From the IMG/VR virus record IMGVR_UViG_3300047481_001036: DNA of 64,000 bases; one strand, 5' to 3'. Every line of letters begins with the position of its first letter. The first letter of the stretch is position 1. A program made the position numbers and the translations under genes. This DNA is from a virus. This document shows positions 1 to 64,000 of this stretch, in pieces. The notes beneath the pieces were generated by a model. That model was not told the origin of the DNA and searched no databases. It saw only the letters and a program-made list of their open reading frames with translations.

Positions 1-203
1 CTCCCATCGGATTATATGAAAAACTGGATGAGTTGGGCTATAAGGTTCATGCTAGTTATTTTGAGCCAGGAATGTGCTTTTGTGGTATATGGACTGATGG
101 ATATGATAACTATATCGAATATAAGACTAAGGATATGATTCCTGTGGGTATTTGGAATGATTTTGATTGTGGGTCTTTCTTTGACGAAACGGTAGAAGCC
201 TAA
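1..203 (+). CDS. Partial (5'-truncated) phage protein, YubB/DUF1281-like ferredoxin-fold
   Basis: Open frame from the window edge: PIGLYEKLDELGYKVHASYFEPGMCFCG...EA*; the YFEPGMxFxG motif is typical of this family. Confidence 0.55.
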   Translation, partial: PIGLYEKLDELGYKVHASYFEPGMCFCGIWTDGYDNYIEYKTKDMIPVGIWNDFDCGSFFDETVEA

Positions 204-217
204 ACGCTTCCTCGCTC

Positions 218-354
218 TAAGTGCTTAGCCCAAGGGCACTTAGGGCGAGTGGCCGCGGCCCGCTGCGTCGTAATTGCTTACCCCACAACGCTTTGCATCA
301 AAAAATATTTTTTCAAGCAAATCCTATTGACAAGCCGATAATAGAGTGTAGAAT
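218..354 (+). promoter_or_regulatory. Paired 25-bp palindromic boxes plus sigma70-like promoter (module head, copy 1)
   Basis: TAAGT-N15-ACTTA-like boxes at 218 and 271; TTGACA 327, GCCGATA, TAGAAT 349. Confidence 0.75.
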
Positions 355-372
355 GACTGAAGAACAAGCAAA

Positions 373-457
373 CGCTTGTTGGTTATGTCGGGCCGAGTAG
401 CCGGTAAAAACGGTAGTTGATGTCCTAGGAAACGTTTTCTACAATCGGTCCTAACAA
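373..457 (+). ncRNA. Candidate structured RNA
   Basis: Nested stems TTGTTGG/CTAACAA and GGGCCGA/TCGGTCC with inner hairpins, directly after a promoter, no ORF. Confidence 0.4.
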
Positions 458-466
458 TACAAACAT

Positions 467-608
467 TCGTAGGTCCATGCTCGGGACTAGATAGGGTTAA
501 GCCATTACGATAAACCTACCGTTCGTTATGCGAGGTGGGGTTGACAGCGGGCTTAAACGCTGTATAGTAGTGCTTATCTATGGGGGATAGCGTCCCCACT
601 ACGATTCA
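467..608 (+). ncRNA. tRNA-like RNA 1 with expanded central arm
   Basis: TCGTAG/CTACGA closing stem, GTCC/GGAC arm, GGGGA-TAGCG-TCCCC arm; covaries with the 619-686 copy. Confidence 0.6.
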
Positions 609-618
609 TATAATTACT

Positions 619-686
619 TCGTGGGTTCAGCCATAGGAACTAGAGAGTCGATTAATCTATGGGGGATGGCGTCCTCACCACGACCA
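619..686 (+). ncRNA. tRNA-like RNA 2 (compact, ends in CCA)
   Basis: TCGTGG/CCACGA followed by CCA, GTTC/GAAC arm, TAGA/TCTA arm, GGGGA-TGGCG-TCCTC arm. Confidence 0.6.
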
Positions 687-699
687 ATACAACCAGTAA

Positions 700-812
700 T
701 CGTTCCCAAGAGCCAGACGGCATGAGTCATGAACTATGCCTAGGAAGGATTTCCGTGGGCGGTTTCCACAGTTCCGTCAAAGGGTAGACTGTTGGGCAAT
801 AGAATCGGGGCG
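700..812 (+). ncRNA. Candidate multibranch structured RNA
   Basis: GACGG/CCGTC enclosing GGCAT/ATGCC, GGAA/TTCC and GTGG/CCAC hairpins; CCCAA/TTGGG outer stem. Confidence 0.35.
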
Positions 813-872
813 TAAAAGATTCGCTGGTTTTTTATATTGACAAGCCGATAATAGATGGTAGAATACAGGTAT

Positions 873-958
873 GGCGAATGTAGTTTAACTGGAAAAACAC
901 TCTTCATACAATATATTATATGATTAAGACTTGATGGTTCGAGTCCATCCATTTGCCC
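873..958 (+). tRNA. Atypical or pseudo tRNA with an extended AT-rich anticodon arm (no clear anticodon)
   Basis: GGCGAATG/CATTTGCC acceptor, D arm GTTT/AAAC, T arm GATGG-TTCGAGT-CCATC; own promoter at 837-864. Confidence 0.6.
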
Positions 959-1148
959 CTTAATACTAGAATGTGTAAAGCATGACTAAAGAACAAGCGA
1001 TAGTTAAGATATTGAAAGTTTTAAAGAATCCTATGATGGTTATGAGTGTTTATAATCGGGATGAAGCCTTGACTTTAGCAGAAGAATATGGTATAACGGC
1101 TAAAGAGTTGATTGAGGTGTGGGCCGATTTAGCAATGAGGGTATAACG

Positions 1149-1343
1149 ATGACTTGGCGAACCGGAAAACCTATTGATATGGGTTATTATCTTTGTGCTA
1201 TTGTTGGTAATAATAAGCCTACTGAATTATATTGGGATGGTTCTGTTTGGAGTTATCAAAATACCGATTGGGAAACTCTTGATAATAATGAAGTAGCCTA
1301 TTATATGTATCTTGGTGATATTCCTATGCCGGAGGGTTGGTAA
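1149..1343 (+). CDS. Hypothetical phage protein (DUF551-like Trp-rich)
   Basis: ORF with SD GAGG; W..GKP..G.YL...W pattern. Confidence 0.55.
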   Translation: MTWRTGKPIDMGYYLCAIVGNNKPTELYWDGSVWSYQNTDWETLDNNEVAYYMYLGDIPMPEGW

Positions 1344-1906
1344 TGAAAGCCTATGCTATTGTTTGTGAGTACGGGGCCGCTAGTATTCATGAATCTATTG
1401 AGATGATTTGTAAGACTGAAAAGATTGCACGATCATATTATAATGATGCTGAGTTTTATGGTAGGCCGGTTGATATTCGTGAAATAGAGATTGTGACCAA
1501 ACCATATCAGAAGTCTCCTATCTACTTGAAAAGTATCAAAAGAAAAAAGGTTAAGAAATGACCGTTAACGAACTGGTTGAGCAGTTGAAAAGTTATCCGG
1601 GCGATATGAGGGTTCTTACTCTTGGTTATGAGGGTGGGTATCATGATATTAGGTTGGATAATGACGATATTGTGTTCGATGTTAAGCGTGGTGATGGGGC
1701 TTGGTATTATGGGCCTCACGAATGTGTGAAGTTTACCGATGAGAAGGTTGGTACTCTGTGTTTGATTGTTGGGAGAGGTAAATGATCTATCTTAATCTGA
1801 ATGAAATTGAAAGATTGTGTGAGATTGTGGCCGAGTTGACAAAGTTGAAGATGGGCGTGGTGGCTGAACTCAAGGGTACTAAGTGGATTATTGAGGTTAC
1901 TAACTA

Positions 1907-2233
1907 ATGGAATGGAATAACTCTCATAAGAATCCTCCAACCGAAGGCCAGAAAGTTTATTACTTTGGGCCACAAATCGGTATAGGAATTGGTTATTATT
2001 CTTTTAACGAGAATAGTTCATTTACTCCATACTATTATGATGACAATGGTGTGAAGGTATATGAGGATAAAGTAATAGAACTATGTCCACATGTTTTCAA
2101 GAATACTGACAATACTTACTGGGGGATCGTGGACGCTTGTGATGCTCCTTACTGGCTTCCTTACGATGAGGAACGAGCCAAGAGTTGGTGTCCGATTATT
2201 CCAGAGAAATATACGAAAGATTTGTACGATTGA
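1907..2233 (+). CDS. Hypothetical phage protein
   Basis: 108-aa ORF with SD GAGG. Confidence 0.6.
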   Translation: MEWNNSHKNPPTEGQKVYYFGPQIGIGIGYYSFNENSSFTPYYYDDNGVKVYEDKVIELCPHVFKNTDNTYWGIVDACDAPYWLPYDEERAKSWCPIIPEKYTKDLYD

Positions 2234-2356
2234 ATATGGAACTTAAAACACTTAGCGATATTTGTCCGTGTGGGGCGTGTGAAGTTTTGGTGTGGAAGTA
2301 TGATAATAATGGACTTATCTGGAACTTTTGCCAGAGATGCCATTGGTGGTATGTCG

Positions 2357-2482
2357 GAAATGATTGGTAGATAAGGACTTACGACCAACCCGGCGGCGGA
2401 AATTTGACCTAAGTTCTTATCCAACAACGACTTAGGATATATTAAAGATTGCTCTTGACGTTTGCCGATAATAGAGTATACT
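2357..2482 (+). promoter_or_regulatory. Paired palindromic boxes plus promoter (copy 2)
   Basis: Boxes at 2357 (degenerate) and 2410, 53 bp apart; TTGACG-GCCGATA-TATACT. Confidence 0.7.
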
Positions 2483-2487
2483 AATAC

Positions 2488-2580
2488 GGCAGGACAGAAA
2501 CGGGCCGCTGGCAGAATAACGTTAAAGAAGCCACGGTTAAATGCAAGGCCGAGTATGGCATAACCCGGTCTGTCTCTGCT
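2488..2580 (+). ncRNA. Candidate three-way-junction small RNA
   Basis: GCAG-GACAGA-CGGG pairs with CCCG-TCTGTC-CTGC; it is the only content between promoters at 2455 and 2632. Confidence 0.5.
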
Positions 2581-2618
2581 AATCCTACGGATTTGGCTAG
2601 AGTGGCTGTAGTCAGCGA
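2571..2618 (+). repeat. 48-bp fixed-spacing motif B, copy 1
   Basis: GTC-N4-CTAAT-N6-GATTTGG-N13-AGTCAGC. Confidence 0.85.
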
Positions 2619-2666
2619 AAGTTTAAAGGTCTTGACAAGATTTAGCCGATAAGGTATACTGGTAAC

Positions 2667-3149
2667 ATGAAACAGAAACCACTATATGGCGAAGTTCGAT
2701 TCCATCTTGGCAGTGGAAAAAATTATATGCATTGGCAAGTGCGCGTCAAGCAGGGTGGGCAGACTGTTGATGTATATTATTACGATCCTAATGAATATCA
2801 GTTAGAATTACGTGGTTGTAAACTTCGCAATCGTCCTAATAAAGCCAAGCAAGTTTTTGAGGCTGGTGTGCATGATGTGAGTGGGTGGATTCGGTGTGAA
2901 GAAACCATGCTTAGGAAAAGTTTTTATCCCATTTTACCTGTTGACAACCTTGAGCGTGTGTTTTATAATCCACTTCGTGATCCGCACTGGCGACGAGAAA
3001 GTGATAATAATGAGTTTATTTGGGACGAAACTGAGTATGCCACACTGATTACTCACGGTAAACAAGTTTATATTTTGGAAGAACGCGATTGTGCATTTGA
3101 CGATCTTAGAGAAATTGATTCAAAGTATTTAGGAGATTTTAAGGTATGA
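2667..3149 (+). CDS. Hypothetical phage protein (ATG close to the promoter, possibly leaderless)
   Basis: 160-aa ORF; ATG about 6 nt after TATACT. Confidence 0.7.
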   Translation: MKQKPLYGEVRFHLGSGKNYMHWQVRVKQGGQTVDVYYYDPNEYQLELRGCKLRNRPNKAKQVFEAGVHDVSGWIRCEETMLRKSFYPILPVDNLERVFYNPLRDPHWRRESDNNEFIWDETEYATLITHGKQVYILEERDCAFDDLREIDSKYLGDFKV

Positions 3150-3514
3150 TTAGTATTCAAGTGACGATTGCAGAGGCTATTGCTATTGCCAACACTGCGG
3201 GTAACGATCTGCATGATCGTATCGTGAAGAATATCGAGGTGGCTCTTGGTATTAACCAGAGTCGTGACGTTACTATTACTAAGATGCCGGGAGACAATCG
3301 TATTCCTTGCATCAAGGCTATTCGCCTGCACTCTGGATGGGGATTGAGAGAGGCTAAAGAGTGGACGGATATGTTGGTTGGGCGTTATGATACAAATATC
3401 GGACGCTGGGTGACTGGTGGTATTAAGAATACTATCAAGTTGCCTACTCCGGCTGCCGCCGAGGCTCTCTTGCGTGATCTGGTCGGTTTGGGTTGTGAGG
3501 GATATTTATCTTGA
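3146..3514 (+). CDS. Ribosomal protein bL12 (L7/L12) C-terminal-domain-like protein
   Basis: RIPCIKAIRLHSGWGLREAKEWTD matches the bL12 CTD pattern KI.VIK.VR..TGLGLKEAK..V. Confidence 0.7.
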   Translation: MISIQVTIAEAIAIANTAGNDLHDRIVKNIEVALGINQSRDVTITKMPGDNRIPCIKAIRLHSGWGLREAKEWTDMLVGRYDTNIGRWVTGGIKNTIKLPTPAAAEALLRDLVGLGCEGYLS

Positions 3515-3516
3515 TC

Positions 3517-3664
3517 TAAAGCCTTGTCCCTAAAGAACTTAGGGTGAGGCGGCGCGGCCCGATTTGACATAACTCCTTATAGCAAAACAACTTAGGAACA
3601 ATTCAAATAATCTGGAATTTTGATTCACGAACCGTCTTGACAATGACGATAACTAAGGTATACT
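3517..3664 (+). promoter_or_regulatory. Paired palindromic boxes plus promoter (copy 3)
   Basis: Boxes at 3517 and 3570; TTGACA-GACGATA-TATACT. Confidence 0.7.
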
Positions 3665-3800
3665 GATAGCATCACACGACAAGAGTGCCAAACGATCCCG
3701 AAAACAACAAAAGTTCGGATTGGCCCTTGACAAGTGATGATGTATATGGTATGATTACTTTACTTGGTTAGATTACACTTTTTGGAAAGGGTTTATTACT

Positions 3801-4052
3801 ATGAAGAAGTTTACGTTTGCTGTCGATATTGTCGCTGATGACCTTGATCGTGAGGTTGTGGTCGATTCGATCCGTTCGTGTCTGGCCGATGCTCTGCCAG
3901 GTGATGTTCATGCGAATGTCAAGGCTGGCGAGATCAAGGTGTTCTCGGAGCAAGGCTATAAGGTGTGGCGTGCCCGTGTGACTGGTGTGACTGCGGAACA
4001 GGCCGGTGATGCTCACAACGCAAAGGTTGAGAAGGAAACCGTCGAGGCCTGA
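3801..4052 (+). CDS. Hypothetical phage protein
   Basis: 83-aa ORF after the promoter at 3727. Confidence 0.7.
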   Translation: MKKFTFAVDIVADDLDREVVVDSIRSCLADALPGDVHANVKAGEIKVFSEQGYKVWRARVTGVTAEQAGDAHNAKVEKETVEA

Positions 4053-4095
4053 CCTTGACAAACTGGACTATGCCAGTATAAATAGTATTTAGGCA

Positions 4096-4276
4096 TAGTG
4101 CGGCGGGATTCGTCCCGCGTATGACGCTGGCAATACCAGCCTAGCAGAGTCTAACCAACTAATAACCAGCGTGGTTGCTGGGAAGGGGTCTGCTGCTAGT
4201 AATATAACGATGGTAAAGTGATCCCACCATCAAACCGTACAGCCCTCACGGGACGCCGTGTGGGCTTGCGGCATTG
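4096..4276 (+). ncRNA. Candidate ~180-nt multibranch ncRNA
   Basis: Five hairpins (including GCGGGA-TTCG-TCCCGC) closed by TAGTGC/GCATTG; lies between the promoter at 4055 and tRNA-Arg. Confidence 0.55.
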
Positions 4277-4281
4277 AATAC

Positions 4282-4354
4282 GCTGCCGTGGCCGAGTAGA
4301 TTAGGCATCAACCTTCTAAGTTGACTCACGAGGGTGCAAATCCTTCCGGCAGTA
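4282..4354 (+). tRNA. trnR: tRNA-Arg(TCT)
   Basis: Cloverleaf GCTGCCG/CGGCAGT; anticodon arm TCAAC-CTTCTAA-GTTGA; variant T-loop TGCAAAT. Confidence 0.85.
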
Positions 4355-4811
4355 TTAAATTAATATGATCGAGTTCCCAGTGATGATTAGGACATAACGC
4401 TATAAGATTATCTATGTTATTAATTTCTGATATTGTTGCAGTATCGGGGAAGGATGATATAGAGCGAATATGACAAACTTCGAAGTGATTATCATAGCCA
4501 CAAACAATGCAGCATTGTGGCTTATCTGAAGATCTATATATATTCCTAGCTAGATTTCTTATTCTGGAATTTTTTTGATATTTACGCTTATTGGTTGCTT
4601 CACCATATGTTATAGTATTCCAGTCTTTGTTCATGGGATTGCATCCGGTACAAAATTTACGTCTGAAAAATCCAGTTTCTTTACCACAAGATTTACAATA
4701 ACTAATTTGCTTTTTTCTTTTTGGTATCTTATTAGTAGTTTTTACTGAACAAGATCTAGAGCAAAATTTAGGATTATTAGTAGATTTTCCACAACAAACA
4801 CAATTAGCCAT
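4326..4811 (-). CDS. HNH homing endonuclease with N-terminal Cys zinc-finger repeats
   Basis: CxxC repeats; C-terminal CIVCG..EVCHI..N.IDNLIALCPNHH; 3' end overlaps tRNA-Arg in antisense. Confidence 0.85.
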   Translation of the reverse strand: MANCVCCGKSTNNPKFCSRSCSVKTTNKIPKRKKQISYCKSCGKETGFFRRKFCTGCNPMNKDWNTITYGEATNKRKYQKNSRIRNLARNIYRSSDKPQCCIVCGYDNHFEVCHIRSISSFPDTATISEINNIDNLIALCPNHHWELDHINLILPEGFAPS

Positions 4812-4869
4812 AATAATCTCCTATCTGAAGTTGCTACTACTTCTATATACACCAAAGCATATTCGATTC

Positions 4870-5006
4870 TAACTCTTTTGCTGGTAAGGACTTAGGACAA
4901 ATCAGAGGGGCCGGGTTCGACGTAACTCCTTTAGCTTCAACAACTTACGCCAAAATAATTTTTCCACAATTTTTCTCTTGACAGTGCCGATAATCTAGTG
5001 TAGAAT
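4870..5006 (+). promoter_or_regulatory. Paired palindromic boxes plus promoter (copy 4)
   Basis: Boxes at 4870 and 4923; TTGACA-GCCGATA-TAGAAT. Confidence 0.75.
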
Positions 5007-5027
5007 CACGAGACACAGGAGATAATC

Positions 5028-5732
5028 ATGAAAGTTGCAAACGGTAACGATAAGTTGGGCAAGGGTTGTTTGGTCGTTTCTCGTCCGGTTGGTGATACTT
5101 GTCCCTCGGATTGTGATTTTCTCGGTAACGGTTGCTATGCCGAAAATACTGAGAAGATTTATCCCAATGTTCGTCCCGCCGGTATGCAAAATCTTATCAC
5201 GGAGAAAAATCGTATTCGTGCTATGATTCTCGACGCCTTGCGTCAAGGTAAAAGTATCCGCTGGCATGAACGTGGCGATTGGTTTCTCAATGGCGAACTC
5301 GACACCAACTATGTTGATAACGTAGTCTGGGCATGTGAGAGTATTCTTGCCGAAGGTAAGGCTCTGCCCGATATGTGGTTTTATACTCATATCTATGATA
5401 ATAGGCTATCATCTATGGAAAAGTATATGGCGGTCTATGCTAGTATCCATGATGCTAATGATAAGGCCGAAGCGGTTGCCGCTGGTTTCAAACTCTTTGC
5501 ATGGTGCGATAGCGACGAGAAAATTGTTAGCAAGCGTCCGCGTAACAAGGCTAAGGCCGATGCTTGGCGAGCAGCGTTGCCGAAACTTGTTGTGATTGAC
5601 GATGCCAAATATGTTACTTGCCCCGAAATCCGTCGTGGTCGCGGAGTTGTGACTTGTACCCCCACAAAGGGTAGTGTGTCGTGTGACCTTTGTGTTCGTG
5701 GTTTGGCTAACGTGCTTTTTCCTTCTCACTAA
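5028..5732 (+). CDS. Gp88-like Cys-rich phage protein
   Basis: N.KLGK, TCP..C....CYA, IRWHERGDW, WFYTH, TCPE..C..C..C pattern. Confidence 0.6.
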   Translation: MKVANGNDKLGKGCLVVSRPVGDTCPSDCDFLGNGCYAENTEKIYPNVRPAGMQNLITEKNRIRAMILDALRQGKSIRWHERGDWFLNGELDTNYVDNVVWACESILAEGKALPDMWFYTHIYDNRLSSMEKYMAVYASIHDANDKAEAVAAGFKLFAWCDSDEKIVSKRPRNKAKADAWRAALPKLVVIDDAKYVTCPEIRRGRGVVTCTPTKGSVSCDLCVRGLANVLFPSH

Positions 5733-5735
5733 ACA

Positions 5736-5862
5736 TAAAGCCTTGTACCTAAAGAACTTAGGACAAGGCGAGCCGCGAGAATTTGTTCTAAGTACTTGAC
5801 GTCAAACGATTTAGATTTATTCAAGATTTTTAGTTGACAAAGCCGATAATACTCTGTAGAAT
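5736..5862 (+). promoter_or_regulatory. Paired palindromic boxes plus promoter (copy 5)
   Basis: Boxes at 5736 and 5789; TTGACA-GCCGATA-TAGAAT. Confidence 0.75.
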
Positions 5863-6052
5863 AGAAGCAATCGAAGGGAGAAAACTATGGAACTCTGGCA
5901 AATTGTCGATGATACTAAAGTGCGTCATGTATGGCGTTGTGCTGAATGTGAAGATGAAATAAATATTGTTCCGTGGTGGTATCAAGATAATGGTACTCCA
6001 GTTTGTGTAGATTGTGATGAAGATATGTTGTATCTTGGTACGGAGATGAGAA

Positions 6053-6628
6053 ATGCCTAAGTTTGATTATGTAGGACAATTTACTGATGGTGGAAGTCTG
6101 AATGGATTTTATAAACTTAAAGGCAGAAAATACGGATTTAAAAGTTTTCCAAATCAGAGTTTGGCTGATTTTTCTCATGCTGTGCAGAAAGATTTGTCTA
6201 GTTCAGATTTAGCCCCTAGAGTCTATAGTCCAGTATGCAAAATTAGGGTACCTAATTATTTTGCAGAATCTAATGGGCGTGGTGGTATCCGTACTGTTAC
6301 TCATATGGTCTTAAGTAATTGGGGGTATCTGACTGAAATTGCCAGTCCTTATATCTCTGATGATGGAATGTGTGAGTATGACGATGAAGTTAATGATCTT
6401 TTAGAGATGTTGTATAAATACTATGGCATTGACTATAGTGATAGTCATGAAGGCAATTTTGGTTATGTAAAACGTTTGGGTAAAAAGAAGTTGGTAGTAA
6501 TTGATTTGGGTGCTGAAGGAATAAGTATTGATGACGAAGATGAAAGGTATCCAAAGGTTTGTTGGGATGGTGCCGAGGATTATTCTTGTTATTGTACAAA
6601 CTGTGTAGAAAGATATAGCTATGTCTAA
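6053..6628 (+). CDS. Protein kinase-like fold protein
   Basis: GFK, APRVY, DSHEGNFG (catalytic DxHxxN) and VVIDLG (DFG-like) motifs. Confidence 0.6.
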   Translation: MPKFDYVGQFTDGGSLNGFYKLKGRKYGFKSFPNQSLADFSHAVQKDLSSSDLAPRVYSPVCKIRVPNYFAESNGRGGIRTVTHMVLSNWGYLTEIASPYISDDGMCEYDDEVNDLLEMLYKYYGIDYSDSHEGNFGYVKRLGKKKLVVIDLGAEGISIDDEDERYPKVCWDGAEDYSCYCTNCVERYSYV

Positions 6629-6866
6629 ATATTATATTAAATGTGGTACTCTAGAATTAATTTATTCTACTAATAAAAATCCTTTAGATGCTGCTATTAC
6701 AACATTAGGAGAATGTAATCAATTTGATATTCTAGATGAATATTTTTATATAGATGAAAGAGGATTTAAAGACTATGTAACAGCAGATAAAAATACTCAA
6801 GTAATTAAACTGAATAAAATATGTAGAAAAGCTGGTTGGGAAATTAATAAAGAAGACGAGTTGTAA
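6621..6866 (+). CDS. Hypothetical protein
   Basis: 81-aa ORF coupled to the upstream gene. Confidence 0.6.
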   Translation: MSKYYIKCGTLELIYSTNKNPLDAAITTLGECNQFDILDEYFYIDERGFKDYVTADKNTQVIKLNKICRKAGWEINKEDEL

Positions 6867-6989
6867 ATCTAAGGGACTACAGCACTTACGGCTGGTCCCT
6901 CCGCGTTATTCGGTTCTAAGTCTTTGTTTTTCAAGTACTTAGGAAAAACTAAAGAAACAATTGACAGATGCCGATAATTATGATATGCT
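6864..6989 (+). promoter_or_regulatory. Paired palindromic boxes plus promoter (copy 6)
   Basis: Boxes at 6864 and 6917; TTGACA-GCCGATA-TATGCT. Confidence 0.7.
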
Positions 6990-7011
6990 TGTTAGAAGAA
7001 AAGGAGAGCGG

Positions 7012-7269
7012 ATGATCCAGTGGATTGGTGTGATAATTGCATTATTGGGATTGGCCTATAATGGTGTAAAAGATTATCAGAAAGGCGATATAAAAATACC
7101 GCAACTGCCACAAAAACAAGTATTGACAAAACCGGTTTATCCTATACAATACTGTTTAATGGCTTATGATCCTAATTTAGACAAGGTTTTTTATCTTCAC
7201 GAAAACGGTCAATGGTTTGATTATGCACCACCTCAACGACGATATGCGACCCAAACGCAATCACAATAA
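7012..7269 (+). CDS. Small membrane-anchored protein
   Basis: SD GGAG; N-terminal hydrophobic helix WIGVIIALLGLAY. Confidence 0.6.
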   Translation: MIQWIGVIIALLGLAYNGVKDYQKGDIKIPQLPQKQVLTKPVYPIQYCLMAYDPNLDKVFYLHENGQWFDYAPPQRRYATQTQSQ

Positions 7270-7416
7270 AATTAAAATAAAGACTAAAAAGCCTTGGGAG
7301 TTGGCTACAGGACACAGAGAGGAACGTAATACGTTATTTGATAATCGTCCGAAACGTATGCGTACCCGTCGAGACATTGACAAAACTTGGCGAAACGAGT
7401 ATGATATGTAATATGA

Positions 7417-7492
7417 CGGGGAATAGAGAAGCCTAGCCGTTCTCGTCGGTCTCATAAGCCGAAGATCGTGGGTGCGAATCCCACTTCCCCTA
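7417..7492 (+). tRNA. trnM: tRNA-Met(CAT), initiator-like
   Basis: Unpaired C1:U72; anticodon arm TCGGT-CTCATAA-GCCGA. Confidence 0.85.
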
Positions 7493-7555
7493 CTTGTCGT
7501 GTCTACCCATGTGGATAGAGCGATCTTGACTCGTCAGAAATGGCGAGTCTTGCGG

Positions 7556-7627
7556 GCCGATGTAGCACAACGGTAGTGCAATTGATTTGTAATCAATAGG
7601 TTGAAGGTTCAAATCCTTTCGTCGGCT
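7556..7627 (+). tRNA. trnT: tRNA-Thr(TGT)
   Basis: Canonical cloverleaf; ATTGA-TTTGTAA-TCAAT. Confidence 0.92.
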
Positions 7628-7640
7628 TATTGGAAATTAT

Positions 7641-7850
7641 ATGGAAAAACCTAAAAAGTTTATTGATTCTACTGTTGGAACCCTAGATATTTTATCTAAG
7701 GGCAAGATAGAGTATGTTTTTATTCATACTGCTTCTTATTTAGCTAATAAAGAGTGCGATAAATTAGAAGCTATGGGTCATTGGTTAATACAAGCTGCAC
7801 AATATCTTAGAGAAAGCAAAAAGGAGAGCGGAAGTCATAGAGATAGATAA
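7641..7850 (+). CDS. Hypothetical protein within the tRNA cluster
   Basis: 69-aa ORF between tRNA-Thr and tRNA-Gln. Confidence 0.55.
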   Translation: MEKPKKFIDSTVGTLDILSKGKIEYVFIHTASYLANKECDKLEAMGHWLIQAAQYLRESKKESGSHRDR

Positions 7851-7853
7851 TAT

Positions 7854-7926
7854 TGCCCGATAGCTTAATTGGTAGAGCGGCTGACTTTGGATCAGCTGGT
7901 TGTAGGTTCGAGTCCTACTCGGGCAT
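7854..7926 (+). tRNA. trnQ: tRNA-Gln(TTG)
   Basis: TGCCCGA/TCGGGCA; GCTGA-CTTTGGA-TCAGC. Confidence 0.92.
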
Positions 7927-7929
7927 TTA

Positions 7930-8015
7930 GGAAACTTGGCAGAGTGGTCGAATGCGTCTGACTAGAAATCAGATGAGGCTAATAACCTCCGTGGGTTCGA
8001 ATCCTACAGTTTCCG
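7930..8015 (+). tRNA. trnS: tRNA-Ser(AGA), A34 anticodon
   Basis: Class II cloverleaf with long variable arm, G73; TCTGA-CTAGAAA-TCAGA. Confidence 0.9.
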
Positions 8016-8019
8016 TTAT

Positions 8020-8092
8020 TGCCCAGTAGCACAATGGTAGTTGCAAGCGGCTGTTAACCGCTGGGTTGTAGGTTCGAGTCCTACCTGGGCAG
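8020..8092 (+). tRNA. trnN: tRNA-Asn(GTT)
   Basis: TGCCCAG/CTGGGCA; AGCGG-CTGTTAA-CCGCT. Confidence 0.92.
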
Positions 8093-8097
8093 TTTTT

Positions 8098-8184
8098 GGA
8101 ATCTTGGCCGAGTGGTTTAAGGCAGCGGTTTACTAAACCGCCGAGGGTTAAAATCCTCCGTGGGTTCGAATCCCTCAGATTCCG
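8098..8184 (+). tRNA. trnS: tRNA-Ser(ACT), A34 anticodon
   Basis: Class II cloverleaf, G73; GCGGT-TTACTAA-ACCGC. Confidence 0.9.
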
Positions 8185-8185
8185 T

Positions 8186-8256
8186 ATTGGCGTAGTTCAA
8201 CGGTAGAATGACGGTCTCCAAAACCGTAGATGAGGGTTCGATTCCCTCCGCCTTTG
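8186..8256 (+). tRNA. trnW: tRNA-Trp(CCA) with mismatched acceptor stem
   Basis: ACGGT-CTCCAAA-ACCGT; acceptor ATTGGCG/CGCCTTT has two U:U mismatches. Confidence 0.8.
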
Positions 8257-8258
8257 CT

Positions 8259-8338
8259 GGTGAGTTTCCAGAGCGGCAAATGGGCCTGACTGTAGATCAG
8301 GTGCTTCGGCTTCGGGGGTTCGAGTCCCTCACTCACCA
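8259..8338 (+). tRNA. trnY: tRNA-Tyr(GTA)
   Basis: GGTGAGT/ACTCACC; CCTGA-CTGTAGA-TCAGG; variable arm. Confidence 0.92.
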
Positions 8339-8462
8339 TAAAATATTGATAACAAAAGACTTAGAGCAATTTGATCGGCCGAATCATACCTAAGTACTTA
8401 TTCTTCAACAACTTAGATTTTCTAAAGACTTCTCTTGACAGTAGCCGATAATAGTGTAGAAT
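8339..8462 (+). promoter_or_regulatory. Paired palindromic boxes plus promoter (copy 7)
   Basis: Boxes at 8339 and 8391 (52 bp apart); TTGACA-GCCGATA-TAGAAT. Confidence 0.7.
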
Positions 8463-8488
8463 ACGAGCAACACAAGAGGAGAAGAATC

Positions 8489-8854
8489 ATGGGTTTGGAT
8501 CAGTATGCATATTGCGTTGATAACAATGGAGAAAAGGAAGAATTGGCGTATTGGCGTAAGCATCCTAATCTCCAAGGTTTTATGGAACGTCTCTGGGAAA
8601 GCAAGGGTCGTCCCGGTGATCGTGATGAACATAATATGCTGGGAGATTTTAATTGTATCCCAGTAGAATTGACTTATGAAGATTTGGATAGTCTGGAGAA
8701 GGCGGTATCATCTAAAGGATTACCGGAAACCGGCGGATTCTTTTTTGGTAGCGATAGTGACGAATATTACAAGAATCAGGATTTGGAGTTTGTAGGCAAG
8801 GCTCGTGAAGCACTTGATGCCGGTCTGCATGTTTTTTACGATAGTTGGTGGTGA
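8489..8854 (+). CDS. Conserved phage protein (MGLDxY...YWRK family)
   Basis: SD GAGGAG; MGLDQYAY..ELAYWRKHPNLQGFME..GFFFG..YDSWW. Confidence 0.75.
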   Translation: MGLDQYAYCVDNNGEKEELAYWRKHPNLQGFMERLWESKGRPGDRDEHNMLGDFNCIPVELTYEDLDSLEKAVSSKGLPETGGFFFGSDSDEYYKNQDLEFVGKAREALDAGLHVFYDSWW

Positions 8855-8907
8855 AATCCTAAAGAACCAGTTGACAGATGCCGATATACACTGTATAATA
8901 CAAAACT

Positions 8908-8982
8908 GACCATCAAGCATAATCGTAAAGAAAAAGGGACGCTTTGCTTGCAAAGATGATCCAGCGTGGTATGATGGTGGTC
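8908..8982 (+). ncRNA. Candidate small structured RNA upstream of tRNA-Ile
   Basis: GACCATCA/TGGTGGTC and ACGCT/AGCGT stems directly after the promoter at 8871-8899. Confidence 0.35.
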
Positions 8983-8987
8983 TACTC

Positions 8988-9063
8988 GGGGCGTAAGGTA
9001 AGCCGGTTGCATCCGACACTCTTATAAGGTGTTCATAGGTACGTTCGACTCGTACACGCCCTA
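8988..9063 (+). tRNA. trnI: tRNA-Ile(TAT)
   Basis: GGGGCGT/ACGCCCT, A73; ACACT-CTTATAA-GGTGT; T arm GTACG-TTCGACT-CGTAC. Confidence 0.85.
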
Positions 9064-9096
9064 CTCGGAGGCTGACGTTTTTTTGAGTTACGAAGT

Positions 9097-9169
9097 GGCC
9101 CTATCGTCTAACGGTTCAGGACTTCGGATTTTCGTTCCGAATATCGGGGTTCGAATCCCCGTAGGGTCA
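9097..9169 (+). tRNA. trnE: tRNA-Glu(TTC)
   Basis: GGCCCTA/TAGGGTC; TCGGA-TTTTCGT-TCCGA. Confidence 0.9.
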
Positions 9170-9208
9170 TTTGACAAATAGAAAAAGTACGATATACTAT
9201 ATAAAAAT

Positions 9209-9281
9209 GGGCCTCTAGCTCAATTGGCAGAGCAAGGAGCTTTTAACTCTTAGGTTCAGGGTTCGAGTCCCTGGGGGCCCA
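9209..9281 (+). tRNA. trnK: tRNA-Lys(TTT)
   Basis: GGGCCTC/GGGGCCC; AGGAG-CTTTTAA-CTCTT. Confidence 0.92.
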
Positions 9282-9331
9282 CTTGACAAGTTTAGCCGAT
9301 TGGTGTATAATAGTTTTACTCGGGAGAGATT

Positions 9332-9532
9332 ATGATGAATGATAATGAGTATGAATACGATTATCACGATCTGGCACAAAACTCTGAAGACTTGTATGAA
9401 GACGAGTGCTACTATGACGATGGTGTAGACGAGTCTTGGATGGTTTTAGATGACGATGAAAAAGAAACCACAGATGATAATGGTTGGGATAATTACTATC
9501 ATAATCTAACAGATGAAATCATAGACGATTGA
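9332..9532 (+). CDS. Small highly acidic protein
   Basis: 66 aa, very D/E-rich with aromatic residues; own promoter at 9283. Confidence 0.65.
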   Translation: MMNDNEYEYDYHDLAQNSEDLYEDECYYDDGVDESWMVLDDDEKETTDDNGWDNYYHNLTDEIIDD

Positions 9533-9630
9533 TCTCTCCTCAACGGATGCAACTTGGTGGGACAAGTATCTATTCACTCCTTTCTTTCTTTTCTCTAAGT
9601 ACGTTCGAATCGTACCATCCGTTATTAATC

Positions 9631-10128
9631 ATGTCAGATATACTCAATAGTAATATCGAAGATTGTCGTAAAACAGACACAGGGGTTATTCAAGGAGCGT
9701 CTCATACCTGTAGAGTATTGAACCATAAGAATCGTAATAAGATTATTATTAAGGCAGTATGCGATCTAAGAAAAATATATGATGATTTTGATAGTATTGC
9801 TTGCTGCGGCGTAAGCGGTTTGATGGTAGTACCGCAGATAGCAGAAATTCTTAATAAGAACATAGTTATTATTAGAAAACAAAATGAAAAAAGATATAGC
9901 GATTTTTATATCGAAGGAGTTTCTCCTTTTAGATATGTTATTGTTGATGATCTGATTTGTTCTGGTAATACCGTTAAGTGGATACAAAATGCTATTTACG
10001 AAGATAATCCTAAAGCCAGATGTGTAGGATTGTATTGTTATTTGCCAGAAGAATGCTCTTATACTAAAGACACCGCTAAACTATTTTATCAAAGATACAA
10101 AATAAATCTCCTAAACCCTGCTCCATAA
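9631..10128 (+). CDS. Type I phosphoribosyltransferase
   Basis: PRPP-binding motif YVIVDDLICSGNT. Confidence 0.8.
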   Translation: MSDILNSNIEDCRKTDTGVIQGASHTCRVLNHKNRNKIIIKAVCDLRKIYDDFDSIACCGVSGLMVVPQIAEILNKNIVIIRKQNEKRYSDFYIEGVSPFRYVIVDDLICSGNTVKWIQNAIYEDNPKARCVGLYCYLPEECSYTKDTAKLFYQRYKINLLNPAP

Positions 10129-10248
10129 TAGACTTAGAGCATTTTGCGTGGGCCGGGCTAGCCATAAGTACTTGCCAGTAAAAGACTTGCGAACAAAAAA
10201 TTTTTCCGCAAGTTTGGCTATTGACACGCCGATAATAGATGATAGAAT
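10112..10248 (+). promoter_or_regulatory. Paired palindromic boxes plus promoter (copy 8)
   Basis: Boxes at 10112 and 10165; TTGACA-GCCGATA-TAGAAT. Confidence 0.75.
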
Positions 10249-10291
10249 CAGCGTATCGGAACGAAGAATCAGTAACACGAAAGGGTTGATT

Positions 10292-11239
10292 ATGCCTGCT
10301 ATGGTTGAAAAGATGATGTTTGTCGGTGCTACCCCGTGGCACGGTGAGGGTACGCAGTTGGAAGAGAACCCGTCTATCAGCGAGGCTATTGTTGCCGCTG
10401 GTCTGGATTGGGAAGTCGGCACTAAGCCGCTGTTTACGTCGGAAGGCGAGGAGGTCAACGCTAAGGCGACTTTCCGCAAGACCGACAACCGTGTTCTCGG
10501 AGTCGTGGGGCCACGTTATACGCCGCTCCAGAATCAGGATGCTTTCGATTGGTTCCAGCCTTTTCTTGACGCTGGCGAGTGTCAACTGCATACCGCCGGT
10601 TCGCTCAGTGAGGGCGAGAAGGTTTGGGTGCTGGCTCAACTCAACCGTGACAATTGTGAGATTGTCAAGGGTGATGAGGTGAGCAAGTTTATTCTGCTGT
10701 CTAACAGCCACGACGGTACAACGTCGATCCGCGTCGGATATACTCCGATTCGCGTGGTCTGTGTTAATACCCTCGCCGCTGCTCATACTAGCAAGGAAAG
10801 TTCTCTGATTCGGATTCGTCACACACGCTCCAGCAAGACCAATCTGGAGAACGTGCGAGATATTATGGACAATATCAACGCACAATTTGAGGCGACTGCG
10901 GAACAGTATCGGTTCCTCGCGTCTAAGGATTTCAACCAGAATGACGTTCGTAAGTACGTCAAGGTGCTGCTCGGGATCGACAAGACCCCGGACGAGGATA
11001 TTAAGACTCGTACCCGCAACATCATGGACGAGATTCTTACACTCGTCGAAGGCCCGAAGCAGAGTGCTACCGGGGTTCGTGGAACATGGTGGGCTGCCTA
11101 CAACGGTTTCAATGAATATCTTAACTACACTAAGGGTCGTTCGGTGAGCAACCGTCTCGATTCACTCTGGTTCGGCCAGAATGGAGTTGAGAACCGCAAG
11201 GCTCTCGACACGGCTATGGAGTTTGCGAACGCCGTCTAA
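10292..11239 (+). CDS. DUF932 family phage/plasmid protein
   Basis: PWHG.G, AGLDWEV, Y.PLQN.DAF, LSNSHDG, TPIRVVCVNTL, GTWWAAYN. Confidence 0.9.
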   Translation: MPAMVEKMMFVGATPWHGEGTQLEENPSISEAIVAAGLDWEVGTKPLFTSEGEEVNAKATFRKTDNRVLGVVGPRYTPLQNQDAFDWFQPFLDAGECQLHTAGSLSEGEKVWVLAQLNRDNCEIVKGDEVSKFILLSNSHDGTTSIRVGYTPIRVVCVNTLAAAHTSKESSLIRIRHTRSSKTNLENVRDIMDNINAQFEATAEQYRFLASKDFNQNDVRKYVKVLLGIDKTPDEDIKTRTRNIMDEILTLVEGPKQSATGVRGTWWAAYNGFNEYLNYTKGRSVSNRLDSLWFGQNGVENRKALDTAMEFANAV

Positions 11240-11263
11240 TCCTTTCGTGGTGCGGTTCAATGC

Positions 11264-11308
11264 GAGAGGGCCGCTGCTGGGCAACTGGCGGCGGCTCTCT
11301 CCGTTTTT
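11264..11308 (+). terminator. Intrinsic terminator after the DUF932 gene
   Basis: Long GC stem with GCAA loop followed by a T-run. Confidence 0.8.
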
Positions 11309-11329
11309 ATTTAAAAAAGCGTATCGACA

Positions 11330-11478
11330 TAAGATATTGATAAATAAGCACTTACGACGGGTCGGGCCCGCAAAATTTGTCGTAACTTTAAATACCACAA
11401 GGACTTAGGAGATTTCCTATAGACTATCTGACGAAATGACGATACAATAGATGTAAGTGTCTTAGAGACAAGGAGTTA
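11330..11478 (+). repeat. Paired palindromic boxes (copy 9) plus a third box
   Basis: Boxes at 11330, 11383 and 11454. Confidence 0.7.
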
Positions 11479-11506
11479 GGAACAATATATTGTTTAGATT
11501 TATCTT

Positions 11507-11554
11507 TGTCGTATCTAATCCTACGGAATTGCCGAATATGCCAACAGTCAGCCA
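11507..11554 (+). repeat. 48-bp motif B, copy 2
   Basis: TGTC-gtat-CTAAT-cctacg-GAATTGC-N13-AGTCAGCCA. Confidence 0.85.
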
Positions 11555-11707
11555 AAAGTATGGTAGTATTATGTTTGGTAATGATTCTAAGTATAGTAAT
11601 ACCAATCACTTGCGTAAAGTTCCAATGTGTGGTATACTGTAGGAGTAGGGGAGGTATTAGGTATACTAATAATCTCTTATATATTTGAGATTGATTATCA
11701 ATAACTC

Positions 11708-11755
11708 TGTCTCATCTAATCCTACGGATTTGGCGGTCTTAGTGATAGTCAGCGA
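11708..11755 (+). repeat. 48-bp motif B, copy 3
   Basis: TGTC-tcat-CTAAT-cctacg-GATTTGG-N13-AGTCAGCGA. Confidence 0.85.
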
Positions 11756-12589
11756 GTTTTATGGGACCTATTATGTTTAGTCCAATAGATATAACGGCTT
11801 ATCTTTCAATATTGCTAGTATCATATGATATTCATAAACCTAGTATCATTTCTTATAATTCATATACTACTACTCATATCATTACTAATTCTGATATGTA
11901 TGATGTAAATAAGATTATAGAAAAAGCATTTATGCAGGAAGAAAAATGATAAAATGTTTTAGTTTTGTTCACGGGCATAAAAATGCTCAAGAAATAGTTG
12001 TTGATCTTAATGGAATGAAAAGTATCCAGAGTGATCCGTTCTATATACAATATGATAGAAATAAGGATTATGGTAAGGATGATAGTTATTGTATTAGGGG
12101 AAATGTTACTGAAAATGATTGGGACGAATTAGATTTGTCTAGCGATTTTATGGAGATTTAATATGCAAGTATTTGTAGTATTTGATTTTCCCGGTGTTGA
12201 TCCTGACAGTGAAGAAGCAGACAATATTGTAGAATGTCTTGAAATTGATCTTGAACATTTTGCTGAAGAAACTGGACACTCTTGGTATATTGATGATGCT
12301 ATGGCCGATTAGTTAAATTGTTATAGTACGGTCATTGTGGATGTCGATATGTATGGTATACTGGCTCTATTGCAAAGGAGGTCAAGGAGTACACGAATGA
12401 AGGTTATTAATATTACTATGGAATTAGTTATTGATGACGATATTACTAATCTGGATAAGATCGCAGATTATCTGAATAATAAACTATATACTGATCCAGA
12501 ATTTTTTGGAGATTTTGGGCCTGAGAATATAGAGTCTATTGATAACGAGGACGGAACTCCTATTTATGACCAAAAATATGGGTGGGCTA

Positions 12590-12793
12590 ATGATCCAAGT
12601 GAATGATAAAAATCGTGAAGAAATTCTTGATAAATATGCTGAGAGTGTTATGGATGGTATGGACTTTCAGAGACTATGGGAATTGGCCTATAATAGTATA
12701 AGGGATAGTAAAGACCTTATGGAAAATGAGGCTTTAGAATCTGAGATTCTTGATTGTTGTCCTGAAATTTTAGAGGAGCATAGTCATGAATGA
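12590..12793 (+). CDS. Hypothetical protein, paralog of 14661 and 14909
   Basis: Shared VN..N...I...Y......MD...L..EI....P pattern. Confidence 0.65.
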   Translation: MIQVNDKNREEILDKYAESVMDGMDFQRLWELAYNSIRDSKDLMENEALESEILDCCPEILEEHSHE

Positions 12794-13018
12794 TGAACAT
12801 ATTGCTACATATCTTTATGATGTTAATCATGATGATGGTGTTTATGAGATATATGCTATATATGATAGTTGGTCTGATAGAGATAATAGGAAAGTATCTT
12901 ACTATGATGTATTTAACAAGAAAGGGATTTGCGTAAACGAAGGCGATCCATTCTATAGTCTGCCATCATGGCAGGATATATATCATAACTATTACAATAA
13001 AATACCTAATCAATCATA

Positions 13019-13411
13019 ATGCAAAAATCAGCCACGGTAGCTTTAGTATCCAATAATAAGCTTCTTCTTTTAGAGAGAGGTCATACTGCTCCATGGAATC
13101 CTAATAAATATTGTTTACCGGGCGGAAAATTAGATAACAATGAATCATTAATATCTTGTGCTATCAGAGAACTTAAAGAGGAAACAGACATTGACTTATC
13201 TTCTAATCAATTAAAACCTATAGTTATTAACTATCCTAAATATTCCAAAACCATATTTGTTTGTTGTGATAATACAAGTCATATAGTAAAACTCAACTGG
13301 GAACACTCAAAATACCTGTGGGCATCGTATGCTGATTCGCTCACAATACCCATAGTCCCCGGTCTGATGACAACTATTAAAACTCTCGTGGATCATGGCT
13401 ACATGGTTTAA
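13019..13411 (+). CDS. NUDIX hydrolase
   Basis: Nudix box PGGKLDNNESLISCAIRELKEETDI. Confidence 0.9.
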   Translation: MQKSATVALVSNNKLLLLERGHTAPWNPNKYCLPGGKLDNNESLISCAIRELKEETDIDLSSNQLKPIVINYPKYSKTIFVCCDNTSHIVKLNWEHSKYLWASYADSLTIPIVPGLMTTIKTLVDHGYMV

Positions 13412-14356
13412 ACAAAACAAAAACTGGAGCATCAGAGTCATTATATCCAAATAGATACCATTGTCAAGGAGTTATCTTATGCGAAATCCAAAGGAAATTA
13501 TAAATACTATTATTGCTGGTGATGATCTTTATTGGGATGCTTATGAAAATAAATATATTGCTCTAAGTACGGATGAAATTAATAGTATTATTAAGTCCTG
13601 TATAGACAATGATATTCATGATGAAAAGAGTATGATGAAGGTTATGAACTGGTGTACCAGTGTAAGAATAGGCTCTCTTCTTATGAAGAATTTTCTGGAA
13701 GGTAAGATAAGAATCTCTTGTGATGATAATAGTGATGAGCCTGAGTTCTCTAAGAAGTAATATATTATATCCTCACCCGCTGCATAATATATAATCTCTT
13801 TCATGTGGGTTGTCAAGCAAGAAAATTTTTATAAATCTATCATAGAACGTAAGTTGTTGATACACAAGAGGTTGCGTCAAAGAGTCGTGTGTGGTAGAAT
13901 GTACAGTGTGGTCACTTTCACCTTTTGGAGTCTTTTATGCTTGGTATGTGTTTGTGCTTCGGTATTTGTTTCGGAATGTTGAACGGATATATGCAAGTCA
14001 CTTACAACTAAGATACCAAATAATATTCATTGTTATTCATCTTCTTTTAGAAGAATAAATATTTATAAGATAATAATCAATGATCCATTTCAGTGATATC
14101 TCAGATGATATAAGTTTGATAAAATGAAAGCCGATGATTATAATACGATTGTTTACTATTATTGCTAATATTACCGATGATTCTAGTACTATAAAAAAGG
14201 AGTGTCATTGCTGCATGTAACAGAATATCTTTTGATTCTAAAGCAGCTTATGAATCATTAATCTCAATAGAACCACTAATAGTAAATAGACACATGAAAT
14301 ACGAACACATGTTCGTTAAATATATTTGCTACTCATAATAGTAAATATAACACATA

Positions 14357-14401
14357 ACCCTCTGGCGCCTCTTTATAATGCGTACTTCCAGAGGGTTTTT
14401 T
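14357..14401 (+). terminator. Terminator-like hairpin
   Basis: AACCCTCTGG...CCAGAGGGTT followed by a T-run. Confidence 0.6.
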
Positions 14402-14446
14402 ATTGATACTAAGAATAGTAGTCTAGCATTTGTATAGGCCACTTAC

Positions 14447-14494
14447 TGTCTTATCTAATGCTCCAAGATTGGTGGTAATGGTGACAGTCAGCCA
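14447..14494 (+). repeat. 48-bp motif B, copy 4
   Basis: Same spacing as the other copies. Confidence 0.85.
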
Positions 14495-14660
14495 ATAATA
14501 GGGGCCGTGGTAAAAGTTGTATTATGATATCTATTGACCCTTCATGGGTCTATTGTATAATGCAATAGTCCACGGAGCCATTGATCAGTCGTAGATAACT
14601 ATGGTGGATCATTGGAGTCATAGGCATGGTGTTTTTACAACTTGTTCTATGAGGTGATAT

Positions 14661-14912
14661 ATGATGTCTTGGAACTTAGAAGTTAATGGTAACAACAGAG
14701 ATGAGATTCAATCTAGATATGTAAATTATTTGATATCAAGAATGGATTTCATAGAAATACGTAATGTTTTAAAGGACTATATTAATACTGACAAGATCTT
14801 TTACTCTCATGATGATTTGTTAGATGAGATAAAAGCAAGAGGGCCAGAGGCTATTAGTGAAGTATTTAATCGTTCTAGTAATCTTACTGTAAATGAGGAG
14901 GTGTTACTATGA
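14661..14912 (+). CDS. Hypothetical protein (paralog family)
   Basis: SD GAGGT; similar to 12590 and 14909. Confidence 0.7.
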   Translation: MMSWNLEVNGNNRDEIQSRYVNYLISRMDFIEIRNVLKDYINTDKIFYSHDDLLDEIKARGPEAISEVFNRSSNLTVNEEVLL

Positions 14913-15157
14913 GACATTTTAAAGTTAATAGTGAGAATAAAGAATACATAGTTAAGAGATATACTGATTATCTCTTATCTCGTATGGATAATCTTGAAGT
15001 TTGGGAAGGATTCAAAGAATACTTTTATAAGGAGAAGCTATCGTATCCTAATGATACTTTGGAGCAAGAGATTAATAGATATTGTCCTTCAATTCTAGAA
15101 GACCATATTGCTGAAGAAGTAATAGGAAAGGGACACGAATATGCCAAGACTATTTAA
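14909..15157 (+). CDS. Hypothetical protein (paralog family)
   Basis: SD GAGGAGG; similar to 14661. Confidence 0.7.
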   Translation: MRHFKVNSENKEYIVKRYTDYLLSRMDNLEVWEGFKEYFYKEKLSYPNDTLEQEINRYCPSILEDHIAEEVIGKGHEYAKTI

Positions 15158-15416
15158 CAGAGTTATTAGTTTTAGAGTAGAGGGCGAAATATATGATACT
15201 GATACTACTCCGGAACAGATTATAAAAAGTTATGACTGGTCTTTTAAACATGACGGAGGCAACTCTATATTCTGCTCAGCATCATATGACGATAATCGTG
15301 GTCGTATCACAAATATGACTAGACTAAATAAAATCCAAAAATGGAGAAAGCCTGATACTGAATATTTTATTATATAAAGTAAAGAGATAAAGTTGAGTGG
15401 CATAAACGCCCCAACT

Positions 15417-15539
15417 TGTCTCATCTAATATTAACGGTTTGATTTTTTTGATAGTAGTCAGTCAAAATCTGTTATTAATAATCCGTCACATAGTCCCACC
15501 TAATGTTCTAGATTTGGTTTTAGTGGTAATAGTCAGCCA
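15417..15539 (+). repeat. 48-bp motif B, copies 5 and 6 (15417-15464, 15492-15539)
   Basis: Two tandem copies 75 bp apart. Confidence 0.85.
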
Positions 15540-15652
15540 AACTAGATGATCTGAATAAAGAATTGATTCTTGACCCTATGCTCCACAAAGTTATCATAGA
15601 CAACCTAACCGTCGCACGGATGCGACATTTTTTTCAACAGGAGAAAATTTTT

Positions 15653-15868
15653 ATGATGAAGTTTGCACTAGTAGTGGTTCTCATGGTATTCGGTTCGTCA
15701 GCATTTGCTGGTGAGTGTGTTAGTGGCAATTGTACTCTACGAAGTCGAGTTGTCAATGTTACTAGGGAAGTAATTTCTGTTCCAGTAACAGTAACCCGCC
15801 GAACGGTTGAGGCTACTCGTAATGTTGGTCGCAAGTCTGTGGCCCGCGTTCGTAGCGTTGTGCGATGA
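15653..15868 (+). CDS. Small secreted protein (signal peptide, Cys pair, R/V-rich tail)
   Basis: MKFALVVVLMVFGSSAFA-GECVSGNC; SD GGAG. Confidence 0.7.
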   Translation: MMKFALVVVLMVFGSSAFAGECVSGNCTLRSRVVNVTREVISVPVTVTRRTVEATRNVGRKSVARVRSVVR

Positions 15869-15994
15869 ACAATATTTGATAGATAATCTGAAGGGTTATA
15901 ATAACTTGTCAGACTATAGATCACTAGAAAATTCCCTCGAATAAACTCGGGGGTCTTTTCTTAAATAGACTTATTTACTTCAAGGAGGAATATT

Positions 15995-16339
15995 ATGAAA
16001 AATTTTATGATCGCATTAGCACTTATTTTTTGCATTAGTTTTACCGCAGAAGCAGCAAGACCAAACTATTATAGTCCGACCACTAATAGGGTCTATAGTT
16101 ATACTAATAGTCAAAATATAGGATCAGATCAGGATCGTTGTCAAGCAGAAGCTAATTATATGGCAGCTAATAATATTACTGGTCATGTATGGGGAACTAT
16201 AGGACGATTTGAAGGCGTGGGTTATGGGGGTAGTCCTAATTGTAATACCTGTGTTCCTAGTAGCAGAATGACTCCAACAGGAGATGCTTCGGCTCAAGGT
16301 AGGAATGGTAAATGGTATAGAGTTAGGTCGTGGAGATAA
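15995..16339 (+). CDS. Secreted protein, possibly a truncated CAP-like fold
   Basis: Signal peptide ending AEA; H..G..G.FEGVG..C..GDA.AQG.NG.WY. Confidence 0.7.
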   Translation: MKNFMIALALIFCISFTAEAARPNYYSPTTNRVYSYTNSQNIGSDQDRCQAEANYMAANNITGHVWGTIGRFEGVGYGGSPNCNTCVPSSRMTPTGDASAQGRNGKWYRVRSWR

Positions 16340-16349
16340 AAGTCTCTAA

Positions 16350-16422
16350 GCAAGAGTAGCTCAATTGGCAGAGCGTCAGGTTTCCAACCTGAATGTTGAG
16401 GGTTCGATTCCCTTCTCTTGCT
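16350..16422 (+). tRNA. trnG: tRNA-Gly(TCC)
   Basis: GCAAGAG/CTCTTGC; TCAGG-TTTCCAA-CCTGA. Confidence 0.92.
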
Positions 16423-16438
16423 TTTAATATGTTGATTT

Positions 16439-16486
16439 TGTCACAGCTAATATTCTGGATTTGGGTATTATGGGTACAGTCAGCCA
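16439..16486 (+). repeat. 48-bp motif B, copy 7
   Basis: Same spacing as the other copies. Confidence 0.85.
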
Positions 16487-16715
16487 AACTTATATTTTAT
16501 GATTGCTATTAAGTTAGATAAAAATATATCATGTGAAAATATATGTATGCAGATTCAACTATTAATTAATCAAGCTCAAGCTTCTATGAATACTAATGAT
16601 AGTTTATTGGTTATAGATATAAAACCTATCATAGATACTAATATAGTTACTGATGTTCCTAAGTTGACCTATAACAATAGTCCCGATTGACACTGGGCCA
16701 CTTCAAACTTACTAT

Positions 16716-16763
16716 AGTCTTAGCTAATCATTCAACTTTGGAATTTATGGAAACAGTCAGCGA
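16716..16763 (+). repeat. 48-bp motif B, copy 8
   Basis: Same spacing as the other copies. Confidence 0.8.
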
Positions 16764-16769
16764 GACATT

Positions 16770-17057
16770 ATGACAAAAAAGAAAACCAACCAGAAGAAGA
16801 GCAAAAAGACATTACCAAAAAGATCGGGTCAAGATTGTCCTGATGGAGTTTGTCCTATCAAAAAACCTAAAGCTAAGATAAAGTCTAAAGGTAAAAAGAC
16901 AACATCCAAATCAAAAGATATTAATGTTGTAGTTCCTATTCCGGCCCCGATTCCTATTGCTATTCCTGTAACTATTCCTATTCCATCCGGCAACGGAATT
17001 TTAGGCAAAATTAAAAATGTATTTTCTAGGTTTAGTCGTTATGGAAGAGATTCTTAG
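16770..17057 (+). CDS. Lys-rich low-complexity protein
   Basis: K-rich tracts, CPDGVCP, (IP)n repeat. Confidence 0.55.
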   Translation: MTKKKTNQKKSKKTLPKRSGQDCPDGVCPIKKPKAKIKSKGKKTTSKSKDINVVVPIPAPIPIAIPVTIPIPSGNGILGKIKNVFSRFSRYGRDS

Positions 17058-17493
17058 GTTTCTAATATCTATGGTTGCTAGTATCATGGTTGTAGAAACC
17101 ATAGTATATTTTATGGCCAAATGGTTTATGTATTATGTTTCATCTCCAACTGATAGCTCAGACCATAAATAAAAAACCACTAGTTCCTACTCTTATTCAT
17201 GATCCAACAACCAGAATAATAGTAATACTATCCCTACTAGTAGTATCAGTCACCATCTTGTATAGAGTATGGAAATATTTTAATGAGATATAATGATCTA
17301 GGACAATATGGCCACATTATTATTCCACTCTGCATCATAATTTATCTAGGATTATATTCATATTTAAGCAGAGAGTACGGGGCCATAGATGAGTGAGTCA
17401 GAAATAAAAGCCTGGATAATTTTAGGATTCGTTTACCTAGTATGTATAATAGGCACAATATTTATTGTAAGGGCAGAAAATGAAAAAGACTGA
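17041..17493 (+). CDS. Four overlapping single-TM micro-ORFs (17041-17172, 17135-17293, 17283-17396, 17389-17493)
   Basis: Each 34-52 aa with one hydrophobic helix and overlapping its neighbour; below the ORF-track cutoff. Confidence 0.45.
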
Positions 17494-18920
17494 ATTTCAT
17501 ATTTGTTTTATTAAAAATCTAGCTTTTATAATGCTAGTGACAGTAGTTTCTATGGTTTCTATGCGATTTTTTCTTACAAATCTATTTTTTGTTTCCTCAA
17601 ATACCCCCGTTTATACCTCTCATCAATCTTAGCCTAACGCCGAATCAGGGAAATAATAGCTAATAGTTTCTATTTTCTATTAAAAGTATTCAATTTTTAC
17701 TTATTGATTATGCCCGTGGTGAAAAACGCATTAAAGATGGCTATTAGGAATGGCCGATAATCCAGTTTGACAACCATCAGTTTCTATGGTATGCTGGATA
17801 CTACTGGTAATGGTAGTTTTACTAATAGGTATAGGAAAAAATGTATAAAAATGTATTATTGACCGATAAAGAAATTGCTCTACTCAAGCGTGTTGTAGGC
17901 GATTATTTGCATGAAAAACTTACTCCAGAACGTAATAATTTGACCATTATTCTTAACCGTTTGCGTGGTATTAAACCCACTAAAAGTTATAATCAAAGTA
18001 TAGATTAGGGAAATGAACCCACAAATGAATACCAAATCAGATTCTAATAGTTTCCAGCAATATGCTATCAAAGTGGCCGATTATATAGAGATGGAATATG
18101 GGGGTTTTGATAGTGATACTGTTATGACCGATGATGAAAAATATACTGTGCGAAATATTCTAACAGCATATCACGAAACTAATGATAGTATAAATAATGC
18201 GGCTAATAGTGTTATGACTTATCTAAGGAAGAATAAAGTTTGGAAGGAGAATAACTAATGGGGAAATTGGTCAAATCTGAAACAACATCTTTGCCTATCA
18301 GTGATGGTCTGGTAATGTATTTGTATGATGCTGGTGATAGTTGTGGAAATTATTCAAGAGTAGATTTTGTTAACTATTCTAACTATAATGATTTTCTCAT
18401 GATAATGGATAGGTCTAAATTGAAAGAAGTGGCCGAATTTATTTTGAAATATTTGGATAACGAATGAAATATACTGATCCACCTTATCTTTGTGATTATC
18501 TTAATTTCTTTATTGAGAAAAGAACAAAGCCAATCATTAATCAAAAGAGTAAAGAATACGTTGTTGCTTTTCATCCTAGAAATGGATTTTTTGAGGAACC
18601 TCCATTGTCTAGGGAAGATTTGAAAGGGTTGGCCGATTTTATCTATAAGTATTTGGAGAATAACTAATGCAAGTTTATATTGTTATAGGCACTAAAGAAA
18701 ATGTTTATCAAGAGACTGTAGGTGGGGAATTTTTGCCTCATCCAGACAAGCAAATTATACGAGTATTTTCTAGCGGAGAACACGCTAGGCAGTTTGTGGC
18801 TACCTCAAAATTAGCCAAACCAACAAGAAAAGGTTACGGAGATACATCATACTATCGCGGTGGATATTATGATATGGAAATTGAAAGTCATATTATAGAC
18901 CAAAATTTGGAGAATAACTA

Positions 18921-19070
18921 ATGGAAATTATTATTGACGAGAATATAAAAAGCGAAATTCAAGAGTTTCTTGTTAAGTGGAAAAATACTACCGAAAAAGA
19001 TATTGATCTATGGGATTTCTAATGGGGCGCTCTTGAACTTTTGGAACAGACTATCAAGGAGAATAAATAA
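18921..19070 (+). pseudogene. Small ORF with an internal TAA (19020-19022)
   Basis: Frame continues past the stop to ...KENK*, coupled to the next ATG like its neighbours. Confidence 0.4.
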
Positions 19071-19699
19071 TGAAAATTGACCTTAAAAAAGATGATATTT
19101 TTCTCTTGATTGACTCTTTGTATAGTTACCAATTAGATATTGAACATGGAAATGATAATGGGTTTGAATACTCTTGGACTGAAGATCAAGTAATGAATTT
19201 AGTAGATAGATTAACTACATTTGTAGAGACTAAATCATGAGCAATTATTATTGTATAGATTGTGACGGCGATAATATTGGATGGGATGCTTGGGTAGATG
19301 AAAACGGCGAATTATTGGCTGGCCCATTTGATACTTGTCAATGTATGGATTGTGGCTCTGATAGCATAGAACAAAAGGGAGAATAATTAATGAAAAAGAA
19401 AAAAGTTACTAAAAAGCAAAAACCAATTGGGCGTAAACAAAAGATTGATGTTGTAATAGAATCATTGGTTCATCTTGAGCAAAGAGTAAAAGAACTAATA
19501 GATAGAGTAGAAAGTTTACATACGCAAGTATATTATCACCCAGAAAAAGCTGTGCCAAAAAAAATATTGGCCTAATGATTTTTACCGTTATCATGGACTT
19601 ACTAACAAAATGACCTTTTGCTAAAGAACAGTCTTGACAAACCCCGATACTGTGATATAGTGTTGGCGTGGACTTCAACCATTCTGGAGACTAAATAAA

Positions 19700-20167
19700 A
19701 TGGGTATGGGTAGTTTTGCGGTTAACAGTTTTGTTATTGGATATGATGATCTTAAAAAGATTGTTCCAGACGAAATATCGGCCATTGAGAATGAAAAATT
19801 CTTTAAAGAGATTGGGTGGGCAACTATTAGTCAGTGGTTGAGTTGGGATGACTTATCTGTTGTTGAGGATGCTATATTAGATTATTGTTTTGATGAAGAA
19901 AAAGACGATGACCATAACCAAAAGATAGCAGAAGAAGTCTCTCAAGTTTATGATAAGCATATCTCAGAGTTGAAGAATGTTTTTAATCAGAAAACCGGCC
20001 TAACTCTGTATTTCGACCATTATGATGAAGATAGTGGAGATAGGTATGATAATCCTAATGATAAGGACGGTTGCATATTCTGTGTGGATGGTATGGTGCA
20101 ACTAACTCCTGCGGGCGAAAAGTATAAGGACATTATAACTGAACGACGATGGACGCAGTACGGATAA
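19700..20167 (+). CDS. Hypothetical acidic phage protein
   Basis: 155-aa ORF, SD GGAG, promoter near 19634. Confidence 0.7.
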   Translation: MGMGSFAVNSFVIGYDDLKKIVPDEISAIENEKFFKEIGWATISQWLSWDDLSVVEDAILDYCFDEEKDDDHNQKIAEEVSQVYDKHISELKNVFNQKTGLTLYFDHYDEDSGDRYDNPNDKDGCIFCVDGMVQLTPAGEKYKDIITERRWTQYG

Positions 20168-20349
20168 AATATTGATTATAATGAGTCGCATGGGACTTTC
20201 CATGATGATAAGACGTATTCTTACCTACGGGAGACTAAACCAGACCGAATCGTGAAATAATAGTTCCAAATATCCTATTATTATAGCGGCCCTCTTTTAG
20301 TGGAATAAATTGTAGGGACGGGTGCAGTTGGTACATTATAGTCGATTTT
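20166..20349 (+). ncRNA. Candidate ~184-nt structured ncRNA
   Basis: Long closing stem TTGATTATAATG/CATTATAGTCGA with internal stems CATGG/CCATG, TAAGA/TCTTA, CCTAC/GTAGG, ACTAAA/TTTAGT, ATAATAG/CTATTAT. Confidence 0.55.
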
Positions 20350-21994
20350 ATAAGGAAACAGAATGAATATCTCAATTGAACAACTCAAAAACCTAATAAT
20401 GAAATATGATTACGATCATGGAGAATATCCAGAGAGTGATTATGAGGGGCTTAGTGTTTATGAATTTATATGTCATGAATTAGGCATTAAATCTGATTTT
20501 GAGTACGATCATTTTAATAAAAAATATGCTAAGTTGTTAAAAGAAACTTTTAAGGAAAATAATAATGAGTCCACAACTTAGACAAAATATTCAAAAATTT
20601 TTAGTCGATTGTGATAATCCTACTAATGAAATTAGCCGTGAGGCTTATCTTTATAATAGCCTACAAACAGCCTTAAATTTTTTGAGGATGGCTATTATTG
20701 ATTATTATAAGATTGAATCTGACGAAAATGATCTACAATCTGCTACTAAAACTTGGATAGAAGCAGTCCAAAAATATTATGAGAATGAGCCAAATCGTAA
20801 AAAACTGACCCAAATATTCATGAGAGGATATTTTTCGGGTTGGAGTGAAAGGGAAGTGGCTACCCTAGCGGACAAATTATTTAAGAACAATCAAGATTAT
20901 CCATTGAGATAAAAATGCAGAGCAGTAAATCTAATACTAATAAAAGTTCGTTTAGAAGCGATGCTCTAAATATTCATTTCTTTCATCAAGGAATGATGTA
21001 TAATGATAAATATGGTATAATGTTTGGTCCAACTAAAGGTCATGCTAATCCTCCTATTTCTAGAGCAGAACTTAAATCTTTAGCTGATTTTATATATCAG
21101 TATTTGGAAAATCACTAATGAATAACTTGTCTACTTATAATATTCTTTGTGTTAGTTTCTATTTTAGTATCTTATTGGGAACACTAATGAATTTTATGGA
21201 AAAACCAGAATATAGTTTTCCTCCTAATATGGGGTGGATAGTTATGCTGGGTCTATTGACTATCTTAAATAAGGATAATAAATGAATGAACTTTATGATT
21301 ATCTACAAACTCTAATAGGCACAAAAAATTGTCCTATTATTTCTATTCATCCTGTTTTTGGAACAACGGAAAACTATTTTGAATTAACTATGAAAAATGG
21401 CGAGAATATAAGGGTATCAGAAAGTAAAATTTGTATAACTAAAGACTGGAGATATGCTAGACCGATGGTTGGTCTTGACGAAATGGGCCTACCAATTTTT
21501 ATAAACAGTTGGGATGACAAAGTAAAAAGGAGTCTAAATAATGAGTAAAACATATAAACTTGCATATATGATTGTGCCACTTTTGGCTATGGGATGCCAA
21601 CCAGATGTTTCCCAACTTAAACAATATAAAGTTACTATCACGAATTCTAATGGTATGATTCATAAAGAAAAGACTATTTATAGTACTAGTGTTCCAACTG
21701 TACATTTTATTGGAGATACTTTAATGTATTTTGATTGGCATGACAATAATTGGAGACAAAATAGATTGCCGGTTGGATGGTTAGCAGAAATATAGCCTAT
21801 AGTTGAACAAGAATAACTTATGGAGAATAAATAGTGAGTCCTCATCCTTTAGATACTGTTACGGTGTTTATCAATGATGCAGAAAAATATGGTCTTGTGC
21901 CAGAGGTTATTTTGTCTGCTCTTTTATATATGAAAAATAATCCAGATCGTGAAATTGAAGATGCGATAAGTTATGGTTTTTATGAGTGGATAAA

Positions 21995-22312
21995 ATGAAG
22001 CTATACATAGCAGTATTGGATGAATTTCCAGATTACATGACTCCAACTTTAGTAGCCCATGCTGTATTGGGGGCTCATTTAAAGTTTCAAGACAATGTAG
22101 ACTATCAGAATTGGTTAATTAATTCTTTCAAAAAATGTGTTGTTCGTGTTAATAAAAAAGAATTTGAAAAAATATGCGAATTACCAGAAGTTTATCTGGC
22201 TCATGAAAATCATACATTAAATGCTCAAAAATCTTGTGCAATTCCTGTGCCATGCGAAAACGTACTTTTGCCAAATGTATTAAAATACGCTAAATTATGG
22301 AAGCCTATATGA
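21995..22312 (+). CDS. Peptidyl-tRNA hydrolase 2 (PTH2)-like protein
   Basis: KLYIAV...VAHA...W....FKKCVV layout of the PTH2 fold. Confidence 0.55.
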   Translation: MKLYIAVLDEFPDYMTPTLVAHAVLGAHLKFQDNVDYQNWLINSFKKCVVRVNKKEFEKICELPEVYLAHENHTLNAQKSCAIPVPCENVLLPNVLKYAKLWKPI

Positions 22313-22613
22313 CAAAAATATATAGTATTAGATTCAATGAATATTTTATGCAAAAACAATACGAGTCTTTAATAAAAAATGGTTATCATTGGAAACAAGC
22401 CGAAAAAATAATTATAAAACAATGGAGAGAACATGGTTATTGAAATAAGTCATCATTGGCAGTCAGATAAATATTTGTGGACTTTGTACGATGGGCCGGA
22501 TGGTATTGACAAAAGAGTAGGACAGTGCGATACTCTAGGAGAAGTTTTTGAAAAAGTGCTGGAAGCCAGATTGATTATAAAACAGTCTTATAAGTAAAAT
22601 TACTACTAATTTA

Positions 22614-23213
22614 GTGGAGCAAAAATTGAGTTCTATAATAACTATCGATCCCAAACAAATCACAAATTATCACAGAACTGATAATGAACTTCAAGCCTTT
22701 TGGCTGTTTTGTATTTTGGTTGCTGGAAAAAATTCAGATACTACAAGTAGAGTTATATCTAATATTATTAATGATCTTGAACCTTGGGATAGTCTATTCG
22801 ACGGCATACAACGAATAGGATATGAAGGTCTGAGAGATATTCTACATAAAAATAGAACTGGTCAATATGATCGTATTTCTAGGGCTATTTGGCAAAGTAT
22901 TAATTTAGATCTGAAAACTTGTAGTGTAGAAGATTTGGTAAAAATTCATGGAGTTGGGCCAAAAACTGCAAGATTTTTCTTATTGCATAGTAGAGAATTT
23001 TGTGATGAAATAGTATTGGATACTCATATTCTGAACTGGCTAAGAACCAGATGTAATATGATAGATGCACCACAGAATACTCCACAAAACCCTAAACAAT
23101 ATCAAGAGTGGGCTATTATTTGTAAACAGTTTATGGAACAATATTATCCGGGTCTTACTTTGTCTAAAATAGATCTATTAATCTGGACTGAAATGAGTGG
23201 TAGATTGGATTAA
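22614..23213 (+). CDS. HhH DNA glycosylase-like protein
   Basis: LVKIHGVGPKTARFFL (HhH) followed by VLDTHIL. Confidence 0.75.
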   Translation: MEQKLSSIITIDPKQITNYHRTDNELQAFWLFCILVAGKNSDTTSRVISNIINDLEPWDSLFDGIQRIGYEGLRDILHKNRTGQYDRISRAIWQSINLDLKTCSVEDLVKIHGVGPKTARFFLLHSREFCDEIVLDTHILNWLRTRCNMIDAPQNTPQNPKQYQEWAIICKQFMEQYYPGLTLSKIDLLIWTEMSGRLD

Positions 23214-23215
23214 AT

Positions 23216-23587
23216 ATGAATGGTATAAACATTCAAGGCCCGTGGTCTAGTCTTTTAATAAATGGTCAGAAAACCATCGAAACACGATCCTATCCACTAC
23301 CTAAAAAGTACAGAGATGTTACTTTGGCTCTCATAGAAACTCCCGGCGGTAAAAAATTTAAAAGTAGAATAATAGGAACTATTACTTTTAGTGACTCTTT
23401 TAAATATGACAATGAAACATCATGGGCATCTGACTATAATAGACATTATGTTAGACCAGATGATATTTACGGTTGGAACGATAAACCTAAGTATGGATGG
23501 ATTGTAAAACAAATTGTAAAATTTGATAAGCCGGTTGAGCCGCCCAAGAAAAGAGGAATTGTTTTTTCAAAAGATTGTATAGTATGA
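23216..23587 (+). CDS. ASCH domain protein
   Basis: IQGPWSSLLINGQKTIETR (GxKxxExR). Confidence 0.85.
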   Translation: MNGINIQGPWSSLLINGQKTIETRSYPLPKKYRDVTLALIETPGGKKFKSRIIGTITFSDSFKYDNETSWASDYNRHYVRPDDIYGWNDKPKYGWIVKQIVKFDKPVEPPKKRGIVFSKDCIV

Positions 23588-25192
23588 ATGATTTAGATAA
23601 AAAAGACTTGCTAGAACTAGCGAATATAATTAAAACTTCTGCCCATACTATTGGTGCAGTAAAGATCAAAGATGATAGGATTAGTAGCGATAGTTATATA
23701 ACTATTGTTGATGCTCTGAATGAAATTAAAGGCTGTGTGGATACTATTATTGAGATTGTAGAGAACAAACCTCATAAGATTGAAAGAATGTTTTAATGGA
23801 AGTAAATATAAAACAAGAACTAAAAAATCTAGATAGAACTAATTTATGTGATGTTAACGATCTGGTTCAAAAAATAATAGCTGATCTTATAGATATTCTT
23901 ATTACTACTGATAGTGAAGTAATGTTTGGAGCAGCCTCGGATTATATGATTGATCTAATTAATCCAGACCTTTTGGATTTTGATTCAAGAGAAGATTGAT
24001 AAACGCCGATACTATGGTATAAAGTGTCAGAGTTGACATTTTAGATAGTATCTGTGACGATAAGTGACATTTTTGGCACATTGGAGACATACAATGAATT
24101 TTTTTATTGAAAAACACGATATGAGTATTATTATTGATGCTCTAGAATTTATGCAAGAAACTATGAGGCAAAGAGAGTTATTTGGCCTTCCTAGTATCTG
24201 GCCCTATTCTAAGGAGGACATTGATATTTTGTCCCAAAGTTTTGATACTTCACTTGTGGAGAATACTAAATGAGTAAATTTATAAAATCTTTTGTTTTTG
24301 CTATTGTCTTGATTGGTTGTAGCACCTATAGTATTATTACTCCAAAAACTGCTTTTGCTATTAGTGATGAAGAAATCAATAAGATTTTGAAGGCTAAAGA
24401 AATTGTTAGAGGTATGGTGAACTATCCAGATACTTTGGTGTTTCATGAATTTTATACTAAAGTCAGAGGAGATATTGTTACTCTTAAATTCACTTGCAAA
24501 AATGGTTTCGGTGTTGCTGAAACTCATGTTATGGATATAAATACTCGTAAATGATACAATCTCATATATATACTGTAGATAATGGTCAAAATTATACTAT
24601 AGATTTTTTACGCACAAAAGACCAAATCAATTTTGAACATCACAAAAAAGTTCAGTTTTTATCTTATGACGATCTCTTAAAACTAAGAGATAATATTGAA
24701 AAAATAGTCATACATTTGACTTATGATAAACGATAGCATAAAGTTTAGAGTTGTACAAAATCCCATTAGTAAAAATATAACCCTTGAAATATATAGACCA
24801 TATGGTATTGATAATGACTGGATGAGAGTTGATTCATTTAATGAAATGACGGTGCAAGAATTAAAATATCTTACAGAATATTTGATCAAACTATTTAAAA
24901 CCAAATCAAGTAATTAATAATGTTAAAATCAATCATAGAATTTTTCTATACGCCTATATTTACTCAATCTTCTAATATATTTTATATAGGAAGAAAAAAA
25001 ATTCCTATCGCTGTCAGAAAAACCCAGCAAGGCTATACAATTAAATTAGGGTCAGGATTTGCTAGTTATACGTTAGATACAACATCTCAAGAACTATCTG
25101 CTCTTGCAAACTTTATTAATAGTAATTTGAAATAGTTCTCTATTGACAACAAGTGATAGTGTGGTATAGTCCAGATATACAGAGCGAAAACA

Positions 25193-25642
25193 ATGAAACA
25201 AACTATATCTTATTCTTGGTCAAAATTTGATAATGATATTATTTTTCTTTATCAGAAAATTCTATCACAACATTGGATACCGGATTATATAGTGGGTGTT
25301 AAACGAGGAGGTCTTGTTCCTGCTATTAAGCTTAGTCACCTATTATCAAAACCAATGATTATGATGAGTTATCAACTCAGAGACAGTATTGATAACTCTA
25401 TTAGACTATTAGAAGCACAAACTTTGCCTAAAGATAAAAATGTACTAATAGTAGATGATATATGTGATAGCGGTGAAACTATTACAGATATAATTCAAAA
25501 ATTCATAGAAGAAGGATTTAATTCGGTAAAAACTTGTGCATTATATTTTAATGATAAACAATCATTTAATATAGATTTTTTTGCAAATATAATTGATAGA
25601 AATACAAATGCTCAATGGATTATTTTTCCGTGGGAACAGTAA
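25193..25642 (+). CDS. Purine phosphoribosyltransferase (Gpt/Hpt-like)
   Basis: IVGVKRGGLVPA, VLIVDDICDSGET, WIIFPWE. Confidence 0.88.
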   Translation: MKQTISYSWSKFDNDIIFLYQKILSQHWIPDYIVGVKRGGLVPAIKLSHLLSKPMIMMSYQLRDSIDNSIRLLEAQTLPKDKNVLIVDDICDSGETITDIIQKFIEEGFNSVKTCALYFNDKQSFNIDFFANIIDRNTNAQWIIFPWEQ

Positions 25643-26143
25643 TTTGTACATTTAATGTTTGAAAACCTTGATAGAGGAGTAATTATGAATAATGTCTCAT
25701 TGGACTATAAATCCGCTGCTATGGAGTGTGCTAGATATATATTTGATAGCGATTGTGAACAAGTATCATATCAAGAATATATTCAAGATGGTAATGACCC
25801 CAGAGAGCATATCCTCTATTGTGCCGCTATAGTTTTGGGTGAAACAGAAGATTTTCAAATTGATATTAAAGAATACCTTAAAGGAGAATAATGATGAATT
25901 CTATTCAAGAATTGCGTAAAGCAGGGTATAAGGTTAGGGTATTGCATTTTCGGGACAGAATAATTAAAAATAGGATGGATACCAGTGTCAATGGATACGA
26001 GTCGCCTAAAGGTGGATTTACTAAAATAGTAATAGACAGTCCAGATGGTAAGCACTATGAAGGAGAAGCATGGTGTAGTCCTAAAGATAATTATAGTAAA
26101 AAGCTGGGTGTAAGGATCGCACTAGGAAGATGTGGAGTATGTA

Positions 26144-26563
26144 ATGAATCAGTTACTACAAAATAAATTGTATGAAAAATACCCTAAACTTTTTGAAAAT
26201 AGATATAAAACCATGCAAGAAAGTTGTATGTATTGGGGAGTGTCTACGGGTGATGGCTGGTTTCATATTATAGATGTATTATGTAATGGTATTCTTAATC
26301 ATGAAACATATATTATGAATCCTAAATGGCCTAGATATAATCCAAATTATATTCCGGTAACATTTGATCAAATTAAAGAAAAGTTTGGAGGACTAAGCGT
26401 TTATTACTCTGGTGGCGACGAATATGTAAAAGGTCTTGTTGCTATAGCACAACATATTAGTTATTATACTTGTGAAGTTTGTGGAGATAAAGGTTCAACC
26501 AATAAAACAGGCTGGATTTCAACTCTATGTGATAAGCATAGACAAGATAGGGTAAGCAAATGA
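26144..26563 (+). CDS. Conserved phage protein (QIKEKFGGL family)
   Basis: GDGW..QIKEKFGGL..TCEVCG..GW..TLC. Confidence 0.7.
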   Translation: MNQLLQNKLYEKYPKLFENRYKTMQESCMYWGVSTGDGWFHIIDVLCNGILNHETYIMNPKWPRYNPNYIPVTFDQIKEKFGGLSVYYSGGDEYVKGLVAIAQHISYYTCEVCGDKGSTNKTGWISTLCDKHRQDRVSK

Positions 26564-27321
26564 TTTTTCGCTCTAGATACAATTACTGGTGCTGCTCTAA
26601 AATAGCAGATTTTATTAGGGGTACTCCGAAACCATTTGCTTTAGAATGGGGAGAATGGGAAAATTGGCACAAAGAGGCTAAGTCCAAACATCCTTATAGA
26701 TATTGGCTAGCAGAAACAGGATTAAAGAATCTACAGAACATAGTCATGTTCCCCAGCGACCTGTATCATAGTATTGAAACCTATATTCATAATAGGTGGA
26801 TAAGCAAAACACATTTTCTGAATACTGGACTAGAGCCCGGTCATTATTATGAGTTTGATTATAGAGTCCTACATGGTTTATTTAATGAATTAGTGGATTA
26901 TGTGGAAATGGAATTGGCTCATGTTAGTAAATATAGTAAAGAAAAGAAATATAAATTCAAAAATGGTCGATGTGTAGAAGCCGCGATGGATTATTTTGAT
27001 TGGGCCTGTTCTTTGGTATATAATGAAGAATATGGAATATCTAAAGACGATGACCATTATGGACAAATTACTCCACAAGCATTGTCAGCCAGAAAAGTTA
27101 AAGAACTATATTTATGGTGGAAAGAAACAAGACCCAATAGAATCGAACCATATGATGCTGTAAATATGCAGAGATTTCAAGGTAATGAATTTTCTAGTAA
27201 AAAGTCTAAAGAAGAGATAAGAGCGATGCATAAAATGACTAAACTAGAAGAACAATATGATAAAGAAGATACTAACAAACTTATTGAACTAATTAAGATC
27301 AGAAAGGAAATTTGGACATGA
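26560..27321 (+). CDS. Conserved hypothetical large-phage protein
   Basis: 253-aa ORF; LHGLFNELVDYVE..ELYLWWK..LIKIR..WT. Confidence 0.7.
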   Translation: MIFRSRYNYWCCSKIADFIRGTPKPFALEWGEWENWHKEAKSKHPYRYWLAETGLKNLQNIVMFPSDLYHSIETYIHNRWISKTHFLNTGLEPGHYYEFDYRVLHGLFNELVDYVEMELAHVSKYSKEKKYKFKNGRCVEAAMDYFDWACSLVYNEEYGISKDDDHYGQITPQALSARKVKELYLWWKETRPNRIEPYDAVNMQRFQGNEFSSKKSKEEIRAMHKMTKLEEQYDKEDTNKLIELIKIRKEIWT

Positions 27322-27535
27322 AAGCTATTCTAGAATATAATTTACCTGATGATCAACACGAATATGAAGTGGCTATTCAGGCCCAAAAAATGCAATCTTT
27401 TATTTGGGATTTTAGTCAGCAACTTCGTTCATGGTATAAATATCATCATGAATTTAAAGATGCCGACGATGCATTAGATAAAATACGAGAAGAATTTTAT
27501 AAACTTATTAATGAACACCAAATAAATATTGATCT

Positions 27536-28027
27536 ATGACTAATAATAAACAATATTCTAGTTCACCAGAACGAGGTTCTTTTTACCGTGGAATATGGAA
27601 AAAGCAATTAGTAGAGGGTAAGACCACACAAGAATTATATGATCAAATGATGAATATTCTTGATAAAGAAAAGGAAAGAGAAGGCGAAGAAGATAAGAGT
27701 TTTAATCTAGAATATGATTTGCGTTCTAATCCAGAAATTTTAAATAAAGCCAGAAATAGTGACACTTATAGTCAGAATTTATACGCAGCCCTTTGTAATA
27801 ATAGATTTTTTTATGGAGATAAGGAATGGACTTGTTCGTGGAGACACGCTGGCGGTATAATTGCTGATATGTTACAAAAAGGAGATTATATAGACTGGTA
27901 CTGTTCTGGTATTGGTTCAGATTCAGAAAATAGTCTTGGATATGTCGGAGAGAGTTTTGTAACAGAAGAAATCAGACTTGATTTACTTAAAATGGGATGG
28001 ATTGTAAAACCATATGAGAACATATAA
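27536..28027 (+). CDS. Conserved hypothetical phage protein
   Basis: YSQNLYAALCNN..SWR.AGG..DWYCSG. Confidence 0.7.
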   Translation: MTNNKQYSSSPERGSFYRGIWKKQLVEGKTTQELYDQMMNILDKEKEREGEEDKSFNLEYDLRSNPEILNKARNSDTYSQNLYAALCNNRFFYGDKEWTCSWRHAGGIIADMLQKGDYIDWYCSGIGSDSENSLGYVGESFVTEEIRLDLLKMGWIVKPYENI

Positions 28028-28796
28028 AACTGTCAAAAGAAAAGTTGAAGATAAAATTTATTGTGATGTCTGCGTAGAAAATTGTACCACCGAACAATTA
28101 GGCTCAGAATATGCAACTCTTGAGGCTATTTGGGGATATTCGTCCGGTAAAGACGGCAAGAAGTATGATATTCATTTGTGTGAGAATTGTTTCGATGAAA
28201 CTATAGAATGGATGACAAAAAAGAGAAAAAGATTTTTGGGCTGTTTTAATTATCCTCATGCCAAAGACCCGTTAAAGGGCGAAGGTTATGATATACTATG
28301 AATAGAAAACAAAAAAGAACCAAAGAAAAAGGAGCCAAAGGAGTAAAAGGTTATCTTTTATATGACCCATTTAAAAAAAATCATTTTTTTAGAGTTCATA
28401 ACAAGAAAGATCCAGCTAAATTTAAAGATTATAAAATAACAGCAGAAGATATAGAAATCAAACTGCTATCTAATTTTAATTGTTTGGTAGAATTAGAAAA
28501 TGGAGACAAGATTTTAGATTATAGTTCAGAGGTTTTGGGCTATAAATGAGTGAATACTTTAAAAAAACAATAGAAGTATGTCAAGAACTTATTATAGATA
28601 TTCATTACAATCCTAATATATCTAAAAAACCATACTTATGTAGAGTTTTTGGTTATGATGGCTTAGTAGACGCTCGTTTAGACTCTAAAGAATTGTTAAG
28701 ATTAAGTGAGAGTTTAGCCGATTGTTTATTTGACAAACCAGACGTTAAAGACTATAATGACTGTTTTACTGAGAAAGACGAGAATTAGGTAACGCA

Positions 28797-29402
28797 ATGA
28801 GTATAACACTTATAGGTGATGTTCATGGTAAGTATGAACGCTACCATAGAATCATTAGAGAAAAAGACAGACATCCATTTACTGTACAATTAGGTGACTT
28901 TGGTTTCAATTATGAAACATTAAAAAACGTCGATCCTAAACATCATGTATTTATAGGAGGTAATCACGACAACTATGATAAGGTTACGGATGTTCCTAAC
29001 TATCTTGGTGACTATGGATATATGGTGAACTTTAATAGCATAGATTTTTTCTATTATCGTGGAGCATGGAGTATCGATCAGATATACCGTACTATAGGAA
29101 TAGACTGGTGGGAACAAGAGCAGGTAAAAATTGAAAGCTTTATGAAGGCTAGAGAACTTTATCGTCAAGTTAAACCAGATATTGTATTAACTCATGATTG
29201 TCCAGAAAGTGTTGCCCATTATCTTATACCTCCAAATGGTAGGATATTTCAGCAAAATACTGGTTGGGCATTACAGGAACTATTCAATATACATCAGCCT
29301 AAATATTGGTATTTTGGACATTGGCATAAAAGTTGGTCTATGACTATTAATGGAACACAGTTTAAATGTCTAAATGAACTAGAGATTGACACCATAGGAT
29401 AG
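28797..29402 (+). CDS. Calcineurin-like metallophosphoesterase
   Basis: GDVHG, GDFG, GNHD, THDCP, GHWH. Confidence 0.9.
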   Translation: MSITLIGDVHGKYERYHRIIREKDRHPFTVQLGDFGFNYETLKNVDPKHHVFIGGNHDNYDKVTDVPNYLGDYGYMVNFNSIDFFYYRGAWSIDQIYRTIGIDWWEQEQVKIESFMKARELYRQVKPDIVLTHDCPESVAHYLIPPNGRIFQQNTGWALQELFNIHQPKYWYFGHWHKSWSMTINGTQFKCLNELEIDTIG

Positions 29403-29522
29403 TCTGGTATAATGGTATTGTTGATGCCGCAAGGTAGAGATCGCGGGTATTCTCACAATCAACTTCCGTAGACTTTTAGCACGGTTTTGTGTAAGACTGA
29501 AAATCTTGCTTTATTTTATAAT

Positions 29523-30122
29523 ATGCTAACTGTAATTAAAAAACCCTATAATAGTATATTGATACAATCAGATTCTCAAAAAGAACTTGTTTATTCTTTA
29601 ATGAGATTTCAAGAGTATTATGAAAACCCTAAATTTAGACATCAAATTTTTACTATAGGAGTTTTAAAACAGTGGTATAGCCAACAATATGGAGCAGATA
29701 CTTATGCTAAAGATTGGGTAGGATTTAATTTTCCTAGTTATGTGTTAGATCCATTTAGGCAAGGACTATTTGATCCTCTTACCAAATATGAACAAGCAGT
29801 TATCGATCTGTTTAGATATAGAACCAACAATTTCTATATTATAGGTTCAAATAGTGACGAAGTAACGAAACACGAATTACACCATGCTTTATACTATTAT
29901 AGCACAGAGTATAAGACACATATTGACAAAATCTTTCAAAAATCAAAAAATTTGTCCGTTAAACAAGCAATAAGTAAACTGCTAAATAAAGGTTATCATA
30001 AAGAAGTAGTATATGATGAACTACAAGCATATATACTAGATGATGATCAAAATTTTATATCATCTATTATAGATTCTGGTATAAAAAGCAAGGTAACACG
30101 CCTCTATAATAAATACAAATGA
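29523..30122 (+). CDS. Hypothetical protein with HExxH motif
   Basis: RFQEYYE..HELHHALY..DELQAY. Confidence 0.6.
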   Translation: MLTVIKKPYNSILIQSDSQKELVYSLMRFQEYYENPKFRHQIFTIGVLKQWYSQQYGADTYAKDWVGFNFPSYVLDPFRQGLFDPLTKYEQAVIDLFRYRTNNFYIIGSNSDEVTKHELHHALYYYSTEYKTHIDKIFQKSKNLSVKQAISKLLNKGYHKEVVYDELQAYILDDDQNFISSIIDSGIKSKVTRLYNKYK

Positions 30123-32314
30123 GTGATGATACATACAAAATATTCGATTTCGGCAATAAGTCCACATTTATTGCATCATATAATCATAAAGATATCTGGA
30201 ATATAACGATTACTAATAAAAATAAAACCACAGAATTTAATCTTAATCACAAAGAAGCCGAACAATTATATTTTCTGTTGTTAGATACAATAGGAACACC
30301 ATCAGAAAGAGAAATAATTTAATTATGGATTGTCCCAATTGCGTAACTCCGTGGAAATGCAACGGGCCTCATATAGTTCAAACTTCAAGTGGGTATTATT
30401 CTAGTACTGATGGTATTTTTATTAAAGAATCTAATGAATGGAAATTTATTCCTAATGAAAAAAGTTTTTGTGGACATCATCTACTAGATATTGTTGATAT
30501 ATTAAATGTACTAAATAAAAGAGAATCAAAATATAAAAGTCAAAAGAAAAGATTAGAAGCGTTACAAAAACTAAGTGATTTAGATCAAGAACTAGGATTA
30601 ATGTAATGAAAACTGGATCAGTAGTTGTATTTGAACCAAAAAATTTTAATCCAGAATTTTGGAAACAATTTCCAGAAAAAGATAAGATTAAATATTATGG
30701 GTCTTTGGGTTACGGTTCAGACAGGAAAAAGTTTTTTGTATTTTTAACAGAAATTCATGCTGCTCCCGGTCATTGTTTGTTGGTTGATCTTGATGATGGT
30801 CATATAGAAACTATGAGACACATGGCAGATTTTAGAGAAGTATTACAGGACGAGTTTTGATTATGAGAAAAAGAAAAACCACTAGTGCTGCTAAAAAACC
30901 GCGATTCAACTGTGATGTTGATGGCGGCATCATGGTTACTTGTGCATTACGATACTCTCTTGGGAGGATGACTTATGTACCAGCAGCAGTTCAAGATTGG
31001 ATAAAAACTTATTGGGATGACCTTGATAGTCATACTAAGTTTAATGTAGTGAGAGATGTATTTCAACACCTACATGAAAATTATCGCATCAGAAATGACG
31101 CACAGTTTGTAGATGTTGTTAGCGATTATGATGCTAAAGAATGGGAAAAGTTTGGTATTGACAGATATTGGGCCTTAAGTTATGATGAGCGAAAGAGCAT
31201 TGATATGTACTTGGGAAGCCAAAGAAATAATGCTAAGTGGCTAACAATTTGGATGCCCAAACTTTACGAGAATCGCCATGAACTTTGAACAAGCAAGAGA
31301 ACTATCCTTTCTGGTCAAGTGGAAAGCCATCGAATGTTTTAGTGGGCCAGAATGTTGGTGCAGAATCATAGTTCCTGTTGAGCCAATATATTATAGTCAT
31401 CCAGAAAATCCAGATAACAAACATGAATATTCTATTGTTGACGCTGGGGCATTAGATCAACAGACCGCCGAATATATTGTGCGAATTCATAACGAAAACT
31501 ATGATAGAGTTCAGCAAAGTCTTAAACAAGAGTGGGATGGACTAAATACTGGGCCTAGAAGTATTAGCACTATAGAAATGAACGAAATGGTTGAAACTTT
31601 TGAAAAATTGTGGGAAAATAAACAGAGTAAAATTGGTAAAATAATAAGAAAAGAGATAGATTAAAATGAGTTGGAATCATCGTGTAATTCGTAGAACTTA
31701 TTCTGATACTCATATGTATGAGATTCACGAGGTTTACTATGATAAAAAAGGAAAGATTAATGGTCTGACTGAAGAACCTATAAGAATTAGTGAAGAAACT
31801 GTGGGCGATCTAAGAAAAACGGTCGAGCGATTGACAAAGTGTTTGGAGAGTCCTATAATTGACTACGACACGTTACAGGAAATCAAGGAATAAGTAATGG
31901 ATATTGGTTGGCAATATAGAATTGTTCAGAAAGATACTAAATGGGGTTTTCATCATGTATTTATTGATGAGAATGGAGACATCTCTAATATTAGTGATAT
32001 GCCAGCTATTTGGTCAGATTCTATAGAAGGTTTACTCAAAGAACAAAATTTAATGCAAAAGGCGTGGGATTATCCTACAATAGATTATAATACTGGAGAA
32101 GAACTTAAATCCAATGATTGACGAAAAATCAAAAGAGTTAATCCTTGAGGTTATGAAATTATGTAATGAAAAAATCCAAGACCAAAAAAAACATGAAAGT
32201 AGTGCTGGATATGGTGAGGATTATACTGATGGAAGAATAGTTGGTGGTGCTGCGTTGGCACGACGAATTTTGGATATACTAAAAGAGTTTCAATTCTAAG
32301 AAAGAGGATTATTT

Positions 32315-32473
32315 ATGAAGAGTAGTAGTTATTTTATTATGGCCGCATTTGCAAGTTTTGTTTTTAGTGTTACTCTATGGTTTCTAGGAGATACTGATCT
32401 TAATAAGCAGCAAGCTATCTTTGTTGGTCTATGGGTTCCATCAATTCTTTCCCTTGGTAATCTTCTCAAATGA
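32315..32473 (+). CDS. Small two-TM membrane protein
   Basis: SD GAGG; ..SVTLWF..AIFVGLWVPSILSLG. Confidence 0.6.
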   Translation: MKSSSYFIMAAFASFVFSVTLWFLGDTDLNKQQAIFVGLWVPSILSLGNLLK

Positions 32474-33027
32474 ATAACTTTGTTATTTTTACCGTAGGCT
32501 TGATAGTAACCCTCATAACAGCTATGGGGGTTCTTACAAGTACGGTTTTTGTTGCATATAAACAAGCAGAGCCTATAAAAACAAGTGGTGAATTAACACC
32601 CGCCCCTTAGTTGATCGCAAGGGGTAGCGTCCTGAGCCTCTGTTCATCTATTGTAGGGATTTCCCTCTCGATGTTCAATAATGGGGGCGCTTTCAATACA
32701 ACAAAGGAGAAAAATTATGGCAGAATCAGTATCAGTTTTAGCAAAAGAATTCGTAGATGGCTTGAAAGCAAAGATAGATCTAAATGATACTATAGAAGTT
32801 TTCGATTCACAAAAATATGATATATCAGATGATTCTTTCACTGGGGTTTATGGTTGGACTAATCTTGATACTGATACTCCTGTTGGACATTCTATAGAGT
32901 GGAAAAAAGACACTCATTCTGTTACAGATGTTATGGAGGAAATCAAGAATCAACTACAAAATGAATATAATGGAAAAATTAAACCTTTAAGAGATGGTGT
33001 TCATCTTGTGTTAACAAGGATAAAAGA

Positions 33028-34392
33028 GTGATAAGTGGAAAAACATTAATTGATTTAGGATATCAACCGTCTAAATGGTTTAGTTCTGTCATAGAGTATG
33101 CTAATACTAATGATCTTAATACAGAACAATTGCATAACCATATAAGTTCAATACTTCCTAAAGTTGTTGAACCATTGTCTAATCCTATAGATTTTCACAA
33201 AAATATTCTGGCCGACAATGAGCATGAGTTGAAAAATATAAAGTCTGTTTATGAGGCTATGAACTCTTTGCTCACAATACCCACAGCAGTAGATGCTGCG
33301 GTAATGCCAGATGCTTGTCCTACAGGTAAAGATGAAATTCCTGTGGGTGGGATAATAGCAACTAAAAATGCTATTCATCCTCGTATGCACAGTGCGGATA
33401 TATGCTGTTCAGTTATGGCTACTGATTTAGGACATACCGATCCTAGAAAAGTAATGGATGTTGCTTTTGAAACTACTCATTTTGGAATAGGCGGAAGAGA
33501 TAGAAACGATCAATTAATAAGACTTCCTCTTGATCTTAAAGAGAAAATACAAAGCAACTATTATCTGAATAGTGATAAAAGTTTAAAGTATGCTCATAGT
33601 CACCTTGGTACTCAGGGTGATGGTAATCATTTTCTGTTTGTTGGAATAAGCAAGAGTAATAATCATACTTACTTAGTTACTCATCATGGTAGCAGAGGAT
33701 TCGGGGCCAATCTTTACAATGAAGGAGTATACAAAGCTGAATCTTTCCGCAAAGAAATAGCCCCCAATGTTAGTAGTAAAAATGCGTGGATTCCTTTTGA
33801 TACTAAAGAGGGTCAGGATTATTGGGAGGCTCTTCAGATAGTACGAGAATGGACAAAAGTAAATCATGAATCTTTACATGACTCTATAAGAAATAAGGTT
33901 AAGGGTTCTGTATATTCAGAAAGATTCTGGAATGAACATAATTTTGTATTTAAGAAAGATGATGTATTCTATCATGCCAAGGGGGCTACTCCTATGGATG
34001 ATAGTTTTGTTCCAGACTCATACAATGGGCTTAGACTTATTCCTTTAAACATGAGCCAACCTATACTGGTAGTAAAAGGTTTAGAAAACAATAATGGTCT
34101 TGGATTTGCTCCTCATGGTGCTGGACGCAACTTTAGTAGATCAGAACATAAAAGAAATAGATTAGTTGACAAAACATCGGAAGAATTATTCTACGAGGAA
34201 ACAACTGGTCTTGACGTTAGATTTTTTTCTGGTAAGATAGACATAAGTGAGTTGCCTAGTGCTTACAAAAATGCCGAAAAAATCAAACAACAAATTAGTC
34301 ATTTTAATCTAGGAACAGTTGTAGATGAAATAGAACCCTATGGGTGTATCATGGCGGGACATATAGAAAAGCCGTGGAGAAAAAAGAAATGA
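33028..34392 (+). CDS. rtcB: RtcB family RNA ligase (2',3'-cyclic P/3'-P to 5'-OH)
   Basis: MPDA, DICC, GTQGDGNHF, HHGSRG, HN, HAKGAT, HGAGR motifs. Confidence 0.92.
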   Translation: MISGKTLIDLGYQPSKWFSSVIEYANTNDLNTEQLHNHISSILPKVVEPLSNPIDFHKNILADNEHELKNIKSVYEAMNSLLTIPTAVDAAVMPDACPTGKDEIPVGGIIATKNAIHPRMHSADICCSVMATDLGHTDPRKVMDVAFETTHFGIGGRDRNDQLIRLPLDLKEKIQSNYYLNSDKSLKYAHSHLGTQGDGNHFLFVGISKSNNHTYLVTHHGSRGFGANLYNEGVYKAESFRKEIAPNVSSKNAWIPFDTKEGQDYWEALQIVREWTKVNHESLHDSIRNKVKGSVYSERFWNEHNFVFKKDDVFYHAKGATPMDDSFVPDSYNGLRLIPLNMSQPILVVKGLENNNGLGFAPHGAGRNFSRSEHKRNRLVDKTSEELFYEETTGLDVRFFSGKIDISELPSAYKNAEKIKQQISHFNLGTVVDEIEPYGCIMAGHIEKPWRKKK

Positions 34393-34609
34393 ATCCTTTA
34401 TTGAAAATGCTTATTAGCGGAATACTTGCAACATCGGTTTCGATTATTCTTACGCTTATCTATTATTATGCTTGTTATATTCTTGTGATGTATTTTAAAT
34501 ATAATTACGGAAACGACAACTATTGGGTATTTGGTCATTGTTTTGTTTTGCTTATTATCTCTTGGATATTTAGCTTCGGATTCTTTGCTTCAACAATAGG
34601 AGATAATTT

Positions 34610-34906
34610 GTGAAAGGTCCGTTAATTTATTACGAAATTAAAGATATGTATGGTACAGACTTGTCTAGTACGAAATTATCATCAGAATTACGCAAGAGTG
34701 TGCTAGAAGAAATTGATCTGGGTTTTAATGTTGAGATTGATTTCAAAGGAGTTAGATCTATTAGTAATGGTTGGGCTAGAAACCTAATAGGCGTTATCGT
34801 AAAAGAAAAAGGTGAAAGTTTTGTCAAAAATCATATTTTACTTAGTAATATGAACAAAGGTGTTAGACAAACAATCTTAGAAGGAACATCGGAAATACTA
34901 ACATGA
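34610..34906 (+). CDS. STAS-like (DUF4325) protein
   Basis: L.S.....LR..VEIDFKGV..IS..WA...IG. Confidence 0.7.
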   Translation: MKGPLIYYEIKDMYGTDLSSTKLSSELRKSVLEEIDLGFNVEIDFKGVRSISNGWARNLIGVIVKEKGESFVKNHILLSNMNKGVRQTILEGTSEILT

Positions 34907-35125
34907 CATTTGAAGAATTTCAAACCAAAATAGACGATACGTTTATGGCTAATCAACCACCAAAAGTTCTTGCTACTAATCGGTGGAGATATGGTCAAAC
35001 AATAATGAATGTTTTACACGATGTTTGGCATCAAAAATATCTTGAAATTAGCGATTCAGATATGGATTGTTTTTATACTAATTGTAATGTTGCTATAGTT
35101 TTGAATAAACTAGAAAAAGAGTGGC

Positions 35126-36148
35126 ATGAGAAAGTTAGCTAGTATACAAAAGATCAAATATGTTAAACCTATACCGGATGCTGATAGTATAGAAACTGTC
35201 GGAATTTTAGGTTGGGAGTGCGTTAGCAATAAAGGAGAATTTCAACCAGATGATCTTTGTGTTTATTTTGAGATAGACTCCTTACTACCAGAGATTCCAG
35301 AGTTTGAGTTTCTACGCAAAAGTTGTTGGAATGATTCTCTCAAAAAGTTTAGACTCAAAACAATAAAACTACGCAAACAACTAAGTCAGGGTTTAGCATT
35401 ACCAATAAGTGTATTTCCTAAACTAGCAGAGTTGGCCGTTGGAGATGATGTTAGTGAACTATTAGGAATAGAAAAATATGAGCCACCAATTCCGGCAGCA
35501 ATAGTTGGTGATGCAAGAAGGTTCTTGTGGCCTATTAGTAAAACTGATGAGGTTAGGGTTCAGTTAGATGATGAATATAAGTTCATTGAGACTCTCACAG
35601 GGCGACCATACTACATTAGTTTAAAACTAGATGGTACGAGCAGCACCTTTTTAATCGACCCCTCAGACGAGACTTTTCACGTTTGTGGGCGAAATTTTAG
35701 CTACCAAAACAAAAAAGAGCATAGTTTTTGGCAAATAGCTGAAAGGTACAATATTGAGCAGGGATTAAGAGACTTGTGGAATGAGGGCAGAAAAATTGCT
35801 ATACAGGGAGAGGTTGTTGCTCCCGGTGTGCAAAAAAACCCACTAGGTTTACCAATAGCAGATTTGTATGTTTTTAATGTTGTAGATATTCCTACTAATA
35901 CTAAATTGTGTTTGGATGATAGTTTGAGTATTGTTGAGCGATTAGGTTTAAAATTTGTGCCGGTACTTGAAAAAGGTGAAAGTTTCGGGTATACTGTAGA
36001 CGATCTATTGGAACTGGCACAGGGCAAATATGTTCAACACTTCTTATCTGCTAAACCCTCTCAAGAAAGAGAAGGAATAGTAATAAGGGACATTTTTGGA
36101 ACAGTTAGTTTTAAGGCTATTAATAATCAATTTCTATTGAAGGAATAA
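35126..36148 (+). CDS. ATP-dependent RNA ligase, DRB0094 family
   Basis: RKLASIQ.I...PIP.AD.IE, YFEIDS, SQGL, KLDGTS, QGE, EGIV, FKAIN. Confidence 0.9.
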   Translation: MRKLASIQKIKYVKPIPDADSIETVGILGWECVSNKGEFQPDDLCVYFEIDSLLPEIPEFEFLRKSCWNDSLKKFRLKTIKLRKQLSQGLALPISVFPKLAELAVGDDVSELLGIEKYEPPIPAAIVGDARRFLWPISKTDEVRVQLDDEYKFIETLTGRPYYISLKLDGTSSTFLIDPSDETFHVCGRNFSYQNKKEHSFWQIAERYNIEQGLRDLWNEGRKIAIQGEVVAPGVQKNPLGLPIADLYVFNVVDIPTNTKLCLDDSLSIVERLGLKFVPVLEKGESFGYTVDDLLELAQGKYVQHFLSAKPSQEREGIVIRDIFGTVSFKAINNQFLLKE

Positions 36149-37541
36149 TATGAAGCAATATAAAGCTGGCCTTGGTCTTTTCCTTACGATCTTGATAGTC
36201 GCACTAATTTTTATAGTGATCGGCCCGTTCATTCAAATCTGGGCAGTTAATACTCTATTCAAAACAACCGTAGAATACTCTTGGTTGAATTGGGCTTGTG
36301 TTATTATTCTTAATAGTAGTATTAGTGCATTTTCTTATAAGGGAAAGTAATGAACTATTTTCCTATAGAAGATAATAATAGTAATTTTGGTTTGGTAGAG
36401 ATTAAAACTACTAATAATTGTAACCCAACCCCTCATTGCAAAATACACGGGGCTATGAATTGTGTTGCTGTTCATAAGAATGGTAAGTTATGGCGATGTA
36501 TACAAAGTAATCAATTAAAAGATTGCAGAGCAGGATGTGAGGAAAAATATGAATAGTTTCCTAAAAGGATTTTTTAGTCTATTCGATTGGACTAGTCCTA
36601 AAAGTCTGGATGAAAGTATTAATGATCTTGACAATCAGATGCAAGACTTGTATGATCGAATGGGTTGGGGAGAATATAAAAAACCTTCACCTATGAGCGG
36701 CTGGAACGATGCCTGCGATTTTAATAGGGTATTAGAAACAAATCAAGATTTAGTCAATGATATTTATGGATATAATTTTAGAAAAATAGTTACCAAAGAG
36801 TTTCATAAACCTATGATAAAAGATCCAGCAAGACCCAGGGTTCATAAATACTATGATAGATAATAATAAGATCACTATAACAACTTCACAACAATTTTTA
36901 GACCAGATGATGAAATTGGTTCCATCCGGCTGTTTCCAGCCTTATGCTTATTATAATCAGGATATAGATGCTATAGAATGTTATTTTAAAGATGAAAATT
37001 GTTACACTAAAACTTTAAATGATACGATAGAATTACATTTATCATTTGACAATGAACAGGTGGTTGGGGTAAATATTCTTGGTATTAAAAAATTGATGCA
37101 AGATAAGGTGGGTTTAAATGAATAATCTTATACAAAAATGGATAATCTATCATCCTAGAACACAAAGTTTTATTACTGGTAGTCCATTTAATTATACCAA
37201 AAATCCTGAATTGGCAAGGATTTATAATAATTACTCAGACGCCATAATGGCTTGTAATAATCACTACAATAAGGAAGAAAAAGAGTTTGGAGAAGGACAT
37301 CATCCGGTAGAATTACGCTTTCATTTTAATCCTAAAACCTTGAATAAAGTAAAAGAAGATGACTAAACTAACTAATAATGAAATAGATATTTTACAGGCA
37401 CTAATTCAAAAAAGACTTAATGAAATGGGCGACTCTCCAGAAGGAGCAGAAGTTTATTTTAAACCAGAGATTTTAGCAAAGATAAGAAACAAACTAGACA
37501 AGATGCTATTTCAGTGAAAGGAGAAAATAATAAGTGATATC

Positions 37542-38115
37542 ATGATATATTTCACATCTGATACTCACTTTGGTTAGCCTTCGGGCTAACTAAGGTCATA
37601 ATAATATAATCAAGCATTGTAATCGTCCATTTGATAATGTTCATATAATGGATCAAGTTATACTCGACAGAATAAATGAAACTGTGGGGGCTGATGATAC
37701 TCTGTATATACTGGGCGATTTTTGTTTCAGAGGCAAGAAACCTATAGAATATCGTTCACGAATAGTTTGTCAGAATATTTTCCTCATAAGAGGCAACCAC
37801 GATAAACTGTCTGATTATAATGATAATCTTCAAGGTTTTATTTCGATAGAAGAAGCCAAAGAAATAATATATTGTAATCAAAGAATATATCTACTTCACT
37901 ACCCTTGTCGTTCGTGGCCCGCCTCTCATAAGGGCAGTTATCATCTGTATGCTCATTGTCATGGCAAACTAGATCATGAAGATAAAGAGTCAAAACGAAA
38001 AACTCTGGACGTTGGTGTTGACAATACTGTAAATTACAATAAGCCGTTTGGAGAGCCGTGGAGTTTCAAGGAAATACAAAAACTGTTCAATAGTAAGGAT
38101 AAAAATGAACGATAA
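37542..38115 (+). CDS. Metallophosphoesterase, split by a 22-nt gap (37575-37596); predicted 183 aa if the gap is bypassed
   Basis: MIYFTSDTHFG then, in the +1 frame, HNNIIKHCNRPF..MD..LYILGDF..GNHD..HYP..HCH. Confidence 0.88.
37572..37596 (+). other. T4 gene 60-like translational bypass signal
   Basis: GGT take-off, TAG stop, GTTAGCC-TTCG-GGCTAAC hairpin, GGT landing. Confidence 0.8.
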
Positions 38116-38398
38116 AGAATTCCTTAACTGGATTATTACCAGACTAACTAATATGTTTGGAGATGATCCTAACGCTGATTTCATCCATAGGCTCCGTAAT
38201 ATCGCTAATAAATCAGAAGAACTATCATTAAGAATAAAGTTAGGCGATTTATTTGACGAAACTAAGGTCGATACTTGGCTACACAAACCCAATAAAGCAT
38301 TTGATAATAAGCGACCAATAGATTTAATTCATGAAGGAAATACCGACCCCATATATAAAATGATTTATATTTGGGAAAGCGGGGAGCCGTTGCTATGA
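38105..38398 (+). CDS. Xre/MbcA/ParS antitoxin C-terminal domain protein
   Basis: VDTWLHKPNKAFDNKRPIDLI. Confidence 0.7.
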   Translation: MNDKEFLNWIITRLTNMFGDDPNADFIHRLRNIANKSEELSLRIKLGDLFDETKVDTWLHKPNKAFDNKRPIDLIHEGNTDPIYKMIYIWESGEPLL

Positions 38399-40362
38399 AC
38401 CAAAACGACTTTAACAAATTGCTTTTAATCCGCAAACTGCTTAAAGAAGCATACGATCATGTTTTTCATAATGATCCTGACTGTGGGCATAAAAGCCAAG
38501 AGGGTCATATTAGCGTAGAGTTTGGCAATTATTGGGAAGATAAAAAATGTGAAATGAAAATTACATCAATCAGTATTTATAGTTATGTTTTTGGTCATAC
38601 TAGAACTCATTGTTATTACACTCTTGATGAGGCATTAGAGGTTGTAAAAGAGTGGCACAAAAACGAAATGAATACAGACTATGCTGAACAACGCAGACTA
38701 GAAAAAGAATATAATGAGAAACATTATCCTCAAGGTTATTTGATTAATCCAGATATTAAACTGAAGAAAGATTATTGGGGTGGCCCATCTATCGAATCTT
38801 GACAAATTGCTCACTAGTGCTAGAATAAGGTAACATTCGTCATCAACCACAAGGAAAAATTATGAATCTTTTCATTAAGGCTCTTCAAGATCATTATGCC
38901 GCTCAAATCAGCGAGGCAGTTGCTACTCTTAATGTTTATCTAAATGCTAGTGTTGGGGTTGGAGAACACCCAGATCTTCTTACAGAAATTAAAAAGTATG
39001 TAGATTTGCTTGATGATGCTGACGGTAAGTTGGAAACACTCAATAAGTATATGAAAGATACTTCTCCCGAAAAGACAGAATCACAAACTAAGGAGTAACT
39101 TATGAAAGACCGTTTTAATCTTGAAGAAGAAATTAGTATCATTCATACTTTTGCCGATCAGTTGGGTACTCTTAGCGAAGGTATTCTTGAACATGAACTA
39201 ACCAATGATGAAATTGTAAATGTAATTGAGGGTATGAGAGTGATGCTAAATCTTCATGCTCAAAAGTTACACGATACTATGGCTCAGTGTTTTCATTTGG
39301 ATAACTACAAAGACTCTCATTTTTCATCTATTAAAGATCTAGGCTAATGATAATTAGAGTCGATATTAAAACAGATTGTTCTGATTGTCTATACTATAAA
39401 GATAACAGAGAATGGTCTGTAATTCATAAATCTAAAACTAGATTAAGTGAATATGAAAGAGAAGAACTGTTAAAAACTATTAATTTTGATCCTGCTAAGG
39501 ATAGTGTCTATTTATATAGAATGATTCATCCAGACGGATCTGTTTCTCTTGTTTCTTCAATAAATAAAGCAATAGGTAAATTATCTTGTAGAAAGTGTGC
39601 TTAATATGCTTAAAGCATTGGCCGAGAATGTAAAAGTTGGAGATATTGTCTACAATCTTTTTATGCAAAAGTTGGTGGTTGGTTCTATAAGCCAAGGCGA
39701 TAACAATATAGTTTTTACCGTTGTTGATACCGGATTAAATCCTCATGCATACTCATATGAGGATATTTATCTTGAGGATTTTTATGGTGAGAGCGATGAA
39801 GAAAAAAATTGGATAAATTGGGCTAAAAATAATAAAGAATTTATTAATACATTTGATCACTTGTCAACAATAAAATGGATATATCAACAAGGTTTTGCTG
39901 ATGGTTTTGTTTATCGTAAAAAAATCTCTTTTGAAGAAATGATGCAAAAATAATGTTGTGGTCGCACATAAGGTCTTGGGCTAAAGAAAAAGGATATAAG
40001 TCTGATAGGACTAAATTAAGCAAAGATACTGATGAAGAAGAGACACATTATCTATATAAATGGTCTAAAATTAGCGATGAATCAATAAATGGTGAGGCTA
40101 GTAGTGTATCTAAACTAGCCAAAGCTATTTTTAATCATATAACTAATAATGCTCACATAGAGTATCAGATGGAATATCTTTCTAAATTAGAATCCGAAGA
40201 TATAAACTATGAAAAACCAATTTGAGTCCGAAAAGACACAAAAGCAATGTGTAACAATTAGTATAAGTAGCATCATTGCGTCTATAATTAATGGTATCAT
40301 CTCCTATATTGCTGCTTATTTTTTCCAGCCAGTTTGGACTAAATTAGTAAGGTGGTGGAAGA

Positions 40363-41037
40363 ATGAGATCTGATATTATCATTATTAGTGATATACATTT
40401 AGGTTCTCATATTTGCCAACACGACAAAATTCTACATTTTTTACAAAGTATTGAATTTCGTACTAATCATTTAATTATTAATGGAGATTTGTTTGATAAT
40501 TGGAATTTTACCAGACTAAGCCATAATCATTGGAAAATTTTAAAAACTATACGCAAAGCTTCTGAAAAAATACATACTACATGGATAGCAGGAAATCATG
40601 ATGGGCCAGCAGATATTATATCTCAGTTATTGAATATAGAATTTATAGAAGAATATAGATTTAATAATGGTGAAAAGGAATTTATAGTTTTACATGGAGA
40701 TATCTTTGACGAATACGTATCCAAATATCCTCGGTTGGCTAAATTAGCAGATTTCTTTTATCGGATTGTGCAAAAACTAGATCCATCCTTGTACTTAGCA
40801 AGAAAGTTAAAAAGAAGTAGCAAAACCTTTTTAAGAGCGATAGAAAAAGTAGAAAAACGAGCATTAGAATATTGTAAACATCGAAATGCTAATGTTATTT
40901 GCGTTGGTCATACTCATCATCCAACATCTGTTGATTTGGGATATATTGAATACTATAATAGTGGGTCGTGGACTGATACCGTGTGTACTTATTTAACTAT
41001 AACTAATGGAAAAGTTAATCTGGTGACATATGAATGA
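40363..41037 (+). CDS. LpxH/YbbF-like metallophosphoesterase
   Basis: SDIHLG, GDLFD.W, GNHD, HGD.FD, GHTH, NSGSW. Confidence 0.85.
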   Translation: MRSDIIIISDIHLGSHICQHDKILHFLQSIEFRTNHLIINGDLFDNWNFTRLSHNHWKILKTIRKASEKIHTTWIAGNHDGPADIISQLLNIEFIEEYRFNNGEKEFIVLHGDIFDEYVSKYPRLAKLADFFYRIVQKLDPSLYLARKLKRSSKTFLRAIEKVEKRALEYCKHRNANVICVGHTHHPTSVDLGYIEYYNSGSWTDTVCTYLTITNGKVNLVTYE

Positions 41038-41692
41038 AGAATTTGTCAAACTTATTTCAGTTACTCCTGACGCAGAAAAATTGATAGCTTATTGTGCCAG
41101 AGTTTCTAATCCAAAAAATCAAGATAACGAAAACTGTGCAAAATTATTAAAATATTGTATAGATCATAAACACTGGTCTATTTTTGAGCAAGCATTTCTA
41201 ACTTTAGAAGTTAATACTACCAGAGGACTAGCTGCTCAAATTTTAAGACATAGAAGTTTTACTTTCCAAGAATTTAGTCAAAGATATGCTGATACAACTT
41301 TATTAGCAGATAATATACCTTTATTTGAGTTAAGACGCCAAGATACAAAAAATAGACAAAATAGCACAGATGATCTATCGTCTGAAATCAAAGCTAAATG
41401 GAATACTAGAATCAGAGAACATTTTGCTAAAAGTAAAGCCCTATATGACGGTATGATACAAGATGGCGTGGCTAAAGAGTGTGCTAGATTTGTTCTACCA
41501 TTGGCTACTCCAACAAGACTTTATATTAGTGGAAGCTTAAGATCTTGGATACATTATATATCTTTACGAGAAAAAAATGGAACGCAAAAAGAACATCAAG
41601 AATTAGCAAAAGCTTGTAAATACATTTTTTGTAAACAATTTCCTATAATTTCAGAGGCTATCGGAGGATATGAACTAGAATGGAATGTATAA
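41030..41692 (+). CDS. thyX: Flavin-dependent thymidylate synthase
   Basis: HWSIFE, QILRHRSFTFQEFSQRY, KECARFVLP. Confidence 0.95.
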   Translation: MNEEFVKLISVTPDAEKLIAYCARVSNPKNQDNENCAKLLKYCIDHKHWSIFEQAFLTLEVNTTRGLAAQILRHRSFTFQEFSQRYADTTLLADNIPLFELRRQDTKNRQNSTDDLSSEIKAKWNTRIREHFAKSKALYDGMIQDGVAKECARFVLPLATPTRLYISGSLRSWIHYISLREKNGTQKEHQELAKACKYIFCKQFPIISEAIGGYELEWNV

Positions 41693-41863
41693 GCTCATAT
41701 AATATTACTGCCCAGGTTTATGATAGGCAAGATAAAAATAAACAAACACTACTAATTAATAGAGTTATTGAAGCCAGATCAGATACTAATGCTATTAATG
41801 AATTTTATGGACAAAATCCAGAATATGAAATTATAAAAATATTTTCTACGGAAAAAATATAGT

Positions 41864-42496
41864 ATGGAAACAAAACAAAATTTTATAATCAAAGTTGTTA
41901 GAGAATTATTAGCAAATAATTTTTCTGTATTATTGCACAATGCTGAAAAATTAGAAGATAACTGCGGCGGCTGGTGTTGGATAGATGATGATGAAAATAA
42001 AAGAGAATTTGCTGTAGCCATGAAACATCATATGGGATTTGAGATTTTGATCCATGAATACTGTCATTTTTTACAATGGAAAACTGATCGTAAATTTTGG
42101 GACTCGACCTTAAAAACATATGATATATTATTTGATTGGATTGCTGATTTAACATTAGAAATTAGCGAGTTAGATTTACAGCAAAGTTTAACAGATATAA
42201 TCTCTATAGAGCATGATTGTGAAAAACGTGTATTAAAACTGATTAAAAATAATCCTATAGAAGATTTTGACAGTGATAAATATATTAGAGCTGTTAATGC
42301 CTATATATGGAGTTATCACATAAATAAAGACTTAAGAAAAAGACCATTAAACCCCATTTACTCTGAAAGAGTATTACCGTATATGCCTAATATTTTTCAT
42401 GAAAACGTATCATATTATTTAGATAAGAATAATCTTACTTCAGATATTCGTAATGCTTTATTGGTCGAGTACCAAGAAAATTCAAGTGGTTGTTGA
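41864..42496 (+). CDS. Putative zincin-like protein
   Basis: ILIHEYCHFLQ..EHDCE. Confidence 0.55.
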   Translation: METKQNFIIKVVRELLANNFSVLLHNAEKLEDNCGGWCWIDDDENKREFAVAMKHHMGFEILIHEYCHFLQWKTDRKFWDSTLKTYDILFDWIADLTLEISELDLQQSLTDIISIEHDCEKRVLKLIKNNPIEDFDSDKYIRAVNAYIWSYHINKDLRKRPLNPIYSERVLPYMPNIFHENVSYYLDKNNLTSDIRNALLVEYQENSSGC

Positions 42497-42538
42497 CACA
42501 ACGCCGATACATGATATAATTGCCGAAACGGAGGTTTT

Positions 42539-43477
42539 ATGTCAATTAGACCGGGACTGTGTTGTATCTCATTGTCTTTACAGGAGCGTGATCCTCCTAT
42601 TAAATTTCAGACAATGACCTTTAAAAGATTTTCATCTTTGCCTCGTAATGAAGCCCTAGAGACTCTAGGAGGTAGGATTCTAAACAACCTTCAAGTCACC
42701 AATGAAACTATTAAGTTTTGTGCTGACAACGGCTGGGTCTACAGAGTATCTTCTGATATATTTCCATTGATTACTTATGATGAAGCCAATATTACTTTGG
42801 AAGATTTGCCTCAACACGATGAGATTCAAGACGAATTTGATAACATAGAACAGACTATTAAACAGACAAATGTTCGTGTCTCAGCACATCCATCTGAGTT
42901 TAATAGTTTGTCTAGCCTATCTGAAAAAGTAGTGGAAAAAACTATCGTTGAACTTAATTTTTATAGTAGTTTCTTTGATAGAATAGGTTTGCCTGCTAGC
43001 ACAGTGGCTCCGATGAATCTTCATGTTCATAACAACAACGGAACCAGAGAAGAAATAGCACATAGATTTTATTCTAACTTCAAAAGATTGGATGAGAATT
43101 GCCAAAGTAGACTTACTATTGAAAATGATGACAAATTGAATTGCTGGAGCGTAAATGAATTAGTTAATATATTTTACCCTATAACACAAATTCCTATCTG
43201 CTTTGATTATTTGCACCATAAATGTCATCCCGGTAATCTAACTGAAGTAGAAGCCATTCATATGTGTTATAACACTTGGAACACTAGACCTTTATTTCAT
43301 TACAGTGAAAGTCGTGAGGGTAATAATCCAAGAGCCCATGCTGACTATGCTACTCAGCCGATGAATACATATGATCTAGAATTTGATTGCGATTTTGAAT
43401 TGAAAGCTAAGTGCTTGGCTATTAAACAATATGAAAAACTTTATCCAAATATAAATAATGTTTTGATTCAAGTATGA
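42539..43477 (+). CDS. uvsE: UV damage endonuclease
   Basis: GLCCI, YRVSSDIFP, SAHP, IENDD, FDYLHH, HYSE, AHAD, ELKAK. Confidence 0.9.
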   Translation: MSIRPGLCCISLSLQERDPPIKFQTMTFKRFSSLPRNEALETLGGRILNNLQVTNETIKFCADNGWVYRVSSDIFPLITYDEANITLEDLPQHDEIQDEFDNIEQTIKQTNVRVSAHPSEFNSLSSLSEKVVEKTIVELNFYSSFFDRIGLPASTVAPMNLHVHNNNGTREEIAHRFYSNFKRLDENCQSRLTIENDDKLNCWSVNELVNIFYPITQIPICFDYLHHKCHPGNLTEVEAIHMCYNTWNTRPLFHYSESREGNNPRAHADYATQPMNTYDLEFDCDFELKAKCLAIKQYEKLYPNINNVLIQV

Positions 43478-43926
43478 CTAGATCTACTAAAGATATTATA
43501 TCTAAAAAAATAGAAAATTTTAGAGGAAATAGGGATAACTACAAAAAGAAAAAACCCTATATTAGTAAACCTTCTAAAGAAGCAGACATAAAAACTATAT
43601 TGAAGAATAAAATTATTAGATTTCACAGAGACAAGAAACTATGGAAATATCCTCCAATGACATTTAAAGTAAAAGATTTGCTAGATAAAATAGGAGAAAA
43701 TCCTACTTGCTATTTGACTGGTCGCCCAATTAATCTAATGGATGGTCAATCGTATCATTTAGATCATATAATTCCTAAAAATAAAGGGGGCGAAAACTCT
43801 ATAGAAAACTGTAATATTGCTTGTCGTGATGCTAATCAAGCCAAAGGCAACTTGTTGTATCAGGAATTTATTTTATTATGTGAAGAGATACTAAGTTTTC
43901 ACAAGCAAAATAAGGTCAATATATGA
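43474..43926 (+). CDS. HNH endonuclease
   Basis: CYLTG..HLDHIIP..GG.N...N....C..AN..K. Confidence 0.85.
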   Translation: MTRSTKDIISKKIENFRGNRDNYKKKKPYISKPSKEADIKTILKNKIIRFHRDKKLWKYPPMTFKVKDLLDKIGENPTCYLTGRPINLMDGQSYHLDHIIPKNKGGENSIENCNIACRDANQAKGNLLYQEFILLCEEILSFHKQNKVNI

Positions 43927-44227
43927 GCGGGTGGTTAATAGCGTTGTGTGGTTGCATCTATGCTTATGTAGCATTAGAACAATGTTATAAGGGTAATTGG
44001 GGAATGTTTATAGCATATACTGGTTATGCTTATGCTAATATAGGTTTATATATGCTTGCTAGTAAATGAGGAACTTATGAAACAACCCAAACAAATCAAA
44101 CTAAATGATTCACCAGAATGTAAAAAAGTCAATCTTACACCATTGCCGCCTATTAATAGGTCATATCCAGAACCTATGAGTGATGACATATATAGTAAAA
44201 CTACTGAAGATAATATTGGAATAAATA

Positions 44228-44680
44228 ATGAAAATAATTCAGAAAACCATTCGGAAAGCATATAGCAACTGGAATCCTTGCAAAGAGATTCGATGCTATC
44301 ATTATAGTGCGTGTTTTGATGGAACTAAATTAATTTGTTTCACTCAGAATAATCCTGTTAAAACCCATGCTGGTGCTTATAGGATCGGAGAGGACTTCAA
44401 TCTTCCTAAATATAAGGAGCATCCATTTTATCATGCAGAATCTCATCTTGTTTCTCAACTTCTGGATCGCTACAATACCATTGATCCTAATTGGTCAATT
44501 GTTGTTATACGAATTAATAGAAGAGGACTGATACTCGGCAGTAAACCTTGTGAAAATTGTGATAAACTTCTTAATGCTGTTGGACTAACAGATATATATT
44601 ATAGTAATGATAACGGCGGTTTTTGTGATAAGTATGGATCTAATATAGGAACAGAATATGCCACATTGTCTTTGGTTTAA
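44228..44680 (+). CDS. Cytidine/deoxycytidylate deaminase-fold protein
   Basis: HAE...SKPCENC zinc motif. Confidence 0.8.
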   Translation: MKIIQKTIRKAYSNWNPCKEIRCYHYSACFDGTKLICFTQNNPVKTHAGAYRIGEDFNLPKYKEHPFYHAESHLVSQLLDRYNTIDPNWSIVVIRINRRGLILGSKPCENCDKLLNAVGLTDIYYSNDNGGFCDKYGSNIGTEYATLSLV

Positions 44681-44819
44681 ATTCTTAACTACAGTCATAC
44701 TATCTTTTATCGGATATTTCTTAGGATATTGCTTGGGTCATTGGTCAAATTTTATATTCAAGTAAACCGTTTGACAGTGCCGATACCGTATGATAGAATG
44801 TGTTAACGGAGGCACACCT

Positions 44820-45038
44820 ATGAATTGTATATATTGTAATGCTTTGATTCCAGATGGACGTTTGGAGTTTCTTATGGAAACAAACAGAAGTTTGGTATGT
44901 ATTGAATGTAGTAGCGAGAACAGGGCTATTGGCTTTATGGATTGGGGTCATAAAACAGCACCAAGTTTGGTAATGGTTCCTTCTAATGCTACTGAGACTA
45001 TTCGTAAACTTAATAGGGCCAATCGTCGTGCAAGGTGA
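44820..45038 (+). CDS. DksA/TraR C4 zinc-finger-like protein
   Basis: CIYCNALIPDGRLE..CIEC. Confidence 0.7.
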   Translation: MNCIYCNALIPDGRLEFLMETNRSLVCIECSSENRAIGFMDWGHKTAPSLVMVPSNATETIRKLNRANRRAR

Positions 45039-45772
45039 TTTGTGAGAATTAAAATTTTCTATCACGACAGTTGTAAAACTTTTGAACAATTTCAAACAGA
45101 TATTAATTTATGGTTGATGGAACACGAAGATATTGAGATAATTTCTGCCGATAGAATTCCTGGGTCTTATAGTATCTTATATAAAGAAATGAGTGTGGGA
45201 AATGACAGCGATGAAGTGGATTGATTTGTTTAAGTTTCTTAATGAAAGAGCCAACGATATAAAGAATCTTGGATCATTTAATTGGCAGGCTCCAGTTACT
45301 ATTCACGATGCCGAGACAGGAGATGAATTTAGTTGTGATACATATTATATTAATGATATCAAAGGGAATGATCGTTTAGTTCTTATAACGAATGTTGAAA
45401 AAGTTTTTGAGGAGAATATTTAATGGATTTGGAAATAGAAAGCCTCTTATTCAAACAAGTAGAGAAACCTAAACAATTTTTAATGACCAAAATTATTAAT
45501 GTATTTGAAAATAGATATCGTATTAATGTTTATATCGAAATTTATGAAGATAATCTAGTAAAAAAGAGAATACACAGTAGTTATTTTTGTCATTATAAAC
45601 CTGGATCATTAGTAATTATGACAGATCCAGACAAAGAAAAAAATATCAAATCTATTAGATCTTGGTGATCCGATGCTTTTGAGAAAATTCTTAAAGAGTC
45701 TGTCTTGACAACGCCGATAACTCTGGTATACTTAGAGAGTACCTACTACTAAACTACGGAGACTACTGAATT

Positions 45773-46180
45773 ATGGCTAAGGGACAAAAAACTTGTGACA
45801 AGTGTGGAACTATGACTGGCCCAAGAGCGTATATGTGCAAAAAGTGCAATACTCCTTTTGTTTTTAAGGCTAAGAGCAAGGAAGCAAAAAATACTAAGAT
45901 TATACGCGATTTTAATTGGAGAGAACTGGTTAAGGGTGATCGTGTAAGAGTTGCTGGTGGCCCATATTTTGTTAGCCGTGGCGAGTTTATTCCTATGGGT
46001 TATAGGGGTAGATTTGTTGTTGAGTCTCTTGATGATAATGGAATTTTGGCTTTCGGTATTGACAAGCACCAAGGCTTCTGTCATATTTATATGGGTGGAG
46101 ATATTCAAAACAAGGAAACTGGCGTTTGGAAAACGGCTCATAAACTTATGAAACTTAAACAAAAAGAATTAACGTCATGA
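45773..46180 (+). CDS. Zinc-ribbon hypothetical protein
   Basis: KTCDKCG..GPRA..CKKC; own promoter at 45705. Confidence 0.65.
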   Translation: MAKGQKTCDKCGTMTGPRAYMCKKCNTPFVFKAKSKEAKNTKIIRDFNWRELVKGDRVRVAGGPYFVSRGEFIPMGYRGRFVVESLDDNGILAFGIDKHQGFCHIYMGGDIQNKETGVWKTAHKLMKLKQKELTS

Positions 46181-47378
46181 CTTTAACACAAGAACAAAAA
46201 GACCAATTTAATAAGCTAATAGATTATAGAGACGATATTACAGATAGTCTCTATCATATAGAGAGGATATTAAAAACATATTTTCCAGAAGAATTTGAAA
46301 TAGCATATCAGCACTGGATTCCTCAAATAATAACAGCTTTATATGAAGATAATAGATGGTTACAAAGAGGAGAAAGAAATATGCAGCAAACCATAAATCG
46401 GCTGATTGATAAAATTCAGTCTGACCAAGATAAGGGTGTATATAAATACATATAATTGGAGACATAAATAATGTCAGAAGTTTATGCTATCACAGATTTG
46501 CGTTCGTATGCTACTCAAATGAGAGAAGCGGCGGCAACTAGTTTGTCGGATTCGTATGATGAAAATTTGGACTCCTATATCAGTCTTCAACAAATGATAG
46601 GTTTGGTAAATAAAATTTGTTTGGGTTTTGACGATCAAAACAGACCATTACTGAATGAAGATACTAATTCAGAAATTTTTGGTCAAACAGCCGCTTGGAT
46701 ATATAATGTCGGCCTTGCCAAATTAGCCTCACAAGATTTAATTGAATGTGCTTGGGATAATGAGTCTAACGAAATGGTATTTTGGCCCAAACAAAAACCA
46801 TCAGATATCAAAACTAAAAATGAATCAAAATCAAGCAAAAATAGAAAACCTAAAGGATGAAATACATCATCTAAAAGAATATTTACTCTCTGATTGTTGC
46901 AGACAATGTTCGGAAATAGTCTCTAAGATTGAACAATATCAGAAAGAATTATATCAACTAGAAAATAATCATGACAAACATTAGTCAAAAACGACTTAAT
47001 AAGTTAAAAAAACAAGGAAAATTAAGAGACAATTTTGAACTTTGGGTTGACAGACATAATCATAAATTTGAACTTATAAGAACTATTACAAGTCTGCTTG
47101 GTATTATTATGAGTTCTCTTATTATGCTCAAAGTTTTTAAAATCATATAGGATTATAATTATGATAGACAGAAACCATACACAACTATCAATGTCTGTAA
47201 TATTAGTAGGAATAATAATATTCATTGTGGGCCTGATAGGTATCAATATATCAAACAATCGAATAAGTAAGAATGAAACTATCACAGCTAATGAAGTATC
47301 AGAAGAAGATTTGATATTGATAAAAAAAGAAATTAGCCGATTGGACGAAATATCACGAACAGACTATTATAAGAATAA

Positions 47379-47732
47379 GGGCGAGTAAAGGTATCGATTG
47401 GATATAGAAGATTATGTAAGCAAGTAGTGGTTAATCGACCGGCCACTTTAAAAGTCGATTAAATGCTTTAACTGGCACAACTCAGTTAGCCCTTGCTGCC
47501 TAATAAAACGGGCAGTAACAGATTGCGATTGCGAACGAGGGTAGCGATCAAAAATCTGTCGTTAAATCCCTCTGCACTTATAATATCCAACAGATTATAA
47601 GTTAAGCAAAGTTGGTAAAATGGGAAGAATCTTGTTTGTTCTAAAATCCTATTTAACTAATGAACAAAATAAACTTGTAGAAAGCATAGTTAGAAATATC
47701 GCAAGACTCGGGTTCGACTCCCGACTCGTCCA
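47379..47732 (+). ncRNA. ssrA: tmRNA; tag (A)GTTQLALAA*
   Basis: GGGCGAG/CTCGTCC-A acceptor with G3:U70, T arm TCGGG-TTCGACT-CCCGA, tag ORF 47474-47503. Confidence 0.93.
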
Positions 47733-47741
47733 CTATCATAT

Positions 47742-48323
47742 ATGATAACCAATCAAGATATTATTACTTATACTGTAGAATCAGAATTTATGAATCTGAT
47801 AATATCTAATGCTAAAAAAGCAGAAATCGGAGGTTATTCTCAGTTCAGAAAGTCTAGTGATAGAAATTCTACTTTAGGAGAAGATCAACTTGTTGGACAA
47901 ATATCTACCTATTGTGCATCTATGGTTTTAACGGGTTCTTATGATGGATATATTAAAGCCAGAGAAAAAGCTAATGCTAATCCTTTAAGCGGTGACGGTG
48001 GAATAGATATTATTGGTATTGATAATGTTGATATTAAAGGTAGTTTGATGAGATATTCTAATAATCCTCTCAACTATAGACTTTTAGTAAGACCTAGAGA
48101 AAGACATAAAAACTGGATTTATGTTTTGGGATTGGTTCCCAAAGAAAGACCTTATAAATGTCATTTAGTAGGATGGGTTAATGATTCAGATTTACCCCAA
48201 AATACTTATAATGGGTCTATTAAGTCTTTACATGGTGCTTATGTAGTAGAGGCTGATCGTTTACTTAAAATAAGTGAGTTAATTACAAAATTAAACCCTC
48301 TTAATAGAAAGATTTATATATGA
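47742..48323 (+). CDS. Hypothetical protein, possible PD-(D/E)xK fold
   Basis: GDGGID....VDIK motif. Confidence 0.5.
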   Translation: MITNQDIITYTVESEFMNLIISNAKKAEIGGYSQFRKSSDRNSTLGEDQLVGQISTYCASMVLTGSYDGYIKAREKANANPLSGDGGIDIIGIDNVDIKGSLMRYSNNPLNYRLLVRPRERHKNWIYVLGLVPKERPYKCHLVGWVNDSDLPQNTYNGSIKSLHGAYVVEADRLLKISELITKLNPLNRKIYI

Positions 48324-48464
48324 GTGTATGGAAAAAATTATTTAAGAAAACTCAAAAAGAGAATAATAAACATCATGAACAGGAAATGGAGTATTTAAGA
48401 CTTCTAGAAAAACGCATGAAAAAACTTGAAAAACAAGTAGAGAAAAAGAAAAAGAAATAATAGA

Positions 48465-48809
48465 ATGCCAAGAAAAATTTGTTCATATTGTGGCGAAAGG
48501 AAAAATAGAAAAAGTTTTCCTAAGCACAGTATGTACAAGGATAATTTAGATAGTAGATGTAGAAAATGTATTAAAAAACATTCTAAGATAAGAAGCAAAC
48601 TCCATAAAAAAGCTCCCCCAAAACCAGAAGTTTGTGAGTGTTGTAAAAAAGTTCCATATAAATGGGCTTTAGATCATGATCACGATGATAATAGTTTTAG
48701 AGGATGGCTCTGCGAAAGTTGTAACACTGGTATAGGAAAATTAGGAGATGATTTTCAAAGTATTGTGAACGCTATGAATTATTTTCTTTCAAGGCCCAAT
48801 CGCAAATAG
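48465..48809 (+). CDS. Endonuclease VII-like protein
   Basis: CECC..LDHDH..FRGWLC..CN.GIG.LGD. Confidence 0.85.
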   Translation: MPRKICSYCGERKNRKSFPKHSMYKDNLDSRCRKCIKKHSKIRSKLHKKAPPKPEVCECCKKVPYKWALDHDHDDNSFRGWLCESCNTGIGKLGDDFQSIVNAMNYFLSRPNRK

Positions 48810-48873
48810 TCGATACTTGACAAAGAGCAATCGGCATGATACAATTGTGTGAAACACAGGAGACTTATTGGAA

Positions 48874-50193
48874 ATGAAAAACGAGCATCATTTTGATTAT
48901 GTTTGGGGAATGGTTCGTGATCTTAGGGCGACTAGCAGCACTATTGATAAGCAAGGTATTATTGAAGACTATTGTAACCATAGTAGTAGTGCTGCAAATT
49001 TTACTAAGAAAATTCTGCTCTATACCTACCATCCTTTATGGCAGTATAATGTTACCAGCGATAATCTAAAGAAAAAGAACCATCTTATTGCACGAAAGAA
49101 CGAGTACAATAATTTCTTTAATCTGCTGGATGATCTAAAAGATCGCAAGATTACTGGTCACGACGCTATTGCTGCTGTTAATAGTTTTATCGAACATAAT
49201 GATGAGTATGAGGAACTTATTCATTGTATTATTGATAAAGACTTGAAAACCCGTGCTGGCGACAAGATTATTAATAAGGCTATCGAAGATCATATTCCAG
49301 AATTTAGCGTTGCTCTGGCCGATAAATATGAACCTAGTATTGTAGACTGGAAGGATGGATGGTATGTTAGCAGGAAAATTGACGGTGCTAGATGTATCGC
49401 TATTGTTGATGATAGTGGTAACGCTACTTTCTACTCCCGCACGGGAAAAAGTTTTGATACTCTTGACGTTGTTGCTGGTGGTATTAAGGCTCTCGGTATT
49501 ACTAATGTAGTTTTGGACGGAGAACTTTGTTTGGTCGATGAAGATGGGAACGAAGACTTCCAAGGAATTATGAAACAACTCAAAAAGAAAGATCATACTA
49601 TTCCAAATCCTTCATATAAGATTTTCGATGCTATAACCCATGATGAGTTTTATAGTAAGAAGGGTGCCTACAATAGACCATATTCTATTAGGCTTGCTGA
49701 TCTAATTGGGGCCATGAGGTTTAATGAATGTCCATGTTTGACTGTTCTTGAACAAGACCTTATTAAAAATGATGATCATTTTGCTGAGTGGGTTTCTAAG
49801 TCCACCAAGCAAAAATGGGAAGGTCTTATGCTTCGTGCTGATGAACCATATAAGGGAAAGAGAAGCAAAGATTTGCTCAAATATAAGAGTTTCTTTGATG
49901 ATGAATACGAAGTAATCGACACAGAAATGGGGCCGTTCCGATATGTACTAAATGGGAAAGAGCATGAGGAAACCATGTTGTCTTGTGTAATGATTTCCCA
50001 TAAAGGACATACTGTTAGAGTTGGTAGCGGATTCTCTATTGAACAAAGACAGGAATTTTATAAGCGTCCAGAGAATATTCTTGGTAAAATCATCACTGTG
50101 CAATACTTTGAACAAACTAAAAATCAAGATGGAGGGATCAGTCTTAGGTTTCCCACATTTAAAATCTTGCATGGTAGCAGCAGGGACACTTAA
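48874..50193 (+). CDS. ATP-dependent DNA ligase
   Basis: SRKIDGARC, LDGEL, IFD, WEGLMLR, LLKYK, VGSGF, SLRFP. Confidence 0.95.
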   Translation: MKNEHHFDYVWGMVRDLRATSSTIDKQGIIEDYCNHSSSAANFTKKILLYTYHPLWQYNVTSDNLKKKNHLIARKNEYNNFFNLLDDLKDRKITGHDAIAAVNSFIEHNDEYEELIHCIIDKDLKTRAGDKIINKAIEDHIPEFSVALADKYEPSIVDWKDGWYVSRKIDGARCIAIVDDSGNATFYSRTGKSFDTLDVVAGGIKALGITNVVLDGELCLVDEDGNEDFQGIMKQLKKKDHTIPNPSYKIFDAITHDEFYSKKGAYNRPYSIRLADLIGAMRFNECPCLTVLEQDLIKNDDHFAEWVSKSTKQKWEGLMLRADEPYKGKRSKDLLKYKSFFDDEYEVIDTEMGPFRYVLNGKEHEETMLSCVMISHKGHTVRVGSGFSIEQRQEFYKRPENILGKIITVQYFEQTKNQDGGISLRFPTFKILHGSSRDT

Positions 50194-50717
50194 TAAACCT
50201 CTCTCTCCTTGCGAGGTTTGATTCCTGTAACACAATTTATTACGGTTTCTAACCAATACCAAAAATATATCTTATTCAGTATGGGGTTTACCATCATAGT
50301 CATAACACAATAATTAGTGTCATAAGGACGTTTATGATGTAGTGCATGGGTTTTTTTGTTCTGTAGTATATTATATTTTTGAAGTAACCTAATCAGTTTA
50401 TTTGTTTTAGTATGTTCCCAACAATGTATTTCATTACTTTGAGAAGCGATAATAAAAACTAAACATAAAAAATAATAATGCATAATATAACAAATAACTG
50501 CTAGTATTAGTGCTGGAATGATTGTTGTCCAGTTTCTAGTCCAGTAGTTTCCTTTACAAAATAACATTGGATCTTTATGATGCCTAATATTAGGCTGTAT
50601 AATATATTTACCTATTAATGGCCAATCTGGATTACCATATCTATCCTCCCACCAATGAAATATTCCTGTTAGTAAATCAGCAACAATAATAGCTAATACT
50701 AAATATAGAATAATCAT
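50190..50717 (-). CDS. CarF/TMEM189 (Kua) family lipid desaturase
   Basis: ADLLTGIFHWWEDRYG, RHH, HCWEH, HALHH, NYC. Confidence 0.85.
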   Translation of the reverse strand: MIILYLVLAIIVADLLTGIFHWWEDRYGNPDWPLIGKYIIQPNIRHHKDPMLFCKGNYWTRNWTTIIPALILAVICYIMHYYFLCLVFIIASQSNEIHCWEHTKTNKLIRLLQKYNILQNKKTHALHHKRPYDTNYCVMTMMVNPILNKIYFWYWLETVINCVTGIKPRKEREVY

Positions 50718-50853
50718 TATTTTAAATGCTCCCTATTAAAGAAATTCTATAATATTATACACTTAATTAGAAATATTAAAGTTTTCTGATTGACAAGTCG
50801 ATAACACTAGTGTACAATCGTGACATACCTTGGAAACACTTTTTGGAGAAACA

Positions 50854-51564
50854 ATGAGCGAAGTTAGTATTGAAAAAACACCAATTGTTATGAGTACCAG
50901 CAAGGCCGACGAATTTTTTAGGAACTTTCCTAAAGATAAGGTGGTCGCCTATAAGGATTATTGGGAGAGTATTCGTCCGAATAGTCATGATGAAATTTTT
51001 CGTAGATATCTTTTTGCCTATATGAGTGTCCATACCACTTGGAAATCTAATGTTGCTGGATATAATGCTATTAAGAATTTCAGTGAATGGCTAGACGATA
51101 AAGAACTGCTCAGAGAAAAGATCAAGCATAGTGGGTGCGGACTTTACAATAACCGCACAAAGTTTATTTGGGATTTTAAGGATAAATTCTGGGCGAATCC
51201 CAAAGATTTTTATCTTACTACTAAGAAGTATCATGTTAAGAAAAGAGATCAGATTGTAAATAATATATCTGGACTCGGAACTGCTAAGGTTTCATTCGCT
51301 CTTGAACAATCTCATCCTAATGAATGTAGAGTCTTTTGTGGTGATACACATATGCTTGAACTTTATGGCATGAAAACATTGACATATCAATCTAAAAAAG
51401 GACTTGAACTGTACAAGAAAATGGAAAGACACTGGAGTGTTAATTGCGGTAAAATAGGCGTACCAGCATATATTGCTAGATCTATTTTTTGGGATGCCAA
51501 GCAAAATAAGACTGATTCACGATACTGGTCTTACGTCTTTGAAGAAGAATCTATTACTATATAA
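50854..51564 (+). CDS. HhH glycosylase-like protein
   Basis: NISGLGTAKVSFAL..CGDTHML. Confidence 0.6.
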   Translation: MSEVSIEKTPIVMSTSKADEFFRNFPKDKVVAYKDYWESIRPNSHDEIFRRYLFAYMSVHTTWKSNVAGYNAIKNFSEWLDDKELLREKIKHSGCGLYNNRTKFIWDFKDKFWANPKDFYLTTKKYHVKKRDQIVNNISGLGTAKVSFALEQSHPNECRVFCGDTHMLELYGMKTLTYQSKKGLELYKKMERHWSVNCGKIGVPAYIARSIFWDAKQNKTDSRYWSYVFEEESITI

Positions 51565-52738
51565 TATAGTCAGAAAGGTTAACGCATGAGTCAAAATGGC
51601 AAAGGCAGCAAGCCAAGACCCAAAAGTGTTGATAGTATAACATGGAGTAAAAATTGGGATAAAATTTTTAAACCCAAGAAAAAAGGTCATTCAAATGCCA
51701 AAAGGCGTTAAAGTTTGGATAAAAAATAAAACAGATAATATAGACGAATTGAATAAATACGGATATATTATTAGAAGATTAAATGTTCATTTCTATGAGA
51801 TAGAACCAGAGGTAAAACAAACAAATGAAGATACTGTTATCTTACATAAGGATGACTTTGTAGAGATATCAGAATCTAATAGATTTTTATATGGGATACG
51901 AAACAAGATACAATAATAATCAAACAGTCAGCTTATTCTCTCTGTGTGATTGTAAAAATGAAATCTTATATATGGAGTATGACCACGAAATTAAGCTTGT
52001 GGATGTGTGTATTTTTAAATCCGGGTATGGTACACGCTTATCTTTAAAAGACAGGTTCAGATATATCTGGAGAGTTTTAACAACGGGCAAACCGTACTCA
52101 GACCAGATCATGCTTAATTTAGAACAAATTAGAGATATTAAAAACTTTTGCAATACTATACTTAATTAGTGTATTAATATAAGTACTATATACTCGTATA
52201 TAAAGGGCTGTAATTATGAAAACAATGAATAATTATATCGGAGATGAATTAGCCCATAAGGTCAAGGTGCTAAGTCAAGCACTTAACGAAGCCAGAACAA
52301 TTATATCTAAATTAGAAGAAGAAAATAATCTTCTAAAAGACGCTCTTATGAATATAACGTCTATAAATAAAGAATATTCTTATCCTCATTCAGAGGCTAT
52401 GTGTGCTTAATTTTACAGATAAGCAGAATAATAAACAAATTACTGTTACTCAAATAAAAGATAATCAATTTTTAGTCGAAGGTCGGTATGATACCATGAA
52501 AATGGTAGGAGAGAATGAATACTGTATAAGCTATATTGATATAGAAGATGGTCCGTTTCTCCATGTAGGTAAAGATTTTTTAGGTATGGGTACTATACTA
52601 AGATTAGAACCCATTGACTCGTCTAGAGATAACTATATGATAATTAAGGTTTTTATAGGATAAATTATATGCTAATACTAGAACTAATTCCAGTGGTCGG
52701 TTTACAACAAGCACTACTTATATATGGATATACAGATT

Positions 52739-52930
52739 ATGTCACGACTAACTAAATGTACTAAAGATAGATCATTGTTTGGTGTGTGTTGCGGTATCTC
52801 TAAAGCAACAGGCATAGACGTAACTATCATTAGATTAGCCCTAGTATTAGGAGCATTATTTACAGGAAGTATTCTATTTTGGGTCTATATTATAGCAGCA
52901 TTAGTGTTGCCTAGCGACGAACAGACTTAA
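52739..52930 (+). CDS. pspC: PspC domain protein
   Basis: DRSLFGVCCGISKATGIDVTIIRL..YIIAALVLP. Confidence 0.85.
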   Translation: MSRLTKCTKDRSLFGVCCGISKATGIDVTIIRLALVLGALFTGSILFWVYIIAALVLPSDEQT

Positions 52931-53928
52931 TCGTTGACACTATCTGCTTCTAAAATAATCTCTAAAGCTAATTTAGCTACTTGTACTAAACCATTATAGT
53001 TTAGTCTATCTGAAGTATCTGTAGGTTTATGGTAGTGAATATGTGAACCAGTATGTAAGAATACAATAGGTATTCCTTTGTTATAGAAAGGAGCATGGTC
53101 GCTCCCTCCTGGCCTATATCCACTTATATTTTTTGCAAATGAGTACTTGCTGTCTAATTTAGACACTATATTTTTTAGATCTATAGCATTAGTATAATCA
53201 TATACTGTCCATATCTGGTAATTTCTACATTTTGTCATATTTTCATTATCACCATATTTACCTTTTAAATATCCTATCATATCTAAATTAATCATAGCAA
53301 TATGCTTATTAATATCCGGATCATTTAATGGGAATAATGGATTATTAGTATAATATTTGCTTCCTATCAAGCCCATCTCTTCTGCTGAATAAAATTGCAA
53401 TAAAATAGTGTGATTAAGATGAGATCTATATTTACTCAGTGCTGTGGCTATAGACATAATTCCAGCCACACCACTAGCATTATCATCAGCCCCAGGATAA
53501 TAGACATTACCAGATGATCCTAAATGATCAAAATGAGCCCCAATTACTAATAAACTATCTGACTTAATAGTAATAGGATTTATATATGCTATAATATTTT
53601 TTGTTTTTATGCCTCTCGCTAGAAATTCTTGTTCTTTATATGGAATATTTAATTTATCTAGATGGTCTTTTATATATTGTGCAGCTTTATTGTTTCCTTC
53701 TGTTCCAGTTCCTCTGCCACTATATTCTTTAGAAGCCAGAACTTCCACATATCGTTTAACGTCTTCTTTATTAATTAAGTCTATAATTTGTTCGCGTGTT
53801 AATTGTATAGATATTTGTGGCGATGGTTTAACTGGTATTTTGTCTGATATTAAATTATAAGAGAATTTGTTTGATAAATTCAATAATACTAATAAAATAA
53901 CTACTAATGCGATAATATTTTTTTTCAT
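52927..53928 (-). CDS. M28 family peptidase, exported
   Basis: N-terminal TM; GAHFDH, GADDNASG, AEEMG, NLDM, SDH, YH. Confidence 0.92.
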   Translation of the reverse strand: MKKNIIALVVILLVLLNLSNKFSYNLISDKIPVKPSPQISIQLTREQIIDLINKEDVKRYVEVLASKEYSGRGTGTEGNNKAAQYIKDHLDKLNIPYKEQEFLARGIKTKNIIAYINPITIKSDSLLVIGAHFDHLGSSGNVYYPGADDNASGVAGIMSIATALSKYRSHLNHTILLQFYSAEEMGLIGSKYYTNNPLFPLNDPDINKHIAMINLDMIGYLKGKYGDNENMTKCRNYQIWTVYDYTNAIDLKNIVSKLDSKYSFAKNISGYRPGGSDHAPFYNKGIPIVFLHTGSHIHYHKPTDTSDRLNYNGLVQVAKLALEIILEADSVND

Positions 53929-54008
53929 AATAGTCTCCTTTAAATTATTATACACAATATTAGGTGTATATAAATCTATTGGACTATAACTAAAAATAGG
54001 AGGCAAAT

Positions 54009-54497
54009 ATGAAAACCTTCGTAGCAATCTTAATGACCCTACTATTTGCTTCTTCTTCGTATGCTCTGGAAATAGTCACAGACTATGATGTGGCTATAGA
54101 ATTAGCTAAAAAAACAGAAAAAAATGTGTTATTAATTTTTAGCTTAGAAAACTGTCAGTATTGTGATCTTTTAAAAGAAGATATGCCAAATATGAGACAG
54201 ATAGACGATTATATCGTTTGTGTATTAGATTCTAGGAAAAATAAAAAGCTAACAGGAACAATGAACATAAAAAAATGGCCAACTTCTGTAGTTATGGTTA
54301 TTGGTAAAGAAAATCAAGGAGAATCCGATAGGTTAGTAGGATATTCTGGAAAAGGAAATTATGATACTTGGCTTAAAAAGAATGCTAAATTTTTTAGTGA
54401 TGATAATGTTTGTGGATGTGATTGTGTCGATACTTGTCGCTGTAGAAAAAACGGGATATGCACTTGCTGCGGTAAAACATGCAATTGTAAAAAATAA
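54009..54497 (+). CDS. Exported thioredoxin-fold protein with Cys-rich metallothionein-like tail
   Basis: Signal peptide, CQYC, WPT, C-terminal CxC repeats. Confidence 0.8.
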   Translation: MKTFVAILMTLLFASSSYALEIVTDYDVAIELAKKTEKNVLLIFSLENCQYCDLLKEDMPNMRQIDDYIVCVLDSRKNKKLTGTMNIKKWPTSVVMVIGKENQGESDRLVGYSGKGNYDTWLKKNAKFFSDDNVCGCDCVDTCRCRKNGICTCCGKTCNCKK

Positions 54498-54970
54498 TGA
54501 ATAAACAAATTATACTATTAATAGGATTATGTTTATTAGGATACTCTATATATAGTAAGTATCAAGATAATCCTTCTATCCCTATCGTTCCTGTATTAGT
54601 TCCAAATAAACCAGAGCTAAAAACAAATATATACTACGATGAGTATGAAAAATGTATACAATTATCTAAAACTTATAATAAAAAATTAGTTATAATTTTT
54701 GGAGCTGATTGGTGTCCATACTGTAAGGCGCTTAAAAAAGATATAAATAATATTACTCAGTTTATTAATTATATTGTATGTTTTATAGACACAGATAAAA
54801 ATGAAGATTTAGTAAAAAAATATCGTATTAGAGGATTACCTACATCTGTTATTATAGACTCTAAAGAAACCGAATTATCTCGTAAAACAGGCTATAAAAA
54901 TAAAGACTATGATAGATGGCTAGAAAACAATCTAGATGAGGGTAATATGTCATGGATGCCAGAAAAATAA
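54497..54970 (+). CDS. Membrane-anchored thioredoxin-fold protein
   Basis: FGADWCPYC, GLPT. Confidence 0.85.
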   Translation: MNKQIILLIGLCLLGYSIYSKYQDNPSIPIVPVLVPNKPELKTNIYYDEYEKCIQLSKTYNKKLVIIFGADWCPYCKALKKDINNITQFINYIVCFIDTDKNEDLVKKYRIRGLPTSVIIDSKETELSRKTGYKNKDYDRWLENNLDEGNMSWMPEK

Positions 54971-55743
54971 TAGTCTTTTGTTTAACTCTAATAATATTTT
55001 GTTCATCTAGTATAGGTGCGGATAGAATAGTTCCCATAGGATTAAAGTTAATCAAACTTAAAAAATATAAAAATTTTTCAGAAACTTCTATTTATAACGA
55101 AGTAATGAATTATTCTGAAAGTCCTCCGTTTGGCGATGAACATGGTAGGTCTACAAATGTTCACGAAACTGTACATGGTATTAATTCCTATATCAGAAAT
55201 AAATTTTATAAAGACAAAATAAATGGATTTTATGCTGGTTCTGGTTATGGTATTCTGGTTAAAAATCCAAAATTAAGACTCAGGCAAATTAAAGATTATG
55301 TACCTTTGTCCTTGAGAGGCTATAGATTTAATCTATATTTTGAAAAACAACTAGGAGATTGGGATGATACTCCAACATATCACATAGATGAATGGTCTGC
55401 ATATATTGCTGGAGCAGAGTGTGCTGTTGATGATGCGAATAGGGACATTTCTTTTAAAGAAAGAAGCGATAGTGTATCTGGTGCTTTGGAATTCAGTATA
55501 TATTGCACAGCACTGGCTATGGCTACAAAAGATTTAGATAAAACATATTGGGATTCAGAAGAACAATTAAAACAAACTATTAATTATTTCTTAATTAAAG
55601 CAGAAAAGGTTTTCTTTGAGGGTCAAAAATTATTTCCTTCTAAAGCACAAGATTTATTATTATATAATCTTAGAAATAGTACCGATGCTAAACCTATTAG
55701 AGATTTTTTAATAACAGAATTTGGAGGTATATTCGTTGACTAA
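54952..55743 (+). CDS. Exported protein with HExxH motif
   Basis: Signal peptide; NVHETVHGIN..DEWSAY. Confidence 0.55.
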   Translation: MDARKIIVFCLTLIIFCSSSIGADRIVPIGLKLIKLKKYKNFSETSIYNEVMNYSESPPFGDEHGRSTNVHETVHGINSYIRNKFYKDKINGFYAGSGYGILVKNPKLRLRQIKDYVPLSLRGYRFNLYFEKQLGDWDDTPTYHIDEWSAYIAGAECAVDDANRDISFKERSDSVSGALEFSIYCTALAMATKDLDKTYWDSEEQLKQTINYFLIKAEKVFFEGQKLFPSKAQDLLLYNLRNSTDAKPIRDFLITEFGGIFVD

Positions 55744-56122
55744 ATTATATTTACCAAATATGAGATTGCTAGTAGATTTACACAATGAATCTAGATCTAA
55801 AGCTTCTTGGATGTGGCAAATCTCTCCACTGATAATGGATGATCAATTAATGTTATATGCTCAAGACTGGGCTGATTGGATGGCAGAGAATAATAGGATG
55901 GTACATAGCAGTATGAGAAAAATTATGAATCTAGGTTTTAATAGAGCAGGAGAAAACATTGCTTGGGGACAAGAAAATGAGCAAAGCGTAATGAAAGCAT
56001 GGTTATGGAGTCCTGGACATAGAGCTAATATTATGAGTACTTCTTATACTAGAATTGGGTGTGCTGCTACTTATAGTAAATATGATAGGTTGTACTGGTG
56101 TGTTTGTTTTGGAAGAAATTAA
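55721..56122 (+). CDS. CAP (SCP) domain protein
   Basis: HN..R, AGENIAWG, W..SPGHRANI, YW...FG. Confidence 0.9.
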   Translation: MEVYSLTKLYLPNMRLLVDLHNESRSKASWMWQISPLIMDDQLMLYAQDWADWMAENNRMVHSSMRKIMNLGFNRAGENIAWGQENEQSVMKAWLWSPGHRANIMSTSYTRIGCAATYSKYDRLYWCVCFGRN

Positions 56123-56317
56123 GGATTTAAACAACCTACTGGTTTTGAGAGCAATGATTTAAAAAAGCTGTCAGAACTGATTCTAAGCGGTTCAAATTTT
56201 TTCAAGTCCAGCAGTTGACAAACCCGATACCAATGATAGAATGAATGAGTCGATCAGAGGTTTCGGTCGTGTGACTGACTTAAGGATCGATTGGATTAAA
56301 GATTTTGGAGGTTGATT

Positions 56318-56599
56318 ATGGCTGAAGTTACTACTCTTGATAAGCAGACCAGAGTGCGTTGTTCTGACGAAAAGTTTCTTGAAGCAGTTTTTTCCAGCAA
56401 GACTTATGCTGAGATTGCTACTAAGACAGGTCAGAAGGTTGCTAGCACAATGGCTCGTTATGCTCGTACCAAGGCTGCACTGTCCAAGAAGGGTATTGAA
56501 CTGCCCGCTATGGAACGTGCGAAGCCTACAAAGACAGTTGACAATGTTGAGGCTATGGCTCAGGTTGTGGCTCGTCTTAAGGCCCATGCTAACGGTTGA
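56318..56599 (+). CDS. Small basic putative DNA-binding (HTH-like) protein
   Basis: TYAEIATKTG..ST..R; SD GGAGG; promoter at 56215. Confidence 0.55.
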   Translation: MAEVTTLDKQTRVRCSDEKFLEAVFSSKTYAEIATKTGQKVASTMARYARTKAALSKKGIELPAMERAKPTKTVDNVEAMAQVVARLKAHANG

Positions 56600-56693
56600 T
56601 TAAAAAACTAAAGACTCCGACTACATAAGTTAAGTGAGAGGCACACAAGTATAGTCAACCTCAAATCTATGACTTGTGTAGTCGGGGGATTAT

Positions 56694-56979
56694 GGCCTCT
56701 TGGCGTAATAGGCAGCCGCAACGGACTTATACAATTTGAGTGCTTAGGAGGAAACCCCTAAAGTAGAATCGCTTAAATTCGGTGAAAGCTTAACTGCTAA
56801 TACCGAGCCAAGTCTGAGTAATCAGAAAGGTGTAGAGACTAAACAGGCGATACCTAAAACTAGAAGTAGTTAAGGTAAAGATATAGTCCAGACCACAAAC
56901 AGAAATGGCAACGAAAGTTGTAGTGGTAAGAAAATCCGTTGGGAGTAATCCCGTGTGGGTTCAAGTCCCACAGAGGCCA
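56694..56979 (+). tRNA. trnL: tRNA-Leu(TAA), intron-containing (exons 56694-56728, 56931-56979)
   Basis: GGCCTCT/AGAGGCC; spliced anticodon arm ACGGA-CTTAAAA-TCCGT. Confidence 0.93.
56729..56930 (+). mobile_element. Group I intron (trnL-UAA type), 202 nt
   Basis: P AATTCGGTGAAA, Q AATACCGAGCC, R GTAGAGACTA, S AAGATATAGTCC; terminal G; inserted after U34. Confidence 0.92.
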
Positions 56980-57004
56980 CTGTAGTGTGATAAGTAGAGA
57001 AATA

Positions 57005-57047
57005 AATCTCTTTGGTGTAGTCTAAATTAGACTACATCAAGGAGATT
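57005..57047 (+). promoter_or_regulatory. 20-bp hairpin sequestering the HNH ribosome-binding site
   Basis: AATCTCTTTGGTGTAGTCTA-aat-TAGACTACATCAAGGAGATT. Confidence 0.8.
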
Positions 57048-57050
57048 ATT

Positions 57051-57527
57051 ATGAAAAAATGTCGTAAGTGTCAACAAGAGTTTCCTAATAGAATAAAAGT
57101 TAATGGATCAATAAAAGTCTTAAACAGAAGAAAATATTGTTTGGAATGTTCCCCATTCGGACAAAGAAACACTAGGAAACTACATCTTCCTCAAACTCAA
57201 AGAGATAAAAATACCAAAAAGAATTGCCCTCAATGCGGAAGAGATTTTAAATGGAACAAAAACAATGTTTGTTGGACCTGTAGATCTTTTAATAGAAGAA
57301 AAAATAATAGATCTAAAGGACTCAAATATCTAGGAGCTAAATGTAAACGCTGTAAAAACAAAGATATTGAAGTATTAACTTTTCATCATACTGATCGGGA
57401 AAATAAATATGATAATCTATCAAGCTTATGGCATCGAGAATGGTCTATTATACAAACAGAATTAGACAAATGCGAACTTCTTTGTGCCAATTGTCACATG
57501 AAATTACATAGAAAAGAAAACTTATGA
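57051..57527 (+). CDS. HNH homing endonuclease
   Basis: CxxC repeats; CKRC..LTFHH..ELDKCELLCANCH. Confidence 0.85.
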   Translation: MKKCRKCQQEFPNRIKVNGSIKVLNRRKYCLECSPFGQRNTRKLHLPQTQRDKNTKKNCPQCGRDFKWNKNNVCWTCRSFNRRKNNRSKGLKYLGAKCKRCKNKDIEVLTFHHTDRENKYDNLSSLWHREWSIIQTELDKCELLCANCHMKLHRKENL

Positions 57528-58741
57528 CATTCGATCAATGGCTCCATCAAGACGAAGGGTTTGGCCCAAGAATAGATCGAATGATGGATGATATAAAAGT
57601 TTCTGTTGAACAAGAACGAACAGACTCTATAATTAAGTGGCTCATGGCAGCGTATACTATGGGTCATGGTCAGGGATATGATATAGGATATTCAGATGGT
57701 TATAACGACTGTGAAGAAAGTAAGGACATATAATGACTAAAAACACACTAGAAATCTATAAAATAGGTAGTAAGGTTAAATTGGCTGACGATATACATGG
57801 TTCTATCACAGCAATTTGTATTCGTGGTAATAATTATATAACATATGAATGTAGTTGGTGGAACGGCCGCTCCCACGATAATAAGTGGTTTTATGCTGAT
57901 GAGATAGAGGTTACTACTGGCGAAAAAACAAAAATAGGCTTTGCATAAATATGTTAGAGTATTCTAATCCATTAGACTATATCTTGCGTTGTACAGAACA
58001 GGGCTTGGTTCCTAAGTTATTTACTGTGCAAAATGCTAAAGATGAACTTAAAAAACTTAGGCAACAGCTAGAAGCATTTAAAGTAGTAGCATATGGAAAA
58101 ATCAATCATAATAATGATTTATATGATTTAAGACTACAAAATAATCCATATGATGATCAACAAAAAGTAATTTACTTATATTCTAATACTTTAAATAGTA
58201 ATAAAAATGGTTAGTTTACCTAATAGACTATTCAGAGGAATTGTTAAAAATCCTACGGAAAAATATAAGCATCCAAACTTTCAATATATCATAGTAGATA
58301 CTGTCAGAGAAATACAAGATATTGAAGGAAACTGGCATACCGATAGTTTTGAGTCTTATGATGAGTATCTTTTGCATAATCCCGATTATGGAGATATATT
58401 TTATGTTGTATACGGATCTTATTGGATCGATATTCCGTTAAGTAGTATTAAAATTACTGAAACAGATAGTTTAAATCAGGCCATAAATATAGCTGAAGCT
58501 ATTATGGGATCTTCTATAACAGAAATAGCACTACTTAAAAAGTAATAAGGTAAATATTATGTCAAATAATCAGACTCCTAATTTAGAGGCTGTTATAGAT
58601 TTTGCTTGGGCTTCTGGTGCTTCTATAGAACTAATAAATGAAGCAAAAAGGGAACTAAAAAATTTGGTAGAGTCTTTGCTATTATCAAAAACAATACTAG
58701 ATTAAATTAATACGATAACTAATTACTATAAAGGATAAATT

Positions 58742-59089
58742 ATGCCATATATTAAAGAAGAAAACAGGGCTCAATTAGATGGATGTATAGAGGATATGAT
58801 GTATTGTTTGCGTGGTAATGTTAGTCCAAACACAGATAATCCCCACTCAAATCCCTATAAAGAGAAACTAACTAATGACGAGTTTTTAACAATATGTGGG
58901 GATATCAATTATGCTTTTTCTCGGATTATATCGGGAGTAATGGGTGATGTTTCATATCCTAAGATTGCTATCATTACTGGTGTATTAGAGAATATCAAGC
59001 AAGAATTTTATAGGCGTATAGCATCCGTATATGAAGATCAAAAAATCATTCAAAATGGCGATATACCAGAATACAAAAGGAGAAGCTAA
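58742..59089 (+). CDS. Conserved phage protein (MPYIK...R family)
   Basis: MPYIKEENR..GDINY..GVLE..KQEFYRR..YED.KI..NGD. Confidence 0.75.
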   Translation: MPYIKEENRAQLDGCIEDMMYCLRGNVSPNTDNPHSNPYKEKLTNDEFLTICGDINYAFSRIISGVMGDVSYPKIAIITGVLENIKQEFYRRIASVYEDQKIIQNGDIPEYKRRS

Positions 59090-59712
59090 TGTCTAAAGAT
59101 ATTAATGACATTATGAAGGAAGTAATTAAAAGCGGAAAAGAGATACATAGAGTAGATACTAAATTTTCTAAAGAAATCATTGGTCTTCAAAAAGATGTAG
59201 AAGGCTTACATAAAGATATAAAAGTAATTGCTTCCAAAATAGATCTAATTTTAGACCTATTAAATAGTTTAACTATCTTTATAGAAGAAGAAGATGAGTC
59301 TTTAGATGACGATGACGATGAATATCAATCTAATGAGGGCTGGCTACCAGAAGTTAATAATTGGGAAGAAAAATACTTGGAAGATGAAGATGAAGAGGAA
59401 TTAGATGGCTAGTTTGGCTTTATTAGCTTCTCTAGTATTTTTATTGATTCTGTTTATTGGTCCAATTACTTATTTTTTGACTAAAATAGGATTACCTTCA
59501 TTTATAATATGGATTTTAGCAAGTTTTTGTATTGTTTCGGGATGCTGGTTTGCTATAACTTTGCCTCATATATTTTATATAGGACTTATTCCTATATATT
59601 ATGGTTATATCAGTATTACAGCAACTAGCCAGAAATACTGATGCTTGACAAAGGGCAAAGTCGATAGTATACTTGGGAGATCACGGGTTAAACGACACTT
59701 TGGAGATTTAAA

Positions 59713-62367
59713 ATGAAGTTGGCAGACAGGACAGTTGAAATTCATTCTGCGGGTATTCAGTCCGCTAATCAGTTTAGTATCGCACAGACCAGCAAAATGT
59801 TTAAAATCCTTTCGGATTCTCTATATTCCGATAAGGTTATGGCGGTTATTCGTGAGTTGAGTACCAACGCTTACGACGCACATATTGCTGCAAAAAATCA
59901 GAATCCTTTTAAGGTTACTCTACCAACACAAACAAATCCTTCTTTTACAGTAAGAGACTTTGGCACTGGTCTTAGTCAGGCCGATATGGAGGAATTGTAT
60001 ACCACATACGGAGCCTCTAACAAAAACGATAGCAATGATTTTGTTGGTTGTCTTGGTCTTGGTAGTAAAAGCCCGTTTGCTTATACCAAGAGCTTTAGTA
60101 CTATTTCTTATTATAATGGTAAGAAGCTCTCTTATATCGCCGCTATGGATGAATCTGGGGTTCCTAGTCTGAATCTTATTAAAGTATCAGATACTAGTGA
60201 ACCTAATGGTCTTGAAATTAGTTTTGCTGTAAAACAATTTGATTTTCATGAGTTTACATCTAAGGCAAAGAGAATCTTTCATTATTTCAAACTTAAGCCG
60301 ATCATTAATGGCGGTGTTTGCTCATCGGTAAATGATGGTTCTTATTCTCATACCAATATTGTAATCGATGGTAAGGGATGGAAGATTGGTCGAGTTAGTA
60401 ACGACCATACTAAATATCCTAGCAGTCATAATAGTCCCGGTAGTGGTGTTGTTGCTATCATGGGTAATATTGCATATCCAGTAGATTCTAGCAAGATTAT
60501 TGGTGAGGAAAGGCCAGATCAACCAGACCACATTCAGAAGTGGAATAGAGCCTTTGGTAAGGCAGACGTTGATAACTGGAAGCATCTAGTTCAAGAGATT
60601 CTTAATGCTGGATTGTATCTTGAGATCCAATTTGGTATTGGTGAACTAGAAATGGATGTAAGCAGAGAGGGTTTGCAGTATACCAAGCAAGTTATCAAAG
60701 CACTCAGAGAAAAAACTCAAGATATTTATTTGCAACTTAAACAGGATATGAGCGATAAGTTGTCTACTGCCAAGAATTTGGTCGAGGCTTATCAAACATA
60801 TTATAATCTGAGTGATCTTGCTGGAGGCTGGACTGCTGGTGCATCTTGGAAAGACCCTAATGGCAAGACGCATGAGTTGCAGTCTGGAAAAGATCTAGAG
60901 TATACTCTTAAAAAGAGTAAGCAATTGTATGTGTTTAACTTTAGAACTGCTGGTTATCGCTCTCGCAGAATGGTTTATCTAACGGACAAAATCCATTCTG
61001 AAACATTGAATGGTAAAGGTGCGTATTACTGGCAGAATAACCGTAAGACCAATCCTATTGCTTTCTTTGTTTGTGATGTTAAGGGAGAAGAGTCTGCTAA
61101 GAAGATCGTGACAAAGTATTGTAATCAGAATGATTGCTATGCTTATCTAATGATTGATAGCGACCATCCAGAAGATTCATCTGAAGGTTTTGATAAGATC
61201 GTCGCTGATATTGGGGGCGAATCAAATCTACTTAAAGTATCGGATTATCGTAGTCTGCTGGCTAGTGTAAACCCCCGTAAAAGCAGGGGTTCTACCGGAA
61301 CTATTAGTAAGGATGAAATCTTTGCTATTACTGATCTAGGAGCAGATAAGGATTGCAAGGTCTTGGGCGGAAATGATCTTAATGATTCTGGCTTCCTAAA
61401 GGAACTGTCAGAAACTCTAGTAGACTATATCGAAGATGGGGATAATGAGATTGTATATATTCCGATTGTTAGATATTCTTCTGTTGAAGGTTATCCTGCT
61501 ATCAACAAAATTGTTGCTCTTGCTCGGGACGAAAATATCGTTATCGGTAAGAAACTTTTTGATAGTCAGAAGATTTTTGCGATCAAGCAAAGTTCGGTTG
61601 ATAAACTCAAGAAAAATGGTATCAATCTGGTAACTTTTAATGAATGGTTTAAAAAGTATGTGCAGAAGATTGAATCTAAACTCTCAGAAAGTGTTTCAGT
61701 ATACAAAGATGTGATCGAGTATTGTCAAAAAGAGTTTGAGAGTAACGATCCTGCTTATAACGGCGGTTATTACTACGGTTGTAAGCAATCAGATAGACAG
61801 ATTATGTATCATATCTTTAATATTTTTGGTTTGGATTATGCCAAGCATATTAAGAATCAGGATATGATTGAATTGATTGACCAATGGCTTCTGATAGAGT
61901 TCTTTACTGATACTATCAATAAAGATCAATTTGATATCAGAAGGTTTGATAAAACAGAATACTTTGTTTTGTTGACCAAGATACTGGCTAAATATGAACT
62001 TAACGGACTTGATCCTGCAAAAATTAGGACTAATCATATTAGTCTAAAGGTGTTGCATCATAAGTTGTCCGATATGTACGGTGCTGAAACCAACCCTATA
62101 ACAAAGTCCTTGTCTCATAAGAGCAATTCTAATATTGTAGCCAAATTGCCGAAGATGAGCGAACTGAGAAAAAATCTTAAAGAACAGGTTGACAAAGCAC
62201 CGATGTTGAAGTATATTGTGGGTGTGAGCGAGACTAATGGTAATATCCGAAGTCTCCATAGTCAGAATCCTATCAAGGCTTTTTCCGATAGTTATAGAGG
62301 CAAGCCGGAATGGGTTTCTAAAATTGATGCGGAAGCATTTAGACAAAGTTTGGGTAGTTTGATTTAA
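59713..62367 (+). CDS. rIIA: rIIA-like protein (GHKL ATPase N-terminus)
   Basis: LYSDK..AVIRELSTNAYDAH, VRDFGTGL, G.LGLGSKSPFAY, SREGL.Y. Confidence 0.9.
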   Translation: MKLADRTVEIHSAGIQSANQFSIAQTSKMFKILSDSLYSDKVMAVIRELSTNAYDAHIAAKNQNPFKVTLPTQTNPSFTVRDFGTGLSQADMEELYTTYGASNKNDSNDFVGCLGLGSKSPFAYTKSFSTISYYNGKKLSYIAAMDESGVPSLNLIKVSDTSEPNGLEISFAVKQFDFHEFTSKAKRIFHYFKLKPIINGGVCSSVNDGSYSHTNIVIDGKGWKIGRVSNDHTKYPSSHNSPGSGVVAIMGNIAYPVDSSKIIGEERPDQPDHIQKWNRAFGKADVDNWKHLVQEILNAGLYLEIQFGIGELEMDVSREGLQYTKQVIKALREKTQDIYLQLKQDMSDKLSTAKNLVEAYQTYYNLSDLAGGWTAGASWKDPNGKTHELQSGKDLEYTLKKSKQLYVFNFRTAGYRSRRMVYLTDKIHSETLNGKGAYYWQNNRKTNPIAFFVCDVKGEESAKKIVTKYCNQNDCYAYLMIDSDHPEDSSEGFDKIVADIGGESNLLKVSDYRSLLASVNPRKSRGSTGTISKDEIFAITDLGADKDCKVLGGNDLNDSGFLKELSETLVDYIEDGDNEIVYIPIVRYSSVEGYPAINKIVALARDENIVIGKKLFDSQKIFAIKQSSVDKLKKNGINLVTFNEWFKKYVQKIESKLSESVSVYKDVIEYCQKEFESNDPAYNGGYYYGCKQSDRQIMYHIFNIFGLDYAKHIKNQDMIELIDQWLLIEFFTDTINKDQFDIRRFDKTEYFVLLTKILAKYELNGLDPAKIRTNHISLKVLHHKLSDMYGAETNPITKSLSHKSNSNIVAKLPKMSELRKNLKEQVDKAPMLKYIVGVSETNGNIRSLHSQNPIKAFSDSYRGKPEWVSKIDAEAFRQSLGSLI

Positions 62368-62393
62368 TTTCACAGGAAAACAGGAGAAGAATA

Positions 62394-63254
62394 ATGAGTG
62401 TTCCTTTTATGTGGGTTGACGGTAATCTGACTCTGATCCTTAATAATAAGGCTCATCAGATTCTTCCAGATCACCTTAATTATAAGCTGATTATGGAAAG
62501 GCTGAGTTCTGCTACGGAAGATGAATTGCTGGAGTTGGTGGATATTGAAAGTGCCGTAGCATCATTTAGTGATGGTGCTGTAGAGGTTAAGAATGGCAAG
62601 GTGTTCTATGATGGCGAAGAAGTTCATGGTGCTATCAGCAAGCGTATTCTTGAGTTTATGAGCAAGGGTCTGCCTTTCCAGCCGCTTGTTAATTTTCTCA
62701 ATAATCTGATGGACAATCCAAGTATGCAGAGCCAGACAGAACTATATGATTTTCTTGAGCATCAATATCTGCCGATTACTGAGGATGGTCACTTTCTAGC
62801 ATATAAGGCAGTACGCAGCGATTATATGGATAAGTATCGTGGTACATTTGATAATCATGTTGGTAATGTTTGTGAAATGAAACGAGCAAAGGTTGACGAT
62901 AATCGCGGAGTTGGTTGCTCTCAGGGTCTTCACGCTGGGGCTTTGAATTATGTTGCTGGCTATGGTAGTGTCGAGGCCGGTGATAAGATTGTTATTGTTA
63001 AGATTAATCCCAAGGATGTTGTTAGTGTTCCCAATGACTGCAACTGCGAAAAACTTCGTACTTGCAGATATGAAGTAGTTGGAGAATATCAAGGTGAACT
63101 TCTTAAGCCACTCTATAAGAGCGACTTTAGTGAAGATGAATACTATGATGAAGAAGAGAGTCTTTATGACGAATATGACAATGATTATTGGGATCAGTTC
63201 TATGAGGACGATGATGAAGAAGAAGATGATTACGAAGACGAAGATCAGTATTGA
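62394..63254 (+). CDS. rIIB: rIIB-like protein with acidic tail
   Basis: NPS..ELYDFL..LPITEDG.FLAYK, CS.GLH, INP.DVVSVP, RTCRYEV. Confidence 0.9.
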   Translation: MSVPFMWVDGNLTLILNNKAHQILPDHLNYKLIMERLSSATEDELLELVDIESAVASFSDGAVEVKNGKVFYDGEEVHGAISKRILEFMSKGLPFQPLVNFLNNLMDNPSMQSQTELYDFLEHQYLPITEDGHFLAYKAVRSDYMDKYRGTFDNHVGNVCEMKRAKVDDNRGVGCSQGLHAGALNYVAGYGSVEAGDKIVIVKINPKDVVSVPNDCNCEKLRTCRYEVVGEYQGELLKPLYKSDFSEDEYYDEEESLYDEYDNDYWDQFYEDDDEEEDDYEDEDQY

Positions 63255-63263
63255 TCTTTAATA

Positions 63264-63383
63264 AGGAGACGATTGTCTGGCGACAAGTCCGAATGAGGCG
63301 GCAGTTCGATTCTGCAACACTAAATGGTGTGTCTGGGTAACGGCTCGACTGGAATATAAGGTTCGATTCCTTAATCGTCTTTT
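63264..63383 (+). ncRNA. tRNA-like RNA with two T-loop hairpins
   Basis: GAGACGAT/ATCGTCTT stem, TGTC/GACA arm, GCAG-TTCGATT-CTGC and TAAGG-TTCGATT-CCTTA. Confidence 0.65.
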
Positions 63384-63459
63384 ACACAATATATTGACTC
63401 TGATAAGCATGGTGCTTATCCCAATATAAGTTTAGATGTAGTAGGAAACGGTGAAGATA

Positions 63460-64000
63460 ATGAGTAACGGTTTTAGTGATAATCTTGGTTTTAATCCTTT
63501 TGATAAGAGTAACAGTCATGCTGGAAAACGGCACGTTAATTCATGGTCTAGATTTCGACAGAAATTTTTAGATTCTTTTAAGCAAAGTCATATCTTTGTT
63601 TATAATGGTAATCCTCGTAAGAAGATTAGTAGTATGAACCATACTGGTGATTTAAATGAAGCTTTGCGGGCTAACGACAATAACCATTCTGATGTTTACT
63701 TTTATGTAAATGGAGGTCGAAAACTATATGCTATCAAGCAATTTACTTGTTGCTTTTGTGATATGGATGCAGGCAGGGATAGTGAGGGCAAGTATTTTAA
63801 GCCTAGCGTTGTAATGACCAAAAAGAAGAAGTTCTTGGAAAAGATCAATAGTTTTCCTGTTAAACCTAGTTGGGTAATAGATACTCGTAATGGCTATCAG
63901 TGCTATTGGATTTTTGACGATGCTAGTCGCAAGATTGTAGGCAGCAATAAAACTTTTTGGAATGGGTTACAGAAAAAGTTAGTTAACTATTTTGATGGTG
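63460..64000 (+). CDS. Partial RepB-like/AEP primase-domain protein (runs off the window)
   Basis: VYFYVN, FCDMD, PSWVIDT.NGYQCYW. Confidence 0.7.
   Translation, partial: MSNGFSDNLGFNPFDKSNSHAGKRHVNSWSRFRQKFLDSFKQSHIFVYNGNPRKKISSMNHTGDLNEALRANDNNHSDVYFYVNGGRKLYAIKQFTCCFCDMDAGRDSEGKYFKPSVVMTKKKKFLEKINSFPVKPSWVIDTRNGYQCYWIFDDASRKIVGSNKTFWNGLQKKLVNYFDG

Follow-up and report, generated by a model that had tools for sequence, protein, structure and literature searches.

How a complete enzyme could be made from a gene that lies in two halves in different reading frames is the question raised by a viral metallophosphoesterase locus. The window—the whole stretch of DNA analysed, 64,000 nt in length (IMG/VR record IMGVR_UViG_3300047481_001036)—features on its + strand a short ORF1, which starts with the ATG at 37542, reads MIYFTSDTHFG (codons ATG ATA TAT TTC ACA TCT GAT ACT CAC TTT GGT TAG), and ends at the TAG at 37575–37577. 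After a second GGT, the frame reads HNNIIKHCNRPF... up to the stop at 38113–38115; counted from this GGT, the ORF2 frame encodes GHNNIIKHCNRPF... The encoded protein belongs to the calcineurin-like metallophosphoesterases (PF00149/PF12850; phrog_547), with motif I (SDTHFG) in ORF1 and motifs II–V in ORF2, and in full-length homologues of 179–193 aa motif I is contiguous with motifs II–V. ORF2 was matched to Pfam Metallophos with 22.9 bits (cutoff 21.5) and to phrog_547 'phosphoesterase' with 1.4e-37. Frame 0 is shut by the TAG at 37575–37577 and a TAA at 37587–37589, and the landing frame by a TAA at 37591–37593. When 37575–37596 are skipped, a 183-aa metallophosphoesterase results; the ORF that a gene caller can annotate comprises 155 aa, from the ATG at 37648. 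The sequence statements of a preliminary description of the locus, among them the matched GGT codons and both products, all hold on re-reading the window. The gap is not an assembly artefact, a concern raised there, because assemblies from independent studies cross it with neither a deletion nor a joint. No near-identical DNA to the window was found in the phage collection searched, and a scan across the window for further stop-plus-hairpin interruptions yielded nothing convincing.

Ribosomes most likely hop over the 22-nt gap, because the cassette is maintained, with neither half of the gene broken, in dozens of diverged relatives and in two unrelated genes. A programmed translational bypass, borne by a mobile cassette whose endonuclease is absent in the window, is regarded as the probable explanation; its features are collected in Table 1.

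Table 1. Features of the interrupted metallophosphoesterase gene in the window
Feature	Position	Strand	Basis
ORF1, 11 codons, metallophosphoesterase motif I (D7-x-H9)	37542..37574	+	sequence; dN/dS 0.117
Putative take-off codon GGT (Gly11)	37572..37574	+	GGT in 27/27 alleles
TAG stop, which would stand in the A site at take-off; opens hairpin stem	37575..37577	+	27/27 alleles
22-nt coding gap, landing codon counted in	37575..37596	+	absent from insert-free relatives
Putative landing codon GGT, +1 frame	37594..37596	+	GGT in 25/27 alleles
ORF2, 172 codons + stop, motifs II–V (GDF, GNHD, LLH, HCHG)	37597..38115	+	Pfam, phrog_547
Extended 13-bp take-off hairpin, UUCG tetraloop	37567..37596	+	comparative fold
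Predicted 5′ stem-loop around start codon, abutting take-off hairpin	37533..37569	+	folding
GGC-TAA, cognate decoy landing codon, then stop, in 3′ arm	37584..37589	+	sequence

The take-off hairpin consists of the stems ACUUUGGUUAGCC-UUCG-GGCUAACUAAGGU in the comparative fold of 37567–37596. A hairpin enclosing the TAG had been described before and is present, its strength having been understated: the minimum-free-energy fold gives it 10 bp, the comparative fold 13. In the extended hairpin, the take-off GGU and the landing GGU are located on opposite strands close to the base of the helix, and in the folds of short-gap cassettes in general the landing codon forms its 3′ base. The predicted 5′ stem-loop (AAGUGAUAUC...GAUACUCACU) adds a second element, and the two-hairpin fold reaches z = -4.9, with none of 200 shuffled sequences folding equally well. 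All the cassettes that were folded, L001, L144, L149, L151, and L181 among them, have a comparable predicted 5′ stem-loop; z ranges from -3.2 to -5.4 in those with a short gap, and covariation is sparse.

Gene 60 of T4 phage, for over 35 years the standard textbook example of efficient ribosomal bypassing, has known homologues in topoisomerase genes only. Its take-off site (NC_000866) reads GGA TAG CCT TCG GGC TAT CT and that of the window GGT TAG CCT TCG GGC TAA CT; the 14-nt core TAGCCTTCGGGCTA is identical, and the two bases that differ are partners in one pair (A-U versus U-A), so that the change is compensatory. The T4 sequence and single compensatory pair of the preliminary description were thereby confirmed. 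The core occurs once in the window versus 0.10 times expected. It is also present in more than 115 viral contigs, mostly in intergenic or terminator hairpins among the matches listed. By itself, the core is uninformative; since it is not rare, significance comes from the comparative data and not from the motif. The identity with gene 60 may be convergence, because it is largely forced by UAG together with a standard C(UUCG)G hairpin. The decoy GGC-TAA in the 3′ arm is presumably masked by the hairpin; the gap of gene 60, as described in bioRxiv 10.1101/2024.12.09.627546, contains a GGG that is not scanned.

The insert in relatives and in unrelated genes

Protein-guided retrieval yielded 19 related viral loci, and pattern scans added further alleles. 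Among the 19, four carry the insert and 15 read ...DTHFGH... unbroken; for the comparison, 14 related loci (11 distinct sequences) count as lacking it. The insert-free loci feature ...CAYTTYGGNCAY... across the site, with MIYFTSDTHFGH as the continuous reading and ...GATACTCATTTTGGACAT... as the DNA. Annotated homologues of 150–159 aa were fetched in addition (8 proteins, 11 loci), and every one of them contains the insert. In total, 27 distinct insert-bearing alleles were collected, in which the site always follows the Gly codon of D-x-H-F-G-H; the comparison of alleles with and without the insert that had been proposed for this locus thus rests on 27 alleles and 14 related loci, with the same codon throughout. 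The take-off codon is GGT and the next codon TAG in all 27 alleles. Matched take-off and landing codons, as claimed previously, are found in the 25 alleles that land on GGT; they differ in the phosphoesterases L149 (GGA) and L162 (GAC), as well as in the RNase HII case L084 (AGT).

The gap spans 22 nt in most alleles and 26 nt in L139 and L149. L139 features four extra bases and, with them, another frame offset, while GGT...GGT and the ORFs remain intact. Hence, gap length varies by non-multiples of three, and ORF2 always starts directly behind the Gly codon. Across the 27 alleles, only three of the 19 nt preceding the landing codon are variable: the loop N of UNCG (U/G) and the two pyrimidines facing the G's of the take-off codon (CU/UC/UU). 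Each variant still pairs, and the structure is preserved by all changes. The phosphoesterase of L149 and L167 is only 34% identical to that of the window and carries the hairpin at the same codon, with the 26-nt gap and the GGA landing codon. ORF1 is kept in 27 of 27 alleles, and of ORF2 (163–180 codons), all 25 copies that extend to the stop are unbroken; the sign of decay that had been looked for in ORF2 is thus not seen in any complete copy.

Two alleles deviate at the start of the gene. In L182 (minus strand, take-off at 334 of the reverse complement), ORF1 starts with ATA for ATG and is otherwise intact; a GTG in frame two codons upstream may be the start. The divergent phosphoesterase allele L162 (take-off at 1142 of the reverse complement, minus strand) combines the hairpin with the GAC landing codon; it has no ATG start (a GTG is possible), and its ORF2 is still open for 131 codons to the contig end. 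This allele is either decaying or lands without codon matching.

The module GGT-TAG-CC-UUCG-GG-CTAA also interrupts genes of RNase HII and of GT9, and the TAG after the take-off codon is found in these cassettes as well. In the RNase HII gene of L181, ...GIDEAG is followed by the hairpin, a 35-nt gap, GGT, and then AGA GGT CCT...; a hop from GGT to GGT restores the canonical DEAG|RGPLAGP. The RNase HII gene of L084/L161 (388-kb contig) features a 36-nt in-frame gap with three stops and AGT at the landing position. Its match to Pfam RNase_HII (2.5e-26) begins at profile position 8, so the first motif lies in ORF1. The gaps of the RNase HII genes (35–36 nt) contain AGGA or GAGAG and then an AU-rich run. 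In the GT9 heptosyltransferase-like gene of L151, MDAQRILIFRSGAFG is separated from GGC and DNIILTP... by a gap of 21 nt that keeps the frame and contains TAG and TAA; a hop from GGT to GGC restores SGAFG|DNIIL, corresponding to MKILIFRSGAFGDNIILTP, also shown as ...FRSGAFGDNIILTP, in uninterrupted GT9 homologues. A search of the GT9 ORF2 (L151) against PDB sequences gave no match. All cassette sites are located 11–25 codons from the gene start, inside catalytic motifs, and the ORF2s of the GT9 and RNase HII cases have no start at the junction.

The site in GT9 is interrupted in another way in L218 (970–1210) and the identical L219, where the SGAY|GD codon is cut by 4 nt (TAT TGA C GGC) and an HNH_3 endonuclease gene lies directly upstream on the opposite strand; this gap is of another, smaller type than the L151 cassette at the identical site. 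A third loop variant of the module, GGT-TAG-CC-UCCG-GG-CTAA, occurs in L172 and L192 (take-off at ~4057 and 1279, respectively) between a 13-codon ORF (MKLPMTIMTLMTG) and a 168-codon open frame of no assigned family, and may mark a further host gene. Other candidates were discarded. The matches in L168, L171, L174, L175, L188, L195, L197, and L205 are not gene interruptions and apparently represent a structured RNA: in these rumen-type contigs, the same hairpin (18 nt) lies in a conserved GC-rich context (gggagcctGGTTAGCC...tacgatgactccctg). L207–L216 from the genome collection and L147/L148, L158, L160, L164, L170, and others from metagenomes are apparently chance or terminator hairpins, and the short GT9 gene call L220 turned out to be uninterrupted.

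In some relatives, the gap is accompanied by an additional ORF. L153 and L155 feature the old gene start (MIYF[TI]SDTHFGH and a stop), an ORF of 283–284 aa, and then the new start with the gap; the stop of this ORF falls within the conserved AAGTGATAT, just 5′ of the new ATG. A homologous 293-aa ORF occupies the same position in L149/L167 (L153 versus L149: 43% identity, E = 1e-78). The L149 ORF carries NUMOD3 (4.8e-8) and a zinc ribbon, and D196-H197, N219, and N228 are invariant in the family. An AlphaFold model of the cassette ORF (pLDDT 83.7) has as its best structural match the Gme HNH nickase, which is weak (Z 3.8, rmsd 3.5 over 71 residues); Foldseek and VIA gave weak HNH matches only, with E > 0.1 and Z ≤ 3.8. 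Taken together, the assignment of this family as a nuclease is suggestive. The RNase HII cassette of L084 abuts a different ORF, DUF7487, with matches (7e-10) to PHROG families that bear the annotation homing endonuclease. The earlier guess of a portable cassette is thus borne out in that RNase HII and GT9 genes contain the same take-off module and endonuclease-like ORFs accompany it. The layout appears to be the mobA/gene 60 architecture in new genes and with other endonuclease families. In the window itself, neither an endonuclease ORF nor a second gene start is found 5′ of the gap. The upstream ORF (37359–37517) has no family match, and the window is therefore taken to hold an endonuclease-less allele—either the ORF was lost or the gap came by co-conversion.

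Proposed bypass and competing explanations

Anatomy, conservation, coding constraint on either side, occurrence in several genes, and linkage to endonuclease-like ORFs in relatives are observed, whereas the hop and how efficient it is, what the two stem-loops do, and an immunity function are inferred. The following course is proposed. The 11 codons of ORF1 would be translated until peptidyl-tRNA-Gly occupies the GGU at 37572–37574 with UAG in the A site. The CC-UUCG-GG hairpin would form at or in the A site and hinder release factor 1; the peptidyl-tRNA would unpair, the mRNA slip by 22 nt, and the anticodon re-pair with the GGU at 37594–37596 at the 3′ base of the helix. Decoding would restart at CAU and yield the 183-aa metallophosphoesterase with D-x-H-F-G-H intact, and the junction peptide of this product would be SDTHFGHNNIIK. 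The gap would be the footprint of a mobile cassette—endonuclease-like ORF, spare gene start, and gap—that targets the conserved motif-I DNA, and would probably shield the allele from re-cutting while the gene stays usable. Take-off at GGU-UAG with landing on the next GGU appears to be the only known process fitting all the data, because it accounts for the matched Gly codons, the stop in the hairpin, three frame relations, the exact restoration of motifs, and the coding constraint.

This constraint was estimated as Nei–Gojobori dN/dS from the 13 distinct insert-bearing CDS retrieved first. The ratio is 0.117 in ORF1, 0.137 in codons 12–29, 0.136 in the remainder, and 0.132 in uninterrupted genes. 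Variation in ORF1 is mostly synonymous and includes a TCT/AGT switch of serine codons. Since dN/dS is low in both, ORF1 and the stretch from the landing codon to the first ATG (codons 12–29) are, by this measure, translated.

The age of the cassette bears on these ratios. Nucleotide diversity is 0.055 in the gap versus 0.148 at third positions of ORF1, compared with pS = 0.635 in ORF2, and identity is highest at the gap and falls off on both sides. Insert-bearing genes are not monophyletic on ORF2 (AU p = 0.001); for instance, L018 with the insert groups with the insert-free L016 at a support of 100/99 in the ORF2 tree. From the identity peak, the uniformity, and the polyphyly, the cassette therefore moved between alleles and, hence, much of the ORF2 divergence is older than its arrival. 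The cassette may be this uniform because it spread recently; whole-gene dN/dS would then mostly record evolution before the insertion, and by itself it is weaker evidence than it appears. The closest insert-bearing pairs have dS ≥ 0.64 in ORF2, and no sister pair with dS between about 0 and 0.64 was found for an estimate of dN/dS after the insertion.

The most serious rival builds on this: a recently spread homing cassette would have left an inactivating scar in a gene that is dead or dispensable and too young to have decayed. It would fit the contrast between the diversity of the cassette and the ORF2 dS of even the closest pairs, the decay of identity from the gap in the manner of a co-conversion tract, the polyphyly of the insert, and the non-Gly landing codon of L162. 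However, no complete ORF2 is broken, and no ORF1 has been lost, although third positions of ORF1 have already diverged by 0.148. In the 516-nt ORF, 4.7% of substitutions create stops, with indels coming in addition; at the divergence of the cassette, a neutral ORF of this length should often be broken and none is, which counts against neutral decay. In addition, all changes in the gap preserve structure, and two further genes have their catalytic motifs restored in this way. An inactivating scar is thus unlikely, and translational bypass remains the preferred reading.

Slightly less likely still is separate expression, by which an 11-aa peptide and an ORF2 product without motif I would be made, the latter from the ATG at 37648 or from a non-AUG codon after the SD-like UAAGG. 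AUA and AUC codons do come after an SD-like AAGG that overlaps the landing codon, and gene callers report products of 150–159 aa. Yet codons 12–29 are under purifying selection, His12 is invariant, and ORF1 stays coding; uninterrupted genes conserve the Met at 37648 to the same degree, and the ORF2s in GT9 and RNase HII lack a junction start altogether. Moreover, motif I (D-x-H) is required for metal binding in the metallophosphoesterase superfamily.

Excision of the 22 nt from the mRNA and re-ligation, e.g., by the phage RtcB or Rnl ligases, is very unlikely, even though RtcB (33028–34392) and an Rnl-type RNA ligase (35126–36148) are encoded 1.4–4.5 kb upstream and a 26-nt intron is removed from eukaryotic XBP1 in an RtcB-dependent manner. 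No endonuclease or bulge-helix-bulge-like motif is evident at the gap, and the cut sites needed would be asymmetric in the helix. Gaps of 21, 22, 26, 35, and 36 nt have only the 5′ hairpin in common, their 3′ boundary being set only by the Gly codon, and some cassette contigs have no RtcB seen nearby. Least likely of all is that ribosomal frameshifting, by a single +1 or by two shifts, joins the frames: the landing-frame TAA, held in the preliminary description to bar a simple +1 shift, does so in the window but not universally, as the +1 frame is open from TTG GTT across the gap in the TCAA variants (L155, L163, L182, and L185) and the -1 frame in L149; still, all routes are blocked in the window and most alleles, gaps of 22 and 26 nt would require different shifts, 7–8 residues would be added into the invariant DTHFGH, and there is no slippery site.

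The preferred bypass would not be a plain copy of gene 60. The nascent chain at take-off comprises 11 residues in the window and 14–25 in the other cassettes. With 11 residues, a nascent-peptide signal of the gene 60 type is impossible, as had been suspected from the short ORF1. The unspaced SD-like element, the decoy GGC-TAA, and the mismatched landing codons point the same way. Short peptidyl-tRNAs are prone to drop-off, and the efficiency of the hop may be low. Whether the GGU-UAG-CC-UNCG-GG hairpin is a self-sufficient portable bypass module, with which at least two unrelated homing-endonuclease families invade the catalytic-motif DNA of diverse phage genes without killing them and with chains of 11–25 residues, is considered an evenly balanced question.

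Known bypassing systems and genomic context

T4 gene 60 is translated with a 50-nt bypass and has homologues in topoisomerase genes of myoviruses, associated with the MobA cassette (bioRxiv 10.1101/2022.08.31.505936, Manning & Atkins). The cassettes described here share with it a Gly take-off codon followed by UAG inside a CC-UUCG-GG hairpin with the identical 14-nt core, a matched landing codon, and a predicted 5′ stem-loop. As in the mobA/gene 60 system, relatives carry an endonuclease-like ORF and a spare gene start 5′ of the gap, and the end of this ORF overlaps or abuts the new start; alleles without a homing endonuclease ('hit and run') and a polyphyletic insertion are further features in common with the gene 60 family. 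In contrast to the topoisomerase host of gene 60, the hosts here are metallophosphoesterase, RNase HII, and GT9 genes, and the linked ORFs are of the NUMOD3/zinc-ribbon or DUF7487 type and not MobA. The gap spans 21–36 nt and, as stated at the outset for the window, is much shorter than that of gene 60 (22 versus 50 nt); in the short forms, the hairpin makes up the whole gap with the landing codon at its base. Take-off occurs at codons 11–25, which leaves no room for a nascent-peptide signal like that of gene 60, where signal residues ~14–30 of gp60 are in the exit tunnel. Gene 60 also features an SD-like element 5–7 nt 5′ of the landing codon and an AU-rich 3′ gap, whereas the AAGG of the window overlaps the landing codon with no spacer.

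The terminase gene of Streptomyces phage Hau3 carries 10-nt inserts, the bypass of which is backed by a junction peptide in E. coli (PMC10732093). As in the present cassettes, a short insert with a stop or slow codon interrupts a phage enzyme gene, and the landing codon is brought near by a predicted structure. However, the trigger in Hau3 is a rare UUA codon tied to the bldA tRNA of the host, with a proposed regulatory role, and Hau3 has neither a UNCG take-off hairpin nor an endonuclease cassette, unlike the relatives found here. Low-level spontaneous hopping over stops occurs in E. coli (Weiss et al. 1987; Gallant & Lindsley, cited in PMC10732093); in the account given there, a peptidyl-tRNA likewise re-pairs nearby at a stop or hungry codon without a nascent-peptide signal. 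That hopping is adventitious and inefficient, whereas a conserved hairpin cassette and genes under selection are seen here. The byp elements of Magnusiomyces capitatus mitochondria, reportedly described by Lang et al. in 2014, have to our knowledge no link to homing endonucleases. As cited in PMC10732093, these 'byp' elements resemble the cassettes: they are numerous short mobile inserts that stay untranslated, lie in several genes, and have take-off and landing codons that match. They differ in being mitochondrial, 27–55 nt in length, and part of a different genetic system. A full-text search of the literature for bypass cassettes returned topoisomerase genes, the Hau3 terminase, and Magnusiomyces mitochondria only.

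The cassettes form a natural series in three unrelated enzymes, the nascent peptide being very short throughout: the gap measures 21, 22, 26, 35, or 36 nt, the loop occurs in two variants, and the landing codon is GGT, GGC, GGA, or AGT. This series makes testable which of the gene 60 signals are essential, whether a hairpin suffices for take-off, and how the landing site is chosen. Were the module indeed portable and self-sufficient, efficient bypass would not require a nascent-peptide signal, and hopping would be widespread in phages and overlooked, with gene callers misreading it as truncated genes. The finding would explain why one class of phage genes, represented here by the 150–159-aa phosphoesterases, looks truncated, and it suggests that homing endonucleases routinely pay for the invasion of essential motifs with a translational patch.

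The window derives from a large freshwater phage. It features 13 tRNA genes (4282–16423), among them a tRNA-Gly(UCC) at 16349–16423, which could matter for re-pairing at GGN codons, e.g., at the GGA landing codon of L149. A tmRNA (47379–47733) encodes the tag GTTQLALAA. Just upstream of the interrupted gene lies an RNA-repair-like cluster (33028–36148), in which RtcB was matched with 5.6e-37 and the Rnl-type RNA ligase has a PHA02142 OB domain. A second, uninterrupted metallophosphoesterase is encoded 2.2 kb downstream (40363–41037), and the window also encodes ThyX, UvdE, and DNA ligase. In addition, a perfect 17-bp GC-rich hairpin with a GCAA loop (11264–11301) directly follows a DUF932 gene (10148–11239) and is probably a terminator.
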